Below, piece by piece: positions 1 to 64,000 of a stretch of 64,000 bases of DNA; the first letter of the stretch is position 1; each line of letters begins with the position of its first letter. The DNA is from an uncultured Ignavibacteria bacterium (GTDB lineage: Bacteria; Zixibacteria; MSB-5A5; UM-FILTER-46-8): assembly GCA_964563085.1 (NCBI GenBank), contig CAZLVS010000009.1, forward strand, positions 14,400 through 78,399, in the 5' to 3' direction. The notes below the pieces were generated by a model. It did no database searches. It saw only the letters and a list, made by a program, of their open reading frames with translations, and was not told where the DNA came from. The position numbers and the translations under genes were made by a program.

Positions 1-67
1 TATTACATGCGAGAGGAAACAACAACAAACACAATGTCACAAATAATTTCTCTCCGAATTTTACCAT
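1..67 (-). CDS. 5' end of a secreted/outer-membrane protein (runs off window); candidate MtrB/PioB-like porin or cytochrome partner
   Basis: Not in ORF track. On minus strand AGGAGG RBS then ATG at 67: MVKFGEKLFVTLCLLLFPLACN, signal-peptide-like; starts 16 nt after the cytochrome stop. Product identity is inference from position only. Confidence 0.5.
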   Translation of the reverse strand, partial: MVKFGEKLFVTLCLLLFPLACN

Positions 68-82
68 CTTTCCGCCTCCTGA

Positions 83-1003
83 TTAATCATGACATTCGAC
101 ACAATCGCTGCCCAAAAACCAGTCATTGAAAAACTTTGCGTTACGATTAGAACCGTGTATATCAATATGGCATTCCAGGCAGTTCCTTTCAGCGAATATG
201 CCATCATGCGCCATTCTGTGTCCGGGAATTATGTGACATTGCCGGCAAAGCGAATAGGTAGGTTCCTTAAGCAGGTACTGAAACGGCGATCCGTGCCCAT
301 TATGACAATTTAGGCATCCACCATCCTCAAGTCCGTAGTCGCGCGCAGCTTCGTGTTCGTAGATGAATGGACCTTCCATATCCGGATGACATCCGTAACA
401 AGTCTGGTTTTCGCTATCTGATGTCGAAAAATTATTGATTGCCCCGAAATAGTTATGACAATCGCTGCAGTTTACTGCTCCGGATTGTACAGGATGGGAG
501 GCAATTAGCGAAAAAGAACTCATCTCAAGGGCATGACATTCCAGGCAGGTATTGTTGATATTACCGCCGGTTAACTGCCCCGGTCTCCTCGTTCGCTTGT
601 GGATAACATGGCATCCCGTACAACTTACATTCGCCTGCAGGTGTTCGCCGGCATGAGCGAAATTAGCTTCGGAATTCCCAAAATGACAATTGCTGCAGAC
701 ATCAAATTGGTCATAGGGACTCTGATTGGCGAAATCATTGATAGTCTCCGCAGATGGATCGTCAAGATGGTTTTCCCAGTCCCTGTGACAGTCAACACAA
801 AACACCTGATGTGGACTTTCGGCCGTCACCATTGAATGCGGAGTGCCCATAAAACTTGATGCGGCGTCTTCATGGCATTCTACACAAAAAGTGCTGACCT
901 CGCCGTAATCCGTGTCCCCCGAGACAATGCTGGTTAGAAAGAAAAGGGTTATGATTGAGATTAGGAAACCGGAATTGCTGATATTCGTAAATCTGTGCTT
1001 CAT
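83..1003 (-). CDS. MtrA/DmsE-family periplasmic multiheme cytochrome c (11 CxxCH motifs)
   Basis: Signal peptide; CVECH, CVDCH, CSNCH, CTGCH, CLECH, CSDCH, CYGCH, CLNCH, CRQCH, CLECH, CVECH; family hallmarks GPFIYEH and CHxxIHGSN. Confidence 0.9.
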   Translation of the reverse strand: MKHRFTNISNSGFLISIITLFFLTSIVSGDTDYGEVSTFCVECHEDAASSFMGTPHSMVTAESPHQVFCVDCHRDWENHLDDPSAETINDFANQSPYDQFDVCSNCHFGNSEANFAHAGEHLQANVSCTGCHVIHKRTRRPGQLTGGNINNTCLECHALEMSSFSLIASHPVQSGAVNCSDCHNYFGAINNFSTSDSENQTCYGCHPDMEGPFIYEHEAARDYGLEDGGCLNCHNGHGSPFQYLLKEPTYSLCRQCHIIPGHRMAHDGIFAERNCLECHIDIHGSNRNAKFFNDWFLGSDCVECHD

Positions 1004-1393
1004 AGTAGAGTATTTATATATTAATTTAATTTCTGTAACTCTTTATCGAATAGCATCCTGCATGATTTATATACCGAATATAGAGAAAATATTTTAAGAA
1101 ATTTAGAGTGATCAGGTTAAGTCTTGCACTTAAATTGCTGCAATTTAATATACTCTTGTTACGGTGTCAACTATCAAATAATAATTCTTTTCAATAACAA
1201 ATATCCTGGTGAATACATGATATTAGCAATTGTCTATAATTAACATAATCCATTACTATAACAATGATAGTACATTCGGTTAATAGCTATTTTGGCGCAT
1301 TGTTTATCTTGGTCAAGTAAGGGCTATTTTTGCCGAATTAATAAGCTAAACTGATCATTTTTGTAATTTGTAATAAGAGTAATGGGAGGAAAC

Positions 1394-2842
1394 ATGTTAA
1401 AAAAATATACTCTGGAATCAACTATATTATGCGCTTTAATCGTAACGGCTTTTCTTTTATTATCCTGTTCTGAAAAGGTTACAGATCCAGGGGAAGATCA
1501 CAACGGAGGCAATGGAGAGACCATAACAATCAGCGGCAATCTTCAAGGCAGCGCCGGATTCTTCGGTAAACCGCAGGGAACTCATTCTCTGCCGGATTTC
1601 AAGATTATCTGCCAGGCCGCAACCAGCAAAAGAATCTACGTGGTTACTACCGAATCCGACGGCGGCTTTGGGTTCACCGTTCCCGGGGGTGATTCTTATA
1701 CCTTCCATATTCTGGATGAAAACTACTTTTACGTTGCTCCGATCGTACTGGCCGAATACGATCAGTCAGCATCCGAAGTGCCGGAGGGAATGGAGGTCGA
1801 TGACGAGGATATTGATATCGGCGATGTGATATTGAATGAATCGGATTATGTCGCTGTGTTATCCGAGGGAGATGTCGTCACTATCGACTCTTCGATGTTT
1901 GCCGCCGCCATCGCCGGTATACCCGCCGGAGCAGAAAGCCAGGGAGAGGACGCGGCGAATTACACCGGACACCCGCTCGATTTGGATGGAGACGGTGTGA
2001 TCAATCTTATGGATTCCGATGATGACGGCGATGGAATCCTGGATGAATTCGACTCCGATTGGATTCCCGAAGCGGAATCGGAGGTGGTGAACAATATCGG
2101 GCTCTTCATCAATTTCCACAACAATCTTGATGCTAACGGTGATCCTCCTGATACACCCGAGGATCATCAATATATCATCACCGTGGAATGCGTTGTACGG
2201 AGCGGAGAAGAAGGTAAAATAGACAGTGTTTCGGTATCGGGTCCCGCCTATCTTGATATTTTCGAGATCGATGATATGGGTAACGCCGATAATTGGGAAA
2301 CATACAACGGCAAAAACCTGGTTGAGGACTACCTTTTGGGTACCTCCGACGAACGATGGGGCGCATTTATAAGAGGAATATCCTCGGCACATATCCGGGA
2401 TGCGGTGATCCCCGGAGATGTCTGGATTTTCGAAGTATCGTATACCGACGGCGCAACTTCATATACCGAATTAATGGCGAAAAAAATCAATTTTATCTTT
2501 GAAGACACGCCGCGTAATGTTACGCTCAATGATAGCTTATGGACTTCTGCTGCGATGTACAGCCTCTCGGATACGGTCGTGATAAAATGGGATATCATTA
2601 GCAGCCTTCCGGGAATGACCTATGCGGTCACCGGCTGGCCAATAGTTAATGGTAATCAATACGGACAGATGTTTGGTTACAGTGCGGGTGTTGACGGGGA
2701 CTCGCTTCTATTTGTATTTGAGGACACGGTGTCCGCCGGCGATACTATACAGGCGTATAATATCGATGTAGTCGCATCAAACTCCCACGGAGATAACGCC
2801 AAAACCGATGGAGGTTGGATTTCCAAATGGGCGGGTCCGTAA
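1394..2842 (+). CDS. Acidic lipoprotein of unknown function with TSP3-like Ca-binding loop
   Basis: GGAGG RBS before ATG 1394; lipobox LLLSC; DLDGDGVINLMDSDDDGDGILDEFDSD motif. Confidence 0.7.
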   Translation: MLKKYTLESTILCALIVTAFLLLSCSEKVTDPGEDHNGGNGETITISGNLQGSAGFFGKPQGTHSLPDFKIICQAATSKRIYVVTTESDGGFGFTVPGGDSYTFHILDENYFYVAPIVLAEYDQSASEVPEGMEVDDEDIDIGDVILNESDYVAVLSEGDVVTIDSSMFAAAIAGIPAGAESQGEDAANYTGHPLDLDGDGVINLMDSDDDGDGILDEFDSDWIPEAESEVVNNIGLFINFHNNLDANGDPPDTPEDHQYIITVECVVRSGEEGKIDSVSVSGPAYLDIFEIDDMGNADNWETYNGKNLVEDYLLGTSDERWGAFIRGISSAHIRDAVIPGDVWIFEVSYTDGATSYTELMAKKINFIFEDTPRNVTLNDSLWTSAAMYSLSDTVVIKWDIISSLPGMTYAVTGWPIVNGNQYGQMFGYSAGVDGDSLLFVFEDTVSAGDTIQAYNIDVVASNSHGDNAKTDGGWISKWAGP

Positions 2843-2960
2843 TTTGGTAAATTGGGAAATTTAGAGCTGATATCCTAATACCGATATATTTGCTTGTCTT
2901 TGATAAAAGATGAGGGAGTTCCTCTCAGCTTGAAGAACTCCTTCCTGGACCAAGCCTCGT

Positions 2961-2982
2961 CAAAATGTTATATAACATTTTG
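2961..2982. promoter_or_regulatory. Perfect 22-bp palindrome, putative operator
   Basis: CAAAATGTTATATAACATTTTG is its own reverse complement; lies 15 nt upstream of a -35 box. Confidence 0.55.
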
Positions 2983-2997
2983 TTCACATATTTCTCA

Positions 2998-3026
2998 TTG
3001 ACAAACCTGTGCTGTCTATTTAAATT
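2998..3026 (+). promoter_or_regulatory. sigma70-type promoter for the M4 peptidase gene
   Basis: TTGACA - 17 nt - TAAATT. Confidence 0.6.
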
Positions 3027-3157
3027 TATAGCGTATACGGGTAGCATTGTTTTTGAATATTATTTTCAATAAGTTAGTCATCACAGAAAAATGATTATCC
3101 CGATTTAATCCGAACTGTATTTCAAAATACGTGACTAATGTCACAAGGAGAATTGGT

Positions 3158-6100
3158 ATGAGAGTTTGTAGTATAATTGTTATAACACTCTTATTGATTT
3201 CCGTGGCTGATTCGGCGTCGGCTCATCGCATCCCGGAAATCGAGTCTAAGGAAGATTATGCTAAACAGGCGTTGTCGCCCGAATCTAAAGGTAAAAGTTT
3301 AACCGCAAAGTTAAATCTAAAGGAGTTCAAAGCAAAGTATAATAAGGATGTTATTGTCAATTCTAACGGGTCTGTGCAGAGAATCGCATTTTCGGGTATT
3401 CACCTCGCTCCTGAACTTACTCATAAAAATATTGAACGGGTCTCCACTGAGTTTATCCATGCCAATCCGTCTTTGTTCAAGGTTTCAAGCAATGATCTCA
3501 AGTTTCAAAGCGGCGGATTTTACGGAAAGATGTGGTATGTGATATTCGATAGGTATTATCGCGGATTGCCGGTTTATAGTTCCTTTCTAAGACTCGTTTA
3601 TTCTTCCGCCGGAGCTTTGGTTTCTGTCACCAACAGGTTATATCCCGAGTTGAGCGTGAACATCAATCCCTCGGTCTCAGAAAGCGATGCAATCGGCATT
3701 GCTCTTCAGAGTAACAACTGTTTTAACGGTGACTATGAGCTTCAATCGGTTGAACTTCTGATATATCCTTTGGAAAATGAAATATCCTCGCAAGCTCATC
3801 TTGCCTGGAAAGTGGCGTATCTCACTTCAGATCCGATCGGAAGATGGTATATATTCGTGGACGCTCAAACCGGAGAAATCATACAAAAGTGGAACAGCAT
3901 AAACTATGGATTTTACGGTGCGGTAAGAGGTTCTGTTCATCTTATTGATCCTCATAACCAGCCCGAGAATAAAGTATTCAAGGATTTAACGGTCACCGCC
4001 CTAAATCATGGTTCCGACGAAACCGATCAATACGGATACTATTTTGTCCCCGGTGATGGCTCGGATTGGATCAATGCCGGGTTATCCGGACCCTATGTTA
4101 AGGTAAATAATCTGTATAGCGGCAACGCTTGGTTCTCTGAGATTTCCAGCGGATACCTCAATATATTCTGGGATCCATATAGCACCGAGTCAGAACGCGA
4201 CGCCTACTACCACACCATACAGAGCCGCGATTTCATTAAAGCTTTAGACCCCCAGTTCATCGATCTGGACTGGCAGCTTGATTGCAACATTAATTTCGAT
4301 GGGGACTGCCAATCCTACTGGGACGGTGGCTCTATCAATTTCGCGCGTGCCGGAGACCTTTGCATGGATATGGCACAAATGCCTACAATAGTCATGCATG
4401 AGTATGGACATGCTATTACGGAATTGCTTTATCTGCCGGAGGAATTACCCAATTATGATGAGCCGGGCGGACTCTCGGAAGCGTGGGCTGATATCTTTGC
4501 GAATAGTATCACCGATCAGCCATTGATTGGCAGGGGAATATACGGCATAGGAACCTACATGAGAACGTCGGATAATGACGATCAATATGAAGGCAATGAC
4601 TGCAGCGGGGATCCCCATTGCATGGGTAGAATCATGTCCGGCGCACTGTGGCACATGAAGGAGAATCTCCGTGCCGAATATGGCGATGATATTAACCCTT
4701 ATGCCGATAGCCTGTGGCATTTCCCCAGATATGCCAAGCCGATGGACTTTGCCAGCTATCTCTGGGAGATACTGTTGTTCGACGATGACGATTCCAACCC
4801 GATTAACGGCACCCCTCATTACCATTTGATATGCGAGGCTTTCGCAAGACATACAATAGACTGCCCGGAAATCCATTCCGGCGTCGAAATTGAACATGAA
4901 CCTTTACCCAACACGGAATCCAATGATCCGTATCCGGTGATTGCGGGGATAACGTCAGCCGAAAGCGAAATAGACACTGCCTATGTTTACTGGTCCAATG
5001 GCGGCAATTCCAGCATCGTTCATATGGATCACATCGGTAATGACCAGTATACCGCTAACATCCCGGGACAGTCATCGGGCACCATGATTAACTACTACAT
5101 CTACGCAACCGACGAGCTTCACAATTATGCGCAGCATCCTGAGATCGGCTACCATTCCTTTTTTGTTGGACAATATGACACGGTTTATACCGATAGCATG
5201 GAATACGGCGGGGACGATTGGGTCCATTACCCGGTCACCTCGGATTACATCGACCAATGGGATATCCGCGACCATCGGAACCACAGTCCCAACGGCAGTA
5301 AAGCATGGAAATGCGGCAGTCCGCTGTCGTATGGGGACTATGCCAATAATATTGATGCCGGCTTGATAACTCCTTATATTTTTATCCCTGCGGGCGCCTT
5401 CATGTCCTTCTGGATGTGGGGCGAGATCGAAGAATCAAGCAGTGACAGGGCATGGGATGGCGCCATGGTTGAGATATCTGTCCAGGGCGAACCGTTTGTA
5501 CAGCTAACTCCCGAAGGCAGCTACACCCATACCACAATTGGCGATTACAACCACCCCTGGCCCGCCGACACGCCATGTTGGTCCGGTAATTTCGATTGGA
5601 CCAGGGTTGTTCTTGATTTGACTGATTATGGAGAGATGAACGGTTACATAAGGTTTCGAATGGGAACCGACGAGATGGAAACATACGAAGGGTGGTATAT
5701 CGATGATGTCAATCTTTGGGGATATGGCCTTAATTATTCACGTCCCTGGCAGCTAACCTTAACTCCGCATGATGCCCCTATTATAGTGCCGGTTGGCGGC
5801 GATTTCTCTTACGACATATCCGTGGTTAATAACACCGGTGAAGGAGGCATTCGGGACGCCTGGATAAATTTGCTTTTACCGAGCGGGAGTAAAGTGACCA
5901 TCGCTGCTTTTAATAACCGCTATTTTGATCCCGGCGAGAATATCTTCCCGGATCTCACTCAGTACATTCCGATCATCGCTCCACCCGGAGACTATACTTA
6001 CATCGGCTGCATCGGTGATAGACCCTCAATAATCTTTGATTCCTCTTACTTCTACTTCGAGGTGGTCAGCGGTATCGATGGCGGTTACGAAGGTAAAGAC

Positions 6101-6412
6101 TGGTTATTGGTCGGATGGGAAAGAGAGGAGTCCCGCAGGCTGCTTCCGGACAGAACCGAATTGATAGGTAATATGCCCAATCCGTTTAATCCGGTTACAA
6201 CCATTAAATATAATCTGGCTGAAGAAAGCGATGTATCTCTGGAAATCTATAACTTGTTGGGACGGAAAGTCATCTCACTGGTCGATGAACATCAGCAGGC
6301 AGGTTACAAATCAGTTCGATGGGATGCTTCGCAATACGCTTCCGGGATTTATTTCTATCGCATGCGCGTCGGTAATAAAGTGTTCACAAAACGAATGCTG
6401 CTCTTAAAATAG
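3158..6412 (+). CDS. Secreted thermolysin-like (M4/M36) metallopeptidase with propeptide, accessory beta domains and T9SS-type C-terminal domain
   Basis: AGGAG RBS; signal peptide; FTP/PepSY-like propeptide (WYIFVDAQTGEI); HEYGH plus GGLSEAWAD; CTD PNPFNPVTTIKY...SGIYFYRM...KRMLLLK. Confidence 0.88.
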   Translation: MRVCSIIVITLLLISVADSASAHRIPEIESKEDYAKQALSPESKGKSLTAKLNLKEFKAKYNKDVIVNSNGSVQRIAFSGIHLAPELTHKNIERVSTEFIHANPSLFKVSSNDLKFQSGGFYGKMWYVIFDRYYRGLPVYSSFLRLVYSSAGALVSVTNRLYPELSVNINPSVSESDAIGIALQSNNCFNGDYELQSVELLIYPLENEISSQAHLAWKVAYLTSDPIGRWYIFVDAQTGEIIQKWNSINYGFYGAVRGSVHLIDPHNQPENKVFKDLTVTALNHGSDETDQYGYYFVPGDGSDWINAGLSGPYVKVNNLYSGNAWFSEISSGYLNIFWDPYSTESERDAYYHTIQSRDFIKALDPQFIDLDWQLDCNINFDGDCQSYWDGGSINFARAGDLCMDMAQMPTIVMHEYGHAITELLYLPEELPNYDEPGGLSEAWADIFANSITDQPLIGRGIYGIGTYMRTSDNDDQYEGNDCSGDPHCMGRIMSGALWHMKENLRAEYGDDINPYADSLWHFPRYAKPMDFASYLWEILLFDDDDSNPINGTPHYHLICEAFARHTIDCPEIHSGVEIEHEPLPNTESNDPYPVIAGITSAESEIDTAYVYWSNGGNSSIVHMDHIGNDQYTANIPGQSSGTMINYYIYATDELHNYAQHPEIGYHSFFVGQYDTVYTDSMEYGGDDWVHYPVTSDYIDQWDIRDHRNHSPNGSKAWKCGSPLSYGDYANNIDAGLITPYIFIPAGAFMSFWMWGEIEESSSDRAWDGAMVEISVQGEPFVQLTPEGSYTHTTIGDYNHPWPADTPCWSGNFDWTRVVLDLTDYGEMNGYIRFRMGTDEMETYEGWYIDDVNLWGYGLNYSRPWQLTLTPHDAPIIVPVGGDFSYDISVVNNTGEGGIRDAWINLLLPSGSKVTIAAFNNRYFDPGENIFPDLTQYIPIIAPPGDYTYIGCIGDRPSIIFDSSYFYFEVVSGIDGGYEGKDWLLVGWEREESRRLLPDRTELIGNMPNPFNPVTTIKYNLAEESDVSLEIYNLLGRKVISLVDEHQQAGYKSVRWDASQYASGIYFYRMRVGNKVFTKRMLLLK

Positions 6413-6479
6413 GCTGATGTCCTGACAGGGAATCCCGATAAAACTGCGGTGCGATAGACTCAACCCGAAACGTTGCCGG

Positions 6480-6770
6480 ATGCGGCATGCTCAAGCTTGT
6501 TCGGGCGCGTTCTGATTGTGTGCATTTGTGCTGTCGGGCCGCCGCACCCGTCATTGCGAGCGAAGCGAAGCAATCCGGCTCCATGTTTGTGTGCGTCAAA
6601 CGTCCTCGTTTAACGCCTTCGGTCAGACAGGGACGTCTGACCGCACCGAAGAGTACTGTCTCCCGAAGTCATTGCGAGCGAAGCGAAGCAATCCCTTTAC
6701 ATTACAGCTGTGGTCGGCGGACGTCCCCGTCCGCCGACGGGGCGGCATACTCAAACTTGTCCGGGCATGC
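6480..6770. repeat. REP-like palindrome cassette
   Basis: Two GTCATTGCGAGCGAAGCGAAGCAATCC units, GGTCAGACAGGGACGTCTGACC and GTCGGCGGACGTCCCCGTCCGCCGAC hairpins; 6550-6647 is closely repeated at 51251-51347. Confidence 0.85.
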
Positions 6771-6847
6771 TTCATAGTTTTGGCAGGCAATCGTCGAAAT
6801 CCAGAGGTTTTTGCCTACGGCGGGAACCCGCAGTCTGTATTGCCGTA

Positions 6848-7348
6848 TTAATCCAGCTTGAAATCGCCGTGTTTTTCGATATGCGCCACCAGTCCGCCAT
6901 CGTTTAGTATCTTTATCATTGCATCCGGAAGCGGCGAAAAGGTGAGTCGATCTCCGGTTGTCAGATTGTTGACCACTCCCTCGGACAGATCGACTGTCAA
7001 CTGATCACCGGCGCTGATTCTATCAGTATCGCACACCAGGACGGGAAGGCCAACATTAATGGCGTTGCGGAAAAATATGCGCGCAAATGATTTCGCCATC
7101 ACCGCGCCGACCCCCGCCAACTTAATGATAGTCGGCGCATGTTCTCTGGATGAACCCAGCCCGAAGTTGTTCCCGCCAACCACGAAATCGCCGGGTTGAA
7201 CATTTTTAGCGAAATCCGGATCGGCATCTTCCAAAACATGTTTTGCCAATTCAGGCAGATTACTTCTGAGATGGAATAACCTTCCGGGAGCGATATGATC
7301 GGTGGAAATATCATCGCCGAATTTATGTGCTTTACCTGTTATTTGCAT
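6848..7348 (-). CDS. leuD: 3-isopropylmalate dehydratase/homoaconitase small subunit (copy 1)
   Basis: GDDISTDHIAPG, NFGLGSSREHA, AKSFARIFFRNAINVG. Confidence 0.92.
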   Translation of the reverse strand: MQITGKAHKFGDDISTDHIAPGRLFHLRSNLPELAKHVLEDADPDFAKNVQPGDFVVGGNNFGLGSSREHAPTIIKLAGVGAVMAKSFARIFFRNAINVGLPVLVCDTDRISAGDQLTVDLSEGVVNNLTTGDRLTFSPLPDAMIKILNDGGLVAHIEKHGDFKLD

Positions 7349-7370
7349 TATTTTTACTCCTGCCTTTTAT

Positions 7371-7545
7371 GGTTTCCGATGGCGTCGGGTTTCTCGCTCG
7401 TTGCACTCGCTCGGAACCCGACCTACGAATTTGTCGGGGATAAGCCCGCCGACCTGCGTTTGATTCAAGTGTCGGGTTTCTCGCTCGTTGCACTCGCTCG
7501 GAACCCGACCTACGGTTTCCAATGGCGTCGGTTTTCGTCGGTAAA
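7371..7545. repeat. Tandem GTAG-tagged REP elements between leuC and leuD
   Basis: Identical 44-bp units at 7384-7427 and 7471-7514 (GTCGGGTTTC...GGAACCCGACCTACG); related copies at 13868, 51193 and 51402. Confidence 0.85.
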
Positions 7546-7555
7546 TCCGTCGCCC

Positions 7556-9025
7556 CTACCGCTTTTTCTTAGCTGTTTTCTTCTTGGCTGCTTTTTTCTT
7601 GGCGGCCTTCTTCTTCGCCTTCTTAACCGCTTTCTTGGCGACTTTTTTCACAGCGCTTTTAGCTTTTTTCTTAGCCGCTTTTTGCTTGGTCGCCGCTGCT
7701 TTTTTGGCAGCTTTTGCTCTTGTGAGTTTCACCGGATCGGGGATCGTCCCCAACGGCTTAAGCGCCCGGCTGAACTCCCGGGGATCCGAAATATAGCCGG
7801 TCAAAGCGCTTGCCGCTACCGTAGCCGGAGATGCGAGATAGATATTCCCTTCGGGATTTCCCATACGACCCCTGAAATTACGGTTCTGAGTTGCGATTAC
7901 ATTTTCGCCATCGCCCAGGATTCCGCCATGAACTCCCACGCAGGGTCCGCATCCGGGAGGTAACATCAATGCGCCGAATTCCATCACGGTCTGCAGGTAA
8001 CCATGCTTCAATAACTCCGTTTCCACCTTTTTGGAACCGGGTACAGCTATGACTCGAACGCCAGGCGCAGGCTTTTTGCCCTTGACTATTCCCGCGAATA
8101 TCGCCCAGTCGGACAGGCGGGAGTTGGTGCAGGTGCCCAGAAAAACCTGATTAATCTTAACATTATCGGCAACCGCCTGTTCGATTTCCCGGGTATTATC
8201 CACTGTATGCGGGTAGGAAACGGTTGGTTTCAACTGGCGAACATCAATATCGATGATTTTCTCATAGTCGGCATCCGGATCGGGATAAATCTCCTGCCAC
8301 TTGCTGCCGCGTTTCCATTTCTTGAGGTAATCCCGGGTTATACTATCAGAAGCGATAAGCCCGGCTTTGGCGCCCGCTTCCACCGCCATATTCGACAGGG
8401 TGAACCGCCCTTCCATATCCATATTATCGATTGTCGGTCCGCCGAATTCCAGAGCCTTGTAGGTTGCGCCGTCCGCGCCGATCATACCGATCAAGTGCAG
8501 TATCAAATCCTTGGGATACACGCCTGTAGGGAATTTTCCGGTTACGTTTACTCGGTAAGTTTCAGGCACCCTGAGCCAGGTCTTCCCCAGCGCCATACCG
8601 ATAGCCACATCGGTGGAACCCATTCCGGTGGAAAACGCGCACAGCGCGCCTCCGGTGCAGGTATGCGAATCAGCGCCGATCAAGAGATCGCCCGGATTGA
8701 TATAATCCTCATTGATTACCGTGTGGCAGATACCGTTGCCGACATCTGAAAGATGCGCGCCGGTTTTGTCGGCGAACTGGCGTAATGTCATGTGGTCATT
8801 CGCCAGCTCCTTGCGCGATGCCGGAGCGGAATGGTCTAAAAACAGGACGGTTTTATCCGGATGAGCGACTTTCTCCAGGTTAAGTTTCTGAAGCTGTTTA
8901 ACCGCCAGCGGACCGGTGCCGTCCTGCACCAGTGCGGCGGTCACGTTAGCGATTACTATTTCGCCGGCGGATACTTCCTTACCGGCATTCATGCCAATTA
9001 TTATTTCAGCAAGGGTTTTACCCAT
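7556..9025 (-). CDS. leuC: 3-isopropylmalate dehydratase/homoaconitase large subunit (copy 1) with C-terminal histone H1-like tail
   Basis: LDH, GICH, GADSHT, LGTCTNSR and PGCGPC cluster ligands, TQNRNFRGRMG; last 53 aa are K/A-rich. Confidence 0.93.
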   Translation of the reverse strand: MGKTLAEIIIGMNAGKEVSAGEIVIANVTAALVQDGTGPLAVKQLQKLNLEKVAHPDKTVLFLDHSAPASRKELANDHMTLRQFADKTGAHLSDVGNGICHTVINEDYINPGDLLIGADSHTCTGGALCAFSTGMGSTDVAIGMALGKTWLRVPETYRVNVTGKFPTGVYPKDLILHLIGMIGADGATYKALEFGGPTIDNMDMEGRFTLSNMAVEAGAKAGLIASDSITRDYLKKWKRGSKWQEIYPDPDADYEKIIDIDVRQLKPTVSYPHTVDNTREIEQAVADNVKINQVFLGTCTNSRLSDWAIFAGIVKGKKPAPGVRVIAVPGSKKVETELLKHGYLQTVMEFGALMLPPGCGPCVGVHGGILGDGENVIATQNRNFRGRMGNPEGNIYLASPATVAASALTGYISDPREFSRALKPLGTIPDPVKLTRAKAAKKAAATKQKAAKKKAKSAVKKVAKKAVKKAKKKAAKKKAAKKKTAKKKR

Positions 9026-9312
9026 ATCGATACATCCTCCTTAGTGCATTAATTAATTGGTCAATATATATTTGAGGTTATATGCGGTCAAGAATAATTC
9101 GGTATCGGGCGGAAATAGGTAACTGCATATCGTTTTAGGGACTATTCGTTAATCGTTATAACCTTTATAAACATGGCATTTTGAACATTAGCAATATGGA
9201 ACGCCTAAAATCCTATAAGAAGTAGATAATCAATATCGGCTCTGAAAACAACGGGCTGTTCAGATGCTCAATCAGATGTAAAAAACAGTTAAATTTTTAT
9301 GCGAAAGCCGTT

Positions 9313-9330
9313 TCGTGAAAAAGTTCTCAA
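9313..9330. promoter_or_regulatory. Rex/CRP-like operator (distal)
   Basis: TCGTGAA-AAAG-TTCTCAA versus Rex consensus TTGTGAA-N4-TTCACAA (12/14). Confidence 0.5.
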
Positions 9331-9388
9331 AGTTGTTGTTTATAAAGATGATTTTTCATATATTCGAAAAGTCATTTTTTGCTTGATG

Positions 9389-9406
9389 TTGTGAAAATAT
9401 TCACTA
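9389..9406. promoter_or_regulatory. Rex/CRP-like operator (proximal) upstream of hdrC-like operon
   Basis: TTGTGAA-AATA-TTCACTA (13/14 to Rex consensus; also fits TGTGA-N6-TCACA). Confidence 0.6.
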
Positions 9407-9487
9407 CATTAGACGATGATGTAAACAGGAATTGTTCGCAATAATAGGGCCGGACATTCCTGACCAGCGAAGAAGTAGTATACATAG

Positions 9488-9617
9488 CGTCAGCCCTGGA
9501 GGGCTGACCGCCGGAATTGAAGCGGTAGGACCGGACATTCTTGTCTGACGGATAACGTATTGAAACCGCGAAGATTTTACATAAAACTACCGAAGGACAA
9601 GCCTTCGGCTGCGGATA
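9488..9617. repeat. REP-like hairpins in the leader of the hdr operon
   Basis: GTCAGCCCTGGAGGGCTGAC; GTAGGACCGGACATTCTTGTC; CCGAAGGACAAGCCTTCGG (same hairpin as 35236, 53576, 56478). Confidence 0.7.
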
Positions 9618-9654
9618 AGAAGAAATGTAACTGATATATGAAATCGAGGAAGAA

Positions 9655-10062
9655 ATGTCTCTTTTAATCGCATTACGCACTATTGATGATGAAATGCGGC
9701 GAAAAATTAAGGAGATCAGCGGTCAGGATATCTCCAAATGCTTCCAATGCGGAACATGTTCGGCATCCTGCCCCATGGAGGAACATCTCCAGGCTCCGCC
9801 TCGCCGTATCATGACTTTGATTCAATTCGGTCAATCGGAAGCTCTCGATTTACTCAACACCCCCTGGGTGTGCGCCTCCTGCCACAACTGCATGGTTCGC
9901 TGCCCCCGCGGGATCGATATCACCAAGGTGATGGAAGCTATCCGGTTGTTAAGACTCCGCCAGAATGTTAACCAGATCGAACCGTCTAACCTGCAGCCTG
10001 AGGAGGTCGTTGAACTCCCTCAGATAGCAATGGTTTCCGGTTTCCGCAAAATGACATCGTGA
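9655..10062 (+). CDS. hdrC: Heterodisulfide reductase subunit C-like 2x[4Fe-4S] protein
   Basis: CFQCGTCSASCP and CASCHNCMVRCP. Confidence 0.85.
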   Translation: MSLLIALRTIDDEMRRKIKEISGQDISKCFQCGTCSASCPMEEHLQAPPRRIMTLIQFGQSEALDLLNTPWVCASCHNCMVRCPRGIDITKVMEAIRLLRLRQNVNQIEPSNLQPEEVVELPQIAMVSGFRKMTS

Positions 10063-10069
10063 GGTGAGT

Positions 10070-10960
10070 ATGAAGTTAGGTTATTATCCGGGATGTACAT
10101 TAAAAACAAAAGCGAAAAATCTCGAGGATTCGGCATTAGCCAGCCTGGAGGTTTTAGGGATCGAGGCGACCGAACTGGAACGATGGAATTGCTGCGGCGC
10201 GGTTTATTCGCTGGCTGATGACGATTTGATCCATATCGTAGCTCCGGTTCGCGACCTTATCCGGGCGCAGCAGCAGGGGTATGACACAGTTGTCACACTT
10301 TGTTCGATGTGTTACAACACATTAGCTCGCGCCAACGAGTTGATGAAAAACGATGAGGAAAAACGCAATACTTTGAACGACTTCATGGACGAGGAACCGG
10401 ATTATTTCGGAGATGTGAAAGTGGTTCATTTCCTCAATTTCCTTGAAGACGAAGTCGGATGGGATAAGGTTAAGGAAGCGGTCAAAGTTCCTCTTAACGG
10501 ACTGAAGGTCGCTCCGTATTACGGCTGCACTTTACTGCGTCCCAAGGAGGTCGGTATCGATCATCCCGACAATCCTGTCATGTTCCATAAGTTCCTGAAT
10601 GCATTGGGCGCCGAGGCGGTCGATTTCGACAGCGCTACCGAATGCTGCAGCGCGTATCAGTCGCTGGCTCATCCTGATATCGCATTGAAAGTTTCCTACG
10701 ATATCCTTCAGGATGCAGCCGGAAAAGGCGCGGAAGCGTTGGCTTTAGCCTGCCCTCTTTGCGATTATAACCTGGGACGCAAGCAGGGGAAGGTGCTGGA
10801 GATGTTCGAAAGCGCTAACGAAGTCCCGATTTATTATTTCACGCAATTGATGGCGGTGGCGTTCGGCGTACCGATCGACAAAAACCATTTTGAATTAAAC
10901 CGGGAGAGTTCGGTAGAACTGCTTAAATCAAAAAATCTGCTGAGCGAAGTTCCCGCATAA
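10070..10960 (+). CDS. hdrB: Heterodisulfide reductase subunit B-like CCG-domain protein
   Basis: YYPGC...WNCCG...CSMC and YYGC...ECCS...CPLC; GAGGTG RBS. Confidence 0.88.
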   Translation: MKLGYYPGCTLKTKAKNLEDSALASLEVLGIEATELERWNCCGAVYSLADDDLIHIVAPVRDLIRAQQQGYDTVVTLCSMCYNTLARANELMKNDEEKRNTLNDFMDEEPDYFGDVKVVHFLNFLEDEVGWDKVKEAVKVPLNGLKVAPYYGCTLLRPKEVGIDHPDNPVMFHKFLNALGAEAVDFDSATECCSAYQSLAHPDIALKVSYDILQDAAGKGAEALALACPLCDYNLGRKQGKVLEMFESANEVPIYYFTQLMAVAFGVPIDKNHFELNRESSVELLKSKNLLSEVPA

Positions 10961-11001
10961 AGTCTGAAATATGTAATATTTGATGATAAGAAGAGGTGAA
11001 T

Positions 11002-11832
11002 ATGAGTAAGAGACCATCAGTTGGAAGCACCGGTGAGGATCGGATTTTTAGAAGATCTATCGCAGGAGGAGGAGCTGAGGGAGGAGCCGCCGAAGTGCCG
11101 GTTGAGGAAATGGAAGCCAAGATGATTCCGATTTACATCATGGGCAAACGATACGAAGTTCCGGAAACATTAACCATAATGAAGGCTATGGAATACGCCG
11201 GATTCCAGTATATCCGCGGATGCGGATGCCGCGGCGGCGTTTGCGGCGCCTGCGCAACTGTTTATCGCAAACCCGGCGATTATAAAATCTACACCGGACT
11301 CGCCTGCCAGACTGTTGTCGAGCCGGAGATGTATTTAACGCAATTACCCTTCTACCCGGCGAACCGCGCCATTTATGAATTTAACGAGTTAACCGGAAGA
11401 CCGGAAGAAGTCCATGCTCTTTATCCGGAGCTGTTCCGATGTGTCGCCTGCAACGCCTGCACCAAGGTCTGCCCGATGGATGTGGAAGTCATGGATTATA
11501 TCGCCGCGGTGAAGCGGGGCGATATGAAGGCAGCGGCGGAGATTTCTTTCGACTGTATTCAATGCGGACTCTGCGCCAGCAGATGTATGGGCGAACTCCC
11601 GCAGTATCATATCGGACAGCTTGTCCGCAGGATCAACGGAGCGTTCCTAACTCCGCGCGCCGAACATCTGGCAACCATGGTCGCCAATATCGAAGCCGGG
11701 CGTTACAAAGAATGCCTGGAAAAAGTTAAGGGGCAGGATGCCGATACGCTGAGGAATATTTATCAGGAGCGCGAACTGGAACCTGCCGTTGCGGGTGAAG
11801 ACTGGACTCCGCAGAGTAAAGAGTGTTTATAA
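11002..11832 (+). CDS. Fumarate reductase/succinate dehydrogenase-type Fe-S subunit ([2Fe-2S] + 2x[4Fe-4S])
   Basis: CRGGVCGAC...LAC, CVACNACTKVCP, CIQCGLCASRC; GAGGTG RBS. Confidence 0.82.
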   Translation: MSKRPSVGSTGEDRIFRRSIAGGGAEGGAAEVPVEEMEAKMIPIYIMGKRYEVPETLTIMKAMEYAGFQYIRGCGCRGGVCGACATVYRKPGDYKIYTGLACQTVVEPEMYLTQLPFYPANRAIYEFNELTGRPEEVHALYPELFRCVACNACTKVCPMDVEVMDYIAAVKRGDMKAAAEISFDCIQCGLCASRCMGELPQYHIGQLVRRINGAFLTPRAEHLATMVANIEAGRYKECLEKVKGQDADTLRNIYQERELEPAVAGEDWTPQSKECL

Positions 11833-11867
11833 TCTTAAAGAAAAGAAATTAGTGTGAGGTTTTATAT

Positions 11868-13538
11868 ATGCCGTACCCAGAGGAACTAAAACAGCTTATT
11901 AAGATAGTGGAAAGCACCCGCGAAGAGAGGGTTGCCCGCAAGAGAAAAAACGAGGAAGTCCCTTTCCTGAGTCTCGATGAACGGAAAGAAATGCTTGCTA
12001 ACCATCCCGATGTGAAAGAAGAGGGAAGACGGGAACTGAAGGTCGGTCCCAGCAAAGGATATCGTATCGCCCACGAGGTGTGCGACCTGCTGGAGGCGAA
12101 AAGCCGCGTGGATCCCAATGCGGTTGACCTTTCCAATCCCGATATCGAAACCGATGTGCTGATAATCGGCGGGGGCGGAGCGGGAACTGCGGCGGCGATT
12201 ATGGCTCAGGAACAAGGCGCCAAGGTCACAATCGCCACTAAGTTGCGTCACGGCGACGCCAACACCATGATGGCCGAGGGCGGAATTCAGTCCGCTACCA
12301 AGGGGCATAAGGATTCGCCGTATTACCATTACCTCGACGTGATGGGCGGCGGTCATTTCGTTAACGATCCCGACCTGGTGGAAACACTGGTAACCAAAGC
12401 TCCCAACGCCATCAAGTGGCTGGAAAGCCTGGGGTGCAATTTCTCCAAGTTCCCGGATGGGACTCTTAAGACTATCCATGGAGGCGGGACTTCCCGTAAG
12501 CGTATGCATTATGCCGCCGATATCACCGGCGCGGAAATGATGCGCACCGTCCGCGATGAAGCTCGCAACCGCGTTAAAGATATCCAGGTTGTGGAATTCT
12601 CCCCGGCGGTGGAGCTTCTGCTCAATGAACATGGCAATTCCGCCGGCGCAGTATTGTACAATCTTGACACCGAGGAATACGTGGTAGCCAAGGCGAAATC
12701 TGTAGTGATGGCTACCGGCGGCTGCGGTCGTTTGCATATCCAGGGGTTTATGACCACCAACCATTACGGCGCAACCGCTGACGGTATCGTACTCGGTTAT
12801 CGCGCCGGAGTGAAGATCTGTTTCCTGCATACCGTGCAGTATCACCCCACCGGTATCGTATTCCCGGAGCAGGCGGAAGGAATTTTGATTACCGAGAAAT
12901 TCCGCGGTTCGGGCGCTAACTTAGTCAACGTTGATGGCCAGCAGTTCGTTAACGAACGCGAACCGCGCGATGTGGAAGCCGCCGCTATCATCAAGGAATG
13001 CGTCGGGCAGGGCAAGGGAGTTCCCACTCCCACCGGTAAGCTGGGTATCTGGCTTGATTCGCCGATGATCGATATGCTGGAAGGCGAAGGAACCGTGGAA
13101 CGTGAATTCCCCGGAAAATTCATCCTGTTCAAGCGCTACGGAATCGATATCTCCAAGGAACCGATGTTGATCTATCCCACGCTGCATTATCAGAACGGCG
13201 GACTGGAATTCAAGAACACCGGCGAGACAGCGGTACCGGGTCTGTTCGCAGCCGGAGAGGTCGGCGGAGGTATCCACGGCGAAAATCGTTTGATGGGTAA
13301 TTCGCTTCTGGATATTATGGTTTTCGGAAGGATCGCGGGCGAAACCGCCGCCAGGTACGCTAAGGAAAAAGCGAACGGCAGCAAGCTCTCGCTGGAGCAT
13401 GTTGAGAAATACAACAAAGAGATAGAAGAAGCGGGAGTCGGCGACGGACGCGTAGCCCCGATGATACTCCCCAACTACACCGATGAACGTATCCGCCAAA
13501 GACAACTCACCGCCCATTACGTGGGAACCATAAGGTAG
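11868..13538 (+). CDS. FrdA/SdhA/TfrA-family flavoprotein
   Basis: GGGGAG FAD motif, MAEGG, HGGGTS, QYHPTG, ITE..RG, EPRD, HYQNGG, HGENRLMGNSL. Confidence 0.88.
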   Translation: MPYPEELKQLIKIVESTREERVARKRKNEEVPFLSLDERKEMLANHPDVKEEGRRELKVGPSKGYRIAHEVCDLLEAKSRVDPNAVDLSNPDIETDVLIIGGGGAGTAAAIMAQEQGAKVTIATKLRHGDANTMMAEGGIQSATKGHKDSPYYHYLDVMGGGHFVNDPDLVETLVTKAPNAIKWLESLGCNFSKFPDGTLKTIHGGGTSRKRMHYAADITGAEMMRTVRDEARNRVKDIQVVEFSPAVELLLNEHGNSAGAVLYNLDTEEYVVAKAKSVVMATGGCGRLHIQGFMTTNHYGATADGIVLGYRAGVKICFLHTVQYHPTGIVFPEQAEGILITEKFRGSGANLVNVDGQQFVNEREPRDVEAAAIIKECVGQGKGVPTPTGKLGIWLDSPMIDMLEGEGTVEREFPGKFILFKRYGIDISKEPMLIYPTLHYQNGGLEFKNTGETAVPGLFAAGEVGGGIHGENRLMGNSLLDIMVFGRIAGETAARYAKEKANGSKLSLEHVEKYNKEIEEAGVGDGRVAPMILPNYTDERIRQRQLTAHYVGTIR

Positions 13539-13561
13539 AATTCAATTACCTCTTTCAATAT

Positions 13562-13592
13562 AAAACCGCCGCAATGTTGCGGCGGTTTTTTT
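13562..13592 (+). terminator. Rho-independent terminator (probably bidirectional)
   Basis: AAAACCGCCGCAA-TG-TTGCGGCGGTTTT perfect stem followed by T-run, after the flavoprotein stop. Confidence 0.9.
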
Positions 13593-13607
13593 ATTATGAA
13601 TAGCGCT

Positions 13608-14054
13608 GTCGGGTCGCCGTACCCGACGGCAGTCATTGCCCGATTTCATCGGGGCGCAGCGAAGAAGCAATCTAATTCCCCTCTTAAGAGGGGTGGATTC
13701 ATCCCGCGGTATGCGGGATGAAGACGGGGTGTGTTATATTTTTTCCCGCAGGTCAGCGCTCCAGCGCTGACGGTTCTCCGCCGACAAGAATGTCGGCGCT
13801 ACCGGTAGGCAGCAGTCAACATCCGGTAGGATTGACATTCTTGTCCAGCATTAAATCTATAAAATTGTCGGGTTTCTGCGCTTCGTTCCGGAACCCGACC
13901 CGCTTCGCCGAATAGTAGGCGGGACATTCCTGTCCCGCTCATACTTGACGCCTTCTGTCAGACGGGGGCGTCTGACCGCACCAAAGAGCGCCCTCGGCAA
14001 GCTTCGGGCTCGCAATGACTTCTATTTCCGTCATTGTCCCGATTTCATCGGGGA
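13608..14054. repeat. Dense mosaic REP cassette (about ten different hairpins)
   Basis: GTCGGGTCGCCGTACCCGAC, CCCGATTTCATCGGG, CCCCTCTTAAGAGGGG, TTCATCCCGC..GCGGGATGAA, GTCAGCGCTCCAGCGCTGAC, CGCCGACAAGAATGTCGGCG, GCGGGACATTCCTGTCCCGC, GTCAGACGGGGGCGTCTGAC, ...CTCGCAATGAC. Confidence 0.85.
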
Positions 14055-14082
14055 GCTTCGGCAGGGCTTTGACCTATTTTCA

Positions 14083-15345
14083 CTAATATTCCCAGCGTTT
14101 GAATTTGCTGATTAAGTAGGATTTGGTATTCTCAAACTCCTCGGCTTGCGCTTCGATATACGCTTCGGCTTCATCCTCGGTTTTATCCTTAACCTCTTCG
14201 CAATAGGAAGCGGTATGACCGAAATAAAGCGGTGTGATAATGTCGACCAGGCGCCTGCGGTTGCGATTCCACAATTGGTAGATATAAGCGAAATCATACA
14301 GCACCTTCGCCCACAGATGAGGAGGGAAGTCCATGGATGCTCCATTTTTCATATCGACTGCGATTTTCTTAAGCTGTTCGAAAGTATCATCGCTTAGAAC
14401 TTCGCTGTAAAATGATTCGAAATGTCGAAAACCTTCGGTGAACTCCTCCACTAAACGATGCCGACTTACCGGTACCGGCAGTACTTTCGCTTCCTCGCCA
14501 TGATTGGTCATGATGTCGATAGGTTTGCTGCCTTGAGCTGCGATCCAGTTTCTTTCGTACTCCCCCATCAGATAAAAAAGCGTGCTCACTACCTGGTAAA
14601 ACATAGGTCCCAGGTCTGCTGCCGGGTCTTTGGCGTTATGAATCTTTGCGCCGAGTTCAGCTTGAACCGCAGTATAGCCTTCGTTAATCGCTGTGGTTGT
14701 CATCCAGATATCGATACCGAATTTGGCTACGTCGGTATCCCATATCTTTCTGCTGGCATAAAGGCTGGCTAATTCGCCGCAGAATCCGAAGTCTCCGCCG
14801 ATCGGTTGACGTATTCGCTGTCCGTAAAGAGCGCGTGTCATAGGGTAAATTATATGGTTAGTGATGGTGCCGTCGAATTTATGCCTGCGATAATATGGAG
14901 TTACATAACCGGCTTTTTTCTCGATAATCGGTTGGACAAGCAGTTTTACCCATTCCGGCGTAATCGAGCGGAGGTCGGAATCGAAGACCGCACAAGCTTC
15001 GGCGCCAAGTCGATGAGCGGCTTCGAAGATAGCGCGCAGTGATGTTCCCTTGCCCGGGAGACCCCGATATATAGCGACACATCGTTTTACTCCATCCGGT
15101 ATTTTGGCGTTTCGAGCGACCTCACGGGTATCATCGAGAGACCCGCCGTCGGAGATAAAAATAGCGCTCTTTTTATCGGGAAAGTGTTTTGTTAATCCTT
15201 CACCCGCAACGCTGATTACGTTTGCGATAGTATCGTCGTTGTTAAAGGTCGGGATGCCGACAAGAATACTTACATCTTTTAACTCTCCAATCCAATCTTT
15301 CACATCGTTTCTAATTGATGTATCGAACTGCTTGGTTAACGGCAT
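14083..15345 (-). CDS. Glucosylglycerate/mannosylglycerate synthase-like glycosyltransferase (Ggs-like)
   Basis: VGIPTFNN, GKGTSLRAIF, FDSDLRSITPEW, DGTITNHIIYP, IRQPIGGDFG, FGIDIWMT. Confidence 0.7.
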   Translation of the reverse strand: MPLTKQFDTSIRNDVKDWIGELKDVSILVGIPTFNNDDTIANVISVAGEGLTKHFPDKKSAIFISDGGSLDDTREVARNAKIPDGVKRCVAIYRGLPGKGTSLRAIFEAAHRLGAEACAVFDSDLRSITPEWVKLLVQPIIEKKAGYVTPYYRRHKFDGTITNHIIYPMTRALYGQRIRQPIGGDFGFCGELASLYASRKIWDTDVAKFGIDIWMTTTAINEGYTAVQAELGAKIHNAKDPAADLGPMFYQVVSTLFYLMGEYERNWIAAQGSKPIDIMTNHGEEAKVLPVPVSRHRLVEEFTEGFRHFESFYSEVLSDDTFEQLKKIAVDMKNGASMDFPPHLWAKVLYDFAYIYQLWNRNRRRLVDIITPLYFGHTASYCEEVKDKTEDEAEAYIEAQAEEFENTKSYLISKFKRWEY

Positions 15346-15444
15346 AAAACACTCTCCTCCAGATAAATCAAAAAAACCCCTCAGTTGCGAAGAAATCTCA
15401 GTGACTTTAATTTAGAAAAAAATAGCTCGATGTAAAGATATTTT

Positions 15445-17919
15445 CTAAAAATCTTGAAGCTCCACGCTCCTTAACCTCAGCGAATTGCTTACAACAAACA
15501 CTGAAGACATTGCCATAGCTAATGACGCAATCATGGGATCAAGCAAAAGACCCCAGACGGGATAAAGAGCTCCGGCAGCTATCGGTATCCCAGCGACATT
15601 ATAAGCAAAAGCCCAAAAGAGATTCCATTTAATTGTCCTTATTGTTTTCTTCGACAATTCTACGGATCGTATTACGTCAAAAAGATCGTCTTTTATAAGG
15701 GTAACATCCGATGCTTCTAAGGCTATATCGGTCCCGCTGCCGATGGCTATGCCGACATCCGCCTGAACCAAGGCAACAGCATCGTTTATTCCGTCTCCGA
15801 CCATCGCAACGGATTTACCATTAGCCTGCAATTCCTTTATAGCCTCAGCCTTCTCATCCGGTTTGACTTCCGCCAGGGAAGTATCCATACGCAGTTCTCG
15901 AGAAACCGCCTCAGCGGTGGCTTTGTTATCTCCGGTCATTAGGACCAATTCAAATCCCATTTTCTTCAGTCTTTCCATAACCGTTCCGGAATTATCTCTG
16001 ATGGTATCAGCAACCGCTATCAGACCCGCTAATTGCCCGTCGATAGATAAAAACAAAACGGTTTTGCCTTGCGAGGAAAGTTTCTCATAATTTTGCTCAA
16101 GGGATTCGAAATCAACGAAATTGGATTTCATAAAACTTGCGCTGCCCAGAGACATTTCCATATTGAAAAGAGTCCCCCTGATACCGTGCCCCGGAACCGC
16201 TTCGAATTTATCGGGTTCCACCGGATTGATATTCCTTTTGGAAGCCTCGTTTAAGATTGCAGCCGCCAATGGATGCTCAGATGCTTTTTCCAGTGATGCG
16301 GTATACAGAAGCAGATCGTTTTCGGTGAAATTACGATTGGCAGCAATATCCGTGACTTGCGGAACGCCCCTGGTTAGGGTGCCGGTTTTATCGAAAACGA
16401 TGGTGTCAACTTTGTGGAGATTCTCCAGTATCTCACCGCCTTTTATCAGGATACCGTTTTCGGCGCCTTTGCCGGTTCCGACCATGATCGCAGTGGGAGT
16501 TGCCAGACCCAATGCGCAAGGACAGGCGATAATCAAAACAGCGATAAAATTAAGCAATGCGAATCTGGATGCCGGTTGAGGTCCCCATATCATCCATATA
16601 AGCAGAGTGATCAGCGCCAGCCCCACCACAATCGGGACGAATATCGATGCGATCTTATCAGCTATCCTCTGAATCGGCGCTTTGCTCCCCTGAGCCTCCT
16701 TCACCATCTTGATAATCCTGGAGAGCGTGGTGTCCGCTCCCACCCGGGTAGCGCGATATTGAATACTGCCGTTTTTGTTTAAGGTGCCGCCGATTACCTC
16801 GCTTCCTTCGGTTTTTTCCACCGGAATACTCTCCCCGGTTATCATCGATTCATCGACTGATGAGAAACCCTTAACCACCATGCCGTCCACAGGTAATCTC
16901 TCGCCAGGGCGTATCTGTATGATATCACCCTTCTCGATTTCGGATATGTTAATTTCCTCTTCCTCCCCATTTCGTATCACTCGCGCCGTTTTAGGTTTTA
17001 AACCAATCAATTTCTTTACCGCATCGGAGGTATGACCTTTTGCCCTGGCTTCAAGCAGTCGCCCGAATAGGATCAGTGTTATGATTACCGCTGCTGTGTC
17101 ATAGTAAACATGAACTTCCTGCCCAATCGAGGTGATAAATTCAGGAAAAAAAGTAGCGAAAACGCTATAGAAATAGGCAGCGGATGTCCCCACTGCTATT
17201 AGTGTATTCATATCCGCTGAAAAGTGTTTTAATGCATTCCGGAATCCTCCGTAAAACTGTGCCCCCGCCCAGAACTGTACCGGAGTTCCCAGCGCTAATA
17301 GTATGTAAAACATGTAATTACGCGGGATACCCGAAATGATGGGGAAAAGATGGTTAAGGGAACCGATTAGAATAAGCCCGGTAAGGATTGCGGATACGGT
17401 CAGTTTGCGTTTTAAATTTCGATAGTAATCCTCACGGGCTTTCTGATGAGGATCTTCGTCTTCCTCCTCTTCCTCCGATGACTCTGCTACCCCATAACCT
17501 GCATCGGCGATGGCCTCTTTAATTGCTCCCATACCGGCTTCGGATGGAATGTACTCAACGGTAGCGGTTTCGGTTGTTAGGTTCACAGATACCGAAATCA
17601 CTCCTTTGAGCTCCGATAATGATCTCTCGACATTTTTCACGCAGCTTGCGCAAGACATACCGGAGACTGGAATATCTTTTTTTGCTGCCGGAACTTTATA
17701 TCCGGCATTCTGAATAGCTTCTTTAATTCCGCCAATATTTTGACTCGAAGGATCATATTTGACGGATGCCGTCTCCGAGGATAGATTAACCGTAACTTCC
17801 TTTACGCCGCTTAACTTCTGTATCGCAGTCTCAACGCTCTTAACGCATCCGGCGCATGACATACCATGCACCGGTAATTCTATGTTTTTCGTATTATTCT
17901 TAGTTTTCTCTGTAGCCAT
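15445..17919 (-). CDS. copA: Cu(I)-translocating P1B-type ATPase
   Basis: Two HMA domains (GMSCAGC, GMSCASC), TGES, CPC, DKTGT, HP, GDGIND, YN and MAMSS. Confidence 0.95.
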   Translation of the reverse strand: MATEKTKNNTKNIELPVHGMSCAGCVKSVETAIQKLSGVKEVTVNLSSETASVKYDPSSQNIGGIKEAIQNAGYKVPAAKKDIPVSGMSCASCVKNVERSLSELKGVISVSVNLTTETATVEYIPSEAGMGAIKEAIADAGYGVAESSEEEEEDEDPHQKAREDYYRNLKRKLTVSAILTGLILIGSLNHLFPIISGIPRNYMFYILLALGTPVQFWAGAQFYGGFRNALKHFSADMNTLIAVGTSAAYFYSVFATFFPEFITSIGQEVHVYYDTAAVIITLILFGRLLEARAKGHTSDAVKKLIGLKPKTARVIRNGEEEEINISEIEKGDIIQIRPGERLPVDGMVVKGFSSVDESMITGESIPVEKTEGSEVIGGTLNKNGSIQYRATRVGADTTLSRIIKMVKEAQGSKAPIQRIADKIASIFVPIVVGLALITLLIWMIWGPQPASRFALLNFIAVLIIACPCALGLATPTAIMVGTGKGAENGILIKGGEILENLHKVDTIVFDKTGTLTRGVPQVTDIAANRNFTENDLLLYTASLEKASEHPLAAAILNEASKRNINPVEPDKFEAVPGHGIRGTLFNMEMSLGSASFMKSNFVDFESLEQNYEKLSSQGKTVLFLSIDGQLAGLIAVADTIRDNSGTVMERLKKMGFELVLMTGDNKATAEAVSRELRMDTSLAEVKPDEKAEAIKELQANGKSVAMVGDGINDAVALVQADVGIAIGSGTDIALEASDVTLIKDDLFDVIRSVELSKKTIRTIKWNLFWAFAYNVAGIPIAAGALYPVWGLLLDPMIASLAMAMSSVFVVSNSLRLRSVELQDF

Positions 17920-18017
17920 TTTATTATTTCCATGTATATAGTCAGGTATTCTTATTAGAACGCTTTAGTTGTTATACTTGTTCCGAGATAAGACGGGAGG
18001 GGAATATACTTTACTTA

Positions 18018-18314
18018 GGTGCGGTCAGGCGTCCGCGTCTGACCGAAGGCGTCAAGCGGGGACGTTTGACGCCACGTACAAAGTCGCAGTGTCGGGTTTT
18101 TCGTGAGCTTCGCTCGCAATGACCGACGGGTGCGGCGGAAACTGTCTCATAACGTCCAAGAGATTGCTTCGTCGCTTCGCTCCGCGCCGTGTCCCGATGC
18201 AATCGGGGCAATGACGGGGATGGAAGTCATTGCGAGCCCGAGGCTTGCCGAAGGCGCGGCAATCTCCTGTTCTCATGCAATACCTCAAATTAGGATTTTG
18301 AGGCAGCCTCGCGG
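18018..18314. repeat. REP-like palindrome cassette
   Basis: 18018-18072 is the reverse complement of the 6593-6647 module; 18226-18302 matches the reverse complement of 51465-51544. Confidence 0.85.
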
Positions 18315-18552
18315 CGACCCTACGGCAGACAGGATATCTTGGGGGCAAGCACACCACGGAGGCGCCATGCCGGTTTAATTTACCATTATATCACAATTTC
18401 TGCTTTACAATCGCCCGAGTTTGGTTTAATTTATGATCCGATATTATTATAAAAGACTACAGCTTAAGGGTTGTCTTACAATGCCGAATAATAAAATAGA
18501 TGAGCTTTAATCCAAGCTGTAAATTTTTCGAAATCTTATTTAGGAGAGCGAG

Positions 18553-19254
18553 ATGAATGATATCAAAATCTCATTGGATACAATCGGGGACGATAACGAA
18601 ATAACGCTGGTGCGTGTCGACGGCGTCATCGATACCATGACCGCCACGGAGTTGGAAAAGGTCATAAGCTCTCTTTTGGAACAGAAACGATTTAATATAA
18701 TCATCGATCTTGCAGGGGTGGATTATATATCATCCGCCGGATGGGGGATATTTATCTCGAACATCCGCGAAATCAGGCAGCAGTCCGGCGATATAAAATT
18801 AGCCCGGATGATAGCGAATGTGTATGAGATATTTGAATTGCTGGAATTTGACAGCATATTAAAGGCTTTTGATAATCTTGATGATGCAAAGGCTGATTTC
18901 GCCAGTCCACCCACATTTAAAGCATCTTCCGATTCAGGCGATTCCAGCCCGAGCGATGAAGAAGGTGAATCGGATGAGAGGGACTCCGATTCGGGCGAAT
19001 CCGAGTTCAAAAGCGCTGCGGGTGCGCAGGGCTCTCAGGAGATAAGCAGCCCGATTATGGATATGAGTTTCGATGACAAGATTAAGAACATCATCAAGAA
19101 TGATCCGTTTCTCAGCATTGGTGATATCAAACACGAGTTGAACTCCGATACTTATGGTGAAGAATCCGTGGGTTGGTGGGGGGTACTCAAATGGCTATTG
19201 GAGAATAATATGACTTCTCGCAAGAGTAGATATCGCAATAGCCAGGAGTGGTAG
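18553..19254 (+). CDS. STAS-domain anti-sigma-factor antagonist with acidic linker and C-terminal helical domain
   Basis: GGAG RBS; IDLAGVDYISSAGWG STAS motif; S/D/E-rich linker. Confidence 0.85.
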   Translation: MNDIKISLDTIGDDNEITLVRVDGVIDTMTATELEKVISSLLEQKRFNIIIDLAGVDYISSAGWGIFISNIREIRQQSGDIKLARMIANVYEIFELLEFDSILKAFDNLDDAKADFASPPTFKASSDSGDSSPSDEEGESDERDSDSGESEFKSAAGAQGSQEISSPIMDMSFDDKIKNIIKNDPFLSIGDIKHELNSDTYGEESVGWWGVLKWLLENNMTSRKSRYRNSQEW

Positions 19255-19454
19255 TAGTCGATAATAGCTTGAGCGGTTCTTAAAACTCATCTAATCGAAA
19301 AGGTGAGTTATGATATTGGGAATAATTAGAATAAACTGACGGCATTCCGGCGTCCGCTGCAGCGGATCGACGCTAATGGATAAAATGCTAATTCCCCGTT
19401 AATTGTTATAGGGTGGCGGCGCTCTTGTCTGAACTCGATATTTGAAGGAATTGA

Positions 19455-21128
19455 ATGTTTTTCACGGAAGCCTCCTTTTCTCTATTGGCAGCGATGATAT
19501 TATTATTCGTTATCCTCTTGATAACCGCAATCGTCTATCAAAAAAAAAGCAGGCGGTACTATGAATTCATCAATCTGTTTGTCAACTCTGATATCTGTCT
19601 TGAGCCGCAAGAAAATTTAAGGCGCAGTTTTCAGCATCTGGGAAAAATAATAGGAGCAGATAAAGGCATTCTACTCGCCGAAGACAAAGGGGAATATGTC
19701 CCGGTTGCCTTATTCGGATTCTCTGCTTCCGCGCTGAAAACGATCTCCGCTGAAGATTTGCATCTCGAAAAATCGGGTGAGCATTCATATTCCTATGAGA
19801 AACTCAGCAGGATACTTGGATGGGAGGCGCGTTCGATTTTTCCCATAAATGCGGGAAACGGATTAAATGCGATAGCCATATTTTCCGCTAAGATAGATTA
19901 TTCAAAAGATGTGCTCAGGATCAAGAGTATTAATGCAATAAAACAACGGGTCGCTTTTGCTCTTGACCATGTTGCGCTAAAACTCAGCTGCCGTACGCTG
20001 CGCAAGAAATTCACGGCGCAGTTCAATGAGATAGTCAACTTAAAGAGGGAGATCCGGCGAAGAGTTTATGACATCAACTCCCTGTTTAAAGAGTCATCCA
20101 GCCTTTACACTATTCTCAACGAGGAAAAGCTTTTTAACTCTTTTCTTCTGATGATCGTAGGACAGCTCGGTTTGCACAGGGCAGCTATCCTCCACAAGGA
20201 GCGGGACAGCAATGAATATAATTTAAAACATCATCGCGGCTTATCTCGTAATTCAATCAGACTTATCAGGATCAGGGACGATTCGACGCTGATTGCATAT
20301 CTCAACTCGTTGGAGGGCCCGATGATCCTCGATAAAGCCTCTGAAATGATTGGCGAATATTCCGAATTAAAAAGGCTGAAGGAAACCGGATTCAAAATTA
20401 TCTACCGCTTAACTTTCAGAGGATCGACGTTCGGTTATCTTCTTACGGGCGGTAAAGTTAACGGTAATCCTTATCTGTCGTCAGATCTGAAGCTGATGAC
20501 AATTCTGGTGAATATGCTCACCTCGGCCCTTGAGAACACCGCCAATTATAACATTATCGAAGAGCTCTCATTCACCGATAGTCTGACCGGATTATATAAT
20601 TATCGTTATTTTTACAAACGATTAAACGAAGAAATATTCAGGGCGAAACGGTATTTCAGAAGCCTTGCGCTGGTGATATTCGATATCGATAATTTCAAAT
20701 TGTTCAATGACACTTATGGACATCAGGCTGGTGATGCGGTTTTACGGCAGTTGGGCGCCTTTGTGCAAAAGCTGGTCCGCAGCATCGATGTGGTCTGCAG
20801 GTATGGGGGGGAGGAGTTCTGCGTAATCATGCAGGAGACCGGCGCAAATGATGCTGTGATTTTTGTGGAACGTCTTCGTGAGAAGATTGAATCGTTCAAA
20901 TTCAGTTTCGATTTCGCCGAGGAAGCGCCGAGGATAACCGTTTCTATCGGTGTGGCGATTTATCCGCTTGATGCTCAGAATGCGGATAAGCTGATTTATT
21001 CCGCCGATATGGCTTTGCTGCAAGCCAAAGGCGATGGTAAAAACAGGTATCGTTTATATTCTGAACTTCACCAACCCGCAAAAAACGATACAAAACCCCC
21101 CTCTGTTTATAAACAACAAATAAGTTAA
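19455..21128 (+). CDS. Membrane-anchored GAF-type sensor diguanylate cyclase
   Basis: N-terminal TM helix; DSLTGLYN, DIDNFK.FNDTYGH, RSID I-site, GGEEF. Confidence 0.9.
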   Translation: MFFTEASFSLLAAMILLFVILLITAIVYQKKSRRYYEFINLFVNSDICLEPQENLRRSFQHLGKIIGADKGILLAEDKGEYVPVALFGFSASALKTISAEDLHLEKSGEHSYSYEKLSRILGWEARSIFPINAGNGLNAIAIFSAKIDYSKDVLRIKSINAIKQRVAFALDHVALKLSCRTLRKKFTAQFNEIVNLKREIRRRVYDINSLFKESSSLYTILNEEKLFNSFLLMIVGQLGLHRAAILHKERDSNEYNLKHHRGLSRNSIRLIRIRDDSTLIAYLNSLEGPMILDKASEMIGEYSELKRLKETGFKIIYRLTFRGSTFGYLLTGGKVNGNPYLSSDLKLMTILVNMLTSALENTANYNIIEELSFTDSLTGLYNYRYFYKRLNEEIFRAKRYFRSLALVIFDIDNFKLFNDTYGHQAGDAVLRQLGAFVQKLVRSIDVVCRYGGEEFCVIMQETGANDAVIFVERLREKIESFKFSFDFAEEAPRITVSIGVAIYPLDAQNADKLIYSADMALLQAKGDGKNRYRLYSELHQPAKNDTKPPSVYKQQIS

Positions 21129-21289
21129 TTAGGAAATCTGTCGATATATAGATAAAAACTCGATATTCCATTTCGCTTTGGGAATTGCAATCGATAACCG
21201 TTCGGATCATGTCTGCGATAGCCTTGAGACTCCGCAACATGAATCCGGTGTAAGAAATTAAATAAGCTGTGGATAAGTGGATAATAAGT

Positions 21290-22276
21290 ATGATAAATAT
21301 CAAACGAAAGAACTCAAGCAGCCGATTTACTTTTAAGCTATGCGTTCGGGTTTCACTTTTCATCCTATTACTTTCGCCTGTAGTTTTTGCGCAGGATTAT
21401 GAGATAGGCGCCGGTGATGTGTTGGAGGTTACCTTTTGGCAGCAGCCGGAACTCAACACTACGGTAACTGTCAGGCAGGACGGAAAGATCTCCTTGCCGG
21501 TGGTGGGCGAACTCAATGCCGAAGGGTTGACTTCCACCGAGTTATCCTCCTCTATCGTGGAAAACATATCCTATTATAATCCCAATATATCTCAGGCTAA
21601 CGTAGTGGTTAGAGAATTTAACAGCCGAAGGGTATATATTACCGGACAGGTGGTTGAGCCGGGCAGATATGCCTTTGAGGCGCTGCCCAATCTATGGGAT
21701 GCTATCAAGGAAGCCGGAGGTCCAACCGAAGCCGCCGATCTATCTCGCGTCAGGATCGTTCGAGGTCAAACCGGTGAAATCGAAACAGTCGATCTGGAGA
21801 GATATTTCAATCAAGGTAACTATCATGAGATACCCGGGGTCTCCAGCAACGACAATATCGATGTTCCGCGCCACGCATTATCGACCGAAGAGGGAATTAT
21901 CCCGCGTGATTTCGAGGGACGGCGAATATGTTATGTCTACGGCGCCGTGAGTGAACCGGGCGTTTTCAATCTCGATAAGGGGATGGATGCGCTGGATGCT
22001 ATCGTTCTCGCCGGAGGTCCTCTGCCGGAAGCCAATATGTCCAGTGTGAAAGTTATTCGGCAATTCGATAGTTACAGTCAGATTACCGATATCGATATAA
22101 AGAAGTATTCGGAGAAAGGACATCCGCCCAGATTACTGCTTAAACCGGAAGATACGGTGATGGTGCCCAGGCGCAGTTCCTTCTGGCACAGTTTCTTATC
22201 CACGTTCGGGGATTTCATGCCTGTAATTATAGCGACGACCTCGACAATTATAGCCGTAGATGCAATAAACGACTGA
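21290..22276 (+). CDS. wza: Polysaccharide export protein (Wza/Poly_export + SLBB); start uncertain
   Basis: YEIGAGDVLEV, VRQDGKISLP.VGEL.AEGLT, two SLBB repeats, C-terminal amphipathic helix. Confidence 0.85.
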   Translation: MINIKRKNSSSRFTFKLCVRVSLFILLLSPVVFAQDYEIGAGDVLEVTFWQQPELNTTVTVRQDGKISLPVVGELNAEGLTSTELSSSIVENISYYNPNISQANVVVREFNSRRVYITGQVVEPGRYAFEALPNLWDAIKEAGGPTEAADLSRVRIVRGQTGEIETVDLERYFNQGNYHEIPGVSSNDNIDVPRHALSTEEGIIPRDFEGRRICYVYGAVSEPGVFNLDKGMDALDAIVLAGGPLPEANMSSVKVIRQFDSYSQITDIDIKKYSEKGHPPRLLLKPEDTVMVPRRSSFWHSFLSTFGDFMPVIIATTSTIIAVDAIND

Positions 22277-22287
22277 AGTAATATTAT

Positions 22288-23880
22288 ATGGAATTCGATC
22301 AAAACCAACAGACTATAGAACTAAGAGACTACTGGCGCATTTTAGTAAAGAGGAAATGGTTCCTTATATTTCCTTTCGTTATCACAGCTTTGCTTGTGAC
22401 AGCGGGCAGCTACTATTTGCAGCCCGCCTATGAATCATCCACCACTATTCTGGTTGCGGAATCTCATCTTCTGTCGCCGACATTCTCCAGGATGATGCCT
22501 GAGAGCGAACCCCGCATGAGCCGTGAGCAAAGGCAGGAACGGATTAACACCATCCGTAACCGAATAGTCTCCACCGATTATTTGTCGCAGCTTATTGAAA
22601 GGTTAGACCTGCCGGTGCCGCAGTCGATCAAAGAGGCTGTTATCGAGCTTCACAATAAGTTTCCGGAAATATCCGAACTGGAATTAGCCAGAAAGATGCA
22701 GGTGGAATCACTCCGGCGTACTCTCAGCGTCAGTTTCAATGGAAGCAACCTGGTGCAGATAACGGCAACCGCATCCTCACCGCAGCTTGCGGCGGAAAAA
22801 GCGCGCACGCTGGCGGACATCTTTATAGAAAACTCATTGGCAAGCGAGTTAACCGGTGTTGAAGGCGCTTTGGTCTTTTCCGATGAGATGCTGGAGACCT
22901 ATCGCAAGCGGCTGGAGGAGTCCGAGGCAGAGCTTCGCAGGTTCGAGCAGGAAATGCTGCGAAGAAATATGGACCAGGACTCCACCATGATCAGAAATAT
23001 CGATCAGATTAATTCCGCAATCGATGCTGCTAATATCGAGATTAAATCAATTTCCAAAACTATCGGTACGTTGCGGGATGAACTCGAAAAGTACGGGATT
23101 GACCAAGCTCGAATCGAATACTCCAGTAATTTGGCTTCCCTGAAATTCGACGCCTTAGAAAGCATATCGGGATTATCCAGGCTTCTGGTCCGCTATTCAT
23201 GGCGGGATGCCCAGGTTGTGCGGATAAGCGAGCGTTCCAGGGAATATCTCCAGGAGATCGAAAACGAAATTGAAAGATTGGTGACCAAGCAGTTCCCCGA
23301 AAGGGAGCCTGTGATTCAGCAGAAGCTGATCGATTATGAGTTCCTTTCGATAAAGCTTTCTTTCCTTGAGGAGAAACGAAGAATGCTTTACGAAGCGATT
23401 AGAAATGTCCAAAGCCAGATAGCCGAGAGCCCCGCTTTGACGCAGCGACATGAGGTGTTACAGCGCAAGGTGGAGGAAAATCGCAGGATATACGAACTTT
23501 TCTCCGAGCAGTTGACCGGTTCGCAAATAAACCAAGCGGCTACCCGCGCGGAAGCGGAAACGAAATTCAAAATTATCGAGCCTGCTGCGATCCCCTTAAA
23601 GCCGGTCAGCCCTAATCGAGTGAAATTGGCGGCGGTTGGCGCCGTACTGGGATTGGCTCTGGGCCTGGGTATAATTCTGCTGTTGGAATTATGGGACAAT
23701 AGTTTCCATAAAGTGGAGGAAGTTGAATCGTATCTGGGCTTGAAAGTTGTCGGGACTGTCCCCAAGCTCAAATTACCGCTCTCTCAAAAAGGATCGGGAA
23801 GGATTTGGATTATTATGGGGATTACCGTTTCGACCGCCCTGGTCGCATTCATTATTTATTTAAGCAGAACGGTTCAATAG
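22288..23880 (+). CDS. Polysaccharide co-polymerase/chain-length regulator (Wzc N-terminal part, GumC-like)
   Basis: LRDYWRIL, TM1, coiled-coil periplasmic region, IIEPAAIPLKPVSPN, TM2. Confidence 0.87.
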   Translation: MEFDQNQQTIELRDYWRILVKRKWFLIFPFVITALLVTAGSYYLQPAYESSTTILVAESHLLSPTFSRMMPESEPRMSREQRQERINTIRNRIVSTDYLSQLIERLDLPVPQSIKEAVIELHNKFPEISELELARKMQVESLRRTLSVSFNGSNLVQITATASSPQLAAEKARTLADIFIENSLASELTGVEGALVFSDEMLETYRKRLEESEAELRRFEQEMLRRNMDQDSTMIRNIDQINSAIDAANIEIKSISKTIGTLRDELEKYGIDQARIEYSSNLASLKFDALESISGLSRLLVRYSWRDAQVVRISERSREYLQEIENEIERLVTKQFPEREPVIQQKLIDYEFLSIKLSFLEEKRRMLYEAIRNVQSQIAESPALTQRHEVLQRKVEENRRIYELFSEQLTGSQINQAATRAEAETKFKIIEPAAIPLKPVSPNRVKLAAVGAVLGLALGLGIILLLELWDNSFHKVEEVESYLGLKVVGTVPKLKLPLSQKGSGRIWIIMGITVSTALVAFIIYLSRTVQ

Positions 23881-23892
23881 GAGGAAGAGGCG

Positions 23893-25032
23893 ATGGAGTT
23901 CATCGGATTTGAAACCTGCATCAAGGCAAAAGAGAATGAATACCATTTAAAAACAGCCAGTGATATCCAGCAGAATCAGCTCAACAGCGTTATGATAAAA
24001 AACGGCATGGTTCAGACTGTTAACGAATCTATCCCTCTTGACGGCACCGTCGAGGCCGATATCAAAGGGGAGACGCGCCGAGTTCATAACGAACGAGTGG
24101 AGATCATATACTTGCTGTCGGAATTTTCCCAAAATATGCCGCTCTCTGTCGATAATGCCGTCTGGCGGGACCGTCTTGGTATGGGATTTTTCAACTCGGG
24201 TATGTATGAGGAGGCTATCGGCGAGTTTCAAAAGGCTGTTAATCGCGATCCGCTTTATTCCCAAGCCCTAAACCATCTGGGCAAATCATATTTCAATTCC
24301 GGCGATTGCCGTCGGGCTATCGAATATCTGGAATTGGCTGTGAAGCAAAAGCCGGATTTCGCTGATTTCCACCTGGATCTTGCCGAGGCTTATCTCAAAG
24401 TCGGCAGATGCGAAGATTCATTTACTTCCGCCGAGAGGGCCCTGATAATCAATTCTTTTTATGGAAGGGCATATTACCTGCGAGCATTGGCGCTTCTGAT
24501 GAAAGCAGTTTATCTGGATAATACTGAGCCGGAAGAGGGATTAACGCAGAGGATACAAAATGATATCAGCAGCGCTGTCAGTATCGATTCCTCGCTTAAA
24601 CCCGAGGAATATGAGACGGCATGGCAGCGCCTCGAAAACGGAGATTACAAAGATGCTCTGGCGATACTGGAAAGCAACGCTAAAATGCCCGGATCTCAGA
24701 AGTTCTCAACCGCCAAGTTGAAAACCTATATCAAACTGGCGATGTCTCTTGATAAGCTTAGTTATGATGAGGTTTTCGATTATATCGCGTATCTTGAGGA
24801 AAAGCTGGATAAAAATCCCCAGTTTGCCGACTTGCATTACGAACTGGGCGCAGCTCATTCCATTTTGGGCAATATATTCGCCAGCCGGGCATCGAAATAT
24901 TATAAAAGAGCGCTCGAGGTGAATCCGAATTTTTCAAAGGCGCGGAGCAGCCTGAAGATAACCGAGAATTTTGACCAAGGCACAGAAAGCCTTCTAAAGA
25001 CAATATTAAACAGCAGGGATGCGGGATGCTGA
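23893..25032 (+). CDS. Tetratricopeptide-repeat protein
   Basis: Repeated TPRs (LGMGFF..GMYEEAI.EFQKA, ALNHLG..YF, ADFHLDLA, ADLHYELG); GGAGG RBS. Confidence 0.8.
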   Translation: MEFIGFETCIKAKENEYHLKTASDIQQNQLNSVMIKNGMVQTVNESIPLDGTVEADIKGETRRVHNERVEIIYLLSEFSQNMPLSVDNAVWRDRLGMGFFNSGMYEEAIGEFQKAVNRDPLYSQALNHLGKSYFNSGDCRRAIEYLELAVKQKPDFADFHLDLAEAYLKVGRCEDSFTSAERALIINSFYGRAYYLRALALLMKAVYLDNTEPEEGLTQRIQNDISSAVSIDSSLKPEEYETAWQRLENGDYKDALAILESNAKMPGSQKFSTAKLKTYIKLAMSLDKLSYDEVFDYIAYLEEKLDKNPQFADLHYELGAAHSILGNIFASRASKYYKRALEVNPNFSKARSSLKITENFDQGTESLLKTILNSRDAGC

Positions 25033-25778
25033 AAAAGAAAAGAGCCGGATCGATAATAGAATACTTCGATCGGGAATCCCCCGAAGCTATAGAGATGCGG
25101 CGGGTGTTCAATTATTTGATATCTAAGTCCGATAAGAAAAATAACATCTTAAACAATTTTGCCATCACCAGCGCTACCCTGGGAGAGGGCAAATCGACCA
25201 TCGCCAGTCTTTTGGCAATATCCATCGCTGATCACAGCAAATCTAACGTCCTTTTGGTTGATGTCGATTTCCGCCGACCCAGACTGCACGATATATTTTC
25301 AATCAAACTCGCCGGAGGCATATCGGACATACTTTCAGGAGAAAGTATCGATAACTTCATCCTGAAAAGCGCCTCTTTTGAAAATCTAAAGATCATTACC
25401 GCGGGAAAGAGGTTGTCGAATCCGATCAGTTTACTTGATACCGGCAAATTAAAATCGTTTTTTGATAAGATGAGGTATCATTTCGACTATATTATTCTGG
25501 ATTGCCCTCCGGTAATCCCGGTATCCGACATAATGGATATCGCTCCGGAAATAGATGGGGTTTTGATGGTGGTCAAAGCGGGTCAGACACCTAAAGACGT
25601 CGCTAAGCGCGCCGTAAATTTGCTAAAGAACTACGGAATAAATATACTCGGCTGTATTCTCAACGATACCGAAAAGGTGCTGCCTTATTACTACGATTAC
25701 AGCTACTATAGATATTCCTCCCGGCAGGACAAACCATCAAGGCAAAAGTCCCCCCGAAAACAAAAAGCAACCGCCTGA
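25026..25778 (+). CDS. CpsD/CapB-type bacterial tyrosine kinase
   Basis: Walker A GEGKST, DVDFRRP, Walker B ILDCPP, C-terminal Tyr cluster YYYDYSYYRY. Confidence 0.9.
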   Translation: MLKKKRAGSIIEYFDRESPEAIEMRRVFNYLISKSDKKNNILNNFAITSATLGEGKSTIASLLAISIADHSKSNVLLVDVDFRRPRLHDIFSIKLAGGISDILSGESIDNFILKSASFENLKIITAGKRLSNPISLLDTGKLKSFFDKMRYHFDYIILDCPPVIPVSDIMDIAPEIDGVLMVVKAGQTPKDVAKRAVNLLKNYGINILGCILNDTEKVLPYYYDYSYYRYSSRQDKPSRQKSPRKQKATA

Positions 25779-25789
25779 CGGCTGCCTCC

Positions 25790-26020
25790 TCATTGCGCGG
25801 AGCGCAGCGCCGAAGCAATCCATTTACCCTAACCGCAGGTTACGGGCGTACCCCCCGCGAAATGGACTGCACAGGAATTCATCAAGCTGTTAAAATAGGC
25901 TAATGTGGTCGGCGGACGTCCCCGTCCACCGACTGAGCGGCATGCTCTGACTATATATAAGCACGCATGGCCAAGGCTGCGCCTTGACCACGCCGCCCGC
26001 GTAAAACACAATCCGACTAA
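25790..26020. repeat. REP-like palindrome cassette
   Basis: CATTGCG...GAAGCAATCC, TGGTCGGCGGACGTCCCCGTCCACCGAC, GCATGGCCAAGGCTGCGCCTTGACCACGC (cf. 6711, 51065, 51147). Confidence 0.8.
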
Positions 26021-26037
26021 CGTCTAACGACTAATGA

Positions 26038-27459
26038 CTATTTCAACAATGTCATCCGTTTGGTGAGTACATTGCCTCCGGAGGATAATCTATAGAAATA
26101 GATTCCCGAAGGATAATCAGCGGCATTCCAGGTAACAGTATAGTGCCCTGATTGCTGGTGGTTGTCCACCAATGCTGCCACCTTCTGTCCCATCAAGTTG
26201 AATACTTCAAGGTTTACATCACCAGGCTCGGATATGACATAGGCTATATTGGTGGAAGCGTTGAACGGATTCGGATAATTACTGTTTAAAGCGTATTCGC
26301 TTGGCGTTGCGTCATCTTCATAAAATCCGCCCTCAAGCAGCCATTCGGACGCGCCATCTGAATTGCGAGCGCCTGTTACGGTGAATTCGAAAAAGGCGGA
26401 GTCGCAGGCGTCAGGTTTTTCCCCCGAATATGAGATATACGTATAAGTACCGGTTGGCGCATATACAGGAACGCTTTGATTGAGATGGGCGGAAAGCGTC
26501 TGAGCCGGAGCCAGACTAATGTTGGAGAAATTCCACAATTCGTAGAAATCTCCGAGATAGATAATGCCGACCCAAACATCGGTAATCAAGGTATCATCAT
26601 TTGGATTGCCTATATGACCTGTTAAGCCGAAGGTTCCGCCTTGAGGAACCATGATCGGATCGTCATCCGGCACCATATCAACATCGCTGCACATAATCCC
26701 CTCTACTCCTGAATATCCATACCAGTTGCCGTTGTCATGATCGCCGGTAAACAGCAGGTTGTTGCAGTGCGAGAGAGTCCAACTCCAATCACCGTACGGA
26801 ACCGTGATCGTCTCCACATAGTTGCCATCGAAGTCGTAAACGGGAATGGTGGTGCTGTAAAAAGCTTCCTCGAAGAACAGGTGGATACCGTTGGTAGCGA
26901 TCGGGTAATCGTAATTATCGCCGTTAATTGTAAACTGCCCGACTTGTTCCCCGGTATCGATATCAAACATCCATACGGTTTCGGAGTAATGTTCGTAGAT
27001 TATGCCTTCCGAGAAACAAACTTCGCTATTGGTATCATTGAACATATCGGAAAACACGGTTGTGGTTGCTCCGGTCTCGGGATCGATAATGTATAAATCC
27101 GTACCGAACGGCTTAAGGTAAACATCGCCATTGTACATCCAGCAAGTACGCACCGAACTCACGCCGATCGTTACGGAGTTGACTAGGTTGCCGTTTATGT
27201 CGTAGGTTTCACAACCGGCGTTGTAGCCGATCCCGTAATACAGGTTGTTCTCCTCGTCAAAACAGATAGACTGGGCTTGACTGCTGAAGAAATGTTCAAA
27301 CTGAATCTCCAGACTTGGTGAGTATTGGGTAATCGCAGATTGCTGTTTCGGCGCATTACCGGAATTTACATCGCTGTCGTTCAAGGCGATATCCTGAAGC
27401 GCAAAGGAACTCGATGCAATAAAAGCGGTAATAAACAAAGCGAGAAGTAATTTTTTCAT
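26038..27459 (-). CDS. Secreted protein (probable beta-propeller) with Ig-like domain and T9SS-type CTD
   Basis: Signal peptide MKKLLLALF...; short beta repeats; PNPFNASTNI...SGIYFYRL...KRMTLLK. Confidence 0.75.
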   Translation of the reverse strand: MKKLLLALFITAFIASSSFALQDIALNDSDVNSGNAPKQQSAITQYSPSLEIQFEHFFSSQAQSICFDEENNLYYGIGYNAGCETYDINGNLVNSVTIGVSSVRTCWMYNGDVYLKPFGTDLYIIDPETGATTTVFSDMFNDTNSEVCFSEGIIYEHYSETVWMFDIDTGEQVGQFTINGDNYDYPIATNGIHLFFEEAFYSTTIPVYDFDGNYVETITVPYGDWSWTLSHCNNLLFTGDHDNGNWYGYSGVEGIMCSDVDMVPDDDPIMVPQGGTFGLTGHIGNPNDDTLITDVWVGIIYLGDFYELWNFSNISLAPAQTLSAHLNQSVPVYAPTGTYTYISYSGEKPDACDSAFFEFTVTGARNSDGASEWLLEGGFYEDDATPSEYALNSNYPNPFNASTNIAYVISEPGDVNLEVFNLMGQKVAALVDNHQQSGHYTVTWNAADYPSGIYFYRLSSGGNVLTKRMTLLK

Positions 27460-27852
27460 TTTGAACCTCATAAATAATTCGTTTGTAGATGGGTGAGATA
27501 GGGGCAACCGCTTGCTTATTGTCTAATACCTCCTTTCCTTGATAGGTTGATGAAACGGATTTATCGATTCACAACAAATAAAAAATCGATGTAATGAATG
27601 TTTATTCAATAATATAAGCGAGTCCGCTATTTGCATGATTAGCAGCCGATAACCGGGATGCTCGGCAGCAAGGACCGGTGACATCCATCTGGCGTAGAAA
27701 AACGGAGAAATACATTTTTATATAAACTAAATTACAAAATAAATGTTAAATCGTCAAGCAATAAATACCCGAGACTTAATAACTAACTTACTGCTTTTTT
27801 TACCAAATTTGTATTTGCTTTTAATTACTTACTCAACTTATTTTTATAGGTT

Positions 27853-28560
27853 ATGGAATTTGTGGAAAGAGAGGAAATTGAGCGCAATTACGGACAACTG
27901 AAGGATGATATCGACAGCATCTGCACTCCACTCGGGATCAACGGCGAGAATGTAGTTATTATTGCGGTGACCAAAACATTCCCGCCGGAGGTTGTACGGT
28001 CCGCATTGGAAGCGGGAATTACTCATATAGGCGAAAATCGAATACAGGAAGCCGAAAATAAGGCGGATACGGTTCGACGGCTAAATGGGAGTTTCCACAT
28101 GATAGGTCACCTTCAATCCAATAAGGCGAAAAAAGCGGTTGAGATCTTCGATATGATTCAGTCGGTGGATAGTGTGAAGATAGCCGGAAAGATATCCGAA
28201 GAAGCTCAAAAAAGGAGTAAAAGGATGGAGGTCTTGCTCCAGGTAAATTGCTCGGGTGAAAAAAGCAAATCGGGATTCGAACCATCGGTGATAACCGAAG
28301 CCGCTGATAAAATTAAAGCATTGCCCGGAGTTGAGATAAAAGGTATAATGACAATCGGTCCGTTTGTGGATGATGAGAGTATAATCAGCAGGGATTTTCG
28401 ACTTACGAAGAAACTTTATGATGACATCGGAAGTAGAAATCCCGATATTGATATGAAGTATCTGTCGATGGGAATGAGCGCCGATTATCACATCGCTTTG
28501 CGAGAAGGCGCTAATATGATTCGGGTAGGTTCGGTAATTTTCGGTTCCCGTACGGCATAA
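27853..28560 (+). CDS. yggS: PLP homeostasis protein YggS/PLPBP
   Basis: AVTKT, GENRIQE, HMIGHLQSNK, LSMGMSADY, IRVGS.IFG. Confidence 0.95.
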   Translation: MEFVEREEIERNYGQLKDDIDSICTPLGINGENVVIIAVTKTFPPEVVRSALEAGITHIGENRIQEAENKADTVRRLNGSFHMIGHLQSNKAKKAVEIFDMIQSVDSVKIAGKISEEAQKRSKRMEVLLQVNCSGEKSKSGFEPSVITEAADKIKALPGVEIKGIMTIGPFVDDESIISRDFRLTKKLYDDIGSRNPDIDMKYLSMGMSADYHIALREGANMIRVGSVIFGSRTA

Positions 28561-28611
28561 ACCGGCGCTAATTCAGGTCGAAAAATGAAATAAATTCGAA
28601 AGGTATTTATT

Positions 28612-29172
28612 GTGACGTTAAATCCAATCGATATACGGCATCAGCAATTTAAGAAATCCTTGCGGGGTTTCGATCCGGTCGAAGTCGAGCATTATCTTAA
28701 TCAAGTTGCTGATAGAATTGAGGAAATACTTCAGGAACACGAGGAGTTGAAAATATCCCAGAGGGAGATTAAAGCGAAATTATCAAGCTATACCGATACC
28801 GAATCCGCTATAAGCGAAACCATGGTAGCCGCGCAAAAAAACGCTGAAAAGACCGTGGAAAATGCCAACAAGGAAGCCGGTTTGATTATCAAGCAAGCGC
28901 GTTCGGATGCCGACCGAATAATAAAGCAGGCCTCTGATAGGGCAGTCAAAATCCGTCAGTATATACATGAACTCGAGATGGAAAAAGCCTCCTTGGTCGG
29001 AGAAATGAAATCTATTATAAAAGCTCATACGCAGTTAATTGAACAGATTGTACGCGAGAGTGATAAGGAGGTGCCGGAGATAACTCCGAAATCGCAACTT
29101 AGCGATGATGATATCGATAGAATAGCCGAAGAATACGAAATACGCTCGGGAGCGGATAACCAGCAAGAATAA
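28612..29172 (+). CDS. divIVA: DivIVA-domain protein
   Basis: LNPIDIRHQQFKKSLRGFDPVEV followed by coiled coil. Confidence 0.88.
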   Translation: MTLNPIDIRHQQFKKSLRGFDPVEVEHYLNQVADRIEEILQEHEELKISQREIKAKLSSYTDTESAISETMVAAQKNAEKTVENANKEAGLIIKQARSDADRIIKQASDRAVKIRQYIHELEMEKASLVGEMKSIIKAHTQLIEQIVRESDKEVPEITPKSQLSDDDIDRIAEEYEIRSGADNQQE

Positions 29173-29195
29173 GACAATCATCGAAGAGGTATATT

Positions 29196-30023
29196 TTGGA
29201 CGGAATTTACGAACAAACTCAGGAAGCAGTCGAATTCATTAAAACGAAAACCGGGTTTGATCCCGATGTCGGTATTATCTTGGGTACCGGATTGGGGGCG
29301 GTTGCCGAAGCGATTGATAGGGAAGCGGTTATAGATTACGAGAATATTCCCAATTTTCCGGTTTCAACGGTTGAAAGCCATTCCGGGAGGCTTATTCTCG
29401 GTACTTTATCCGGAAAAAACGTGATTGCTATGCAGGGAAGATTTCATCTTTACGAAGGTTATTCGGCGCAGCAAGTGACTTTTCCGGTGAGGGTGATGAA
29501 AGCGTTGGGGATCAAGCTGCTTTTTGTTTCCAACGCCTGCGGCGGACTAAATCCGCAATTTAAAACCGGCGATATAATGATTATAACCGATCATATCAAT
29601 TTTCAGGGCAAAAATCCCCTGGTGGGCGTAAATGACGACAGATTGGGTCCTCGTTTTCCCGACATGTACAATGTTTACGATAAAGACCTGGTTAACTTAA
29701 TGTATGATACCGCCATTGAAAACGGCATAGGAGTTCAAAAGGGAGTATACCTGTCCGTGTTGGGTCCGAATTTGGAAACGGCGGCGGAGTTCCGGGCGCT
29801 TCGTACACTCGGCGCCGATGTCGTTGGTATGTCCACGATTCCGGAGGTGATTGCTGCCAGACACTCCGGCTTGAAAGTGATGGGATTATCCATCATAACC
29901 GACATGGGTCTTCCCGACGCTATGGAGCCGATCTCGTTGGAATCAGTACTGGCTGCCGCTAAGGAAACGGAGCCGATGATGAAACTTTTAGTTACGAAAA
30001 CATTTGAAAAGCTTGAGATATAA
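29196..30023 (+). CDS. punA: Purine-nucleoside phosphorylase (trimeric type)
   Basis: ILGTGLG, MQGRFHLYEGY, GPNLETAAE, VGMSTIPEV. Confidence 0.93.
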   Translation: MDGIYEQTQEAVEFIKTKTGFDPDVGIILGTGLGAVAEAIDREAVIDYENIPNFPVSTVESHSGRLILGTLSGKNVIAMQGRFHLYEGYSAQQVTFPVRVMKALGIKLLFVSNACGGLNPQFKTGDIMIITDHINFQGKNPLVGVNDDRLGPRFPDMYNVYDKDLVNLMYDTAIENGIGVQKGVYLSVLGPNLETAAEFRALRTLGADVVGMSTIPEVIAARHSGLKVMGLSIITDMGLPDAMEPISLESVLAAAKETEPMMKLLVTKTFEKLEI

Positions 30024-30032
30024 ATCGCTATT

Positions 30033-33000
30033 ATGTTTAGAGAAATAAGCTCAGAATTTAATTATCCGGAAGCCGAACAAAAGGTAAACGAATATTGGGA
30101 TAAATATAATGTGTTTAATGAATCTCTCGATCGCCGTCGGGGCTGTCCCGAATTCGTATTTTACGAAGGACCGCCGACAGCTAACGGACTACCGGGGATC
30201 CATCATGCCATGGCTCGCATCGTAAAGGATACCATTTGCCGTTACAAGACCATGAAGGGCTTTCGCGTGGAAAGAAAGGCGGGCTGGGATACTCAGGGGC
30301 TTCCGGTTGAACTGGAAGTGGAAAAACGGCTTGGAATTTCCATCAAAGAAAACATTGAAGAGTTCGGGATTGAGAATTTCAACAAAGAATGCCGCGAGTC
30401 TGTTTTTAGATATAAGAAGGAATGGGATGAATTCACGCGCAGGATCGGATTCTGGCTCGATCTCGATGATGCTTACGTAACCTACACCAACGAATACATA
30501 GAATCGGTATGGTGGGCGTTAGCTCGTTTTCACCGCGAAGGTTATCTCTATCAGGGTCACAAGATACTCCCCTGGTGTCCCCGATGCGGCACGGCGCTTT
30601 CTTCGCATGAAGTAGCGCTGGGATATGAGACAGTCGAGGACCCATCGGTTTTTGTTCTCATGGAAATAATTGACAAGCCGGGTGTTTTTTTCCTGGTCTG
30701 GACAACGACTCCCTGGACATTGATATCAAACGTAGCCTTAGCGGTGCATCCCGACTACAAATATGTGGAGGTGGAATCGCGGGGAAATCATTTCATTCTG
30801 GAGCGCACAAGGGCTCACTCAATATTCGGCAGTGACATCAATATCGTAACGGAGTATACCGGCGCCGAGTTGATGGGACTTCATTACAAGCCGTTGTTCG
30901 AATTCATTAAATCCGACAGGAAATCTCATTATGTGGTTACCGCCGATTTCGTCACCACCGAAGAAGGTACCGGAATTGTGCATATTGCACCGGCATTCGG
31001 CGCCGATGACTACGAGCTTTCGGTAAAATACGACCTTCCGGTAGTACAGGCTGTCGACGAAAAGGGTAAGTTTATCCCCGAGGTGACGTCCTGGGCGGGC
31101 AGATTCGTTAAGGACGCCGATCCCGAAATAGTCGAAGACATCAGGAAGCGCAGTCTGCTGTTCAGATCGGAGACCTATTCTCATACCTATCCCTTCTGCT
31201 GGCGATGCGATACACCTTTGTTATATTATGCGAGGCGAAGCTGGTTTATACGCACCACCGGTTTTAAGGATAAGATGATTGAAAACAACAAACAGATAAA
31301 CTGGCAGCCTCCGGAGCTAAGGGATGGACGGTTCGGGGAATGGTTGGAGAATAATATAGATTGGGCTCTGTCCCGTGAACGTTTCTGGGGAACCCCTTTG
31401 CCGATCTGGGTATGTAAAAACTGCGGTAAGGAGCAATCAGTAGGGAGTATCGAGGAACTCAAGGAGCTGGGCGAAAACGTACCCGATGATATCGAGTTAC
31501 ATCGTCCTTATGTAGATCGTGTCGTTATCACCTGTCCCGAATGCGGCGGCGATATGCGCCGCACCCATGAAGTTATCGACGCCTGGTTCGATTCCGGTTC
31601 CATGCCGTTTGCCCAGTATCATTATCCATTCGAGAATAAGGAGAAGTTCGAAAGCAGGTTTCCGGCTGATTTTATCGCCGAGGGGATCGATCAAACCCGC
31701 GGTTGGTTTTATACATTACTGGCAATATCGACTTTCCTGTTTGGCAAATCATCCTATAAGAATATCGTGGTAAACGAGTTGATACTTGACAAGGACGGTC
31801 ATAAGATGAGCAAGTCCAGGGGAAATGTAGTTGATCCCCGTCGGGTTTTATCGGAGATGGGCGCCGATGCCACCCGTTGGTATATGGTGACCACCTCGCA
31901 GGTTTGGCTGCCGACCAAATTCGATATCAATGGCGTCGGAGAGGTTGCTAAGAAGTTTCTCTCAACTCTTAAAAACAGCTATTCATTTTTTGCGCTGTAT
32001 GCAAGTATCGATAAGTTTAATCCTTCCGATGTTAAAGAATCGGAATTGGAACCCACAGTTATCGATAAATGGCTGAAATCGAGACTGATGACGCTGGTTC
32101 GCCAGGTTGACAATCATTATGACAGGTTTGAGATAACCAGAGCTGCCAGATTGATTCAGAATTTCGTTATAGAGGATTTATCCAACTGGTATATCCGTCG
32201 TTGTCGACGAAGATATTGGGGATCGGAACCGACCAAAGATAAAACCACCGCTTATTATTATCTCTGGGACGCTCTGCTGACCACGTGCAAGTTAGCCGCT
32301 CCGGCAGCGCCATTTCTGACCGAGCAAATTTTCTTGAATCTGGTTGAGCCCCTCAAGGACAATAGCAAGATATCGATTCATTTGGAGGATTTCCCGGAAT
32401 CGGATAGTTCGAAGATTGATGCCAAGCTGGAATCGCTGATGGAGAAGGTCAAGGATATTGTCAGTTTAGGTCTTGCGGCGCGTAAGAAAAGCAAAATCAA
32501 AGTGCGGCAGCCCCTATCAAGAATTTTGGTGAAACTCTCCAATACGAAGGGAGACGAGGATTTTTCGCCTCTGCTCAGCCAGATAAAAGAGGAATTGAAT
32601 ATTAAGCAGGTGGAATTCACGGATAACTTCGATTCACTTTCTATATTCGAAGTTAAGCCGAATTTCAGGAGTTTAGGTCCCAAGTTCGGGAGGAAAGTTA
32701 ACCAGGTTTCCCGGGTACTGCAGGATTTATCACCGCAGCAAGCTGCACAATTCAAAGCCGAAGGGTCGGTAAACATCGATCTTGACGGGAAGGAGGTTAC
32801 CGTTAGCGCGGAGGATGTTGATTTTCTAACCAGATACTCCGGCGAATATGAAGTACTGCAGGAAGGTGAGACCGCAATCGCGCTTGAAACCGTCGTAACC
32901 GACGAATTGCGCGACGAAGGTTTTGCCCGGGAAATAGTGAACAAAGTGCAGAACATGCGTAAGACAGCGGATTATAATGTTACTGATAAAATAAGGATTC

Positions 33001-33173
33001 GTTTTTCCGGAAGTGATTTGATAACAGATGCGGTAGAGAAATATAAAAGTTATATTAGTGAAGAGACGCTCGCCGAAGAGATTATTTCAAGTGATGGAAA
33101 GGGTGATTTGGAGAAATCCTGGAATATAAACGGTGAGGATACTGTAATTTCTGTCGAAAAAATTAGTAGTTAG
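30033..33173 (+). CDS. ileS: Isoleucine--tRNA ligase, type II
   Basis: EGPPTANGLPGIHH, GWDTQGLPVE, KMSKS; no C-terminal Zn finger. Confidence 0.97.
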   Translation: MFREISSEFNYPEAEQKVNEYWDKYNVFNESLDRRRGCPEFVFYEGPPTANGLPGIHHAMARIVKDTICRYKTMKGFRVERKAGWDTQGLPVELEVEKRLGISIKENIEEFGIENFNKECRESVFRYKKEWDEFTRRIGFWLDLDDAYVTYTNEYIESVWWALARFHREGYLYQGHKILPWCPRCGTALSSHEVALGYETVEDPSVFVLMEIIDKPGVFFLVWTTTPWTLISNVALAVHPDYKYVEVESRGNHFILERTRAHSIFGSDINIVTEYTGAELMGLHYKPLFEFIKSDRKSHYVVTADFVTTEEGTGIVHIAPAFGADDYELSVKYDLPVVQAVDEKGKFIPEVTSWAGRFVKDADPEIVEDIRKRSLLFRSETYSHTYPFCWRCDTPLLYYARRSWFIRTTGFKDKMIENNKQINWQPPELRDGRFGEWLENNIDWALSRERFWGTPLPIWVCKNCGKEQSVGSIEELKELGENVPDDIELHRPYVDRVVITCPECGGDMRRTHEVIDAWFDSGSMPFAQYHYPFENKEKFESRFPADFIAEGIDQTRGWFYTLLAISTFLFGKSSYKNIVVNELILDKDGHKMSKSRGNVVDPRRVLSEMGADATRWYMVTTSQVWLPTKFDINGVGEVAKKFLSTLKNSYSFFALYASIDKFNPSDVKESELEPTVIDKWLKSRLMTLVRQVDNHYDRFEITRAARLIQNFVIEDLSNWYIRRCRRRYWGSEPTKDKTTAYYYLWDALLTTCKLAAPAAPFLTEQIFLNLVEPLKDNSKISIHLEDFPESDSSKIDAKLESLMEKVKDIVSLGLAARKKSKIKVRQPLSRILVKLSNTKGDEDFSPLLSQIKEELNIKQVEFTDNFDSLSIFEVKPNFRSLGPKFGRKVNQVSRVLQDLSPQQAAQFKAEGSVNIDLDGKEVTVSAEDVDFLTRYSGEYEVLQEGETAIALETVVTDELRDEGFAREIVNKVQNMRKTADYNVTDKIRIRFSGSDLITDAVEKYKSYISEETLAEEIISSDGKGDLEKSWNINGEDTVISVEKISS

Positions 33174-33187
33174 TACGGAGTTGCTAA

Positions 33188-33562
33188 ATGAACAAACGCG
33201 ATTTGGAGAAGTTTGAGAAACTGCTTTTAGAAAAGCGGAAACAGCTTCTCAAGGAGCTGGGATTGCTCAAGGAGTTTTCTTCCGATACTCAGAAAGATAG
33301 CTCGGGCGATCTCTCAAGCCATGCTTATCACATGGCTGATCTGGGAACTGATGCTCAGGAACGGGAAAAGTCTTTCTTGCTCGCTTCCAAATCGGGGCGG
33401 CTGTTGTATCACATTGATGAAGCGCTAAGGAGAATTAGAGACAACGTATATGGAAAGTGCGTGGCTTGCGGAGAAGAGATAGCTCACGCCCGCCTTGAGG
33501 TGGTTCCTCATGCCAGAATGTGTATTAAATGCAAGGAAAAGGAAGAACAGACCAAGAGCTGA
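33188..33562 (+). CDS. dksA: TraR/DksA C4 zinc-finger protein
   Basis: HMADLGTD, YGKCVACGEEI..ARL...PHARMCIKC. Confidence 0.88.
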   Translation: MNKRDLEKFEKLLLEKRKQLLKELGLLKEFSSDTQKDSSGDLSSHAYHMADLGTDAQEREKSFLLASKSGRLLYHIDEALRRIRDNVYGKCVACGEEIAHARLEVVPHARMCIKCKEKEEQTKS

Positions 33563-34167
33563 ACGCCCGGCGTGCCAATAGGATATACATATTAACCGGT
33601 TTGCTTGTTATCCTTTTAGACCAGCTATCAAAGTGGTTGGTCTATTTTTTCATGCAGGAAGGGGAATCGATATCGGTCTTAGGTGATTTCATTTTCCTGA
33701 CCTTTATCTACAATCCCAAGGGCGCTTTTGGCTTCGGATCGGGCGCCGGATCGCTATATATCTTCCTCTCTATTATCGCTATTTTAGTGATTGTTTACTA
33801 TTTCCAGAAAAGTCATCAGATTGAAAGATTCCTCAGGTTTAATCTTTCCCTGATACTGGGCGGCGCATTGGGGAATGTAATAGATAGGGTAGCGCATGGT
33901 AAAGTAATAGATTTCGTAGATGTCGATTTCTTTGATATCAATATAGAACCGTTTTCACTACTCGGTATACAATTCTCGGGCTATCAAATAGACCGCTGGC
34001 CGATATTTAATGTCGCCGACTGCGCGGTTACGATCGGTACAATCGGAGTAATCCTCTACATCATTACACACCCTAATTTTCCGCATCGGCGCGAGGAGTT
34101 AGAAAAATCGGAGTCGGACAGCGATCTTTCGCAGCGGTATTCAGAGGATGAGCAGGAAAATATCTAA
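33529..34167 (+). CDS. lspA: Lipoprotein signal peptidase II (start uncertain)
   Basis: DQLSKW, NPKGAFG, GALGNVIDR..GKVIDF, FNVAD. Confidence 0.93.
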   Translation: MQGKGRTDQELNARRANRIYILTGLLVILLDQLSKWLVYFFMQEGESISVLGDFIFLTFIYNPKGAFGFGSGAGSLYIFLSIIAILVIVYYFQKSHQIERFLRFNLSLILGGALGNVIDRVAHGKVIDFVDVDFFDINIEPFSLLGIQFSGYQIDRWPIFNVADCAVTIGTIGVILYIITHPNFPHRREELEKSESDSDLSQRYSEDEQENI

Positions 34168-35125
34168 AAAGATCGATACCAGGGCAGCAGGTCAGCGTCT
34201 TGACCTTTACTGCACGCAGCTGATAAATGATATCTCACGAAGCAGAATAAAGAACCTGATTGATCATGGAAAGATACTGATTAATGGACAACCGGTGAAA
34301 GCGGGCTATATTCTTAAGGGGAGTGATATACTGGATCTGACAATCCCGCCTCCCGCCGAATCCGAGATCAAACCGGAGAACATTCCGTTAAACATCGTTT
34401 TTCAGGACAGGGATATGCTGGTGGTGGATAAACCTGCGGGTATGGTAGTACATCCGGCTGCGGGCAATTATACGGGTACCCTGGTCAATGCCTTATTATA
34501 TCACATTAGAGATTTATCGGGCATCGGAGGCGAAATTAAGCCGGGGATAGTTCACAGGCTGGACAAGGATACATCCGGATTGTTACTGATAGCCAAAACC
34601 GACCAGGCGCATGCGCAGCTTTCCGAACAGATCAAGAATAAAACAGTCAAGAGGTTGTACAAAACGATAGTGATCGGCGACCTGCCGCAAGACGAGGGCG
34701 ATCTGCGATTTCCTATCGGCAGAAGTAGCAGTGATCGCACCAAAATGGCCGTTACGCATAAAGGAAGCCGTGATGCTCATACTCAGTATAATGTAATCGA
34801 GCGATTCGGCAGATATACATTTACGGAAATGCGTTTGCAAACCGGTCGTACACACCAGATAAGGGTGCATCTTTCCCATAGCGGTTACCCGGTATTAGGC
34901 GATCCGGACTACGGCGGAAGAGAACAGCCTCAGGGTATTCTGGATAAACGGGAGCTTGATCTATGGCGTAAACTGATGAAGACTCTAAAGCGGCAGGCTT
35001 TGCATGCATACCATCTTACATTCGAACATCCTAAAAACGGCGAAGGCACAACTTTCGAATCCTCGCTTCCGGACGACTTTCAGGAAGCAATAAACACAAT
35101 CCGCAAGTTTTACATCTCCCGATAG
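34148..35125 (+). CDS. rluD: RluA/RluD-family pseudouridine synthase
   Basis: S4 domain, KPAGMVVHP, HRLDKDTSG, TGRTHQIRVH. Confidence 0.92.
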   Translation: MSRKISKKIDTRAAGQRLDLYCTQLINDISRSRIKNLIDHGKILINGQPVKAGYILKGSDILDLTIPPPAESEIKPENIPLNIVFQDRDMLVVDKPAGMVVHPAAGNYTGTLVNALLYHIRDLSGIGGEIKPGIVHRLDKDTSGLLLIAKTDQAHAQLSEQIKNKTVKRLYKTIVIGDLPQDEGDLRFPIGRSSSDRTKMAVTHKGSRDAHTQYNVIERFGRYTFTEMRLQTGRTHQIRVHLSHSGYPVLGDPDYGGREQPQGILDKRELDLWRKLMKTLKRQALHAYHLTFEHPKNGEGTTFESSLPDDFQEAINTIRKFYISR

Positions 35126-35203
35126 GTCAAGTTGCTTGTAGTCTTGACATCTCGAAGCGGTGCGGCGGGTTAAATAATGCAGATGGATACAAAATATGTT
35201 TAT

Positions 35204-35262
35204 CCCGGATAATTCGTGAGAAGAATTTAATCGTAGCCGAAGGCTTGCCCTTCGGGAGTTTA
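35204..35262. repeat. Half copy of MITE/PATE-like element between convergent genes
   Basis: CCCGGATAATTC...GTAGCCGAAGGCTTGCCCTTCGGGAG. Confidence 0.7.
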
Positions 35263-37404
35263 ATCCGGACGCACTACACGGAGTAATTCCTCTACCGAGG
35301 TTATCCCGTTTCTCACCTTCAGTGCTCCGTCCTCAAACAGAGTTTTCATTCCATCCTTGCGCGCTTGAATGCGCAGTTCGTCGGAGGATGCCTTTCTATC
35401 GATAAGCGGTTTTATTTCCTCGGACAATATCAGAAGCTCGTGCACTCCCATCCGTCCTTTATAGCCGGTGTCGTTACATAAAGGGCAGCCGCGCTTTCTG
35501 AACAAAGTAATTCCGGATTCTTCAATCCCGAGTAAATTCAGTTCTTCTTCGGAGGGTTCATATTCTTCTTTGCATTTACACAATTTTCGCGCCAACCGTT
35601 GGGATACGACCATTAAGAGTGAAGAAGAAATCAGAAACGGCTGAATTCCCATGTCGATGAAGCGGGTTACCGTTCCCGGCGCGTCATTGGTATGCAATGT
35701 GGAAAACATCAGGTGACCTGTCAGAGCGGCTTCGATAGCGATCTCCGCGGTCTCCAGATCACGAATCTCCCCAACCATAATAATGTCGGGGTCCTGCCTT
35801 AGATAACACCGGAGGGCTCTGGCGAAGGTCAGTCCGATCTCAGGGAGCATCTGCATCTGATTGATTCCAACAAGCATATACTCTACCGGGTCTTCTGCGG
35901 TTTGTATATTAACCTCCGGTTCGTTTATATGGTTAAGGGCGGCATATAATGCAGTGGTCTTGCCCGAACCGGTAGGACCGCAGTGCAATATCATCCCGTA
36001 AGGTTTTTTTATCAGATCACGATATATCTTGAGATTGTACTCCGAATAGCCCATCTGTTCCAGTGCGACCATGGCGGCTGATTTGTCTAATATTCTCATC
36101 ACAACCTTCTCGCCGAATGCCATGGGACCGGTAGCGACTCTGAGATCGATATCGATATCTTTGGAGTTATAGTTTTTGAATTTTATTCTTCCGTCCTGGG
36201 GCAGCCGTCTTTCGGAGATATCGAGGCTGGACATGATCTTAAGACGGGAGATAAGGGCGTTAATAGTCTTCGGCGGCAGGGAAAATGTCTCGTGGAGGAC
36301 GCCGTCTATCCTGTAGCGAACCTTGACCTCCTTTTCAAACGGCTCGATATGGATATCGGAGGCTCCTTTATCATAAGCATCCTCGATAATTCGCGACGCT
36401 AATTGAACGATCGGGGCTGATGATTCGGTTACTTCTTCCTGAATATCTATCGATTCGGCGTTGGAATCGTATTCCTTGCCGACCTCGGCAACCGTCTCGG
36501 ATATCTGCGCATCCATTTTAAATGCGGATTTAATTGCCCTGGCAATCGATTTCTCCGTTGAGACCAGGACTTTTCCGATCTTAAGCTTGGTGGCGAATTT
36601 GAATTTATCCATAAGCGCATAATCGAGAGGATCGGAAACCGCGATAGCAACCCTTCCTGTATCATCCCTTTCGACCGGATAAATATTGAGCCTTTTGAGG
36701 GTTTTCTCGCCGATGGATTCAAGCAGCTCGGGGTCGCTTGCCACGTGATGCTCCAGATCGATATATTCGGTATTCGCAAGTTGCGCCAGATACTGACCGG
36801 CTTCGGTATCGGTTATGGTTTCATGTTCGCTGAAAGCCGTCTTCATTATGCGCGCGGCATAATCCGCTACTTGCTGCAGCAGCTTGAGATCAGTTTCATT
36901 AAATTGGTCTCTGCCGGAGTCGGGAATTCTATTCACAACCTGAACCGCGCCTATGACATTTCCGCTCTTTAACGGAGCGGTTATCATGGTGTAGGTTTTA
37001 AATCCGGTTTCATGGTCGACTTCCGGATTGAAATCAGGATCATTCTGGGCGTCAACGGTGAGTATCGGTTCTCCGGTTTCGATTACCCTGCCTACCACGC
37101 CTCTACCCTTTTCGAGCGGAAGCGATTTTAGCTTCCCTGCTGTCTTTTTAGCTATCGCTTTGTAGCTCTCCCCACATTTTTCCATCTCTGGTGTGTAATA
37201 AACATAATTGAACCGGATATGATTGGTTTCATCCAGCAAATAGATAGTGATCGCCACTCCGTGTACCGCCGCCAGCGCTTTCTTGCAGGTCACTTCCAGC
37301 ACGGAATCGAGCTCCTGCGGAGATAGCTGTCGATTGGATAGCAAAGCTCTAAGCAGCGAGCTTAATACCGATGATGATTTTGCATCCTTTATTGCTTGAA
37401 CCAT
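35260..37404 (-). CDS. GAF-domain-fused PilB/GspE-family secretion ATPase
   Basis: N-terminal GAF (GRGVVGRVIETGEP...DPDFNPEVD..TGFKT.TMITAPL); GASDIHIEP, GPTGSGKTT, AEDPVEY, LRQDPD, GEIRD, STLHTN, Cys tetrad. Confidence 0.9.
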   Translation of the reverse strand: MVQAIKDAKSSSVLSSLLRALLSNRQLSPQELDSVLEVTCKKALAAVHGVAITIYLLDETNHIRFNYVYYTPEMEKCGESYKAIAKKTAGKLKSLPLEKGRGVVGRVIETGEPILTVDAQNDPDFNPEVDHETGFKTYTMITAPLKSGNVIGAVQVVNRIPDSGRDQFNETDLKLLQQVADYAARIMKTAFSEHETITDTEAGQYLAQLANTEYIDLEHHVASDPELLESIGEKTLKRLNIYPVERDDTGRVAIAVSDPLDYALMDKFKFATKLKIGKVLVSTEKSIARAIKSAFKMDAQISETVAEVGKEYDSNAESIDIQEEVTESSAPIVQLASRIIEDAYDKGASDIHIEPFEKEVKVRYRIDGVLHETFSLPPKTINALISRLKIMSSLDISERRLPQDGRIKFKNYNSKDIDIDLRVATGPMAFGEKVVMRILDKSAAMVALEQMGYSEYNLKIYRDLIKKPYGMILHCGPTGSGKTTALYAALNHINEPEVNIQTAEDPVEYMLVGINQMQMLPEIGLTFARALRCYLRQDPDIIMVGEIRDLETAEIAIEAALTGHLMFSTLHTNDAPGTVTRFIDMGIQPFLISSSLLMVVSQRLARKLCKCKEEYEPSEEELNLLGIEESGITLFRKRGCPLCNDTGYKGRMGVHELLILSEEIKPLIDRKASSDELRIQARKDGMKTLFEDGALKVRNGITSVEELLRVVRPD

Positions 37405-37465
37405 GAATACCCCGCCCTTATTTACAATATTGATATTTGATAGTCGAAATCACGAGGATTCCGAC

Positions 37466-38224
37466 TTATTGCTCCTTAGTTGCCCAATACATTAACACTG
37501 CGCCTGCCGCTGCGACATTAAGAGAATCTACGTCACCGGCAATCGGAATCTTAACTTTGATATCCGCTATTCGGTTTACATCGTACCTCACGCCGCGCGG
37601 TTCATTGCCGAGAATAAGCACAGATTTCTCCGGACACTTGTATTCATTTATAGGGAACCCACCCTGCAAATCGGTCGATATCAAGCTGAACCCGAGGTTC
37701 TGGAGTTTCTCAAGCTGTTTGATATCAACACCTTGAGCGACTTTGGTTTGAAAAGCATAGCCTGCGGTAGATCGAAGCAGTTTTGGATTGTACAGCTCGC
37801 AGCTATCAGGGGAAAACAACACCCCTCCCATACCGAACGCGCAGGCGTTTCGGATCAATGTTCCGGCATTGCCCGGATCGGAAACATCATCCAGATATAA
37901 TAGCTTGTCGGATGAGCTGATTTCGTCGAAAGGTGAATCCAGCAGCGACATCAAACCGATTATTCCCGGCGGCGTGGTTACATCGGATAGTTTCCTCATT
38001 TGAGGGGCTGTTAAAAATGTTGTTTTTATATCTATATTGTTAACCAATGCGTCCAAATTCCTGGTTCCGAAATCCACAGAATAAAACAGTTCTTTTGGAA
38101 TGCACCGATTCTCGATAGCCGCTCGTATCAGATTAACGCCCTCGATGAGAAACTGTCCCTCTTTCTGACGATATTTCTTTTGCTTCAATGAAGTCAGGTA
38201 TTTTAATCTCGCGTTACTAATCAT
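37466..38224 (-). CDS. TrmH/SpoU-family RNA methyltransferase
   Basis: FLIEG, DPGNAGTLIR, LGNEPRG, SLNVAAA. Confidence 0.92.
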   Translation of the reverse strand: MISNARLKYLTSLKQKKYRQKEGQFLIEGVNLIRAAIENRCIPKELFYSVDFGTRNLDALVNNIDIKTTFLTAPQMRKLSDVTTPPGIIGLMSLLDSPFDEISSSDKLLYLDDVSDPGNAGTLIRNACAFGMGGVLFSPDSCELYNPKLLRSTAGYAFQTKVAQGVDIKQLEKLQNLGFSLISTDLQGGFPINEYKCPEKSVLILGNEPRGVRYDVNRIADIKVKIPIAGDVDSLNVAAAGAVLMYWATKEQ

Positions 38225-38288
38225 ATAAATAATCTCGGCAAATTATCGATTGATTTTTACTACCGAAAGAGCTTAATTTATTCCAACT

Positions 38289-40946
38289 ATGAGAAGAAAG
38301 CAATTGTTTCGGTTAATACGGAAATGTTTTAAATATATTAATTTTCTTGTCCTTTGCGGTGTTTTTATTCTTCTTTTCTATGGCACTGTAATCTGCGGTG
38401 AGATTGAGAATCCCGATTTTGGCGATAATCCGGCTATTGATTTAATTCCGATTATCTACCCAAAACCGAGCGGAATGGGACTGGCGCTTTCCGGCGGAGG
38501 GGCTCAGGGATTTGCCCAGATCGGCGTATTGAAAGCGCTTGAAGAGAATAATATCCCGATCTCACACATAGCAGGAACCAGTATCGGAGCTGTTATAGGC
38601 GGATTGTACGCTTCGGGTTATTCCGCTGTTGACCTGCAGAGGATGGCTGAAGCGACTGACTGGCAGAGTCTTTTTTCCAATAATCCAAACAGGTTAAAGC
38701 TCTTTCTTACTCAAAGGCAGGCTCGGGAGAAACATCTACTGGAAATCAGATTCGACGGCTTAACGCCCTATATCCCTCAGGCATTTACCAGCGGACAGCG
38801 GATGACGAGCTTTTTATATGATATTACCGTGAATTCCCGCTACGGAGCCGGGGCGGATTTCGACCAATTGCGAATCCCTTTCCGGGCTGTTGCAACCGAT
38901 TTAGTTACCGGAGAGACGATTATACTGTCCTCCGGAGATCTCGCCGAAGCTATGCGGGCGTCGGTCTCCGTACCGTTGGCATTCAGTCCGGTCGAGTATG
39001 ATCATACGCTATTAGTTGATGGGGGATTAACGGAGCCTATACCGGTTAACGTAGTGAGGGGGATGGGGGCTGCTGCGGTGATTGCGGTGAATACCGTTTC
39101 GCAGCTTAACCCTAAGGATAAACTGAATTCGCCATTCGATATTGCCAATCAGGCGACAAGTATTATGGTTAAGGAGAAAACCGCGGAGCTGCTGGAGCAA
39201 GCTGACCTTGTAATAAACCCTGACCTTTCCAACTTCGCTAATACTGAGTTTACCGATGTCCCTGCAATAATTGAAGCCGGGGAAAAGGCTGCTTATGCCA
39301 AACTGCCCGAGATCAGGAATCTTCTTGGGGATAATCAAGCTCAAGACAGCGAGCCCCTTTTTGTCAGCAATATCAATATCTCGTTGGGCGATAATGCAAA
39401 CTTACCGGAACATATCAGCGCCATAACCGAAAAGTATCAACACCGCGATATAACGTTTGGCTCACTAACTGCATTAAAGGAAGAAATCTGGGGCTGTGGC
39501 GATTATATATCGGTGGATGCTCGAATTGAAACATTAGCGGGTAACGCGGCAGTTGAATTGGTTTTAATTCTCTCTCCAATAATTAGCGAGGTGCGAATTT
39601 TAGGGAATACCGTATTCTCGTCGGATATTTTAAGGAAGTACCTTCAAGTTGATGAAGACAATAAGCTGGATGTATCCGAGTTGCGGCGCGGATTGCTGAA
39701 TATTGAGAATCTTTATCGTAATTCACATTACCCGTTGATTAAGTTCAATCGAATCGGAGTCAACACGAAATCGGGTATTCTTACCATCGAAATTGATGAG
39801 GGATTGATATCGGATTTAGAAATAATAGGCTCCGGTATTACCCGATCCTGGTTGATTCACAGGGATTTCCCTGATGTGGTCGGCAGACCGTATAATTCCA
39901 AGGATATCGATGCAGGAGTGGAAAAGCTATATAGCACCGGTTTATTTGACTACGTAAGCACCAATATCGCCAGCCATTTCAATGGGTACTATACTCTAAG
40001 ATTGAAAATCCGTGAAAAGCATCCGGTTGCGGCCAGATTCGGCGCAAGATATGATAATGAGTATAACTTGCAGGGACTGATGGAGTTAGGTAATTACAAT
40101 ATCGCCGGGACCGGTAAGGAGGTTATCGTGCGCGGTATAATAGGCGATAGAGAACAAAAACTCCGTTCCGAGTTCCGCGCCGACAGATTCTTTAAAACCA
40201 TGATCACGTTCTCTATTTTCGCTGAGTTCGGCAGTAAAGAAATGGATCTGTATTTCGATCATCGACCGAGAGAGCAATACACAAAGGATAACATTGCGGC
40301 GGGTTTTAGGATAGGTCAGCAGATTTCGCGACTGGGTACAGCTTCTCTGGAAGTCCGCGCGGAGGATATCACCGAGGAGTTCCCCGACAATAATGAATTG
40401 AATAGCGATATACGCAGTATAATCCTTCGCTCTATTGTTGATACTAAGAACAAGAATGTACTGCCTGAAACCGGCAAATACCATCATTCTTACCTGGAAA
40501 TTGCCAATGACGTCCTGGGCGGTCAAGAGGTTTACAGCAAATTTTATATCTCTTTGGAATCTTATTATCCGTTTCCCTGGGGATTTATTTTTCATCCTCA
40601 CGGCGCCCTTGGAATCTCAATAAACGGTCTACCTCATCCGGAGAAATTCCGTTTGGGGGAACCCGATGGATTTGCCGGATATTACAGCAATGAAGTTCTT
40701 GGCGATAACATGTTTTTCTACTTTTTAAAAATCCGTAAATCTCTGTATCGCAATTACTATTTGTATTTCAGATATGATACCGGCGATGTTTTCGATAATC
40801 GCAAGGAAGTGAAACTAACCCAGCTTCGGCATGGATTTATGATCGGATTGGTGGTCAACACCTTCCTCGGTCCCCTTGATATCAACTACGGCATTCACGA
40901 AGAGGATATCGATAGGTTTTCTCTATCCTGGGGATATGAGTTTTAG
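38289..40946 (+). CDS. Patatin-like phospholipase-POTRA-Omp85 barrel fusion (PlpD/type Vd-like)
   Basis: GGGAQG, GTSIG, DGG; POTRA-like segments; barrel ending LSWGYEF. Confidence 0.88.
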   Translation: MRRKQLFRLIRKCFKYINFLVLCGVFILLFYGTVICGEIENPDFGDNPAIDLIPIIYPKPSGMGLALSGGGAQGFAQIGVLKALEENNIPISHIAGTSIGAVIGGLYASGYSAVDLQRMAEATDWQSLFSNNPNRLKLFLTQRQAREKHLLEIRFDGLTPYIPQAFTSGQRMTSFLYDITVNSRYGAGADFDQLRIPFRAVATDLVTGETIILSSGDLAEAMRASVSVPLAFSPVEYDHTLLVDGGLTEPIPVNVVRGMGAAAVIAVNTVSQLNPKDKLNSPFDIANQATSIMVKEKTAELLEQADLVINPDLSNFANTEFTDVPAIIEAGEKAAYAKLPEIRNLLGDNQAQDSEPLFVSNINISLGDNANLPEHISAITEKYQHRDITFGSLTALKEEIWGCGDYISVDARIETLAGNAAVELVLILSPIISEVRILGNTVFSSDILRKYLQVDEDNKLDVSELRRGLLNIENLYRNSHYPLIKFNRIGVNTKSGILTIEIDEGLISDLEIIGSGITRSWLIHRDFPDVVGRPYNSKDIDAGVEKLYSTGLFDYVSTNIASHFNGYYTLRLKIREKHPVAARFGARYDNEYNLQGLMELGNYNIAGTGKEVIVRGIIGDREQKLRSEFRADRFFKTMITFSIFAEFGSKEMDLYFDHRPREQYTKDNIAAGFRIGQQISRLGTASLEVRAEDITEEFPDNNELNSDIRSIILRSIVDTKNKNVLPETGKYHHSYLEIANDVLGGQEVYSKFYISLESYYPFPWGFIFHPHGALGISINGLPHPEKFRLGEPDGFAGYYSNEVLGDNMFFYFLKIRKSLYRNYYLYFRYDTGDVFDNRKEVKLTQLRHGFMIGLVVNTFLGPLDINYGIHEEDIDRFSLSWGYEF

Positions 40947-40949
40947 CTG

Positions 40950-40975
40950 GAGGGATGCGCTCTGTCGCATTCCTC
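40950..40975. terminator. Hairpin between convergent genes
   Basis: GAGGGATGCG-CTCTGT-CGCATTCCTC; no clear U-tract. Confidence 0.45.
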
Positions 40976-40977
40976 GG

Positions 40978-43900
40978 TCACTTAACCAGCGCCATCTTGC
41001 GAGTAATTTTCTTATCACCTGCCGCTAATCTATAGAAATACAATCCGGATGAATATTCGGATGCATTCCAACTCACGGATCTGAAACCCGCCTTCTGAGG
41101 CGAATCAACTAATGTTGCTACCTTCTGTCCCATCAGATTGTAAACGGAGAGATTTACTTCGCAATTTTCCGGAAGCGTATATTCGATTGTTGTTATCGGA
41201 TTAAAGGGATTGGGGTAGTTCTGATTCAGGGAATAAGTCGAAGGTAATTCAGCCGATTCCTCATCGGCATCGAGGTAATAGTCATAATAAAGGTGTCTGC
41301 GATCCATATCATGGCCATACATCCTCCAATCCAGCCCATAGACCGCCGAATTCGCTTTGTAATCGTACACAGCAAGATTATTGGCAGCCTGCCTGAATCC
41401 AACCACGATTTCCAGGTCGCCGTCGCCGTCGATATCATCTACCGCGGGGGAGGAGGAAGTTATGGTGCCGTATGTAGGCAATGGGAAGTTCCTGACAGCG
41501 GAGCCATCGATGTTAAACGCATATATCGAACCATCGATACTGGCAACGATAATCTCCTTGGATCCATCGCCGTCTATATCCACGATAACCGGCGAAGCGC
41601 TCAATGATGATCCTACTGACACAGGCCAGTTTTCGATGTCTTCACCCTCGGAAGTTATACCGTACAATAATGCGCCGTTGGTCCCTACGAATATCTCAGG
41701 GACACCGTCAGCATCGATATCTGCCAATGCGGCATCAGCTTTGATTGCGGCGCCTAAATCCCTGGGAAAACCGTTCATAATGGAACCGTCGTGTTTGATT
41801 GCATAAAATTGATTGGATTGTGTGCCTACCATTATCTCGTCGCGATTGTCTTCGTCCAAATCGCCCATCGCCGGAGCTGCCCAGATAATATCGCCCAGAG
41901 CTGCGGGGAAACCATCAACCGCGGAACCATCGCGATTCCAGGCATGAAGATTACTATCCAGCCCCCCCGCCGCAATCTCCAGATCGTCATCGGCATCGAG
42001 ATTTCCCGCCGAAGCGCCTCCGTAAATCTTGCTTCCGGTCTCCACGGGAAAGCCGGATACTGCTGTTCCATCGACATTATAAGCGTAAACTCTGCCATCG
42101 CCGAACGCGGCAAAAACAACTTCGCTGAAATCATCGTCATCAAGGTCAACCAGCATCGGCGTGCTGTAATACTGCTGACCTTCCTGTTTCGGGAATCCCG
42201 GCATATCATTACCGTCCGTATCCTTGACATACAGGTGCCCGTTTTTAGTGCAGAATGTAGCTTGGTAACCCGCATTTCCATCCATCTGACCGATCGCCAT
42301 GCCGCCGACTATATCACCGGCGACTTCTACGGGATACCCGGGAACCGAACTTCCATCATGGTTAAGGGCGAAAATACTATCGCCGGCAGTGCCGAATACT
42401 ATTTCATTAGCATAATCACCGTCAACATCGAATAATCCGATACATCCCTCGATATTTCCGCTGGCGGTAACCGGGAAATTCTTTTGATTCAATGAAACAT
42501 CGATATAAAACGTATCGGTTACGCTATAACCGCCGTCAGCGGTAATGGTTATTTCAACCGGAATGGCATGAACCAAAGCGTCCTGTGATATATTCATGGT
42601 GAATGGATCTGAGGAATTCTCCCCCTCGCTGTCGGAGCCTATATCGCCGTAATCCGCTTCGCCGTCAATAATGGTCAAATCGGCGTCATCGGTGGAAACC
42701 GAACCATGCACGTTGGCAGCTTCCGCCCAGAAATTCCTGATAGTCACTATAACTTCCAGAGCCTCCCCCGGATTGGGAATTCCGTCCCCGTCGTCATTGG
42801 TGATAGTCTGCTCGGATGATATCGCCCTGAGGTTCGGATAAAGCTGATAAGCCAAGCCGCCGAAAGCATCCACCCTTCCGGCGCCGAGCAGTCCCACCCA
42901 ATTCGGGTTGCGCGAATAGAGAGCCACGCTATCGGCTGATTGGGTGATTATATCCCAAATATCTTGAGTGGTTCTGTTGATATCCTGAGCCTTGACCAAA
43001 GCAGCCGCTCCGGCGCAGACCGGCGATGCCATGGAAGTGCCCTGCAGGAAACTGTAGGAATCATGCGCCCAGGTGCTGTATATGTTTACGCCGGGCGAGC
43101 TTATATCTATCCAGTCACCGTAATTGGTGAAACCTGCTCGCACATCGCCATTGGCAGTTGCGGCGACACATAAGGACTTCTCATAACCGGCAGGATAATG
43201 TTCGACATCGGTATTATCATTACCGGCGGCAGCGACTACCAAACATCCATCTTCAAAGGCGCTTTCGATAATCTGTCTTTCCGCATTACTGTATATGTAG
43301 TTTCCATAACTGCAATCCACGAAATGAGCCCCTACATCCACGCAATATATAATGCAAACATTAGTAGCTATCAGTGAACCGCCGGTGCCGGCAGCTTTGG
43401 CAGCGATTATCTTGGCTGAAAATGCAGGACCCGCCCCTCCAATTTCATTGTCGGTAGCCTCGGAGGCGCATCCGGCGACATGCGTACCATGATCCGGATA
43501 TTCCTCAGCCGGATCGGCATCCCGGGCGCCCATGTCGATACCGCATACGTCATCCTCATAGCCGTTGTCATCATCATCCAACCAGTTTAAGTCTCCGCCT
43601 TCATTTTCCGGGAAATTGTCGAATATACCGTTGTTGTTCAGATCCTCGGGCGGATTGATCCACATATTCGGCTCCAGGTCGGGATGGTCATAATATACTC
43701 CGGTATCCACGATCCCGATAATAACCGTGTCCGTTTCCTCGCCCCTGACGATATCCCAGGCTTCATAAGCGCGTATATTCCCTAAGAACCATTGATTGCC
43801 GATTGATGGATCGTTCGGTTCATAGCAGGGCTGGGGAACATAATGCACTTCGGCGTATTGCAGATAGGGTTCGCCTGAAATCACGGCTGCCGCCTCCCAT

Positions 43901-44241
43901 ACATCCGAGCGGCCATCGGTGGCCAAGGAGTACATTCTATCAACAGATTCCTTCATGTGACTCGGCTTGAGTTTGCCTTTATAATATTTTTCGACCTTGA
44001 CAACTCCATACTGTTCACACAGCCGGTCTAATGAACCGTAACCGGCGCTGAATCCCGGCGTATCGAATTCCCCCGTATTCAACGGCTTTGAATCAGGCAT
44101 TATTCCTATTACGATTTTATCGGAGAGGTATTGAATACCATCCGAGGTGGTCAAAATTGTGTAGTCAGCGGCGATACCGTTATTCGCAGCCGTCATAACG
44201 GTCAAAAACGCAGCAACCATAAAAACTCTATAATTTCCCAT
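40978..44241 (-). CDS. Secreted S8 subtilisin-like peptidase with FG-GAP/VCBS repeats and T9SS-type CTD
   Basis: Catalytic VDTG, HGTHVAG, AAAGN, GTSMAS; repeated DxDGD...EI motifs; PNPFNPITTI...KMALVK. Confidence 0.92.
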   Translation of the reverse strand: MGNYRVFMVAAFLTVMTAANNGIAADYTILTTSDGIQYLSDKIVIGIMPDSKPLNTGEFDTPGFSAGYGSLDRLCEQYGVVKVEKYYKGKLKPSHMKESVDRMYSLATDGRSDVWEAAAVISGEPYLQYAEVHYVPQPCYEPNDPSIGNQWFLGNIRAYEAWDIVRGEETDTVIIGIVDTGVYYDHPDLEPNMWINPPEDLNNNGIFDNFPENEGGDLNWLDDDDNGYEDDVCGIDMGARDADPAEEYPDHGTHVAGCASEATDNEIGGAGPAFSAKIIAAKAAGTGGSLIATNVCIIYCVDVGAHFVDCSYGNYIYSNAERQIIESAFEDGCLVVAAAGNDNTDVEHYPAGYEKSLCVAATANGDVRAGFTNYGDWIDISSPGVNIYSTWAHDSYSFLQGTSMASPVCAGAAALVKAQDINRTTQDIWDIITQSADSVALYSRNPNWVGLLGAGRVDAFGGLAYQLYPNLRAISSEQTITNDDGDGIPNPGEALEVIVTIRNFWAEAANVHGSVSTDDADLTIIDGEADYGDIGSDSEGENSSDPFTMNISQDALVHAIPVEITITADGGYSVTDTFYIDVSLNQKNFPVTASGNIEGCIGLFDVDGDYANEIVFGTAGDSIFALNHDGSSVPGYPVEVAGDIVGGMAIGQMDGNAGYQATFCTKNGHLYVKDTDGNDMPGFPKQEGQQYYSTPMLVDLDDDDFSEVVFAAFGDGRVYAYNVDGTAVSGFPVETGSKIYGGASAGNLDADDDLEIAAGGLDSNLHAWNRDGSAVDGFPAALGDIIWAAPAMGDLDEDNRDEIMVGTQSNQFYAIKHDGSIMNGFPRDLGAAIKADAALADIDADGVPEIFVGTNGALLYGITSEGEDIENWPVSVGSSLSASPVIVDIDGDGSKEIIVASIDGSIYAFNIDGSAVRNFPLPTYGTITSSSPAVDDIDGDGDLEIVVGFRQAANNLAVYDYKANSAVYGLDWRMYGHDMDRRHLYYDYYLDADEESAELPSTYSLNQNYPNPFNPITTIEYTLPENCEVNLSVYNLMGQKVATLVDSPQKAGFRSVSWNASEYSSGLYFYRLAAGDKKITRKMALVK

Positions 44242-44459
44242 TACTTTCTCCTAACTAAAGCTGCAGATAGGCGAGAACTGCAAACCTGTTCAAAATTTTA
44301 CTAATTTAGTGAAATATAATAAAATAACCGGTTTAGTCAAGGGAGTAGTTCCCTCTTCTACTGGTTAGTTTGCAGTATTACAGCGGTATGCAAAAAGTTA
44401 TTTTTTCTCAGGTAAATTGACCTTATACTTAAAGGATAGATAATTATTGAGGAGTACTT

Positions 44460-45809
44460 ATGTCAGAAGGTGAAATAGTCAAAATTCTCTCGTCTAAGTT
44501 ATTAAACGGCGAAATCCCGCCGTGGAAAGTTGAATCCCTTATATCAGAGGAACATGGAATAAATGCCCCCGAAAACTTTATCCTTGCTGCTAAAGCGCGA
44601 AGAGATTTCCTCGAGAAGAGGACCGGTTTAAAGTTCGAATATCTCTCATTACCGGACAAACCGTATCTGATAAATTATGCCTGTCGAAAATGCAATATAG
44701 ATTATCAACTCGCCGCTTACGATGAGAAGACTATCTGCTCGCTATGCGGCGATATGCCGGCGGTAAAGAAACCGGAGAAAATGTTTCCGTTTACAGCTAA
44801 CTATATCGGCGGTATCGATGATTATTTCTCCTATTGCGGGATGTTCGATGTGCATGGTGATATTGAGAAGCAATTCACCGGTATTCTTCAGTACGGCACC
44901 GGATTGGGTCCGATCGGCGTAACCCGCGGCGCATTTTTTATCAATCGTTCCGGCGGCGCGGAAGTGACCGTTTCCGAGTCCGCCCGAGCCTGCCGTAATC
45001 TCGGCTACATTTTCGCTGATGAAAGTGCCAGGAAGAATGCGATGCGGATCGTGGAGGAATTTCTACCTTATGTTCGTAAGGAGATGAACGGAGTTTTGCA
45101 GAAATGGGGAGGAGAGGTTTCGTTTGTCGAATTACTTCCGGTGGAGGATATGGGCAAACTCTATTTGTTCATCGATTTTACCGCTGAGTTCAAACTCTTC
45201 CGAGGGCATGGCGCTATCAGCAAAGCGACCGGTTTTGCCAAAAAGCTCATCGATGATAAATTCCACTCTGAAGGTTTTGAGTACCAGCTCAGCGGAATTA
45301 CACAGGGCTACGATGGAGATCTCAAACCTTCACTTAGGAATAAACGCGGTCGGTACGGTTTAGCCAGAGTTTCCGTGCCCAAAAACGAAATTGAGAAACT
45401 CACCGGTAAACCGGCTCAGCATTTGATTGATTTCGTGCAGATGGATGCCAAAGGCGCCGAAAAACTGGGGTGGTTTCATCATACCGGAATGGGCGGCGAA
45501 ATAATCGCCGGTTTTTATAAAGCAACCAAAGTTAATCCTCATGCCCCGCTTGTCTCGTCAACCCAGGAGATTTTCTGCCTCCATGAAGGGAAAAACATCG
45601 TTTATGGAGTGGAGCTTCCCAACGTAGAAGTCGGAACGATATCCTCTGCAGAAGGAGCAATCCCGCCGCTGGGCAGAGAAATGATGAGGTTTATGGGGAT
45701 AACAAATGCGCGTGAATACGCCGCCTGTTTATCTGCAATCGTACTTGCGGGGGAATTCAATCTTTCGGTGGAAATAGTACGGGAAAATCTCTATAAACCT
45801 TCCCCTTAA
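44460..45809 (+). CDS. Divergent class I HMG-CoA reductase homologue lacking catalytic motifs, with Zn-ribbon insertion
   Basis: Collinear with archaeal HMGR from the N-terminus (KLLNGEI, ARRDFLEKRTG) to AVLAGE-like end (IVLAGEFNL); canonical motifs substituted; CRKC-x14-CSLC insert. Confidence 0.75.
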   Translation: MSEGEIVKILSSKLLNGEIPPWKVESLISEEHGINAPENFILAAKARRDFLEKRTGLKFEYLSLPDKPYLINYACRKCNIDYQLAAYDEKTICSLCGDMPAVKKPEKMFPFTANYIGGIDDYFSYCGMFDVHGDIEKQFTGILQYGTGLGPIGVTRGAFFINRSGGAEVTVSESARACRNLGYIFADESARKNAMRIVEEFLPYVRKEMNGVLQKWGGEVSFVELLPVEDMGKLYLFIDFTAEFKLFRGHGAISKATGFAKKLIDDKFHSEGFEYQLSGITQGYDGDLKPSLRNKRGRYGLARVSVPKNEIEKLTGKPAQHLIDFVQMDAKGAEKLGWFHHTGMGGEIIAGFYKATKVNPHAPLVSSTQEIFCLHEGKNIVYGVELPNVEVGTISSAEGAIPPLGREMMRFMGITNAREYAACLSAIVLAGEFNLSVEIVRENLYKPSP

Positions 45810-45975
45810 CAAACCGTCTTTTAAGACCGATAGAGGATTACTGCGTCGCTTTCCCGACATGAGCGGTGGAATGACTTTCAATTCCCGTGGATACTGAAGG
45901 GAGTCCTTGCGTTTAAGGCCGGGAGGATCACTTTTCTAATAACGGCGGATTTTACCCCGTCCCGCATAAATCAGA

Positions 45976-46001
45976 ACGGGCTGCCTTTTCAGACAGCCCG
46001 T
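45976..46001. terminator. Hairpin between convergent genes
   Basis: ACGGGCTG...CAGCCCGT. Confidence 0.45.
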
Positions 46002-46076
46002 CCAATTACCTGCTATTCGGCTGCAGATTATCAGTCTGTATGAATTATCCGAGTTAGACAGCTCCTATTATAGATC

Positions 46077-46796
46077 CTACGCTCCGTACTGAAGCCGCAT
46101 TGCCAGATAGTCGGGAAGTCCCGCATCATGGATTTTCTTAACAGCAGCTGCTATATCATATTCTAACCTTACATTCTCGAGCGCTCGTTCTTCAGGATAA
46201 AAAATGGAAAATGCCAATTGCGGATTTCCATCCCGAGGTTGTCCGATACTCCCCGCATTTACGATGCTCTTCGAATTATCGGGTAGGATTATCTTACCAT
46301 CACTCAGGCTTTTTTCCCCTTCGGAATAAACTCCCTGAACATGCGAATGCCCCACAAACGCTATACTTTTCTTCATTAAAGGGAAAATCCGTATTGCATC
46401 AATCCGGTTAAATATATAATCCCAACTCTCGGGAACCACGGGGGTTGCATGGCAATATACTGCGTCAAGAGTTTCAATTGTATATGGGAGTTGTCCAAGC
46501 CAGTCTTTTTGCTCTTGAGCAAGGCTGCTGCGGGAGTATTGCACGCCCGCCACAGCGTACACATTCATAAACGCTTCCTCTTGCGAATTTATCACAGAGT
46601 AATCATGATTTCCCAGACAGATCTCATCGGTTGAAGAACGTATCAGGTTCAAGCAATCTGATGGATCAGCGCCATATCCAACTATATCCCCCAGGCAAAC
46701 CAATTTCTTTTCCCCATCAGTTTGATCGTAATATCCGAGTGCGGTCTCCAGAGCTTCCAGATTCGAATGTATGTCTGAAATTACGAAAATCTTCAT
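46077..46796 (-). CDS. Calcineurin-like metallophosphoesterase (YfcE/MJ0912-like)
   Basis: SDIHSN, GDIVGYG, GNHD, HAT, GHSH, NAGSIGQPRDG. Confidence 0.9.
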   Translation of the reverse strand: MKIFVISDIHSNLEALETALGYYDQTDGEKKLVCLGDIVGYGADPSDCLNLIRSSTDEICLGNHDYSVINSQEEAFMNVYAVAGVQYSRSSLAQEQKDWLGQLPYTIETLDAVYCHATPVVPESWDYIFNRIDAIRIFPLMKKSIAFVGHSHVQGVYSEGEKSLSDGKIILPDNSKSIVNAGSIGQPRDGNPQLAFSIFYPEERALENVRLEYDIAAAVKKIHDAGLPDYLAMRLQYGA

Positions 46797-47042
46797 TTCA
46801 ACATCCTGTTTTTATAATCTACCTATTATACTTACATTATCAGAAAAACGCACTAAAAAATAGTTGTATAATCTATAAATTTATGCAATATTATATTAAC
46901 TGCAGGGCGGAATGTCACTATTGTGAGTAGTCGGAACTGCCGTGAAGTTCTTTGAAAAACTGGAGTATAGTGTTGGATACACCTTTAATGGGGTATCTTC
47001 AATCGTAATGTTAATCTCATACAAAATTAAGCGGAGGTAATC

Positions 47043-48677
47043 ATGAAGGCGGTACACAGTTATTCAATCTGTCTATTACTTTTGGGCTTAGCTGTTCTCC
47101 TGACTGGCTGCAGCGAGGATGAAATCCTAAATGGTAATGGTGATATTGATGAGGAAGCTGCACAGGAAAAAGTTGACCAGGCGGATGAGCTTCTGGGGAG
47201 CACTATGTTTACGTTAATCAACAGCGACATCGAGCAGCCGGGTGATATCGATCTTACCCAACCGTACAATCTCTATCTTGAGGCTCTGGAATTGGATCCA
47301 ACCCACTCCGGGGCTAATTTCGGCGCCGGTATGTTGGAGGTTCTTATGGTCAACCAGGATGATGAAATACAACAGGCTTTCGATGATTGGAAGAGTTTCA
47401 TTGATGCGGATGATTACTTCGTGGTGGGAGGTCCGATGACCGGTCCGCTGGAAACCGAAAAGCCGGCATTAAGAATCGATCAGGCGGTAATTCCGTTGGG
47501 AATGCCTATGCAAATTACACGAAATCTATGCCGTATGCCGAATCAGGATGAACCCACAGTAGCTGAACTGCAATCGATATTCATATCTGTTGTTAAACCC
47601 CGTATTAATAGCGCTATCACTTATCTGAGCAATGCAGCGGAAGATGAAGAATTCGTATTCACGGTAACCGGCGAGATGCAGGGGGATTATAATGAAGACC
47701 CGGTAGAGTTAGATTTAACCGAAGTGTATGCTGCGTTATCCGGTTTGAATTGCCTGAAGGCGTTACTTTACCATTTCTGCGCTTATAATCTTTCCCTCGA
47801 AGGTTACACGGATACCGATATGATACAAGCGCTATCACAGGGTTCGAATTTTGCGGCGCTCCAGGATGGTGGTCAGTCGCGCATGTCCGAAGCGTTAGCA
47901 GCCTGGAAGTCCGCGGCTTCGTACTTGAATTCCGGCATAACTTTCCTGGAAAACGAGAGCGATTATCAGGGAGATGATTTCATTAAGATTGAACCTAACG
48001 ACGGCATTACTCAGCAGGATCTGGATTCATTGAAACATTATATCCCCTTGGTGCAAAATGCGCTGAATTCATCGGAGACATTTACATTCGAGATCAATGG
48101 AGAAAATGAAGATATTCAAATCTCCTTAGCATCCTTTTTCGAATCACCTATCACGGATTTAAAGGAGCTCTTCCCTGACTACAGCGTGTCGGTGGATACC
48201 CAGATGGTCGATTGGACTGGCCATGCCAGCGGCGGGATGATCGAAGCCGATGTCGAAGTATATAGCGAAGATGTCTACTATTGGTATCGTTATGCAGTAT
48301 ATGAATATGATGGTATATGCGATACTATGATTGAATCTTCTAACATTGACGTTCCCGAGTTCGAAGAACGCTGGAATAGTATGGTGGAGTCTGTGGAGGA
48401 TGATTATTTCAATGTGCGTCTCTCTATAAACTTCATCGACACACTGTCAATCGGTACACATGTGATCTCGGCGGCTACTTCATTCTCTTATTCGACAGCG
48501 ATTATAAGCCGGTACGTACCGGTTATCACCTGGGATGCGGATAGTTTCGAGGAATGGATTTTACCGGATCCCACATTCGGAGGATTATTGCCCGGGATGA
48601 CCGATGCGAGGTTTAAGGAACTTAACGATATGTCCGCAGACAACTGGGAGAAAACACAAACCTGGCGGCTGTGGTAA
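47043..48677 (+). CDS. Acidic lipoprotein of unknown function
   Basis: GGAGGT RBS; lipobox LLTGC. Confidence 0.7.
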   Translation: MKAVHSYSICLLLLGLAVLLTGCSEDEILNGNGDIDEEAAQEKVDQADELLGSTMFTLINSDIEQPGDIDLTQPYNLYLEALELDPTHSGANFGAGMLEVLMVNQDDEIQQAFDDWKSFIDADDYFVVGGPMTGPLETEKPALRIDQAVIPLGMPMQITRNLCRMPNQDEPTVAELQSIFISVVKPRINSAITYLSNAAEDEEFVFTVTGEMQGDYNEDPVELDLTEVYAALSGLNCLKALLYHFCAYNLSLEGYTDTDMIQALSQGSNFAALQDGGQSRMSEALAAWKSAASYLNSGITFLENESDYQGDDFIKIEPNDGITQQDLDSLKHYIPLVQNALNSSETFTFEINGENEDIQISLASFFESPITDLKELFPDYSVSVDTQMVDWTGHASGGMIEADVEVYSEDVYYWYRYAVYEYDGICDTMIESSNIDVPEFEERWNSMVESVEDDYFNVRLSINFIDTLSIGTHVISAATSFSYSTAIISRYVPVITWDADSFEEWILPDPTFGGLLPGMTDARFKELNDMSADNWEKTQTWRLW

Positions 48678-48678
48678 G

Positions 48679-50142
48679 TTGTTTAAATCACTTTTTTTCT
48701 TATTGTCAATATCCTTATGTGTATTCTTGAGCGCGACGGTAGACGCTCAATGTTATGATCCCATAATGGGTTACTTATTATCTGCGGATAACGAAAGCTG
48801 GGATATCGGAGGCGATTTATCCTCGGTTGGCACAAGTAAGATGATGAGATTAGGTTCCGAGGATGCTCTCTCGGATAAATATATCTCTGCACTTGGATAT
48901 TACTCGGATTATTACCGAACGGGAGCGTTGGAGAGATCCGACGCTTCCTTTCATCGCAATTTCGAGGGGGAGATATACCTCTCCAATACCTCGCCGGTGG
49001 AATGGGAGTTTTTGCTCAGGAACAACAACGGTCATTGTCAAATCAATTTCTTAAACCACGATGACCAAATTCTTTCATTCCATGACGATAGGAAGGAAAC
49101 CGATTTCGATATCCGATTCAAACCGAGCGCATTTGTACTGGGCGCCGGGTTCACGGCCGGAAATAATCTTTCTACCGGTTTTTATTTCTCCGGCGTATGG
49201 GAACCGAGGAATTATGGGACAATTGGCGCTCTATGGCAAAGGAGATATTCCCGCCCGGATTTATCTGCCTACTGGCATGATGAACATGCGGAAATTCGTT
49301 TAATTGGTGTATCGGAAGAATCAAAGCTTTATCTTAAAACGCCTGATTTAGGTCCTTTTCACTCCCAACTGATGCTCAACCGGACGAAATGGATTCGCAA
49401 TCAGGAGAATAGAATCAATCCATCCATGGAGCCGTGGGGCGGTGGGGATCAATACCATTGGGTGCTAACATACGATAACGATATCAGCAGAATAAGTCTG
49501 GGCGCTCGTGGATTGCATATCGATTTGATGGCTTACGGGATCAAATTACCGTATCCTTTTTCCAAGATAACAGCGTTCAATGTTGACATAGACGGGCTAT
49601 TCGTATCCGGCGATTTTGACATAAGCAACAATCGATTCAAAGCGGAGTTGGAACATTTACATTGGAACGGCATGAGCCGAGGACACCTTGAATTCTGGCC
49701 ATTCACATCCGGCTTCGAAGAATTACTTGGGCTCAGGCGATATTATCATGCCGAGACAGACGGTGAGTTGTGGAGATTACATCTGGGTATAAGGCGCGCA
49801 TTTGGCAGCAGATGGAATGGCGCTTTGGGTGTTAACATTGTAGATGTTTATCCTGTGGCGCGGGTAGAGCACTGGATGCCTGAGTTTTTGCTATTCGGAA
49901 AAGCGGATGAGCAAACTCATGCTTTAAACATCCGTCGCCTATTGGCAGGTATGCTTCACCTATCTGCGAAATATCGATGGCACAACCGGGAAATTAAATA
50001 CACTTTTTCACAAGCGGTTCCGATTAAATCGTGGAAGCGCTCCGATGAAACGGTTGAAACCGTTCCGTCAGAATCGAGCGCTGCGCAAACCAGACCTTAC
50101 GGTGGGGGATTTCATAAGATAGAAATGCGTCTTTTCTTCTGA
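48679..50142 (+). CDS. Putative outer-membrane beta-barrel protein (start uncertain; ORF open from 48604)
   Basis: Signal peptide LFFLLSISLCVFLSATVDA; alternating hydrophobic strands rich in aromatic residues; C-terminal Phe. Confidence 0.6.
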   Translation: MFKSLFFLLSISLCVFLSATVDAQCYDPIMGYLLSADNESWDIGGDLSSVGTSKMMRLGSEDALSDKYISALGYYSDYYRTGALERSDASFHRNFEGEIYLSNTSPVEWEFLLRNNNGHCQINFLNHDDQILSFHDDRKETDFDIRFKPSAFVLGAGFTAGNNLSTGFYFSGVWEPRNYGTIGALWQRRYSRPDLSAYWHDEHAEIRLIGVSEESKLYLKTPDLGPFHSQLMLNRTKWIRNQENRINPSMEPWGGGDQYHWVLTYDNDISRISLGARGLHIDLMAYGIKLPYPFSKITAFNVDIDGLFVSGDFDISNNRFKAELEHLHWNGMSRGHLEFWPFTSGFEELLGLRRYYHAETDGELWRLHLGIRRAFGSRWNGALGVNIVDVYPVARVEHWMPEFLLFGKADEQTHALNIRRLLAGMLHLSAKYRWHNREIKYTFSQAVPIKSWKRSDETVETVPSESSAAQTRPYGGGFHKIEMRLFF

Positions 50143-50156
50143 TGCGTTATAAAAAA

Positions 50157-50654
50157 CTACTCTATCCCCAATCGTTTGCGCGTATATGGAATCAGTCCGC
50201 CGGCTTCGATTATACCCTGTGCCGATTCCGGCAGCGGCGGTATGGTAAACTCGCCTTTGGAAGTTGTTATAATGCCGTTAGCAAGATCAATCTTGATCTC
50301 GTCGCCGCTTTCCACAGCGTCTACCGCTTCTGCCGACGTAATTGGCGGTAATCCGAAATTCAGGCAGTTACGGAAGTAAAGCCGAGAAAATGATTTTGCG
50401 ATGATAGCTCCTACTCCGGCGTATTTCAGGCACGATGCCGCCTGCTCCCGGGATGAACCGCAGCCGAAATTCTTACCGCCGACCACCACATCGCCTTTGC
50501 TAACTTTACTTGAGAACTCAGGATCGAGATCCTCCATTGCATGTTTGGCGATCTCTTCGGGGTCGCTGACTGTGTAAGTATATTTTCCCGGGAAGATCAC
50601 ATCGGTGTTAATATCATCGCCGTATTTGAAAACTTTACCTTCTATTTTTGACAT
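50157..50654 (-). CDS. leuD: 3-isopropylmalate dehydratase/homoaconitase small subunit (copy 2)
   Basis: AAGGAG RBS; GDDINTDVIFPGKY, NFGCGSSREQA, AKSFSRLYFRN. Confidence 0.9.
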   Translation of the reverse strand: MSKIEGKVFKYGDDINTDVIFPGKYTYTVSDPEEIAKHAMEDLDPEFSSKVSKGDVVVGGKNFGCGSSREQAASCLKYAGVGAIIAKSFSRLYFRNCLNFGLPPITSAEAVDAVESGDEIKIDLANGIITTSKGEFTIPPLPESAQGIIEAGGLIPYTRKRLGIE

Positions 50655-50778
50655 TTTGGCTCCTTGGTCCGTTACATTTCGAAAGTTATCTTCACCAGTC
50701 ATTGCCCCGACTTCATTGGAAAATCGAAGCAATCCATATTCACATCGTAGATACTATGGTATAAAAGAGTAAAAAAGA

Positions 50779-50989
50779 GAAGGCTGCCATTTTAAATTAA
50801 GGAAAAAAATATTAACCACGTGGTCGCGATAGCGCCACAAATTTAATGGAGGCAGCCTTCATGAGAAAGATACAGGGTTACATACAGAAAGGCAAGCGGA
50901 TTTTTATCGGATTGGAAGCAGCCAAGCGGAATTGGAAACTATGCGTGCGCAGCGGCAAAATGACGGTGCATGAGGCAACATTGCCGGCC
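50779..50989 (+). mobile_element. IS110-family remnant: structured non-coding end plus first 43 codons of transposase
   Basis: ATG 50861 gives MRKIQGYIQKGKRIFIGLEAAKRNWKLCVRSGKMTVHEATLPA, resembling the RuvC-like N-terminus of IS110 transposases (recalled pattern); truncated by a REP cassette. Confidence 0.65.
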
Positions 50990-50990
50990 A

Positions 50991-51544
50991 GAGGGTTTAT
51001 TCCCCTGACACGGATTCTTCATCCCGCGGAATGCGGGATGAAGACGGCGCGTGTTATGTCATTGTGGTCGGTGAACGCCCCCGTCCGCCGACTGCATGGC
51101 ATGCTCAAATTTATTTGGGCATGTTTTGATTATATATGGTTACACATTGCTAGGGCTTCGCCTTGACCATGCCACCCTCCCGCATTTCATCCGTAGGTCG
51201 GGTTCCGAGCGAACGAAGTGATTGAGAAACCCGACACGCTTGCTGCACTGGTCATTGCGAGCGAAGCGAAGCAATCCGGCTCCATGTTTGTGCGTGACGG
51301 ACATCCCCGTTTGACGCCTTCGGTCAGACGGGGGCGTCTGCCCGCACCTGAATGTGCCTTCCCCCGATTTCATCAGGGTCACCCGCATATAATATTCGGA
51401 GCAGGTCGGGTTCCGAGCGAACGAAGTGATGGAGAAGCCCGGCACCAGTAAGCGCTCACGAGATTGTTTCAAAATCCAAATTTAAGGCATTGCTTGAGTA
51501 CAGGAGATTGCCGCGCCCTCGGAAAACCTCGGCCTCGCAATGAC
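50991..51544. repeat. Large mosaic REP cassette between leuC and leuD (copy 2)
   Basis: Contains modules shared with 6480-6770, 7371-7545, 13608-14054, 18018-18314 and 25790-26020. Confidence 0.87.
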
Positions 51545-51546
51545 CC

Positions 51547-52800
51547 TTATAAATACTCCCTCGGATCGGTGATCTCGCCTTTGAGAGCCGATGCCGCAAC
51601 CGATGCCGGTGATGCCAGATATATCTCAGCTTCCCGGCTGCCCATTCTGCCTTTGAAATTCCGATTAGCGGTTGAAATGACCACCTCATCCGGCGCGGGC
51701 ACACCCTGATGAGCGCCCAGACATGGTCCGCATCCGGAGTTGGTTATTATTCCCCCGGCTTCCATTATAGTCTGAGCGTACCCTGCTTTCATAGCGTCCA
51801 TATAGACTTTCCTGGATGCGGGTATGCAGATCATGCGGCAATCGGGATGTATTTTCCGTCCTTTCAAGATGGACGCAACCACCTGCCAATCCGACAGCCG
51901 CGAACCGTTACAAGTTCCCAAAAACGCCTGCTGAACTTTGGCGCCTACAACTTCACTTATCGGTTTGACGTTGTCAACCGTATGGGGACATGCAACTTGG
52001 GGTTCAAGCTCGGTTAGATCTATCTCGATATCTTTAGCATACTCGGCGTCGCTGTCAGGAAATACCGGCTGATAAGTCTGATTGCCCCGCAATGCCAGAT
52101 ACGAGAACGTTTTCTCATCAGGTTTCATATAACCGTTTTTAGCGCCCATCTCCACCGCAAGATTGGTAAACACCACACGATAATCCATAGAGAGTGAATC
52201 AAGATAAGGTCCTGAAAACTCTATCGAACGATAGATCCCCCCGTCAGCGCCAATCCTGCCTACTACGTGAAGCGCAACGTCTTTGGCAAATATTCCCTTG
52301 GGCGGCATTCCCAAAAGCAGCGCCCGCATCGATTCCGGGACACGGAACCATATCTTGCCCGTAGCCATTATCACAGCCATCTCCGAACGGCCGATTCCGG
52401 TGGCAAAGGCTCCGAAAGCCCCGTGATGGGTGGTATGCGAATCGCTGCCAACCACAACCATACCGGGCAGAACCATTCCCTCCTCAACCATCACCTGGTG
52501 GCAGATTCCGGCATTAACATCATAAAACTTTGTTATTCCCTGGTTTTTAGCAAATATCCTCACCGTCTTATGATTTTGCGCAAACTTCTCGTTGGCGGCA
52601 GGGGTGCAGTGATCCAGTATTATGACATGCAGATTCGGATCATAAACCTTGTCGACACCAATATCGTAAAAAGTTTTCGATATCGCGGCGGTGTTATCGT
52701 GCGACATGGCGAGGTCAGGCGTAATTTCTACGATCTCACCCGGCGCCACATCCTTGCCGACCCTCTTTGATAATATTTTCTCAGCAAAAGTAAGTCCCAT
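51547..52800 (-). CDS. leuC: 3-isopropylmalate dehydratase/homoaconitase large subunit (copy 2)
   Basis: SHDN, LDH, GICHQ, GSDSHT, LGTCNGSR, SGCGPC, TANRNFKGRMG; ends DPREYL without a tail. Confidence 0.92.
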   Translation of the reverse strand: MGLTFAEKILSKRVGKDVAPGEIVEITPDLAMSHDNTAAISKTFYDIGVDKVYDPNLHVIILDHCTPAANEKFAQNHKTVRIFAKNQGITKFYDVNAGICHQVMVEEGMVLPGMVVVGSDSHTTHHGAFGAFATGIGRSEMAVIMATGKIWFRVPESMRALLLGMPPKGIFAKDVALHVVGRIGADGGIYRSIEFSGPYLDSLSMDYRVVFTNLAVEMGAKNGYMKPDEKTFSYLALRGNQTYQPVFPDSDAEYAKDIEIDLTELEPQVACPHTVDNVKPISEVVGAKVQQAFLGTCNGSRLSDWQVVASILKGRKIHPDCRMICIPASRKVYMDAMKAGYAQTIMEAGGIITNSGCGPCLGAHQGVPAPDEVVISTANRNFKGRMGSREAEIYLASPASVAASALKGEITDPREYL

Positions 52801-53175
52801 GTTCGCCTCTATTTTTGTTTCAAATTTGTCAAGTAATCAAAATAAAGAAATCGTGTTAAGTGTCAACTATTAAAATTGAAACAATGACAGGAATCAAATT
52901 TCAATGCTATTTGCGATTAATGTTTAGCAATACTGTATATTATCTCAGAATCTTTGTAAAATTTGTTGACATGGACCAGTATGGAAATTAAACTACAAAA
53001 ATCAAAATAATTCAGGAAGTGATAACCCTAACTATGGGAGCTGGAATAGTCTTTGAATAGAAGTTACCTACGGTGATTAAATTCGCAGTGCGGTAACATT
53101 TCAGGCTTCCTGCTAAATGAGGGATAAAAATAGCGCCTGGCAAAGGGAAACTATTTCATTTCTGTGGAGGTAAAC

Positions 53176-53544
53176 ATGTATTCAAAAATAACCAGAATGA
53201 TACCGGGTATTTTAATCTGTGCGTTGTTTATTCACGGCGCGGCAGCTTTCGCCTGGGTAGGCGTGAAGGGAAAGGTAATCTATGCAAATTGCCAGTATAC
53301 GCCCCGTGATATGGTATCATTGTATTCCGGCGATAAGAAAACCTTAATCGCCTCAGGTCTTGTAGGTGGTTCTCTACCTCATACATACAATTTAATGTGC
53401 AGCCGGGACGGCGGCTGGTACTGGATTGAGTTCCGATCTCACGGTCGCGGAAGGGCAATATGGACGCATGTGTATTTGGATAATAATACTTTCGCCACCC
53501 AAAATATACATGTTGCGCACCATAATAAATCCGGAAAGAGATAA
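53176..53544 (+). CDS. Small secreted protein of unknown function
   Basis: GGAGGT RBS; signal peptide ending AAAFA; 122 aa. Confidence 0.65.
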   Translation: MYSKITRMIPGILICALFIHGAAAFAWVGVKGKVIYANCQYTPRDMVSLYSGDKKTLIASGLVGGSLPHTYNLMCSRDGGWYWIEFRSHGRGRAIWTHVYLDNNTFATQNIHVAHHNKSGKR

Positions 53545-53545
53545 T

Positions 53546-53610
53546 CCGGATAATTCATAAACAGCGTTAGTTGGTAGCCGAAGGCTTGTCCTTCGGGATT
53601 CATGAATAAT
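53546..53610. repeat. Short copy of MITE/PATE-like element
   Basis: CCGGATAATTCATA...GTAGCCGAAGGCTTGTCCTTCGGGA...ATGAATAAT. Confidence 0.72.
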
Positions 53611-53747
53611 CAAGGTTAGTAATGACGGGTATTAATCCGCCCTACTTCTCTGCCGTATATTGTGTTGCGAGGATTACAGTTCGGGGTCTTTAATTTCATT
53701 CCGCTTTTTGGTCAATCTGCTATCAGTTATGGTATTTAATGGATTAA

Positions 53748-55316
53748 CTATAACCGGGGGGCTTTTATGCAGCCGCCGAGCGCGGTCGCGGCTGCGACCT
53801 GATGATTGGCAAGGTAAACCCGATGAGGATAATCATCGGGGAATATGGTCAAAGCCGATGGATCGGTCACCATCACCCTCCCCATGTTACTATCTGTTTG
53901 AGGAAACACGAAATCTGTAAAATCGGGCGCCGGTGGTAAAAAGGAGCAGCCGGCGACCACCAATTTCCTGAATGTCCCTTCCTCTTCCAGTCGAAGCAGT
54001 ACATCCTTGGTTGCGGGACGGATCAGGACACGGATCCTGGGGGGGAGGTTTTGCTTTTTCAGGATATTGTCAACTTCCAAAATGTCATCATACATCCCTC
54101 CCGAATAATACCCGATTATTATAGTATCCACCCTCTCGTCTTCGTTGTCATTGAGCGATTCGATCGCTATTTTACCATCACGCTGAATTCCCAGCAAAGG
54201 ATCAATCTCCAAAACCGATTGGCTTATTGAATATGAATACACACAACCGACATCGGATTTCAAGGTATTAAATTTCATTACCGCCTTTTTTCTAAGCATT
54301 TTCGCTGTTTTTTTATCGCACTCCATGCAGACCGAAACGCAATCGAATAACCTGGCGAGGTAACATAGCACGAACCGTTTATCAAGAGGCAGGCTTTCAA
54401 CTGTATCGCCGCTTATTTCGATACTATGCGAACTGAAATCTTTCATTCTGGTTTTACCTTTGAGGAACAAAACGATATCGAGCGGCTGGATTCCTCTTAA
54501 CGGCGTATCCATCAGCACTATTCTGGATACATTGAACCTGGGAATTTTCACCTGGTCATTGCTGACGGAATCAATCAAACCGGTACCGTCCACGCGCAAT
54601 CCCAATGCCCCTACAGCCCCCGCGCTTATAACCGCCGGATCGCTGCCGAGTATCAGCTCGCCCGGTAGTATATAACCATTGTGTACCGCATCCAGTATCT
54701 GTCCGCCCTGCGAAGGATTGGATATATTCCACTTTTCACATAGCGAAGCCAGCTTTTCCTTATACTCTTCATTTATGGAATTGCCCGGATACAGCGCATA
54801 TATTTCGTTTGTATTTTTCTGTTTCGTGACCGATTTCGATTTGGAAAGCTCCAGAAAGCCGGAATCGAGATTGCTTATGAATATGCGATCCGGTTTTAAC
54901 GCCAACCGGTTTTCGCTTGAGTCATCGGCTGCCTTGTTCTGTAGAATCTTATCGATAATATTGCGACGCGTATCTTTCCCCATGAACTCCTTGATGCCGG
55001 GAAGCGGAAGCTGCATCTGTTCCAGTTTCAACCTCTCCGGTTTCTCGGCTATCCCATACTTCTTACGCCAATAACGGAATGCATTGCCGCTAATCCCCAG
55101 CGCCTCGCCGCCTAATTTATCATTACCGAAACGTTCCCACACCTCGGTGATTTGTGATTGGCTGTATTTCGGTTCGGAATAAGCGGGAATGCCCTTTTTA
55201 CGCCTCCAATAAGCGATAAGGTATGGTTCCACCCCTCCTAATACTTCCCCTATTTTCTTATCAGTCTTATATCGTCTCTGAAGTTCTAACAGCTCTTTTT
55301 TGGATGGCATCTTCAT
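53748..55316 (-). CDS. Tandem-HTH protein fused to a catalytically dead LeuC/aconitase large-subunit fold
   Basis: Two ~40-aa HTH-like repeats ending YWRRKKGI and YWRKKYGI; C-terminal part collinear with LeuC but DSHT>DPAV, GTC>GYY, GCGPC>APDF. Confidence 0.8.
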   Translation of the reverse strand: MKMPSKKELLELQRRYKTDKKIGEVLGGVEPYLIAYWRRKKGIPAYSEPKYSQSQITEVWERFGNDKLGGEALGISGNAFRYWRKKYGIAEKPERLKLEQMQLPLPGIKEFMGKDTRRNIIDKILQNKAADDSSENRLALKPDRIFISNLDSGFLELSKSKSVTKQKNTNEIYALYPGNSINEEYKEKLASLCEKWNISNPSQGGQILDAVHNGYILPGELILGSDPAVISAGAVGALGLRVDGTGLIDSVSNDQVKIPRFNVSRIVLMDTPLRGIQPLDIVLFLKGKTRMKDFSSHSIEISGDTVESLPLDKRFVLCYLARLFDCVSVCMECDKKTAKMLRKKAVMKFNTLKSDVGCVYSYSISQSVLEIDPLLGIQRDGKIAIESLNDNEDERVDTIIIGYYSGGMYDDILEVDNILKKQNLPPRIRVLIRPATKDVLLRLEEEGTFRKLVVAGCSFLPPAPDFTDFVFPQTDSNMGRVMVTDPSALTIFPDDYPHRVYLANHQVAAATALGGCIKAPRL

Positions 55317-55825
55317 CTGGAATTTGCCCTGTTTTTTTCCTTCTTGTAACGGTCAAACTCCGGCTTTAATCTTTCGTATATTATATTCAGGCCAACGGAT
55401 TGAAGCTTGGTTTTTCCCACAACCGGCAAAAAATTCGTATCTCCGTTGAAACGGGGTACTATATGATAATGAAGGTGATACTCTATACCGGCGCCCGCCA
55501 CCGCACCGATATTCATCCCGATATTTAATCCGTGAGGTTTAAACTTCTTTTTCAGCAGCTTTACCGACAGCACCACCAACTCTATCATCTCGGCATGTTC
55601 ATCCTCGGTCAGGCTTTCTATATGTTTCAAATGCCGATAAGGCACCACCAAAAGATGACCGGGATTATAAGGATAGAGATTAATTATAACAAATGAATAC
55701 TCTCCATTGTAGAGAATCAAATTCTGCTGCTGCTTTTTCTGCCTCCCCTTTTTACAAAATACGCAGTATTCTTCCTTCTTGCCAAGCACGAAATCACTGC
55801 GCCATTCTGCCCATAGGTCTTCCAT
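55313..55825 (-). CDS. HIT-family hydrolase (Ap4A phosphorylase/Rv2613c-like)
   Basis: LWAEWR, CVFC, NLYPYNPGHLLVVP, HLHYHIVPR. Confidence 0.9.
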   Translation of the reverse strand: MEDLWAEWRSDFVLGKKEEYCVFCKKGRQKKQQQNLILYNGEYSFVIINLYPYNPGHLLVVPYRHLKHIESLTEDEHAEMIELVVLSVKLLKKKFKPHGLNIGMNIGAVAGAGIEYHLHYHIVPRFNGDTNFLPVVGKTKLQSVGLNIIYERLKPEFDRYKKEKNRANSR

Positions 55826-55989
55826 ATCTTACCTCGGTTGCTATAATAATTATTCGCATTCGGATATGCAAATATAAATATTGCAATGTATAATCCCAAT
55901 ACCTGTACTTTTCTCACCAATTCTCTTGATTCCCGATTAACTTAACAGTATTTTTTCTTCAACCGAACTCGAAAATAAGGAATAATCTG

Positions 55990-56439
55990 ATGTTCAACAA
56001 AATATTGTTTGCCACCGATCTGTCTGATCGATCTCTCAAAGCCTTGCGTTATGCAGTCGACCTGGCAAAATCCTACGATGCCGAAATTACGATGCTGCAT
56101 GTTGTTTCCGAGTTTATGAACAAAGATGAGATGGTAATGCTGCGAGTGAGTCCACAGCATTTTCAGAAAGCCCAAAAGCAGATCGCTATTTCCGCCAAGG
56201 AGATAATGGAGGAAGAGCTTAAGCGAATCGGCGCAGCCCATGTCAAGCACAATTTGGTTTTGCGCGAAGGCAAACCATCGCGGGAGATTATCAATACCGC
56301 CAGGGAACTTGAGATGGACCTGGTGGTGATTACCACGCTTGGCAGAACCAGTATTGACGAGAAACTGGTGGGCTCAACCGCCGAACATATCGTCAGATAT
56401 TGCAAAACTCCGGTGTTGACCGTCCCCTGTAAAGAATGA
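55990..56439 (+). CDS. uspA: Universal stress protein
   Basis: KILFATDLS, GKPSREI, GR...LVGSTAEHIVR...PVLTV. Confidence 0.92.
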   Translation: MFNKILFATDLSDRSLKALRYAVDLAKSYDAEITMLHVVSEFMNKDEMVMLRVSPQHFQKAQKQIAISAKEIMEEELKRIGAAHVKHNLVLREGKPSREIINTARELEMDLVVITTLGRTSIDEKLVGSTAEHIVRYCKTPVLTVPCKE

Positions 56440-56446
56440 GCTCTAT

Positions 56447-56600
56447 CCCGGATAATTCATAAAACCGATTTATCCGCAGCCGAAGGCTTGTCCTTCGGGA
56501 GCTTAATAAAAGTAGATCGTTTACAGATTGAAATTGAGTATTTCAAAGAAACGCCGGAAGCGCAAGGCTTCCGCTGCCGATAACTAAATCTGTGAATAAT
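56447..56600. mobile_element. ~155-bp MITE/PATE-like element
   Basis: Ends GGATAATTCATA ... TGTGAATAAT (imperfect inverted repeats) enclosing two hairpins; reverse-oriented relative at 61191-61348. Confidence 0.6.
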
Positions 56601-56605
56601 ACAGG

Positions 56606-58549
56606 CTATTTGATCAGAATAAGTTTTTTCTGCGCGGAATATCCGCTCGTTTCCAAACGGTAGAAATACATACCTGATGCTGCTTCTTTACCGTCATTGT
56701 TTGTTCCATCCCATACAACTTGATTTGTTTTATCGAGATTAAATAGTCTGACCAGCTTACCGTTTAAATCGAATATACTCAGAGTAGCCCGTTTGTTTGC
56801 TGCAAATGGGATTATTGTGCGCCTGTTAAAGGGGTTCGGGTAATTCTGATAAAGGATAACTCTATCCGGTTTAATCGACTCCTCTTCGATGCCGGTCGGC
56901 GCTGCCTCCCTCGCCAGCGCTGTCAAATTGGGATTAAACGCGATTTGATCGGGATTAAACGGAATCTCAACTACCGATTCCTGGTTCCTCTCGTTAACGA
57001 AAATCCTCACGTTTTGTTCAGCATCATCGTGATAGACAGCAAAATCAAGGAACATCTCGTAATCGATCTCCTGCTGATGCTGAGTCGATGTTATAAGCAG
57101 TTCGAAACCTGCGTGACTGGCATAAACTTCATAATCGAAGCTGAACTTAGGATATCCGGCGGTATAAACCCATTGCTGGAAAAACTGGCTCAAATCCTGG
57201 CCGGTTTCCCTCTCCCATATCTCCTGAAAGTCATCGGTTGACGCGTTTCCATAGGCGAACTCCTCGGCATATAACCTCATAATCCGGAAGAACTCATCCT
57301 CTCCGAACCAGCTCTGAAGCATCCTCAGGACAAAAGCGCCCTTCCAGTAGCAGGCCGCGCCGAAAACATACGGAGGATCATAGATAGGGTAGGTGTAAAC
57401 GCTGTCGTTCTCGTAGAAGAACGCATTCATAATTCCGTTTAGTTTCTGCTGAAACATCTCCTCGCCATAGAAATCACCGAACCATAAGATACTGGAGAAA
57501 GTTGCGAATCCCTCATTCAGCCATATATTGCGAAAATCGGCTAAGGTGACATAATCTCCCCACCATTGATGCGCCAATTCATGCACAATTCCCCCTTCCA
57601 CACCTCGGTCGCCCCGCACCCAATCCCGGTGAATAGTGCTGATGGATTGATGCTCCATCCCGCCATACCGGAAGTTGGAAGCCTGCACCATACCGTATTT
57701 ATCGAAAGGATAATCGGCGAATTTTTCTATGAAGAAGCTGATCATGGAAGGAACATTAGCGAAATCATAAACAGAGTTAGCGGAGTCCTCGGGATATACA
57801 TAATAGTATAGGGGAATGGAATCGCCGTATCCATTGGAAGCGTAATCCATCCAGAGTATATATTCGCCAACCGTTATCGCCATCAGATAAGTAGCGATCG
57901 GATTCTCCTCTTTCCAATGGTATGTGACAGAATTCTGTTGGGGATTCTCATAAATACCTATAAGCATACCGTTGGAAACCGCTGTAAGAGTATCCGGTAT
58001 GGTTACTTGCGCTTCGAATTCAACCTTATCCCGGGGCTCATCGAAACATGGAATCCAGTAACGGGCATCGTACGGTTCGCTCATGGTGTATGCGCAGCTG
58101 TCGAAAAAGTAGAAACCGAGCTGATCCTCGCCTCCACTCTGACCGCTGTAATGAATGTCGAACCAAAACGTATCCCCCGGTTCGAAATATTGACCTATAT
58201 CCACAATTACCGTTGAATCGCCGATTTCGAAGTCAAGGTTTTCATCGACCATTTTGACCGAATCGATATCCAATTCACGACTATGCAGCTCAATTTGGGA
58301 TGTATTTTCCTCGACGACGCTGCCGGTCACCCGATTGAAGCCTGAAAAATTAGCCTCATCCGGATTAACCTCGAGATGCAATTCGTAGCTTATAGCATCG
58401 TATGAATGGGTTGAATCCGAAGCGGGCGAAGGGTAAAACAAACTTTGGCCGCTGCGTTTTAACTGCGGATAATCCGGAGTGTGCCCCTGCCCGATTACTG
58501 AAGTTGTCAGAAGGACAATTGGAAGGAGTATTTTAATCAATTGCTGCAT
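56606..58549 (-). CDS. Secreted M1-family aminopeptidase with CTD
   Basis: GGMEH, HELAHQWWG, WLNEGFA, YWKGA; PNPFN...ASGMYFYRL...KKLILIK. Confidence 0.92.
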   Translation of the reverse strand: MQQLIKILLPIVLLTTSVIGQGHTPDYPQLKRSGQSLFYPSPASDSTHSYDAISYELHLEVNPDEANFSGFNRVTGSVVEENTSQIELHSRELDIDSVKMVDENLDFEIGDSTVIVDIGQYFEPGDTFWFDIHYSGQSGGEDQLGFYFFDSCAYTMSEPYDARYWIPCFDEPRDKVEFEAQVTIPDTLTAVSNGMLIGIYENPQQNSVTYHWKEENPIATYLMAITVGEYILWMDYASNGYGDSIPLYYYVYPEDSANSVYDFANVPSMISFFIEKFADYPFDKYGMVQASNFRYGGMEHQSISTIHRDWVRGDRGVEGGIVHELAHQWWGDYVTLADFRNIWLNEGFATFSSILWFGDFYGEEMFQQKLNGIMNAFFYENDSVYTYPIYDPPYVFGAACYWKGAFVLRMLQSWFGEDEFFRIMRLYAEEFAYGNASTDDFQEIWERETGQDLSQFFQQWVYTAGYPKFSFDYEVYASHAGFELLITSTQHQQEIDYEMFLDFAVYHDDAEQNVRIFVNERNQESVVEIPFNPDQIAFNPNLTALAREAAPTGIEEESIKPDRVILYQNYPNPFNRRTIIPFAANKRATLSIFDLNGKLVRLFNLDKTNQVVWDGTNNDGKEAASGMYFYRLETSGYSAQKKLILIK

Positions 58550-58620
58550 AGTGTAATATAACAGGAAACTACGTTTATTACAAACAAATAAGCACTATAT
58601 AAGGTTCCGGCATGTCTCTT

Positions 58621-58690
58621 GTGTCGTTGGGCGCCCGACGGCACGAGGTTGCGGATTGCTTCGCTTTACTGGCAATGACAGGCAGCTGTC
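58621..58690. repeat. Degenerate REP cassette
   Basis: GGATTGCTTCGCTTTACTGGCAATGAC is a reverse-complement variant of the GTCATTGCGAG...GCAATCC unit. Confidence 0.7.
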
Positions 58691-58731
58691 AGGTGCGGCG
58701 ATGTGACGGCACTATTGAATGCATCATTGAA

Positions 58732-61044
58732 TTAATCACCAATCTGCTGGTTTTCCATCAGTCCTTTCAGCAGCTTAAGCTTCTCGGCTGCCGGGTAAAA
58801 TGTGGAATCCACTTGAAGCGCCTTCGCAAAATATCGTTCCGCCGCCTCAAACCGATTGTTTTTGGCATAAATCAGACCCAGATTATAGAATATTGCAGGA
58901 TTATCCGGTGAGAGTTCGGCGGCGCGTTTCAGATAATGTTGGGCGGTAGTATAATCCCGCTTGTAATCATAAATCAATCCGGCGTTTATCCATGCCTGAA
59001 CGAAAAGAGAATCGGATTCGATGATACTCTCCAACCGCCGGAGAGCGGAATCGAGATTACCCTCTCTTATCTCTATTGTGGCGATATTGTAATTCGCCCT
59101 CTTGCGTATACCTGTTAGATTAGCGGAAAACGGTAAATCACGCGAGTAGATTTCACCGAGGTTGTATTCGGAAACCAGCGATGTTTCCTCTGATATCTCC
59201 ATTATACGGCGATAATGCATCTCCGCCGAATCGAGCTGATTTCTCTGCAGGTAAATTGAGCCCAATGCCAGAAGCAAACGAGGAGCTTCCTCGATATTAT
59301 GTATATAATTTCGGGCGGTCTTAACCGCCGAAGTTGTATCGCCGGCAAATAGCTTCGCCTGAACTAAGTTAGCCGCCGCGCCGGCTTCATTCGGTTTGTA
59401 GGAGAGCGCATCATTCGCGGCGATTATCGCATCGCGATAATTGCCCTTTAGCAGGTTTATTGTTGAGAGATTTAGATATGCGCGGCTCTCTGCCGGATGA
59501 TATCTCAGCTCCTGCCGGTAATAATACTCAGCGCTGTCAAGTTGATCGGTGTAAAAGAAAATATTCCCGATGTTCAGCCGCGCCAATGAAACGTTTGGAT
59601 TGCTTTCTAACGCCTGCTTATATTGCTCCTTAGCTTGCTGCCATTCTCCGTTTCTTAAATATATATTTCCGAGATTGTAGTGTGCCCGGGAAAAGTCGTA
59701 CTTATCGATATTCGTGAAGTTAGAAAGCGAAACAGCGGCTGCAATTATTCCAAAGATCAAAGGAGCCAGCATTTTCCTGATGCCAAGTTTTCCGTTGAAA
59801 GCAGCATAAATGCCGTAAGCTCCGTATCCTGCAAAAAGACTGAGATAAGGAATCAGCGGCAGCCTGAACCGGGAGGTAACAAAGAAAAGAATCATGGTGA
59901 TCCATATCGACACCAATAAAAGCCGCATCAGAAGGGATTCCCGACCTCGCAATCCCGAAACAGTCTTGCCGATAACCGCCAGGGCTAATATCAAGGCAAA
60001 AGGCATTATCAGCAAACCGGTTGCCGAGGCATATCTTTTGGTGAAGTATAGATTCTGATTGTTGGAGATTTCGTAGTTGTTTAAAGATAAGTAAATCTTT
60101 TTCAGGAAAAGGGTTACAGCGGAGAAAGGATTCTCTATAATAAAATCGAATCCCTTGAAATAGTAATATTGGGACACCTCCGACGGTTTCATCGATTCCT
60201 CGCCGGTTTCCTTTTCCGCATAGTATTTACAGTCCTCATACTGCCAGGTTACTCCGGTCTCGGGGAAGCGCGCTGTCATTCCGTCGGCTTCCGGATTATT
60301 GCCTATGTAAAAATTTATTCCGCCCTGGGATGCAATCAAAACAGCATCATCCCCCATGGTGAGGTTAACTACAGTCACGGGAATAATGGGGATAATCGAA
60401 GCTATTATATAAGCAGCGATAAGCTTGCTTTTCCGCTGTTTTATCAATAACCAGACTATAGCCGGTATATAAAAAATCAGAATATTGGCTCTGGTTACGG
60501 CAGCCATTCCCAGCAGTAATCCCGATACAAACAGATAAAGCCGGCTGCCGTCATCCTCCTGTCCCCGGAGGAAGAAGTAAAAAGAGACAATGGTTAAGGC
60601 TGAAAACAAAGTATCAACCAGAAGCTGCCCTTCGAAATACAGCGCGGGGAAGTAGAGGATGTAAATTAATGAGGCGATCACAGCGGTAGCGGTATTGAAG
60701 TAACGTTCACCGATTAAAAATATAAAAAATATTGTGACCACTCCTAAAAAATGACCGGCAAATGATGCGATGAAAATGTTGACTCCGAATATCAGGTACA
60801 ACACTCCCAGAAAAAGCGGATAAAGCGGTGCGCGGAAAAAGGGTCCGTTAATCTGCAGCTCTCCATTGGCAAAATCGATTGCCATCAGATGATGATACAG
60901 TGCGTCGATGCTGGGATTGTAGAAAAAAGGGCTGTTTTGTGATGATTGATAAAGATAAACAATCCTGATCGCTAATGCGACCGCGAGTATCAATATCAAC
61001 CGGACCTTGCTGCCGGAAAGTGCTTTGCTAAAACTCTTATCCAT
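58732..61044 (-). CDS. ArnT/PMT-like (GT-C fold) membrane glycosyltransferase fused to C-terminal TPR array
   Basis: Multiple TM helices, IDALYH, FFRAPLYP.FL, SQGGINFYIGNN, RFRLP; about eight TPRs (AHYNLG, ARLNIG, AWINAG, IFYNLG). Confidence 0.82.
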   Translation of the reverse strand: MDKSFSKALSGSKVRLILILAVALAIRIVYLYQSSQNSPFFYNPSIDALYHHLMAIDFANGELQINGPFFRAPLYPLFLGVLYLIFGVNIFIASFAGHFLGVVTIFFIFLIGERYFNTATAVIASLIYILYFPALYFEGQLLVDTLFSALTIVSFYFFLRGQEDDGSRLYLFVSGLLLGMAAVTRANILIFYIPAIVWLLIKQRKSKLIAAYIIASIIPIIPVTVVNLTMGDDAVLIASQGGINFYIGNNPEADGMTARFPETGVTWQYEDCKYYAEKETGEESMKPSEVSQYYYFKGFDFIIENPFSAVTLFLKKIYLSLNNYEISNNQNLYFTKRYASATGLLIMPFALILALAVIGKTVSGLRGRESLLMRLLLVSIWITMILFFVTSRFRLPLIPYLSLFAGYGAYGIYAAFNGKLGIRKMLAPLIFGIIAAAVSLSNFTNIDKYDFSRAHYNLGNIYLRNGEWQQAKEQYKQALESNPNVSLARLNIGNIFFYTDQLDSAEYYYRQELRYHPAESRAYLNLSTINLLKGNYRDAIIAANDALSYKPNEAGAAANLVQAKLFAGDTTSAVKTARNYIHNIEEAPRLLLALGSIYLQRNQLDSAEMHYRRIMEISEETSLVSEYNLGEIYSRDLPFSANLTGIRKRANYNIATIEIREGNLDSALRRLESIIESDSLFVQAWINAGLIYDYKRDYTTAQHYLKRAAELSPDNPAIFYNLGLIYAKNNRFEAAERYFAKALQVDSTFYPAAEKLKLLKGLMENQQIGD

Positions 61045-61190
61045 TCATAGAATATATTTAATCTGCGAATTCATTGTCAACATGAGCTTGATATTCTTTG
61101 TAATAATTGTGAAATCGGCTGCAGCATATATAATTACTTAAAGCGGATTTATTTGGTTTCACAGTTGGAGCAGATAAACATCTTGGCTAA

Positions 61191-61348
61191 CCGGGATTAT
61201 TCATAAATTTCGGCGCCGGTAGAGGAAGCCTGGCGCTTCCGGTGTTTTCCAAAGTCCTTAAATTCAGCCCTTCCATGACCCGCTGGCTGTAAGCTCCCGA
61301 AGGACGAGCTTTCGGCCGCCATATCCGCATTTTCGTGAATAATTCGGG
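61191..61348. mobile_element. ~158-bp MITE/PATE-like element (inverted relative to 56447-56600)
   Basis: GGGATTATTCATA ... CGTGAATAATTCGGG with the same two hairpins in reverse order. Confidence 0.6.
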
Positions 61349-61482
61349 CTGCAATTATTAATAAAAAGGGATTTGAAGTGAATAACATGGAGTCAACCTG
61401 AGGCAGACTGTATATCACTTATTTGCTATTCAGGCATTTGTTTTGCGGATACAGTATTTGGAAAGCAATTGGCAAATAAGCC

Positions 61483-61510
61483 TTGACAATTCTGACATTC
61501 TGGTTATTTT
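61483..61510 (+). promoter_or_regulatory. Putative sigma70 promoter
   Basis: TTGACA - 16 nt - TATTTT. Confidence 0.45.
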
Positions 61511-61688
61511 TCAGTAATGGAGCGGTGACTTAGCGGTTGATTGACGGGAATTTAAGTCACCTTCAAAGGAAAACTGAGGTTCTATCTACTTTAGTTTTTT
61601 TGGGGTATTTTGGTTCCAGCTGAAAATTAATAACCCATTTGGAATTAAGAACTTAGTTACTAATAACAACCGGCAAAGGAGTATTTTT

Positions 61689-64000
61689 ATGTTGCTTTCT
61701 TCGAAGAAGGTTCTCTGCTTTCTTTTACTCGCATCTCTCTTTATCCCTCTAACCGCGCAGGCGGAAATTCTCTACAGTGAGGATGGCTATAGATATTTAT
61801 CTGATCAAATGATAATCGGAATAGATAAAGATTGTCCCGGATTAAATCTGGGCGATTTCTCTACCGCGGGATTCAGTACGGGTATTGAATCACTGGATTT
61901 ACTCTGCTCGCAATACGGTGTGGTTTCAATCCAGCCCTGGTACGAAGGAAAGATACCGGATAGCAAGCCCCATCTCAAGGATGTTGTGGAGAGAATGTAT
62001 ATCGCGCATACTAATGAAAATAACGATATTAGAACGGTAATATCGGCTTTTTCCAAAGACAGTCATCTGGAATATGCCGAATTGTATGATATACCAATTC
62101 CCTATTATGAGCCGAATGATCCTTCCATTAACAGCCAATGGTTTTTGGGAACTGTAAACGCTTATGAAGCCTGGGATATAATCAGGGGTGATGATACCGA
62201 CACCGCTATCGTTGGAATAAGCGATACCGGAGTGTATTGGGAACATCCCGACCTGTATCCCAACCTCTGGATTAACGAGGCGGAGGATATTAATAACAAT
62301 GGTCAGTTCGATAATTACCCCGTCAACCAAGGCGGCGATTTGGACGGGTGGGATGAAGATGATAACGGATACATAGACGACGTAATCGGATTCGATCTGA
62401 TGTATCACGACGCCGACCCGTCCGAACCTTCTCCGATTCACGGCACTCATGTTGCCGGTTGCGCATCGGAAGCCACCGATAATGGAATAGGCGGAGCCGG
62501 AGTCGGATTCTCGGCTCGAATTATGTCCGCCAAGGGCGGCGACAACAATGGAAACCTTTACGCAGTGTATCAGGCGATCACATACTGCGCCGCTTCCGGA
62601 GCTCATTTCTGCAACTGCAGTTGGGGAAGCTCCTATTACAATCAGAATAATCAAAATGTTTGTACCGCCGCATTCAACGAGGGGTGTTTGGTTATTGCGG
62701 CGGCAGGCAACGAATCGACCAGTTCTCCGCACTACCCTTCCGCTTACGATAATGTTCTGGCGGTTGCGGCAACTTCTCAAAATAATGCAAAAGCTTCCTT
62801 TAGCAACTATGGAGATTGGATTGATATTTCAGCTCCGGGCGTGTCGATATACAGCACCTGGGGACCGACCGGCTATACATCCTTAGGCGGAACTTCCATG
62901 GCGAGCCCTATCACTGCCGGAGCCGCCGCGCTGGTTCAGGCACAGCAGCCGAGTCGTGAGCCGCAGGATATTATCGATATCTTAATGGCGACCGCTGACA
63001 GCGCAACTTTGTATACCGCAAATCCCAGCTATGAAGGCGAACTCGGCGCGGGATTGGTCGATGCTTACGCCGCTCTGGCAGCTTCTTCCGAACCGAACAT
63101 ACAGCTTGTCTTAACCGATATCAACATCGTCGATGACGACGGCGATGGAATCGCCAATCCAGGCGAGAGTATTGAACTGACGGTGATGCTTACTAATCTC
63201 TGGGCGGACGCATTGAATGTCGAAGCGACTTTAGATGACCACGACGCGATAACAATAGAGGACGGGTTTTCGCAATACGGCGACATAGCCAGCGGCGAGG
63301 AGGTCGATAATTCCGGGGATCCGTTTAAGTTCACCATAAATGAAGATGCTCCTTTGCAGTTGGCGGAGTTACTTTTGGATATCACCGCTGATGGCAACTA
63401 TAACACGCAGGTTTTAGTACCGTTCAACATTTCGCTGAATATGTCCAATTTCCCGTTAACCGCGGATGGTAATATCGAAGGGCACATGGCTTTTGCTAAT
63501 TTCAATCCGGATCCCGGCAAGGAGCTGATTTTCGGAAGCCATGGCGGATATGTATATGTGGTGCATTCTGACGGTACCATTGCCGACAATTTCCCGGTAG
63601 CGGTTGATGGCGATATCGTGAGTGGAATCGCAATAGGAAACGTCGCCGGCGACTGGCGTTTGGACTTAGTCGCTACTACAAAAACCGGACATGTTTATGC
63701 AATCGACCACGAGGGGCAAGTATTCGACGGTTTCCCGGTCGCTCCCGAAGGAGGCAGTTATTATGCAACGCCTTCGATTGCTGATATAGATCACGACGGC
63801 TTGCTGGAAATATTCTGTCCGAATTTCGGCGCCAGCCTGCTTTATGCTTATGACGACGACGGCAGCGAGCTGCCCGGATTCCCGGTATCCGCAAACGACG
63901 GCAGGTTTTATGGAAGCTGTGCAATAGGCGATATCGACGATGACAACGAACTGGAGATCATCGCCGGTAATCTCGAGGGAGATTTGTTTGCCTGGAATCA
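61689..64000 (+). CDS. Secreted S8 subtilisin-like peptidase with FG-GAP repeats (partial; paralogue of 40978-44241)
   Basis: Missing from ORF track because it runs off the window. AAGGAG RBS, MLLSSKKVLCFLLLASLF signal, ISDTG, HGTHVAGCASEATDN, AAAGN, GTSMAS, DIDHDG/DIDDD repeats. Confidence 0.92.
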   Translation, partial: MLLSSKKVLCFLLLASLFIPLTAQAEILYSEDGYRYLSDQMIIGIDKDCPGLNLGDFSTAGFSTGIESLDLLCSQYGVVSIQPWYEGKIPDSKPHLKDVVERMYIAHTNENNDIRTVISAFSKDSHLEYAELYDIPIPYYEPNDPSINSQWFLGTVNAYEAWDIIRGDDTDTAIVGISDTGVYWEHPDLYPNLWINEAEDINNNGQFDNYPVNQGGDLDGWDEDDNGYIDDVIGFDLMYHDADPSEPSPIHGTHVAGCASEATDNGIGGAGVGFSARIMSAKGGDNNGNLYAVYQAITYCAASGAHFCNCSWGSSYYNQNNQNVCTAAFNEGCLVIAAAGNESTSSPHYPSAYDNVLAVAATSQNNAKASFSNYGDWIDISAPGVSIYSTWGPTGYTSLGGTSMASPITAGAAALVQAQQPSREPQDIIDILMATADSATLYTANPSYEGELGAGLVDAYAALAASSEPNIQLVLTDINIVDDDGDGIANPGESIELTVMLTNLWADALNVEATLDDHDAITIEDGFSQYGDIASGEEVDNSGDPFKFTINEDAPLQLAELLLDITADGNYNTQVLVPFNISLNMSNFPLTADGNIEGHMAFANFNPDPGKELIFGSHGGYVYVVHSDGTIADNFPVAVDGDIVSGIAIGNVAGDWRLDLVATTKTGHVYAIDHEGQVFDGFPVAPEGGSYYATPSIADIDHDGLLEIFCPNFGASLLYAYDDDGSELPGFPVSANDGRFYGSCAIGDIDDDNELEIIAGNLEGDLFAWN

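Follow-up and report, generated by a model that had tools for sequence, protein, structure and literature searches.

A widespread conserved protein with a predicted HMG-CoA-reductase fold that has lost the residues of reductase chemistry

The locus and its gene

The stretch of DNA analysed here (the window) comprises 64,000 nucleotides of an uncultured bacterium of the Zixibacteria lineage, and the gene of interest is an open reading frame on its forward strand at 44460..45809 (+), encoding 449 amino acids from an ATG start. A sigma70-like promoter, TTGACC-16 nt-GATAAT, lies at 44417..44444 (+) within the 218-bp divergent intergenic region; it matches the consensus at 10 of 12 positions and rests on that match only. 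A Shine-Dalgarno sequence, GAGGAG, is present at 44449..44454 (+), 5 nt before the ATG. Downstream, a hairpin with a 13-bp stem at 45974..46003, between the convergent genes, is a possible terminator, although this is a pattern match only and its T-tail is weak.

Homology to HMG-CoA reductase and predicted fold

Membership of the HMG-CoA reductase (HMGR) superfamily at the level of the fold is far beyond chance. Pfam PF00368 matched residues 154-444 with 43.6 bits (E=2.6e-11, gathering score 27). While a single-sequence search of the PDB gave only marginal hits (E about 0.01), a family profile aligned to PDB 6HR7, the class I enzyme of Methanothermococcus thermolithotrophicus, with E=3.8e-17 over residues 103-436, and an hhalign comparison with canonical class I HMGRs gave E=1.8e-18. 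An AF2 model (pLDDT 90.4) was compared with known structures using Foldseek, and the top 50 hits were all HMGRs, with TM up to 0.75; the match to 6HR7 had E=7.5e-21 and TM 0.64/0.73, and that to human HMGR had a core rmsd of 3.3 A over ~350 columns. The lack of a significant HMGR-fold match had been named in the earlier note as grounds for refuting its reading, and the match is in fact highly significant.

The protein is collinear with archaeal-type class I HMGR (6HR7/6HR8; human 1DQ8-1DQA) from residue ~3 to ~445, with the same three-part architecture of an N-domain helix bundle, an L-domain and an S-domain. The shared scaffold motifs are the MTR Arg, D-x-K-P of the cis-loop, GRG, (L)P-x-x-E-x-G and LAGE. 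The N-domain (residues 1-60, 44460..44639 (+)) contains three helices in the model (DSSP: 3-15, 21-32 and 38-55) and includes the invariant PPW22KVE, which aligns with the K(I/L)HEVE motif of canonical archaeal HMGRs; W22 is found in 72 of 72 family members.

Replacement of the catalytic and cofactor motifs

Every motif substitution listed in the earlier note is present, and HMMER, MAFFT and hhalign all align the substitutions in the same way; the residue roles given below are taken from PMC11948995 and PMC3875450. ENxIG is replaced by ANYIGG (residues 113-118, 44796..44813 (+)), in which Y115, G117 and G118 are invariant. TTEG is replaced by YGTG (145-148, 44892..44903 (+)), placing T147 at the position of the catalytic Glu. 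This position is never Glu but is variable (T35/P32/S3/A2 among 72 members), and T147 is thus not a functional replacement. DAMGMN, an NADPH-site motif, is replaced by LFRGHG (246-251; FRGHG, 247-251, lies at 45198..45212 (+)), in which R248, G249 and H250 are 72/72. The former cis-loop GNxCxDKK is replaced by QGYDGDLK (282-289) within QGYDGDLKPSLRNKRGR (residues 282-298, 45303..45353 (+)); here D287 and K289 are kept, the catalytic Lys is L288, and there is a 3-residue deletion before RGR, with D285, D287, L288, K289, N294, R296 and R298 all 72/72.

Further along, NAHxAN is replaced by the invariant GMGGEI (343-348, 45486..45503 (+)), with M344 aligning with human His752 and E347 with Asn755 (MAFFT and hhalign). 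The earlier note had proposed HHTG among the new residues, but HHTG is not conserved; the conserved motif is GMGGEI. GQD is replaced by KVNP (357-360, 45528..45539 (+)), with N359 at the position of the catalytic Asp and both N359 and P360 72/72. LPxIEVGTVGGGT, the second NADPH-site motif, is replaced, with a 2-residue insertion, by ELPNVEVGTISSAEG (385-399, 45612..45656 (+)), in which GTVGGGT has become GTISSAEG (392-399); E385, N388, E390, G392, E398 and G399 are invariant. In general form, DAMGMN has become xFRGHG and GTVGGGT has become G-x-x-S-x-x-E-G. Finally, LAGEFNL...LY445 and a short tail occupy 45744..45806 (+), and the C-terminal flap helix carrying the catalytic His is absent. The window protein ends 4 residues after Y445, and across the family this tail is 1-11 aa long with no conserved His.

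The catalytic tetrad Glu559/Lys691/Asp767/His866 (human numbering; PMC11948995) is therefore absent, and neither NAD(P)H-site motif is retained. In contrast, R179 (44994..44996 (+)), the Arg of the canonical MTR(A/D)P motif, is invariant in this family, in the archaeal sister family described below and in canonical HMGRs. The protein also falls far short of the curated equivalog TIGR00533 for the enzyme itself (EC 1.1.1.34/88), scoring 47.7 bits against a cut-off of 441.8. Continued reduction of HMG-CoA or another acyl-CoA, with different catalytic residues or a different reductant, is consequently very unlikely in our view, even though the fold and S-domain are intact, JGI annotates some members as HMG-CoA reductase, and FcrA, the HMGR-derived fatty acyl-CoA reductase, shows that class I HMGR relatives can change substrate (PMC11948995). 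The new residues at both NADPH motifs are charged, and in the archaea that carry the sister family a fully canonical HMGR is encoded next door. Normal HMG-CoA reduction, which the earlier note had named as a finding that would count against it, was not assayed. No isoprenoid-pathway gene was seen among the 21 window ORFs scanned against Pfam or, by eye, among the N-termini of the other long ORFs; the rest of this genome was not examined for the mevalonate pathway, nor were whole-genome checks made for CP070750.1, CP070652.1, CP070724.1 and the Scalindua genomes, whether for canonical HMGR, the mevalonate or MEP pathway, PHA genes or 3-hydroxybutyrate dehydrogenase.

The inserted metal-binding knuckle module

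Between the N-domain and the ENxIG equivalent lies an inserted module of ~35 residues (within residues ~66-110, 44655..44789 (+)), which is a gap in both canonical HMGRs and the sister family. Its putative ligands are C75 and C78 (44682..44693) and C93 and C96 (44736..44747), giving C75-x2-C78-x14-C93-x2-C96, and the model shows beta hairpins with pLDDT 91-95. C75, C93 and C96 are 72/72, whereas position 78 is D54/C7/E7/H3/N1, so that 71 of 72 members carry D, C, E or H there. The CRKC-x14-CSLC Zn ribbon described in the earlier note is present, but Cys at position 78 occurs only in Zixibacteria and a few Aminicenantes, the family norm being C-x2-D...C-x2-C, and the element is better described as a conserved Cys3-(Asp/Cys/Glu/His) knuckle pair; the identity of the metal was not examined. 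The module is probably a structural metal site, and possibly a docking element. Neither DUF35 nor any other Pfam family matched it; residues 60-112 of the window protein gave only noise hits (E>0.1) to the DUF35 models.

Conservation and selection

A total of 257 database homologues were found, at least 120 of which are about 450 aa long. In 72 full-length members from at least nine clades, 77 positions are ⩾97% conserved, and R248, G249, H250, D285, D287, L288, K289, E347, N359 and E398 are 100% invariant. The dN/dS ratio is 0.098 against the closest relative and 0.03-0.18 over 107 pairs, indicating strong purifying selection. Neutral decay among homologues had likewise been named in advance as grounds for rejecting the idea of a repurposed protein, and it was not observed. 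A decaying pseudogene or spurious ORF, which the loss of the canonical motifs might suggest, is thus refuted, given also the intact 449-codon frame with a promoter and a ribosome-binding site.

A DPANN-archaeal sister family

We also identified a previously unnamed sister family in DPANN archaea (sequences P0156, P0172 from Aenigmarchaeota, P0150, P0180, P0181, P0162, P0167, P0176, L097 and L099 in our set). It shares with the present family Y-x-G-G, G-H, DGDL[KR]P, the 3-residue deletion plus RGR, GM..E, E-G and the Asn of the LAGEFN motif (N434), all of which are present in the window protein, and it also has no catalytic tetrad and no flap His. An hhalign comparison gave E=4.2e-41 between the two families, against 2e-18 for this family and 4e-26 for the sister family versus canonical HMGRs, in support of a single origin of the derived state. 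A rooted tree of canonical HMGRs, FcrA, the sister family and this family, which would date the loss of the tetrad, was not built, and no phylogenetic profiling across GTDB was made. The sister family differs in having no metal knuckle insertion, in keeping the Lys equivalent to human K735, in lacking R248 and in its longer C-terminal tail (..LGSEKYR).

In all six sister-family loci examined, a SucD-like gene lies directly upstream and a canonical HMGR directly downstream, in the order SucC-SucD-[HMGR-like]-[canonical HMGR], with gaps or overlaps from -14 to +92 nt. Our family is never found in such an operon. One of these loci sits inside a full mevalonate supercluster, and the Aenigmarchaeota cluster already has an HMG-CoA synthase. 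A metagenome scan for more sister-family loci returned only three, one of them a duplicate, so that the family is rare in that collection. Fused domains were also inspected but gave no clue to function: P0179 is a canonical HMGR fused to a kinase-like domain, and P0155 looks chimeric.

Gene neighbourhoods in bacteria

All 14 anammox and both Pirellulaceae loci read thiolase, 3-hydroxyacyl-CoA dehydrogenase (3HCDH) and then this gene on one strand, with gaps of 12-248 nt. In Desulfobacterota, MaoC hydratase lies 88-335 nt upstream in 6 loci and a dienelactone-hydrolase gene 3 nt downstream in 11, and CoA_trans, SDR, AMP-ligase and thiolase genes lie nearby. In total, 28 of 77 loci have such neighbours within 6 kb. 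In most Zixibacteria, KSB1, TA06 and Aminicenantes loci, including the window, there are no informative neighbours, and no neighbourhood conserved across phyla was found in the FCB-group and Aminicenantes loci. The recurring Omp85-family neighbour (the window and two other loci) and the GDPD neighbour (two loci) are probably due to chance. A GHMP kinase near the gene in two Aminicenantes loci is not a confident mevalonate kinase, since it scores 84.7 bits against a cut-off of 163 and its best hit is HddA.

Proposed function

The observation made in the earlier note, that of an HMGR-like protein with altered catalytic motifs and an inserted Cys module, is confirmed, apart from the corrections given above. 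Its interpretation, that the protein is repurposed rather than decayed, is supported. The note had left undecided whether this is new enzyme chemistry or a sensing pseudo-enzyme; our evidence, from operon partners in three other lineages and from conserved new polar residues in the former active site, leans towards an enzyme in acyl-CoA metabolism, but does not prove catalysis.

What the analysis shows directly is that the HMGR fold is present from end to end (as judged by homology and the model), that the four catalytic residues and both NADPH motifs are replaced or deleted, that the replacements, other than that of the Glu, are invariant under strong purifying selection across bacteria and archaea, and that the residues aligning with the 3-hydroxy-acid contacts of HMGR are kept, namely R179 (human R590), D287 (D690) and K289 (K692). 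It is by inference only that we consider the protein still to bind a 3-hydroxyacyl-CoA-type thioester. The Lys that salt-bridges the distal carboxylate of HMG is Asp (D329) here but is retained in the archaeal sister family, and so the bacterial proteins probably take a monocarboxylic 3-hydroxyacyl group, such as 3-hydroxybutyryl, while the archaeal ones probably take an HMG-like dicarboxylic group. However, R156, the equivalent of the CoA-phosphate Arg568, is Val in half the family.

Our tentative reading is therefore of a neofunctionalised member of the class I HMGR superfamily that no longer transfers hydride and acts on 3-hydroxyacyl-CoA thioesters. As for the reaction itself, which is not established, our leading guess, possible but no more than that, is acyl transfer at the thioester carbon, that is, a CoA-transferase. 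In this hypothesis the invariant carboxylate E347, at the old oxyanion-hole position (human Asn755) next to the thioester carbonyl, would act as nucleophile or base, and the former nicotinamide pocket, now lined by R248, H250 and E398, would hold the second carboxylate substrate, so that a carboxylate replaces hydride as the group attacking C1. Model coordinates were not inspected and no pocket, docking or ligand co-folding analysis was made, and the proximity of E347, H250 and R248 to the thioester was accordingly not checked. In DPANN archaea, the partner SucCD would regenerate succinyl-CoA as donor and the product CoA ester would feed the adjacent HMGR, whereas in anammox bacteria and Pirellulaceae the protein would supply the one function missing from the operon, the activation of a 3-hydroxy acid, ahead of the 3HCDH and thiolase. 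In the window the gene is monocistronic, with its own sigma70-like promoter.

Several points speak against CoA transfer. The reaction type is inferred from residue positions in a homology mapping and from gene neighbourhoods, without any assay. Several Desulfobacterota loci already encode a family I CoA-transferase or an AMP-ligase, which makes a further CoA-transferase look redundant and fits a hydratase-plus-lyase pair better, and R248 is not conserved in the sister family. With an HMG-CoA synthase already in the Aenigmarchaeota cluster, an HMG-activating step is not obviously needed there. Moreover, no Pfam or NCBIfam hit other than HMGR was obtained and all structural neighbours are HMGRs, so there is no sequence or fold relationship to CoA-transferase families I-III. 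The resemblance to enzymes such as succinyl-CoA:3-ketoacid CoA-transferase, succinate-hydroxymethylglutarate CoA-transferase (EC 2.8.3.13) or the ASCT/SCS cycle is functional only: the proposed chemistry uses an active-site carboxylate at the thioester carbon, and pairing with succinyl-CoA synthetase, thiolase and 3HCDH genes is typical of short-chain CoA-transferase operons.

The main rival, which we consider unlikely but worth weighing, is a C-C lyase or synthase acting on a 3-hydroxyacyl-CoA by retro-aldol or retro-Claisen chemistry, analogous to the citryl-CoA, citramalyl-CoA, malyl-CoA and HMG-CoA lyases, in which the retained 3-OH contacts R179 and D287 would handle the 3-hydroxyl and acetyl-CoA would be released. 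The order SucC-SucD-[HMGR-like] matches the order of modules in ATP-citrate lyase, the SucC-like subunit scores just below the NCBIfam succinyl-CoA-synthetase cut-offs (362.7 versus 375.55), and citryl-CoA and citramalyl-CoA are close structural analogues of HMG-CoA. The SucCD-like and sister proteins would then follow the logic of citryl-CoA synthetase plus citryl-CoA lyase, supplying acetyl-CoA to the mevalonate pathway. In Desulfobacterota, where MaoC lies immediately upstream and a CoA-transferase or ligase downstream, these genes would form a hydratase/lyase side-chain-cleavage route like itaconate degradation (Ict/Ich/Ccl). This resemblance lies in gene logic only, one pattern being a SucCD-like ligase followed by an enzyme acting on a 3-hydroxy-3-substituted dicarboxylyl-CoA and the other a MaoC hydratase plus CoA-transferase beside the gene. 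The known lyases have citrate-synthase or CitE/HpcH folds, not an HMGR fold, none of their metal-binding motifs is recognisable, and no homology to them was detected. In addition, a negatively charged E347 at the thioester-oxygen position is a poor enolate stabiliser, and the Planctomycetota operon (thiolase, NAD-dependent 3HCDH) has no obvious need for a lyase and lacks an activating enzyme.

A non-catalytic pseudoenzyme appears less likely still. It would be an acyl-CoA-binding regulatory or scaffold subunit docking onto HMGR and SucCD in archaea and onto thiolase and dehydrogenase in bacteria through the knuckle module, in loose analogy to the Zn-ribbon protein DUF35, which scaffolds the archaeal thiolase/HMG-CoA synthase complex. 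Loss of the whole tetrad is consistent with this, as are the overlaps of 1-14 nt between sister-family genes and both neighbours, typical of complex subunits, and HMGR is an obligate oligomer. The Planctomycetota dehydrogenase also carries a Zn-ribbon extension and is paired with an archaeal-type thiolase, although its N-terminus shows no DUF35 match. On the other hand, the invariant new residues R248, H250, D285, E347, N359 and E398 are polar or charged and sit in the former active-site loops rather than on surfaces, the gene is solitary in most lineages, and no signalling or DNA-binding domain is fused. Since residues of both monomers build each site in human HMGR, both shared active sites of a heterodimer with HMGR would be crippled.

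A hydrolytic or eliminative enzyme acting on the same substrate class is improbable. It could be a 3-hydroxyacyl-CoA thioesterase, with E347, which sits next to the thioester position, as general base for water, or a 3-hydroxyacyl-CoA dehydratase standing in for crotonase, which would follow thiolase and 3HCDH in just this gene order; esterase or alpha/beta-hydrolase genes are also frequent neighbours. However, a dehydratase would be redundant beside MaoC in Desulfobacterota, neither activity explains the rigid SucCD linkage of the sister family, and a simple thioesterase would hardly need ~77 near-invariant positions.

Relation to known HMGR relatives and implications

HMGR is one of the most studied enzymes in biology, and its superfamily has been regarded as functionally uniform: until 2025 every characterised member reduced HMG-CoA. 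Literature searches found no description of the present family, with FcrA as the only related precedent. FcrA exemplifies neofunctionalisation of class I HMGR in bacteria and archaea that lack the mevalonate pathway, and it has likewise lost the Lys salt bridge to the HMG carboxylate, but it keeps Glu/Lys/Asp/His and the flap helix and is still an NADPH-dependent four-electron reductase (PMC11948995). Our family keeps none of these, and it has no Lad or ACP N-terminal domain. The clade described here has discarded the entire hydride-transfer apparatus, yet it is more tightly conserved than many housekeeping enzymes and is present in at least nine bacterial and archaeal lineages typical of anoxic sediments.

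If the boldest form of our reading were true, which is doubtful at present, this would be the first non-redox enzyme family built on the HMGR fold, and a fourth, structurally unrelated class of CoA-transferase (or an acyl-CoA lyase), with a carboxylate substrate sitting where the nicotinamide of NADPH used to sit and attacking the thioester. In DPANN archaea its sister, together with SucCD, would form an ATP-driven, previously unrecognised entry step welded to HMGR in the mevalonate pathway, while in anammox bacteria, Desulfobacterota, Aminicenantes, Zixibacteria and Thermoplasmatota it would be a widespread route for 3-hydroxy-acid carbon (for example 3-hydroxybutyrate or polyester-derived) in anoxic sediments. 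More generally, the rigid SucCD-[HMGR-like]-HMGR operon would point to an unrecognised step at the top of the DPANN mevalonate pathway, and the thiolase-dehydrogenase-[HMGR-like] operon of marine anammox bacteria to an uncharacterised piece of their acetyl-CoA and C4 metabolism.

A resemblance of FRGHG to the GHAGA phosphohistidine loop of SucD was considered and dropped, as it rests on four residues only and the real SucD next to the sister family has its own loop. Genes of this clade named hydroxymethylglutaryl-CoA reductase would be mis-annotated and can create false mevalonate-pathway calls in metagenome-assembled genomes; of 120 homologues inspected, two carry that name, and the rest are unnamed or 'hypothetical protein'.

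Identification of the gene and its relationship to HMG-CoA reductase

The open reading frame described in the earlier note is indeed present at 44460..45809 on the + strand, with 449 codons and an ATG start. It stands alone between a divergent T9SS-type S8 peptidase gene (40978-44241, -) and a convergent metallophosphoesterase gene (46077-46796, -), and a 13-bp-stem GC-rich hairpin at 45974-46003, between the two convergent genes, may be a shared terminator. The gene has its own sigma70-like promoter, TTGACC-16-GATAAT at 44417-44444, and a GAGGAG ribosome-binding site 5 nt before the ATG. Its closest homologues are from Zixibacteria (66-88% identity), so the window most likely comes from that phylum.

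The lack of a significant match to the HMG-CoA reductase (HMGR) fold had been named beforehand as a ground for rejecting the observation, and this point was examined by several methods. Pfam PF00368 scores 43.6 bits against a gathering score of 27 (E=2.6e-11), and a profile of 30 family members matches the solved archaeal class I enzyme 6HR7 at E=3.8e-17 over residues 103-436. An AlphaFold2 model built on that alignment is confident (mean pLDDT 90.4, pTM 0.89), and all of its top 50 PDB neighbours are HMGRs, with Foldseek E values reaching 7.5e-21, TM scores of 0.64-0.75, and a core that superposes at about 3.3 Å over about 350 columns. The rmsd of the full-length alignments is high (about 15 Å), suggesting that some part of the model, perhaps the N-terminal region with its insertion, is oriented differently. 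The homology is well beyond chance, and the observation made in the earlier note is confirmed. However, the protein scores only 47.7 bits against NCBI's HMGR equivalog model, whose cut-off is 441.8; it belongs to the superfamily but not to the enzyme family.

Substitutions in the active site

HMMER, MAFFT and hhalign all give the same residue mapping. The catalytic residues of HMGR are Glu559, Lys691, Asp767 and His866 in human numbering (PMC11948995). In the present protein the Glu is replaced by T147, the Lys by L288 and the Asp by N359, while the His has no counterpart, because the chain ends four residues after Y445, before the flap helix. The two NADPH-site motifs are also changed, with DAMGMN converted into LFRGHG (246-251) and GTVGGGT into GTISSAEG (392-399), the latter with a two-residue insertion; in addition, ENxIG has become ANYIGG. 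The motif substitutions called by eye in the earlier note are therefore all correct. That the protein is nevertheless a cryptic reductase is considered very unlikely, although reduction of HMG-CoA was not assayed.

Some residues are retained, including the Arg of the MTR motif (R179; human R590 by motif identity), the Asp and the second Lys of the cis-loop (D287 and K289; D690 and K692), the RG of GRG (R296-G297), the E-x-G of the IEVG motif, and LAGE. Asn755, which lies in the published substrate pocket next to the reacting carbonyl (PMC3875450), has been changed to an invariant Glu, E347, and the Lys that salt-bridges the HMG carboxylate (PMC11948995) has become D329.

The inserted, probably metal-binding module

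C75-R-K-C78 and C93-S-L-C96 are encoded at 44682-44693 and 44736-44747, respectively. In the three-way alignment of the window family, the canonical HMGRs and a sister family described below, residues ~66-110 are a clean insertion relative to both of the latter, and in the model they form beta hairpins with pLDDT above 90. Across 72 full-length family members C75, C93 and C96 are invariant, while the fourth ligand is Asp in 54, Cys in 7, Glu in 7, His in 3 and Asn in 1. A metal site is thus very likely, although neither the metal nor the role of the module was identified; but the textbook CxxC...CxxC ribbon, reported in the earlier note for this protein, is a local feature of Zixibacteria and a few Aminicenantes. 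The module matches no Pfam zinc-ribbon or DUF35 model.

Conservation of the family

Since the loss of so many catalytic residues could also reflect decay, and neutral decay among the homologues had been set down in advance as a finding that would speak against a repurposed protein, we have checked the conservation of the family and the selection acting on it. A word-indexed search found 257 homologues, of which the 120 listed are almost all about 450 aa and mostly unnamed or 'hypothetical protein'. An exhaustive search of representative sequences found only about 60 clusters at 50% identity, so the family is compact. A scan of one genome per GTDB species returned 80 loci, from Zixibacteria, KSB1, TA06, Aminicenantes, anammox Scalindua/Brocadiaceae, Pirellulaceae, Desulfobacterota, a Thermoflexales (Chloroflexota) genome and three Thermoplasmatota archaea.

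In the 72 full-length sequences, 77 positions are at least 97% conserved, and these include all the 'new' residues, namely Y115, R248, G249, H250, D285, L288, E347, N359, P360, N388, E398, N434 and Y445. Nei-Gojobori dN/dS is 0.098 against the closest relative (locus L016, 88% identity), and 0.03-0.18 in 107 close pairs. In contrast, the position of the former catalytic Glu is T/P/S/A, so that nothing has taken over its role, and R156 (human R568) is Val in half the family. These data exclude pseudogene status, and the reading proposed in the earlier note, that the protein has been repurposed rather than decayed, is supported.

A sister family and a single loss of reductase chemistry

The exhaustive search also returned distant proteins of 439-504 aa (representatives P0150, P0156, P0162, P0167, P0172 and P0176), one of which is from an Aenigmarchaeota genome, while another sits beside a fibrillarin gene. 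Against canonical HMGR, they share with the window family a set of derived states: Y-x-G-G for ENxIG, G-H for MGMN, DGDL[KR]P for xxDKKP, the same three-residue deletion followed by RGR, GM..E for NAH..N, E-G for GGG, an Asn in the LAGEFN motif, and no flap His. Profile-profile scores agree, since the window family gives E=4.2e-41 against the sister family but 1.8e-18 against canonical HMGRs, and the sister family gives 3.6e-26 against canonical HMGRs. The loss of reductase chemistry therefore happened once, before the two families split, and the metal module was added later, in the window's family. The sister family keeps the carboxylate-binding Lys that the window family has turned into Asp.

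Two further proteins came from the same search. P0168 (403 aa) is another, differently degenerate class I HMGR paralogue, which keeps TTE, GQD and GTIGGGT, but has DAVKTN for DAMGMN, has lost DKK, and ends before the flap His. P0179 (934 aa) is an HMGR with largely canonical motifs, fused to a C-terminal domain of about 430 residues that looks like an aminoglycoside-phosphotransferase-type kinase, as judged by eye and not by a domain scan.

Genomic context of the window family

We have called ORFs in the 80 loci and in the window stretch 34461-55809, clustered them by all-against-all BLASTP, and checked the recurrent clusters against Pfam. In all 14 anammox and both Pirellulaceae loci the gene is third in a same-strand array, in which an archaeal-type thiolase with its catalytic Cys/His/Cys intact (Thiolase_N + Thiolase_C_1) comes first and a 3-hydroxyacyl-CoA dehydrogenase (3HCDH_N + 3HCDH) comes next. 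The gaps are 12-248 nt, and the first two genes overlap in most of these loci. The dehydrogenase carries an N-terminal extension of about 95 residues with C-x2-C-x12-C-x2-C (8709-9020 in the Scalindua locus L040, 8731-9060 in the Pirellulaceae locus L071); its pairing with an archaeal-type thiolase resembles the DUF35 logic, but no DUF35 Pfam match was found.

In Desulfobacterota, a MaoC-type (R)-hydratase gene lies 88-335 nt upstream in six loci and a dienelactone-hydrolase-family gene lies 3 nt downstream in eleven, and family I CoA-transferase, SDR, AMP-forming ligase and archaeal-type thiolase genes follow in various combinations. Overall, 28 of 77 loci have such acyl-CoA neighbours within 6 kb. 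The common denominator of these informative contexts is an enzyme that makes or uses a 3-hydroxyacyl-CoA, and HMG-CoA is itself a 3-hydroxyacyl-CoA.

In the FCB group, most Aminicenantes and Thermoplasmatota, however, the neighbours are unrelated. In one Aminicenantes subgroup (loci L026, L028, L031, L033 and L034) a 577-605-aa lipoprotein with a weak 'putative esterase' match always directly precedes the gene (for example, L031 8195-9943), a Crp-family regulator follows it in L031, L033 and L034, and a GHMP kinase of unclear specificity lies divergent upstream. The window belongs to the uninformative class, so the functional inference is transferred from orthologues that are 40-50% identical; as only 64 kb of the source genome was analysed, the occurrence elsewhere in it of a canonical HMGR, the mevalonate or MEP pathway, or thiolase and dehydrogenase partners was not examined. 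The window also encodes a patatin + POTRA + Omp85 fusion protein (PlpD-like) at 38289-40946 (+), and Omp85-family genes lie directly beside the HMGR-like gene in two unrelated loci (L004 11370-12650 and L012 11329-12384, the latter with a 4-nt overlap), but this is probably coincidence.

Genomic context of the sister family

In contrast to the window family, the context of the sister family is rigid. For seven independent proteins (27-43% identical to one another), a SucD-like gene lies directly upstream in 6/6 loci that have upstream sequence; it is preceded by SucC where visible, and it carries its own GHAGA phosphohistidine loop. A canonical class I HMGR lies directly downstream in 6/6 loci that have downstream sequence. 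The five complete copies have ENxIG, TTEG, AAMGMN (an Ala replaces the usual Asp of DAMGMN), DKKP, GQD, GTxGGGT and a C-terminal His, while the sixth (locus L095) is a partial N-terminus carrying IENPVG and a TSEG variant of TTEG. The gaps or overlaps run from -14 to +92 nt.

In the Aenigmarchaeota locus L093 (1-17467) the four genes sit inside a 17-kb mevalonate supercluster, which holds polyprenyl synthase, HMG-CoA synthase, a decarboxylase, three GHMP kinases, an IDI2-like gene, two NUDIX genes and a HAD phosphatase, but no thiolase gene. The HMGR-like protein is thus not a substitute for HMGR, but works beside one.

Possible function

Taken together, the analysis demonstrates an HMGR fold without any of the hydride-transfer residues, and a strong constraint that is concentrated in the loops that formed the old active site. 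What follows from here on is inference. The protein is inferred to bind a 3-hydroxyacyl-CoA-type ligand still, since R179 and D287 are kept in the canonical, sister and window families alike and the genomic contexts point the same way. The Lys-to-Asp change (D329) fits a substrate without the distal carboxylate, such as 3-hydroxybutyryl rather than HMG, whereas the sister family, which sits next to HMGR, keeps the Lys.

We tentatively favour non-redox catalysis on such thioesters, with somewhat less than even confidence, and as a more doubtful but specific hypothesis we propose that the chemistry is acyl transfer at the thioester carbon. In this view, the new invariant carboxylate E347 sits where Asn755 used to polarise the carbonyl, which is where the nucleophilic Glu or Asp of a CoA-transferase, or the base of a hydrolase, would have to be, and the nicotinamide pocket, now lined by R248, H250 and E398, could hold the second carboxylic-acid substrate. 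These spatial statements rest on homology mapping, since the model coordinates were not inspected, and no assay was performed. The hypothesis would explain the SucCD linkage as regeneration of the succinyl-CoA donor in an ASCT/SCS-type cycle, for which succinate-hydroxymethylglutarate CoA-transferase (EC 2.8.3.13) is a chemical precedent. It would also supply the only function missing from the Planctomycetota operon, that is, activation of a 3-hydroxy acid before dehydrogenase and thiolase.

The main rival, although less likely, is a C-C lyase of the citryl-, citramalyl- or HMG-CoA-lyase type. It fits the MaoC-plus-CoA-transferase contexts of Desulfobacterota well, and also the ATP-citrate-lyase-like gene order in archaea, but fits the Planctomycetota operon and an anionic residue at the enolate oxygen less well. 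A non-catalytic partner or scaffold is given still less weight, and a thioesterase or dehydratase is more improbable again.

Comparison with known proteins

The nearest published case of HMGR neofunctionalisation is FcrA, which changes the substrate (fatty acyl-CoA) but keeps the tetrad, the flap helix and NADPH dependence (PMC11948995). Of the defining features of the HMGR enzyme that were examined, the present family has only the fold, and it showed no similarity to known CoA-transferases, lyases or DUF35 in the domain, family-model and structure searches. Full-text literature searches found no description of it, and public records call it 'hypothetical protein' or, wrongly, HMG-CoA reductase or an RNA-polymerase Zn-ribbon subunit. 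We regard it as a new functional clade within a known fold, the function of which is unproven.

Other genes in the window

Two separate aconitase-type large/small subunit pairs (LeuCD- or homoaconitase-like) lie within the 64 kb, at 7556-9025 / 6848-7348 (-) and at 51547-52800 / 50157-50732 (-). In addition, a 522-aa protein encoded at 53748-55316 (-) has only a partial aconitase-family match (PF00330, 69 bits, residues 182-344) and an unmatched N-terminal stretch of ~180 residues, and its gene overlaps a HIT-family hydrolase gene (55313-55825, -) by 4 nt. A four-gene redox cluster at 9655-13538 (+), which is heterodisulfide- or succinate-dehydrogenase-like, comprises a 4Fe-4S dicluster protein, a CCG-domain protein, a Fer2/Fer4 protein and an FAD_binding_2 flavoprotein.

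Follow-up and report, generated by a model that had tools for sequence, protein, structure and literature searches.

In the 64-kb stretch of DNA analyzed here (the window), an open reading frame on the minus strand (53748..55316), hereafter X, encodes a 522-aa protein that joins a tandem-HTH head to a pseudo-LeuC body with few of the residues needed for catalysis. The gene belongs to a conserved family evolving under purifying selection. The explanation we favor, with a probability of roughly one half, is that X binds DNA and goes back to a LeuC enzyme that already bore the head, that its body persists as a scaffold or partner module and that it is functionally tied to a HIT-family protein encoded directly upstream. 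No description of an HTH-aconitase or HTH-LeuC fusion was found in the literature, nor did one turn up in the curated family libraries searched.

Architecture of the tandem-HTH/pseudo-LeuC protein

The head of X, about 105 aa in length, is absent from canonical LeuC and contains an internal duplication. Residues 4-43 and 51-89 align locally with a score of 68, a value attained in none of 2000 shuffles (21.3 ± 4.5). For HTH module 1 (residues 4-43; 55188..55307, minus strand, coordinates checked by translation), AlphaFold2 predicts helices at residues 6-16, 19-25 and 31-40 with a pLDDT of about 90, the recognition helix being YLIAYWRRKKGI. For module 2 (residues 51-89; 55050..55166, minus strand), helices are predicted at residues 53-63, 66-73 and 77-86, with NAFRYWRKKYGI as the recognition helix. 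Modeled alone, the head forms two three-helix bundles at a pLDDT of 87. The recognition-helix pattern W-R-R/K-K is invariant in the family, as are WRRKK and WRKKY.

Sub-threshold Pfam matches of the family's heads were obtained with HTH_Tnp_1 (14 of 15 members), HTH_23 (12 of 15), HTH_28 and P22_Cro, the best HTH match of any member having an E-value of 2.4e-5. In X itself, HTH_Tnp_1 matches residues 71-102 with 15.3 bits against a gathering score of 24.1, and the HTH modules alone reach no Pfam gathering score. A profile of the head retrieves HTH_23 repeat proteins at E-values from 1e-34 to 1e-7; one of these, P0070 (E 3e-34), scores 97 bits on HTH_23 (cut-off 24.6), and such proteins also carry TFIIB, Xre-type HTH and helicase domains. 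When the head alone was submitted to Foldseek, the top neighbors were all DNA-binding HTHs (the Mos1 transposase head, Fis, the NtrC1 DNA-binding domain and Cro), with a best E-value of 0.06 and no match at E < 0.001. Searching PDB sequences with the head profile gave no significant hit, the lowest E-value (0.023) belonging to an unrelated lipoprotein and P22 Cro having one of 0.67. A preceding sequence-only reading of this DNA had called the N-terminal repeats HTH-like, which is supported by the sub-threshold Pfam matches, the profile link to HTH_23 proteins and the three-helix bundles. We infer that the head binds DNA. Tandem three-helix modules with a short linker also make up the heads of Tc1/mariner and IS630/IS3 transposases (Mos1, 5hoo), the best Pfam and Foldseek neighbors of the head (HTH_23, HTH_28, HTH_Tnp_1); however, these matches are sub-threshold or non-significant for X, which has no transposase catalytic domain. 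As in the bipartite, paired-like heads of Tc1/mariner, the two basic modules would most likely bind a pair of neighboring half-sites on the DNA.

Head and body are separated by a linker helix (residues 93-103; 55008..55040, minus strand) with the motif P-x-x-LKLEQ-x-x-L, in which P93, L96, K97 and Q100 are almost invariant family-wide. A helix is predicted at residues 94-101, and residues 101-114 then have a pLDDT below 50 in the AlphaFold2 model, suggesting a disordered tether from the end of the linker helix to residue ~114. This helix and flexible tether would connect the basic head (pI 9.8) to the acidic body (pI 5.8).

The body (residues 120-522; 53751..54959, minus strand) is of the LeuC/HacA-type aconitase fold. 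It matches Pfam Aconitase (PF00330) over residues ~120-522 at E 4.6e-19, and the model of X superposes on the large subunit of M. jannaschii isopropylmalate isomerase (4kp1) with a Foldseek E-value of 9e-34 and a TM score of 0.84 on the target. X thus resembles LeuC/HacA proteins (PF00330, PRK00402, MJ0499, 4kp1) in fold as well as in sequence, but scores only 120.9 bits on the NCBIfam model PRK00402 (cut-off 385) and 110.1 on TIGR02086 (cut-off 410), and shares 21% identity with the neighboring LeuC of the window. The alignment is confined to the large subunit (domains 1-3), without domain 4/LeuD.

With the window's own LeuC2 as a reference, X keeps 1 of 12 key residues, namely the Asp of DSHT (now DPAV), corresponding to 1 of 9 in the catalytic and substrate-binding subset. 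None of the three [4Fe-4S] Cys ligands remains: C297 is replaced by Tyr404, and C357 and C360 by a remodeled, Cys-free loop, PPAPDFTDFVF, in which the exact residue pairing depends on the alignment. SHDN, the His of ICHQV and NRNFxGR are gone as well. The earlier claim that all three Cys and the DSHT motif are lost is confirmed, only the Asp of DSHT having survived. Profiles, AlphaFold2 and the residue comparison together bear out the architecture first read from the sequence, a tandem HTH on a cluster-free, catalytically dead aconitase/LeuC fold.

Intact and degenerate family members

Relatives of X form a family at 25-50% identity, in which full-length ORFs are intact down to 25%. The head is encoded at 218 or more loci of species-representative genomes, nearly all of which bear a Zixibacteria label, and each genome examined has one HIT-linked X locus. 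All 12 key residues are kept only at loci L001, L004, L009/L010 and L088 and in protein clusters P0008-P0027; every other family member keeps between zero and six. Intact leuD genes are found downstream of intact members only, which retain, like LeuC/HacA, all catalytic motifs and a LeuD partner. Near some degenerate members lie pseudo-LeuD genes in which the GSSRE motif is destroyed. No LeuD adjoins X, and the 64-kb window contains no third LeuD-like gene. Pairing of X with a LeuD-like subunit is conceivable. In a simple NJ tree, exposed to long-branch effects, the intact clade splits off first and the degenerate members constitute a single clade, suggesting that catalysis was apparently lost once.

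The ancestor would have been the large subunit of a LeuC-type isopropylmalate/homoaconitate isomerase that had gained an N-terminal HTH pair and acted together with a LeuD small subunit. It would have been an enzyme also able to bind DNA, a state that presumably persists in one Zixibacteria clade. After the loss of catalysis, the cluster ligands and substrate-binding residues would have drifted independently in each lineage, with the HTH head under far tighter constraint and the body kept as a folded scaffold, its probable role being oligomerization or partner binding. Tentatively, this may be the first lineage of the aconitase superfamily to have become a DNA-binding regulator, along a series that would remain visible in extant genomes, from DNA-binding Fe-S enzymes (HTH-LeuC with LeuD) through three-Cys intermediates without substrate residues to pseudoenzymes, some of them with a pseudo-LeuD.

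Comparison of degenerate pairs gave dN/dS values of 0.05-0.15 for the body and 0.00-0.03 for the HTH head; between X and its closest relative (L011), the body value is 0.129. These body values show a C-terminal part under purifying selection and not in decay. Compared with the intact pair L009/L088 at similar dS, degenerate pairs show an approximately tenfold reduction of dN in the head. The top residue of a column has a mean frequency in the family of 0.84 for head columns and 0.51 for body columns.

Within the domain, the 12 former active-site columns lie at percentiles of 0.57-0.99 (1 = least conserved; 62 non-redundant degenerate members). The family-wide conservation of these columns, the lowest in the body, is evidence against a shared carboxylate-sensing pocket. 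The initial idea that the aconitase pocket binds a carboxylate ligand accordingly finds no support in a conserved pocket. In the subclade of the window, the rebuilt cluster loops G-Y/F-Y-S-G-G-M and D-P...P reach 0.83 and 0.74, exceeding the domain average of 0.61, so that a clade-specific ligand site may exist there. The invariant body residues of the family are Gly, Pro, Asp and Glu common with canonical LeuC, and no new invariant polar constellation is seen in the body.

The HIT gene and the genomic neighborhood

The HIT-family gene (55313..55825, minus strand; Pfam HIT E 6.7e-18) encodes 170 aa with an intact HxHxHxx motif, and its product is closest to HIT proteins of the ATP adenylyltransferase/Ap4A-phosphorylase type (NCBIfam NF052622, 134.7 bits, below the cut-off). 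In the window, the HIT stop codon overlaps the X start codon within ATGA, as read directly. A HIT gene is located directly upstream of X in 78 of 84 complete related loci and is the only constant neighbor across clades, other neighbors being variable. It emerged from the synteny survey that the sequence-only reading had proposed, having been overlooked there; the survey found no further leuC within 4 kb in about 80 related loci. HIT and X are most likely co-transcribed and translationally coupled, which makes their operon the most probable functional unit, although the adjacency could be merely inherited operon structure, without physical or regulatory coupling. Screening against the PADLOC defense-system models left X and its intact relative P0008 without a match and gave the HIT protein only a generic HIT-family (ThsC) one, with no defense system assigned.

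A putative promoter of the HIT-X operon (55843..55872, minus strand), recognized by consensus match only, consists of a -35 box TTTGCA, an 18-nt spacer and a -10 box TATTAT. The closest relatives also have TTTGC(A/G) ~46 nt ahead of the HIT start and a TATTAT-like box. The 200 nt upstream of the HIT start were searched for operators in 78 loci, by eye and by a test for TTGC enrichment, and nothing common was detected beyond the promoter-like -35/-10 elements. A second TTGC copy was considered as an operator and rejected, being present in a few sequences and too weak. Repeat scans of the region upstream of HIT-X and of the spacer between X and leuC2 revealed short repeats at chance level only, and an Rfam scan of the 64-kb window gave zero matches. 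The HIT-X operon is a candidate target of autoregulation by X.

SbcD/SbcC-like genes lie immediately upstream of HIT and recur in related loci. An RmuC gene is also among the recurrent DNA-related neighbors, and a DNA methylase gene is divergently oriented from HIT in 32 of 73 loci.

Downstream, X is separated by 947 nt (53748 vs 52800) from the co-oriented leuC2-leuD2, in agreement with the ~950 nt noted from the sequence. The plausible target seen in this second leuCD copy found no support. No other leuC occurs within 4 kb in any of about 80 related loci, leaving leuCD copy 2 unsupported as a target, and the recurrent neighbors of the family include no leucine-pathway gene. A tandem duplication of leuC2-leuD2 with X was discarded as well, given the absence of another leuC near the related loci and because, in other lineages, the original LeuD partner seems to have degenerated along with X. 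An insertion of about 800 nt lies between leuC2 and leuD2; an ORF in this spacer (50846..51166), considered as an IS110 transposase fragment, was dropped as it has no Pfam support.

Candidate partners of the body are the co-translated HIT protein, a LeuD-like subunit and, at the rebuilt cluster site, a ligand specific to the clade; such a partner could modulate DNA binding by X. In the boldest version of the tentative view that an aconitase-superfamily lineage became a DNA-binding regulator, HIT would bind the pseudo-LeuC body and free or activate the HTH head upon Ap4A-type nucleotides, as a bacterial counterpart of the eukaryotic HINT1-MITF switch.

Alternative explanations and related systems

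The sequence-only reading had pictured a metabolite-sensing transcription factor whose dead pocket binds isopropylmalate, homocitrate or citrate and which controls leuCD 947 nt downstream. This we consider unlikely. Although HTH head and aconitase fold are present, X is co-oriented with leuC2-leuD2, the rebuilt cluster-site loops of the window's subclade are conserved above the domain average and the ancestral LeuC enzyme makes a link to the leucine pathway historically plausible, all Arg, Asn, His and Ser residues that hold the carboxylate in aconitase-family enzymes are missing in X. Variable pocket columns are, moreover, hard to square with one ligand, given the near-invariant head, and none of about 80 related loci has leuC within 4 kb or a recurrent leucine-pathway neighbor. 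Variation of the pocket columns among clades, which are the least conserved family-wide, also makes it very improbable that X has remained an enzyme whose rebuilt pocket supports a new chemistry independent of the cluster. Purifying selection on the body and the conservation of the rebuilt loops within the clade would fit such an enzyme, but there is no new invariant polar constellation, the invariant Gly, Pro, Asp and Glu being common with canonical LeuC. It is close to untenable to view X as the decaying remnant of a duplicated leuC on its way to becoming a pseudogene: the loss of every catalytic motif and the mere 21% identity to the neighboring LeuC are outweighed by the persistence of full-length ORFs in relatives down to 25% identity, by the conserved operon structure and by dN/dS values (0.05-0.15 for the body, ≤0.03 for the head) that contradict it.

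Other explanations concern the head and its partner. X might be an architectural or DNA-transaction protein acting with HIT, for instance on adenylated DNA ends or in nucleoid organization, with the body as a bulky scaffold. Some HIT proteins (aprataxin) work on DNA, the head is extremely conserved phylum-wide, a single HIT-linked locus is found per examined genome, X is translationally coupled to HIT, and SbcD/SbcC-like, RmuC and DNA methylase (32/73) genes are nearby. Such a function is nevertheless improbable, as the neighbors depend on the clade, HIT alone being constant, and the HIT protein is nearest to Ap4A-phosphorylase/Hint types rather than to aprataxin. It is decidedly unlikely that the N-terminal repeats are a protein- or RNA-binding adaptor that tethers the LeuC-like body to another machine instead of binding DNA. 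The HTH call is based on sub-threshold Pfam matches, a transitive profile link and predicted structure, and the operator search found no DNA site; on the other hand, the basic W-R-R/K-K is invariant and the head has a pI of 9.8, the HTH_23 proteins linked to it by profile combine with TFIIB, Xre and helicase domains, and its structural neighbors are all DNA binders.

Enzymes that double as regulators and regulators made from dead enzymes are both known. Within the aconitase family, IRP1, the non-catalytic IRP2 and the bacterial CitB, AcnA and AcnB are RNA-binding regulators; these aconitases have four domains, between which an RNA stem-loop is clamped, and no HTH. Structures from this group (3snp, 6vcd) were among the Foldseek matches of the X model. 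X has in common with them the use of the aconitase superfamily in regulation, IRP2 being a precedent for a dead, purely regulatory member, but it corresponds to a LeuC-type large subunit of three domains, lacks domain 4 and carries a DNA-type HTH head as a separate module. In NrtR (Nudix domain), ROK repressors and MocR/GabR, as in X, the HTH is joined to a former enzyme fold without catalysis. There, the enzyme-derived effector domain keeps the old active site as a ligand pocket, whereas variability in the X family peaks at the columns of the old active site.

We know of no trigger enzyme from the aconitase family that carries a DNA-binding domain, and literature searches turned up none. The concept of trigger enzymes, among which PutA, BirA and NadR have a DNA-binding domain fused to them, has been reviewed (PMC6978683). 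These proteins unite an enzyme and a DNA-binding module in one polypeptide, a description that the intact HTH-LeuC/LeuD relatives (P0008-P0027, L001, L004, L009, L088) fit by their sequences; because they keep 12/12 key residues, they may qualify as trigger enzymes. In X, by contrast, the enzyme half is lost (1/12 key residues), making it at most the descendant of a trigger enzyme.

The family is widespread in an uncultured phylum, with its head under very strong constraint, and both apparently active and dead forms survive, with a small subunit that is intact or dead to match. It thereby offers a rare natural series from a metabolic enzyme to a DNA-binding protein, is amenable to direct testing with recombinant proteins, and bears on the question of why a pseudoenzyme body persists once its pocket drifts freely. 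The analysis also corrects annotation: at present, databases name these genes isopropylmalate dehydratase large subunit or hypothetical protein, and some start codons are annotated too far downstream, so that part of the first HTH module is missing.

Architecture and distribution of the fusion protein

The 522-aa protein under study, X, is encoded by an ORF at 53748..55316 (−). Residues 4-43 and 51-89 form an internal duplication with a local alignment score of 68, which was equalled by none of 2000 shuffled controls (21.3 ± 4.5). In an AlphaFold2 model built on an alignment of 29 sequences (mean pLDDT 85.9), the N-terminal head consists of two three-helix bundles (H6-16/H19-25/H31-40 and H53-63/H66-72/H77-86), followed by a short helix (94-101), a disordered tether (101-114) and an alpha/beta body. 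The body is matched by Pfam Aconitase (E 4.6e-19), scores 121 bits on the NCBIfam LeuC/HacA models, far below the cut-off of 385, and shares 21% identity with the LeuC whose gene lies 947 nt downstream. Its model superposes on 4kp1, the large subunit of M. jannaschii isopropylmalate isomerase (E 9e-34, TM 0.84 on the target).

Using the LeuC of leuCD copy 2 in the window (LeuC2) as a reference, only 1 of 12 key residues is kept, the Asp of DSHT (pattern 'SNIDPAYPTPSF'). The three cluster cysteines, the His-Asp pair, the His of ICHQV, the Ser-His of DSHT and the Asn-Arg...Arg of NRNFxGR are gone. Repeat score, fold match and residue count thus bear out the sequence-only reading in its description of X as tandem HTH-like repeats joined to a LeuC-like body that has lost the cluster cysteines and the DSHT motif.

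A database search revealed 44 clusters bearing the N-terminal extension, all close to X in length (about 495-577 aa). A profile of the head alone retrieved 412 proteins among 1.8 billion cluster representatives, and 218 head-encoding loci were found when one genome from each species was scanned. The best 80 of these carry a Zixibacteria label in nearly every case, the other labels being Ignavibacteria(les), Calditrichota, GN15 or FCB group; the head of X and the one encoded at locus L011 (Zixiibacteriota Bin_336) share 98% identity. Public databases annotate the relatives as LeuC large subunits or hypothetical proteins. Two NCBI members, P0005 and P0006, carry shorter N-termini. These are start-codon miscalls, as both genes have the complete head encoded in frame further upstream. 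The deposited starts (L002 7073 and L003 7920) lie 25-27 codons too far downstream and remove much of the first HTH module, the true head starting at or next to the stop codon of the upstream HIT-family gene. Searches of the literature turned up no account of an HTH fused to aconitase or to LeuC. We classify X as a regulator built on a pseudoenzyme, a known kind, with an HTH-LeuC architecture not itself previously described.

The tandem HTH head

On its own, the head of X scores 15.3 bits on HTH_Tnp_1, below the cut-off of 24.1. Across the family, HTH_Tnp_1 is matched below threshold by 14 of 15 members and HTH_23, likewise below threshold, by 12 of 15, other matches being HTH_28 and P22 Cro. 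Modelled alone (pLDDT 87), the head has as its best structural neighbour the bipartite DNA-binding head of the Mos1 transposase (probability 0.89, but E 0.06), followed by Fis, the NtrC1 DNA-binding domain and Cro. W-R-R/K-K is invariant in the third helices, and the predicted pI is 9.8 for the head and 5.8 for the body. Family matches, structural neighbours, invariant basic helices and head pI together make DNA binding by the head a well-motivated prediction.

The head profile also reaches beyond the fused family, to many proteins with 2-8 or more tandem copies of the ~45-aa module, which score far over the HTH_23 cut-off; the module is of a widespread type and co-occurs with archaeal TFB, Xre-type HTH or ResIII-helicase domains. 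These HTH-array proteins (P0053, P0070, P0074, P0076, P0077, P0079, P0084, P0103, P0134, P0151) span many lineages. They include an archaeal TFB that carries about nine copies at its C-terminus and a ResIII helicase with copies; otherwise they are uncharacterised and apparently unstudied.

Loss of catalysis and selective constraint

The 12 key residues were scored in every complete locus and in the protein clusters. All 12 are kept by a minority, namely loci L001, L004, L009/L010 and L088 and clusters P0008, P0009, P0013-P0019 and P0022-P0027, in which DSHT, GSCTNGR, GCGPCLG and NRNFxGRMG are unaltered. Every such intact member having enough flanking DNA is followed by an intact leuD with GCGSSREQA, which adjoins the X relative in four loci and is separated from it by one ferredoxin-like gene in L091. 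The remaining, degenerate members keep 0-6 of the 12 residues in many different patterns, for instance 'TGNESHCCCDGG', with all three Cys still present. L062 and L089, which show this pattern, are intermediates with the cluster cysteines and Ser-His but without the substrate-binding Asn and Arg; they might hold an Fe-S cluster without catalysis.

Among degenerate members, a LeuD-like gene lies directly downstream only in the early-branching pair L021 (5578-6069, +) and L034 (2861-3352, +). In six others such a gene is found upstream, 1.6-3 kb away and in the reverse orientation (L015 1886-2371, L033 1059-1544, L072 330-824, L050 1856-2272, L065 1994-2254 and L045 1893-2168, all −). The GSSRE catalytic motif is destroyed in all eight (GRISE, GEDPE, NSSLE and others), and they look like pseudo-LeuD subunits that degenerated along with pseudo-LeuC.

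Intact and degenerate forms share the upstream HIT gene and are therefore positional orthologues. When the body sequences are arranged in a neighbour-joining tree with LeuC2 as root, the intact clade branches first and all degenerate members form one clade, in which the group of X sits on one of the longest branches. A single loss of catalysis followed by independent drift is the simplest reading of this tree, which is crude and needs confirmation.

Nei-Gojobori estimates on close degenerate pairs gave an omega of 0.00-0.03 for the head and 0.05-0.15 for the body (0.012 and 0.129, respectively, for X versus L011), at identities of 97-100% and 71-94%. The body is therefore not decaying; by the terms of the sequence-only reading, decay of the C-terminal part would have refuted it. 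In the intact clade, the head is conserved no better than the body (0.82 versus 0.84; 0.67 versus 0.74), and at comparable dS the head dN of degenerate pairs is about one tenth of that of the intact pair L009/L088. On these comparisons, the head came under tighter constraint once catalysis had been lost.

Among 62 non-redundant degenerate members, mean top-residue frequency is 0.84 for the head and 0.51 for the body, and the 12 former active-site columns fall at percentiles 0.57-0.99 (1 = least conserved). The conserved body positions are mainly Gly, Pro, Asp and Glu that canonical LeuC also has, an indication that the fold is being maintained. In the subclade of X (7 sequences, mean identity 48%), two rebuilt loops, G-Y/F-Y-S-G-G-M (0.83) and D-P...P (0.74), exceed the domain average of 0.61. 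At these loops the clades seem to have settled on separate solutions, by which the former cluster cavity may be plugged with hydrophobic residues or may have become a clade-specific site; the data favour neither alternative.

Operon context and possible role

The HIT-family gene directly upstream is the sole constant neighbour (78 of 84 complete loci), typically at a 14-nt gap or overlapping; in the window, the start codon of X overlaps the HIT stop codon as ATGA. The window HIT protein keeps the HxHxHxx motif and is closest to ATP adenylyltransferase/Ap4A-phosphorylase-type HIT proteins, albeit under the cut-off of that model. Upstream of HIT, related loci have in common a promoter-like −35 TTTGC(A/G) and −10 TATTAT and nothing else, and no operator could be called from their comparison. 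In many Zixibacteria (32 of 73 loci) a gene for a type II-like N6/N4 DNA methyltransferase lies upstream of HIT-X and is transcribed divergently (e.g., L082 2354-3325, −); SbcCD-like genes, Metallophos, GNAT, redoxin and DUF885 recur in a clade-variable manner.

We favour, at a probability of about one half, the reading that X is a DNA-binding protein derived from an HTH-LeuC/LeuD enzyme, with the body as scaffold and the HIT-X operon as unit. The ancestral enzyme would also have been able to bind DNA. The tandem head would contact two adjacent DNA half-sites, and the body would be kept for oligomerisation or partner binding, where the partner might be a LeuD-like subunit, a ligand particular to one clade or the HIT protein translated together with X. 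The HIT-X operon would be the functional unit and is also a candidate autoregulated target.

The sequence-only reading had proposed that the dead aconitase fold could bind a carboxylate or dimerise with LeuD and so regulate DNA binding, and that the nearby leuCD copy 2 is a plausible target. A carboxylate-sensing regulator of leuCD is unlikely: the pocket varies across the family, as the former active-site columns illustrate, and synteny with leuCD is lacking, no leucine-pathway gene being among the recurrent neighbours of related loci and no second leuC occurring within 4 kb in any of them, so that the proximity of leuC2-leuD2 to X is not conserved. An architectural or DNA-transaction role for X and HIT together is likewise doubtful. 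That the head does not bind DNA, against the indications from its fold and basic helices, seems quite improbable, and new enzymatic chemistry in the body very much so. A decaying relic, contradicted by dN/dS, is scarcely credible.

X has its fold in common with LeuC but fails every functional test of that family (Cys ligands, catalytic residues, family cut-offs and LeuD partner). X calls to mind IRP2, a dead aconitase serving as regulator, but lacks domain 4 and has a DNA-type HTH in place of an RNA clamp. NrtR and other enzyme-derived regulators are similar in logic, but their hallmark, a conserved effector pocket, is missing from X at the family level. Trigger enzymes such as PutA and BirA, a concept reviewed in PMC6978683, resemble X solely via its intact relatives.

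Two canonical LeuCD-type pairs are encoded away from X in the window genome, and no third LeuD-like gene was found within the window. Pair 1 (7556..9025/6848..7348, −) is 46% and 45% identical to copy 2 (51547..52800/50157..50732, −), and its LeuC has about 70 additional C-terminal residues. leuC2 and leuD2 are separated by about 800 nt (50733-51546) containing two copies of a 43-nt direct repeat spaced 208 nt apart (51195-51237 and 51403-51445, 93% identity) and an ORF at 50846..51166 (+) with no family match; this spacer resembles what is left of an insertion into a leuCD operon. A 126-aa ORF (53164..53544, +), a putative gene on the strand opposite to X and leuC2 and located between them, has a signal-peptide-like N-terminus and no family match. 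An M1 peptidase (56606..58549, −) carries a type IX secretion C-terminal sorting domain, which fits an FCB-group (Zixibacteria) origin of the window.
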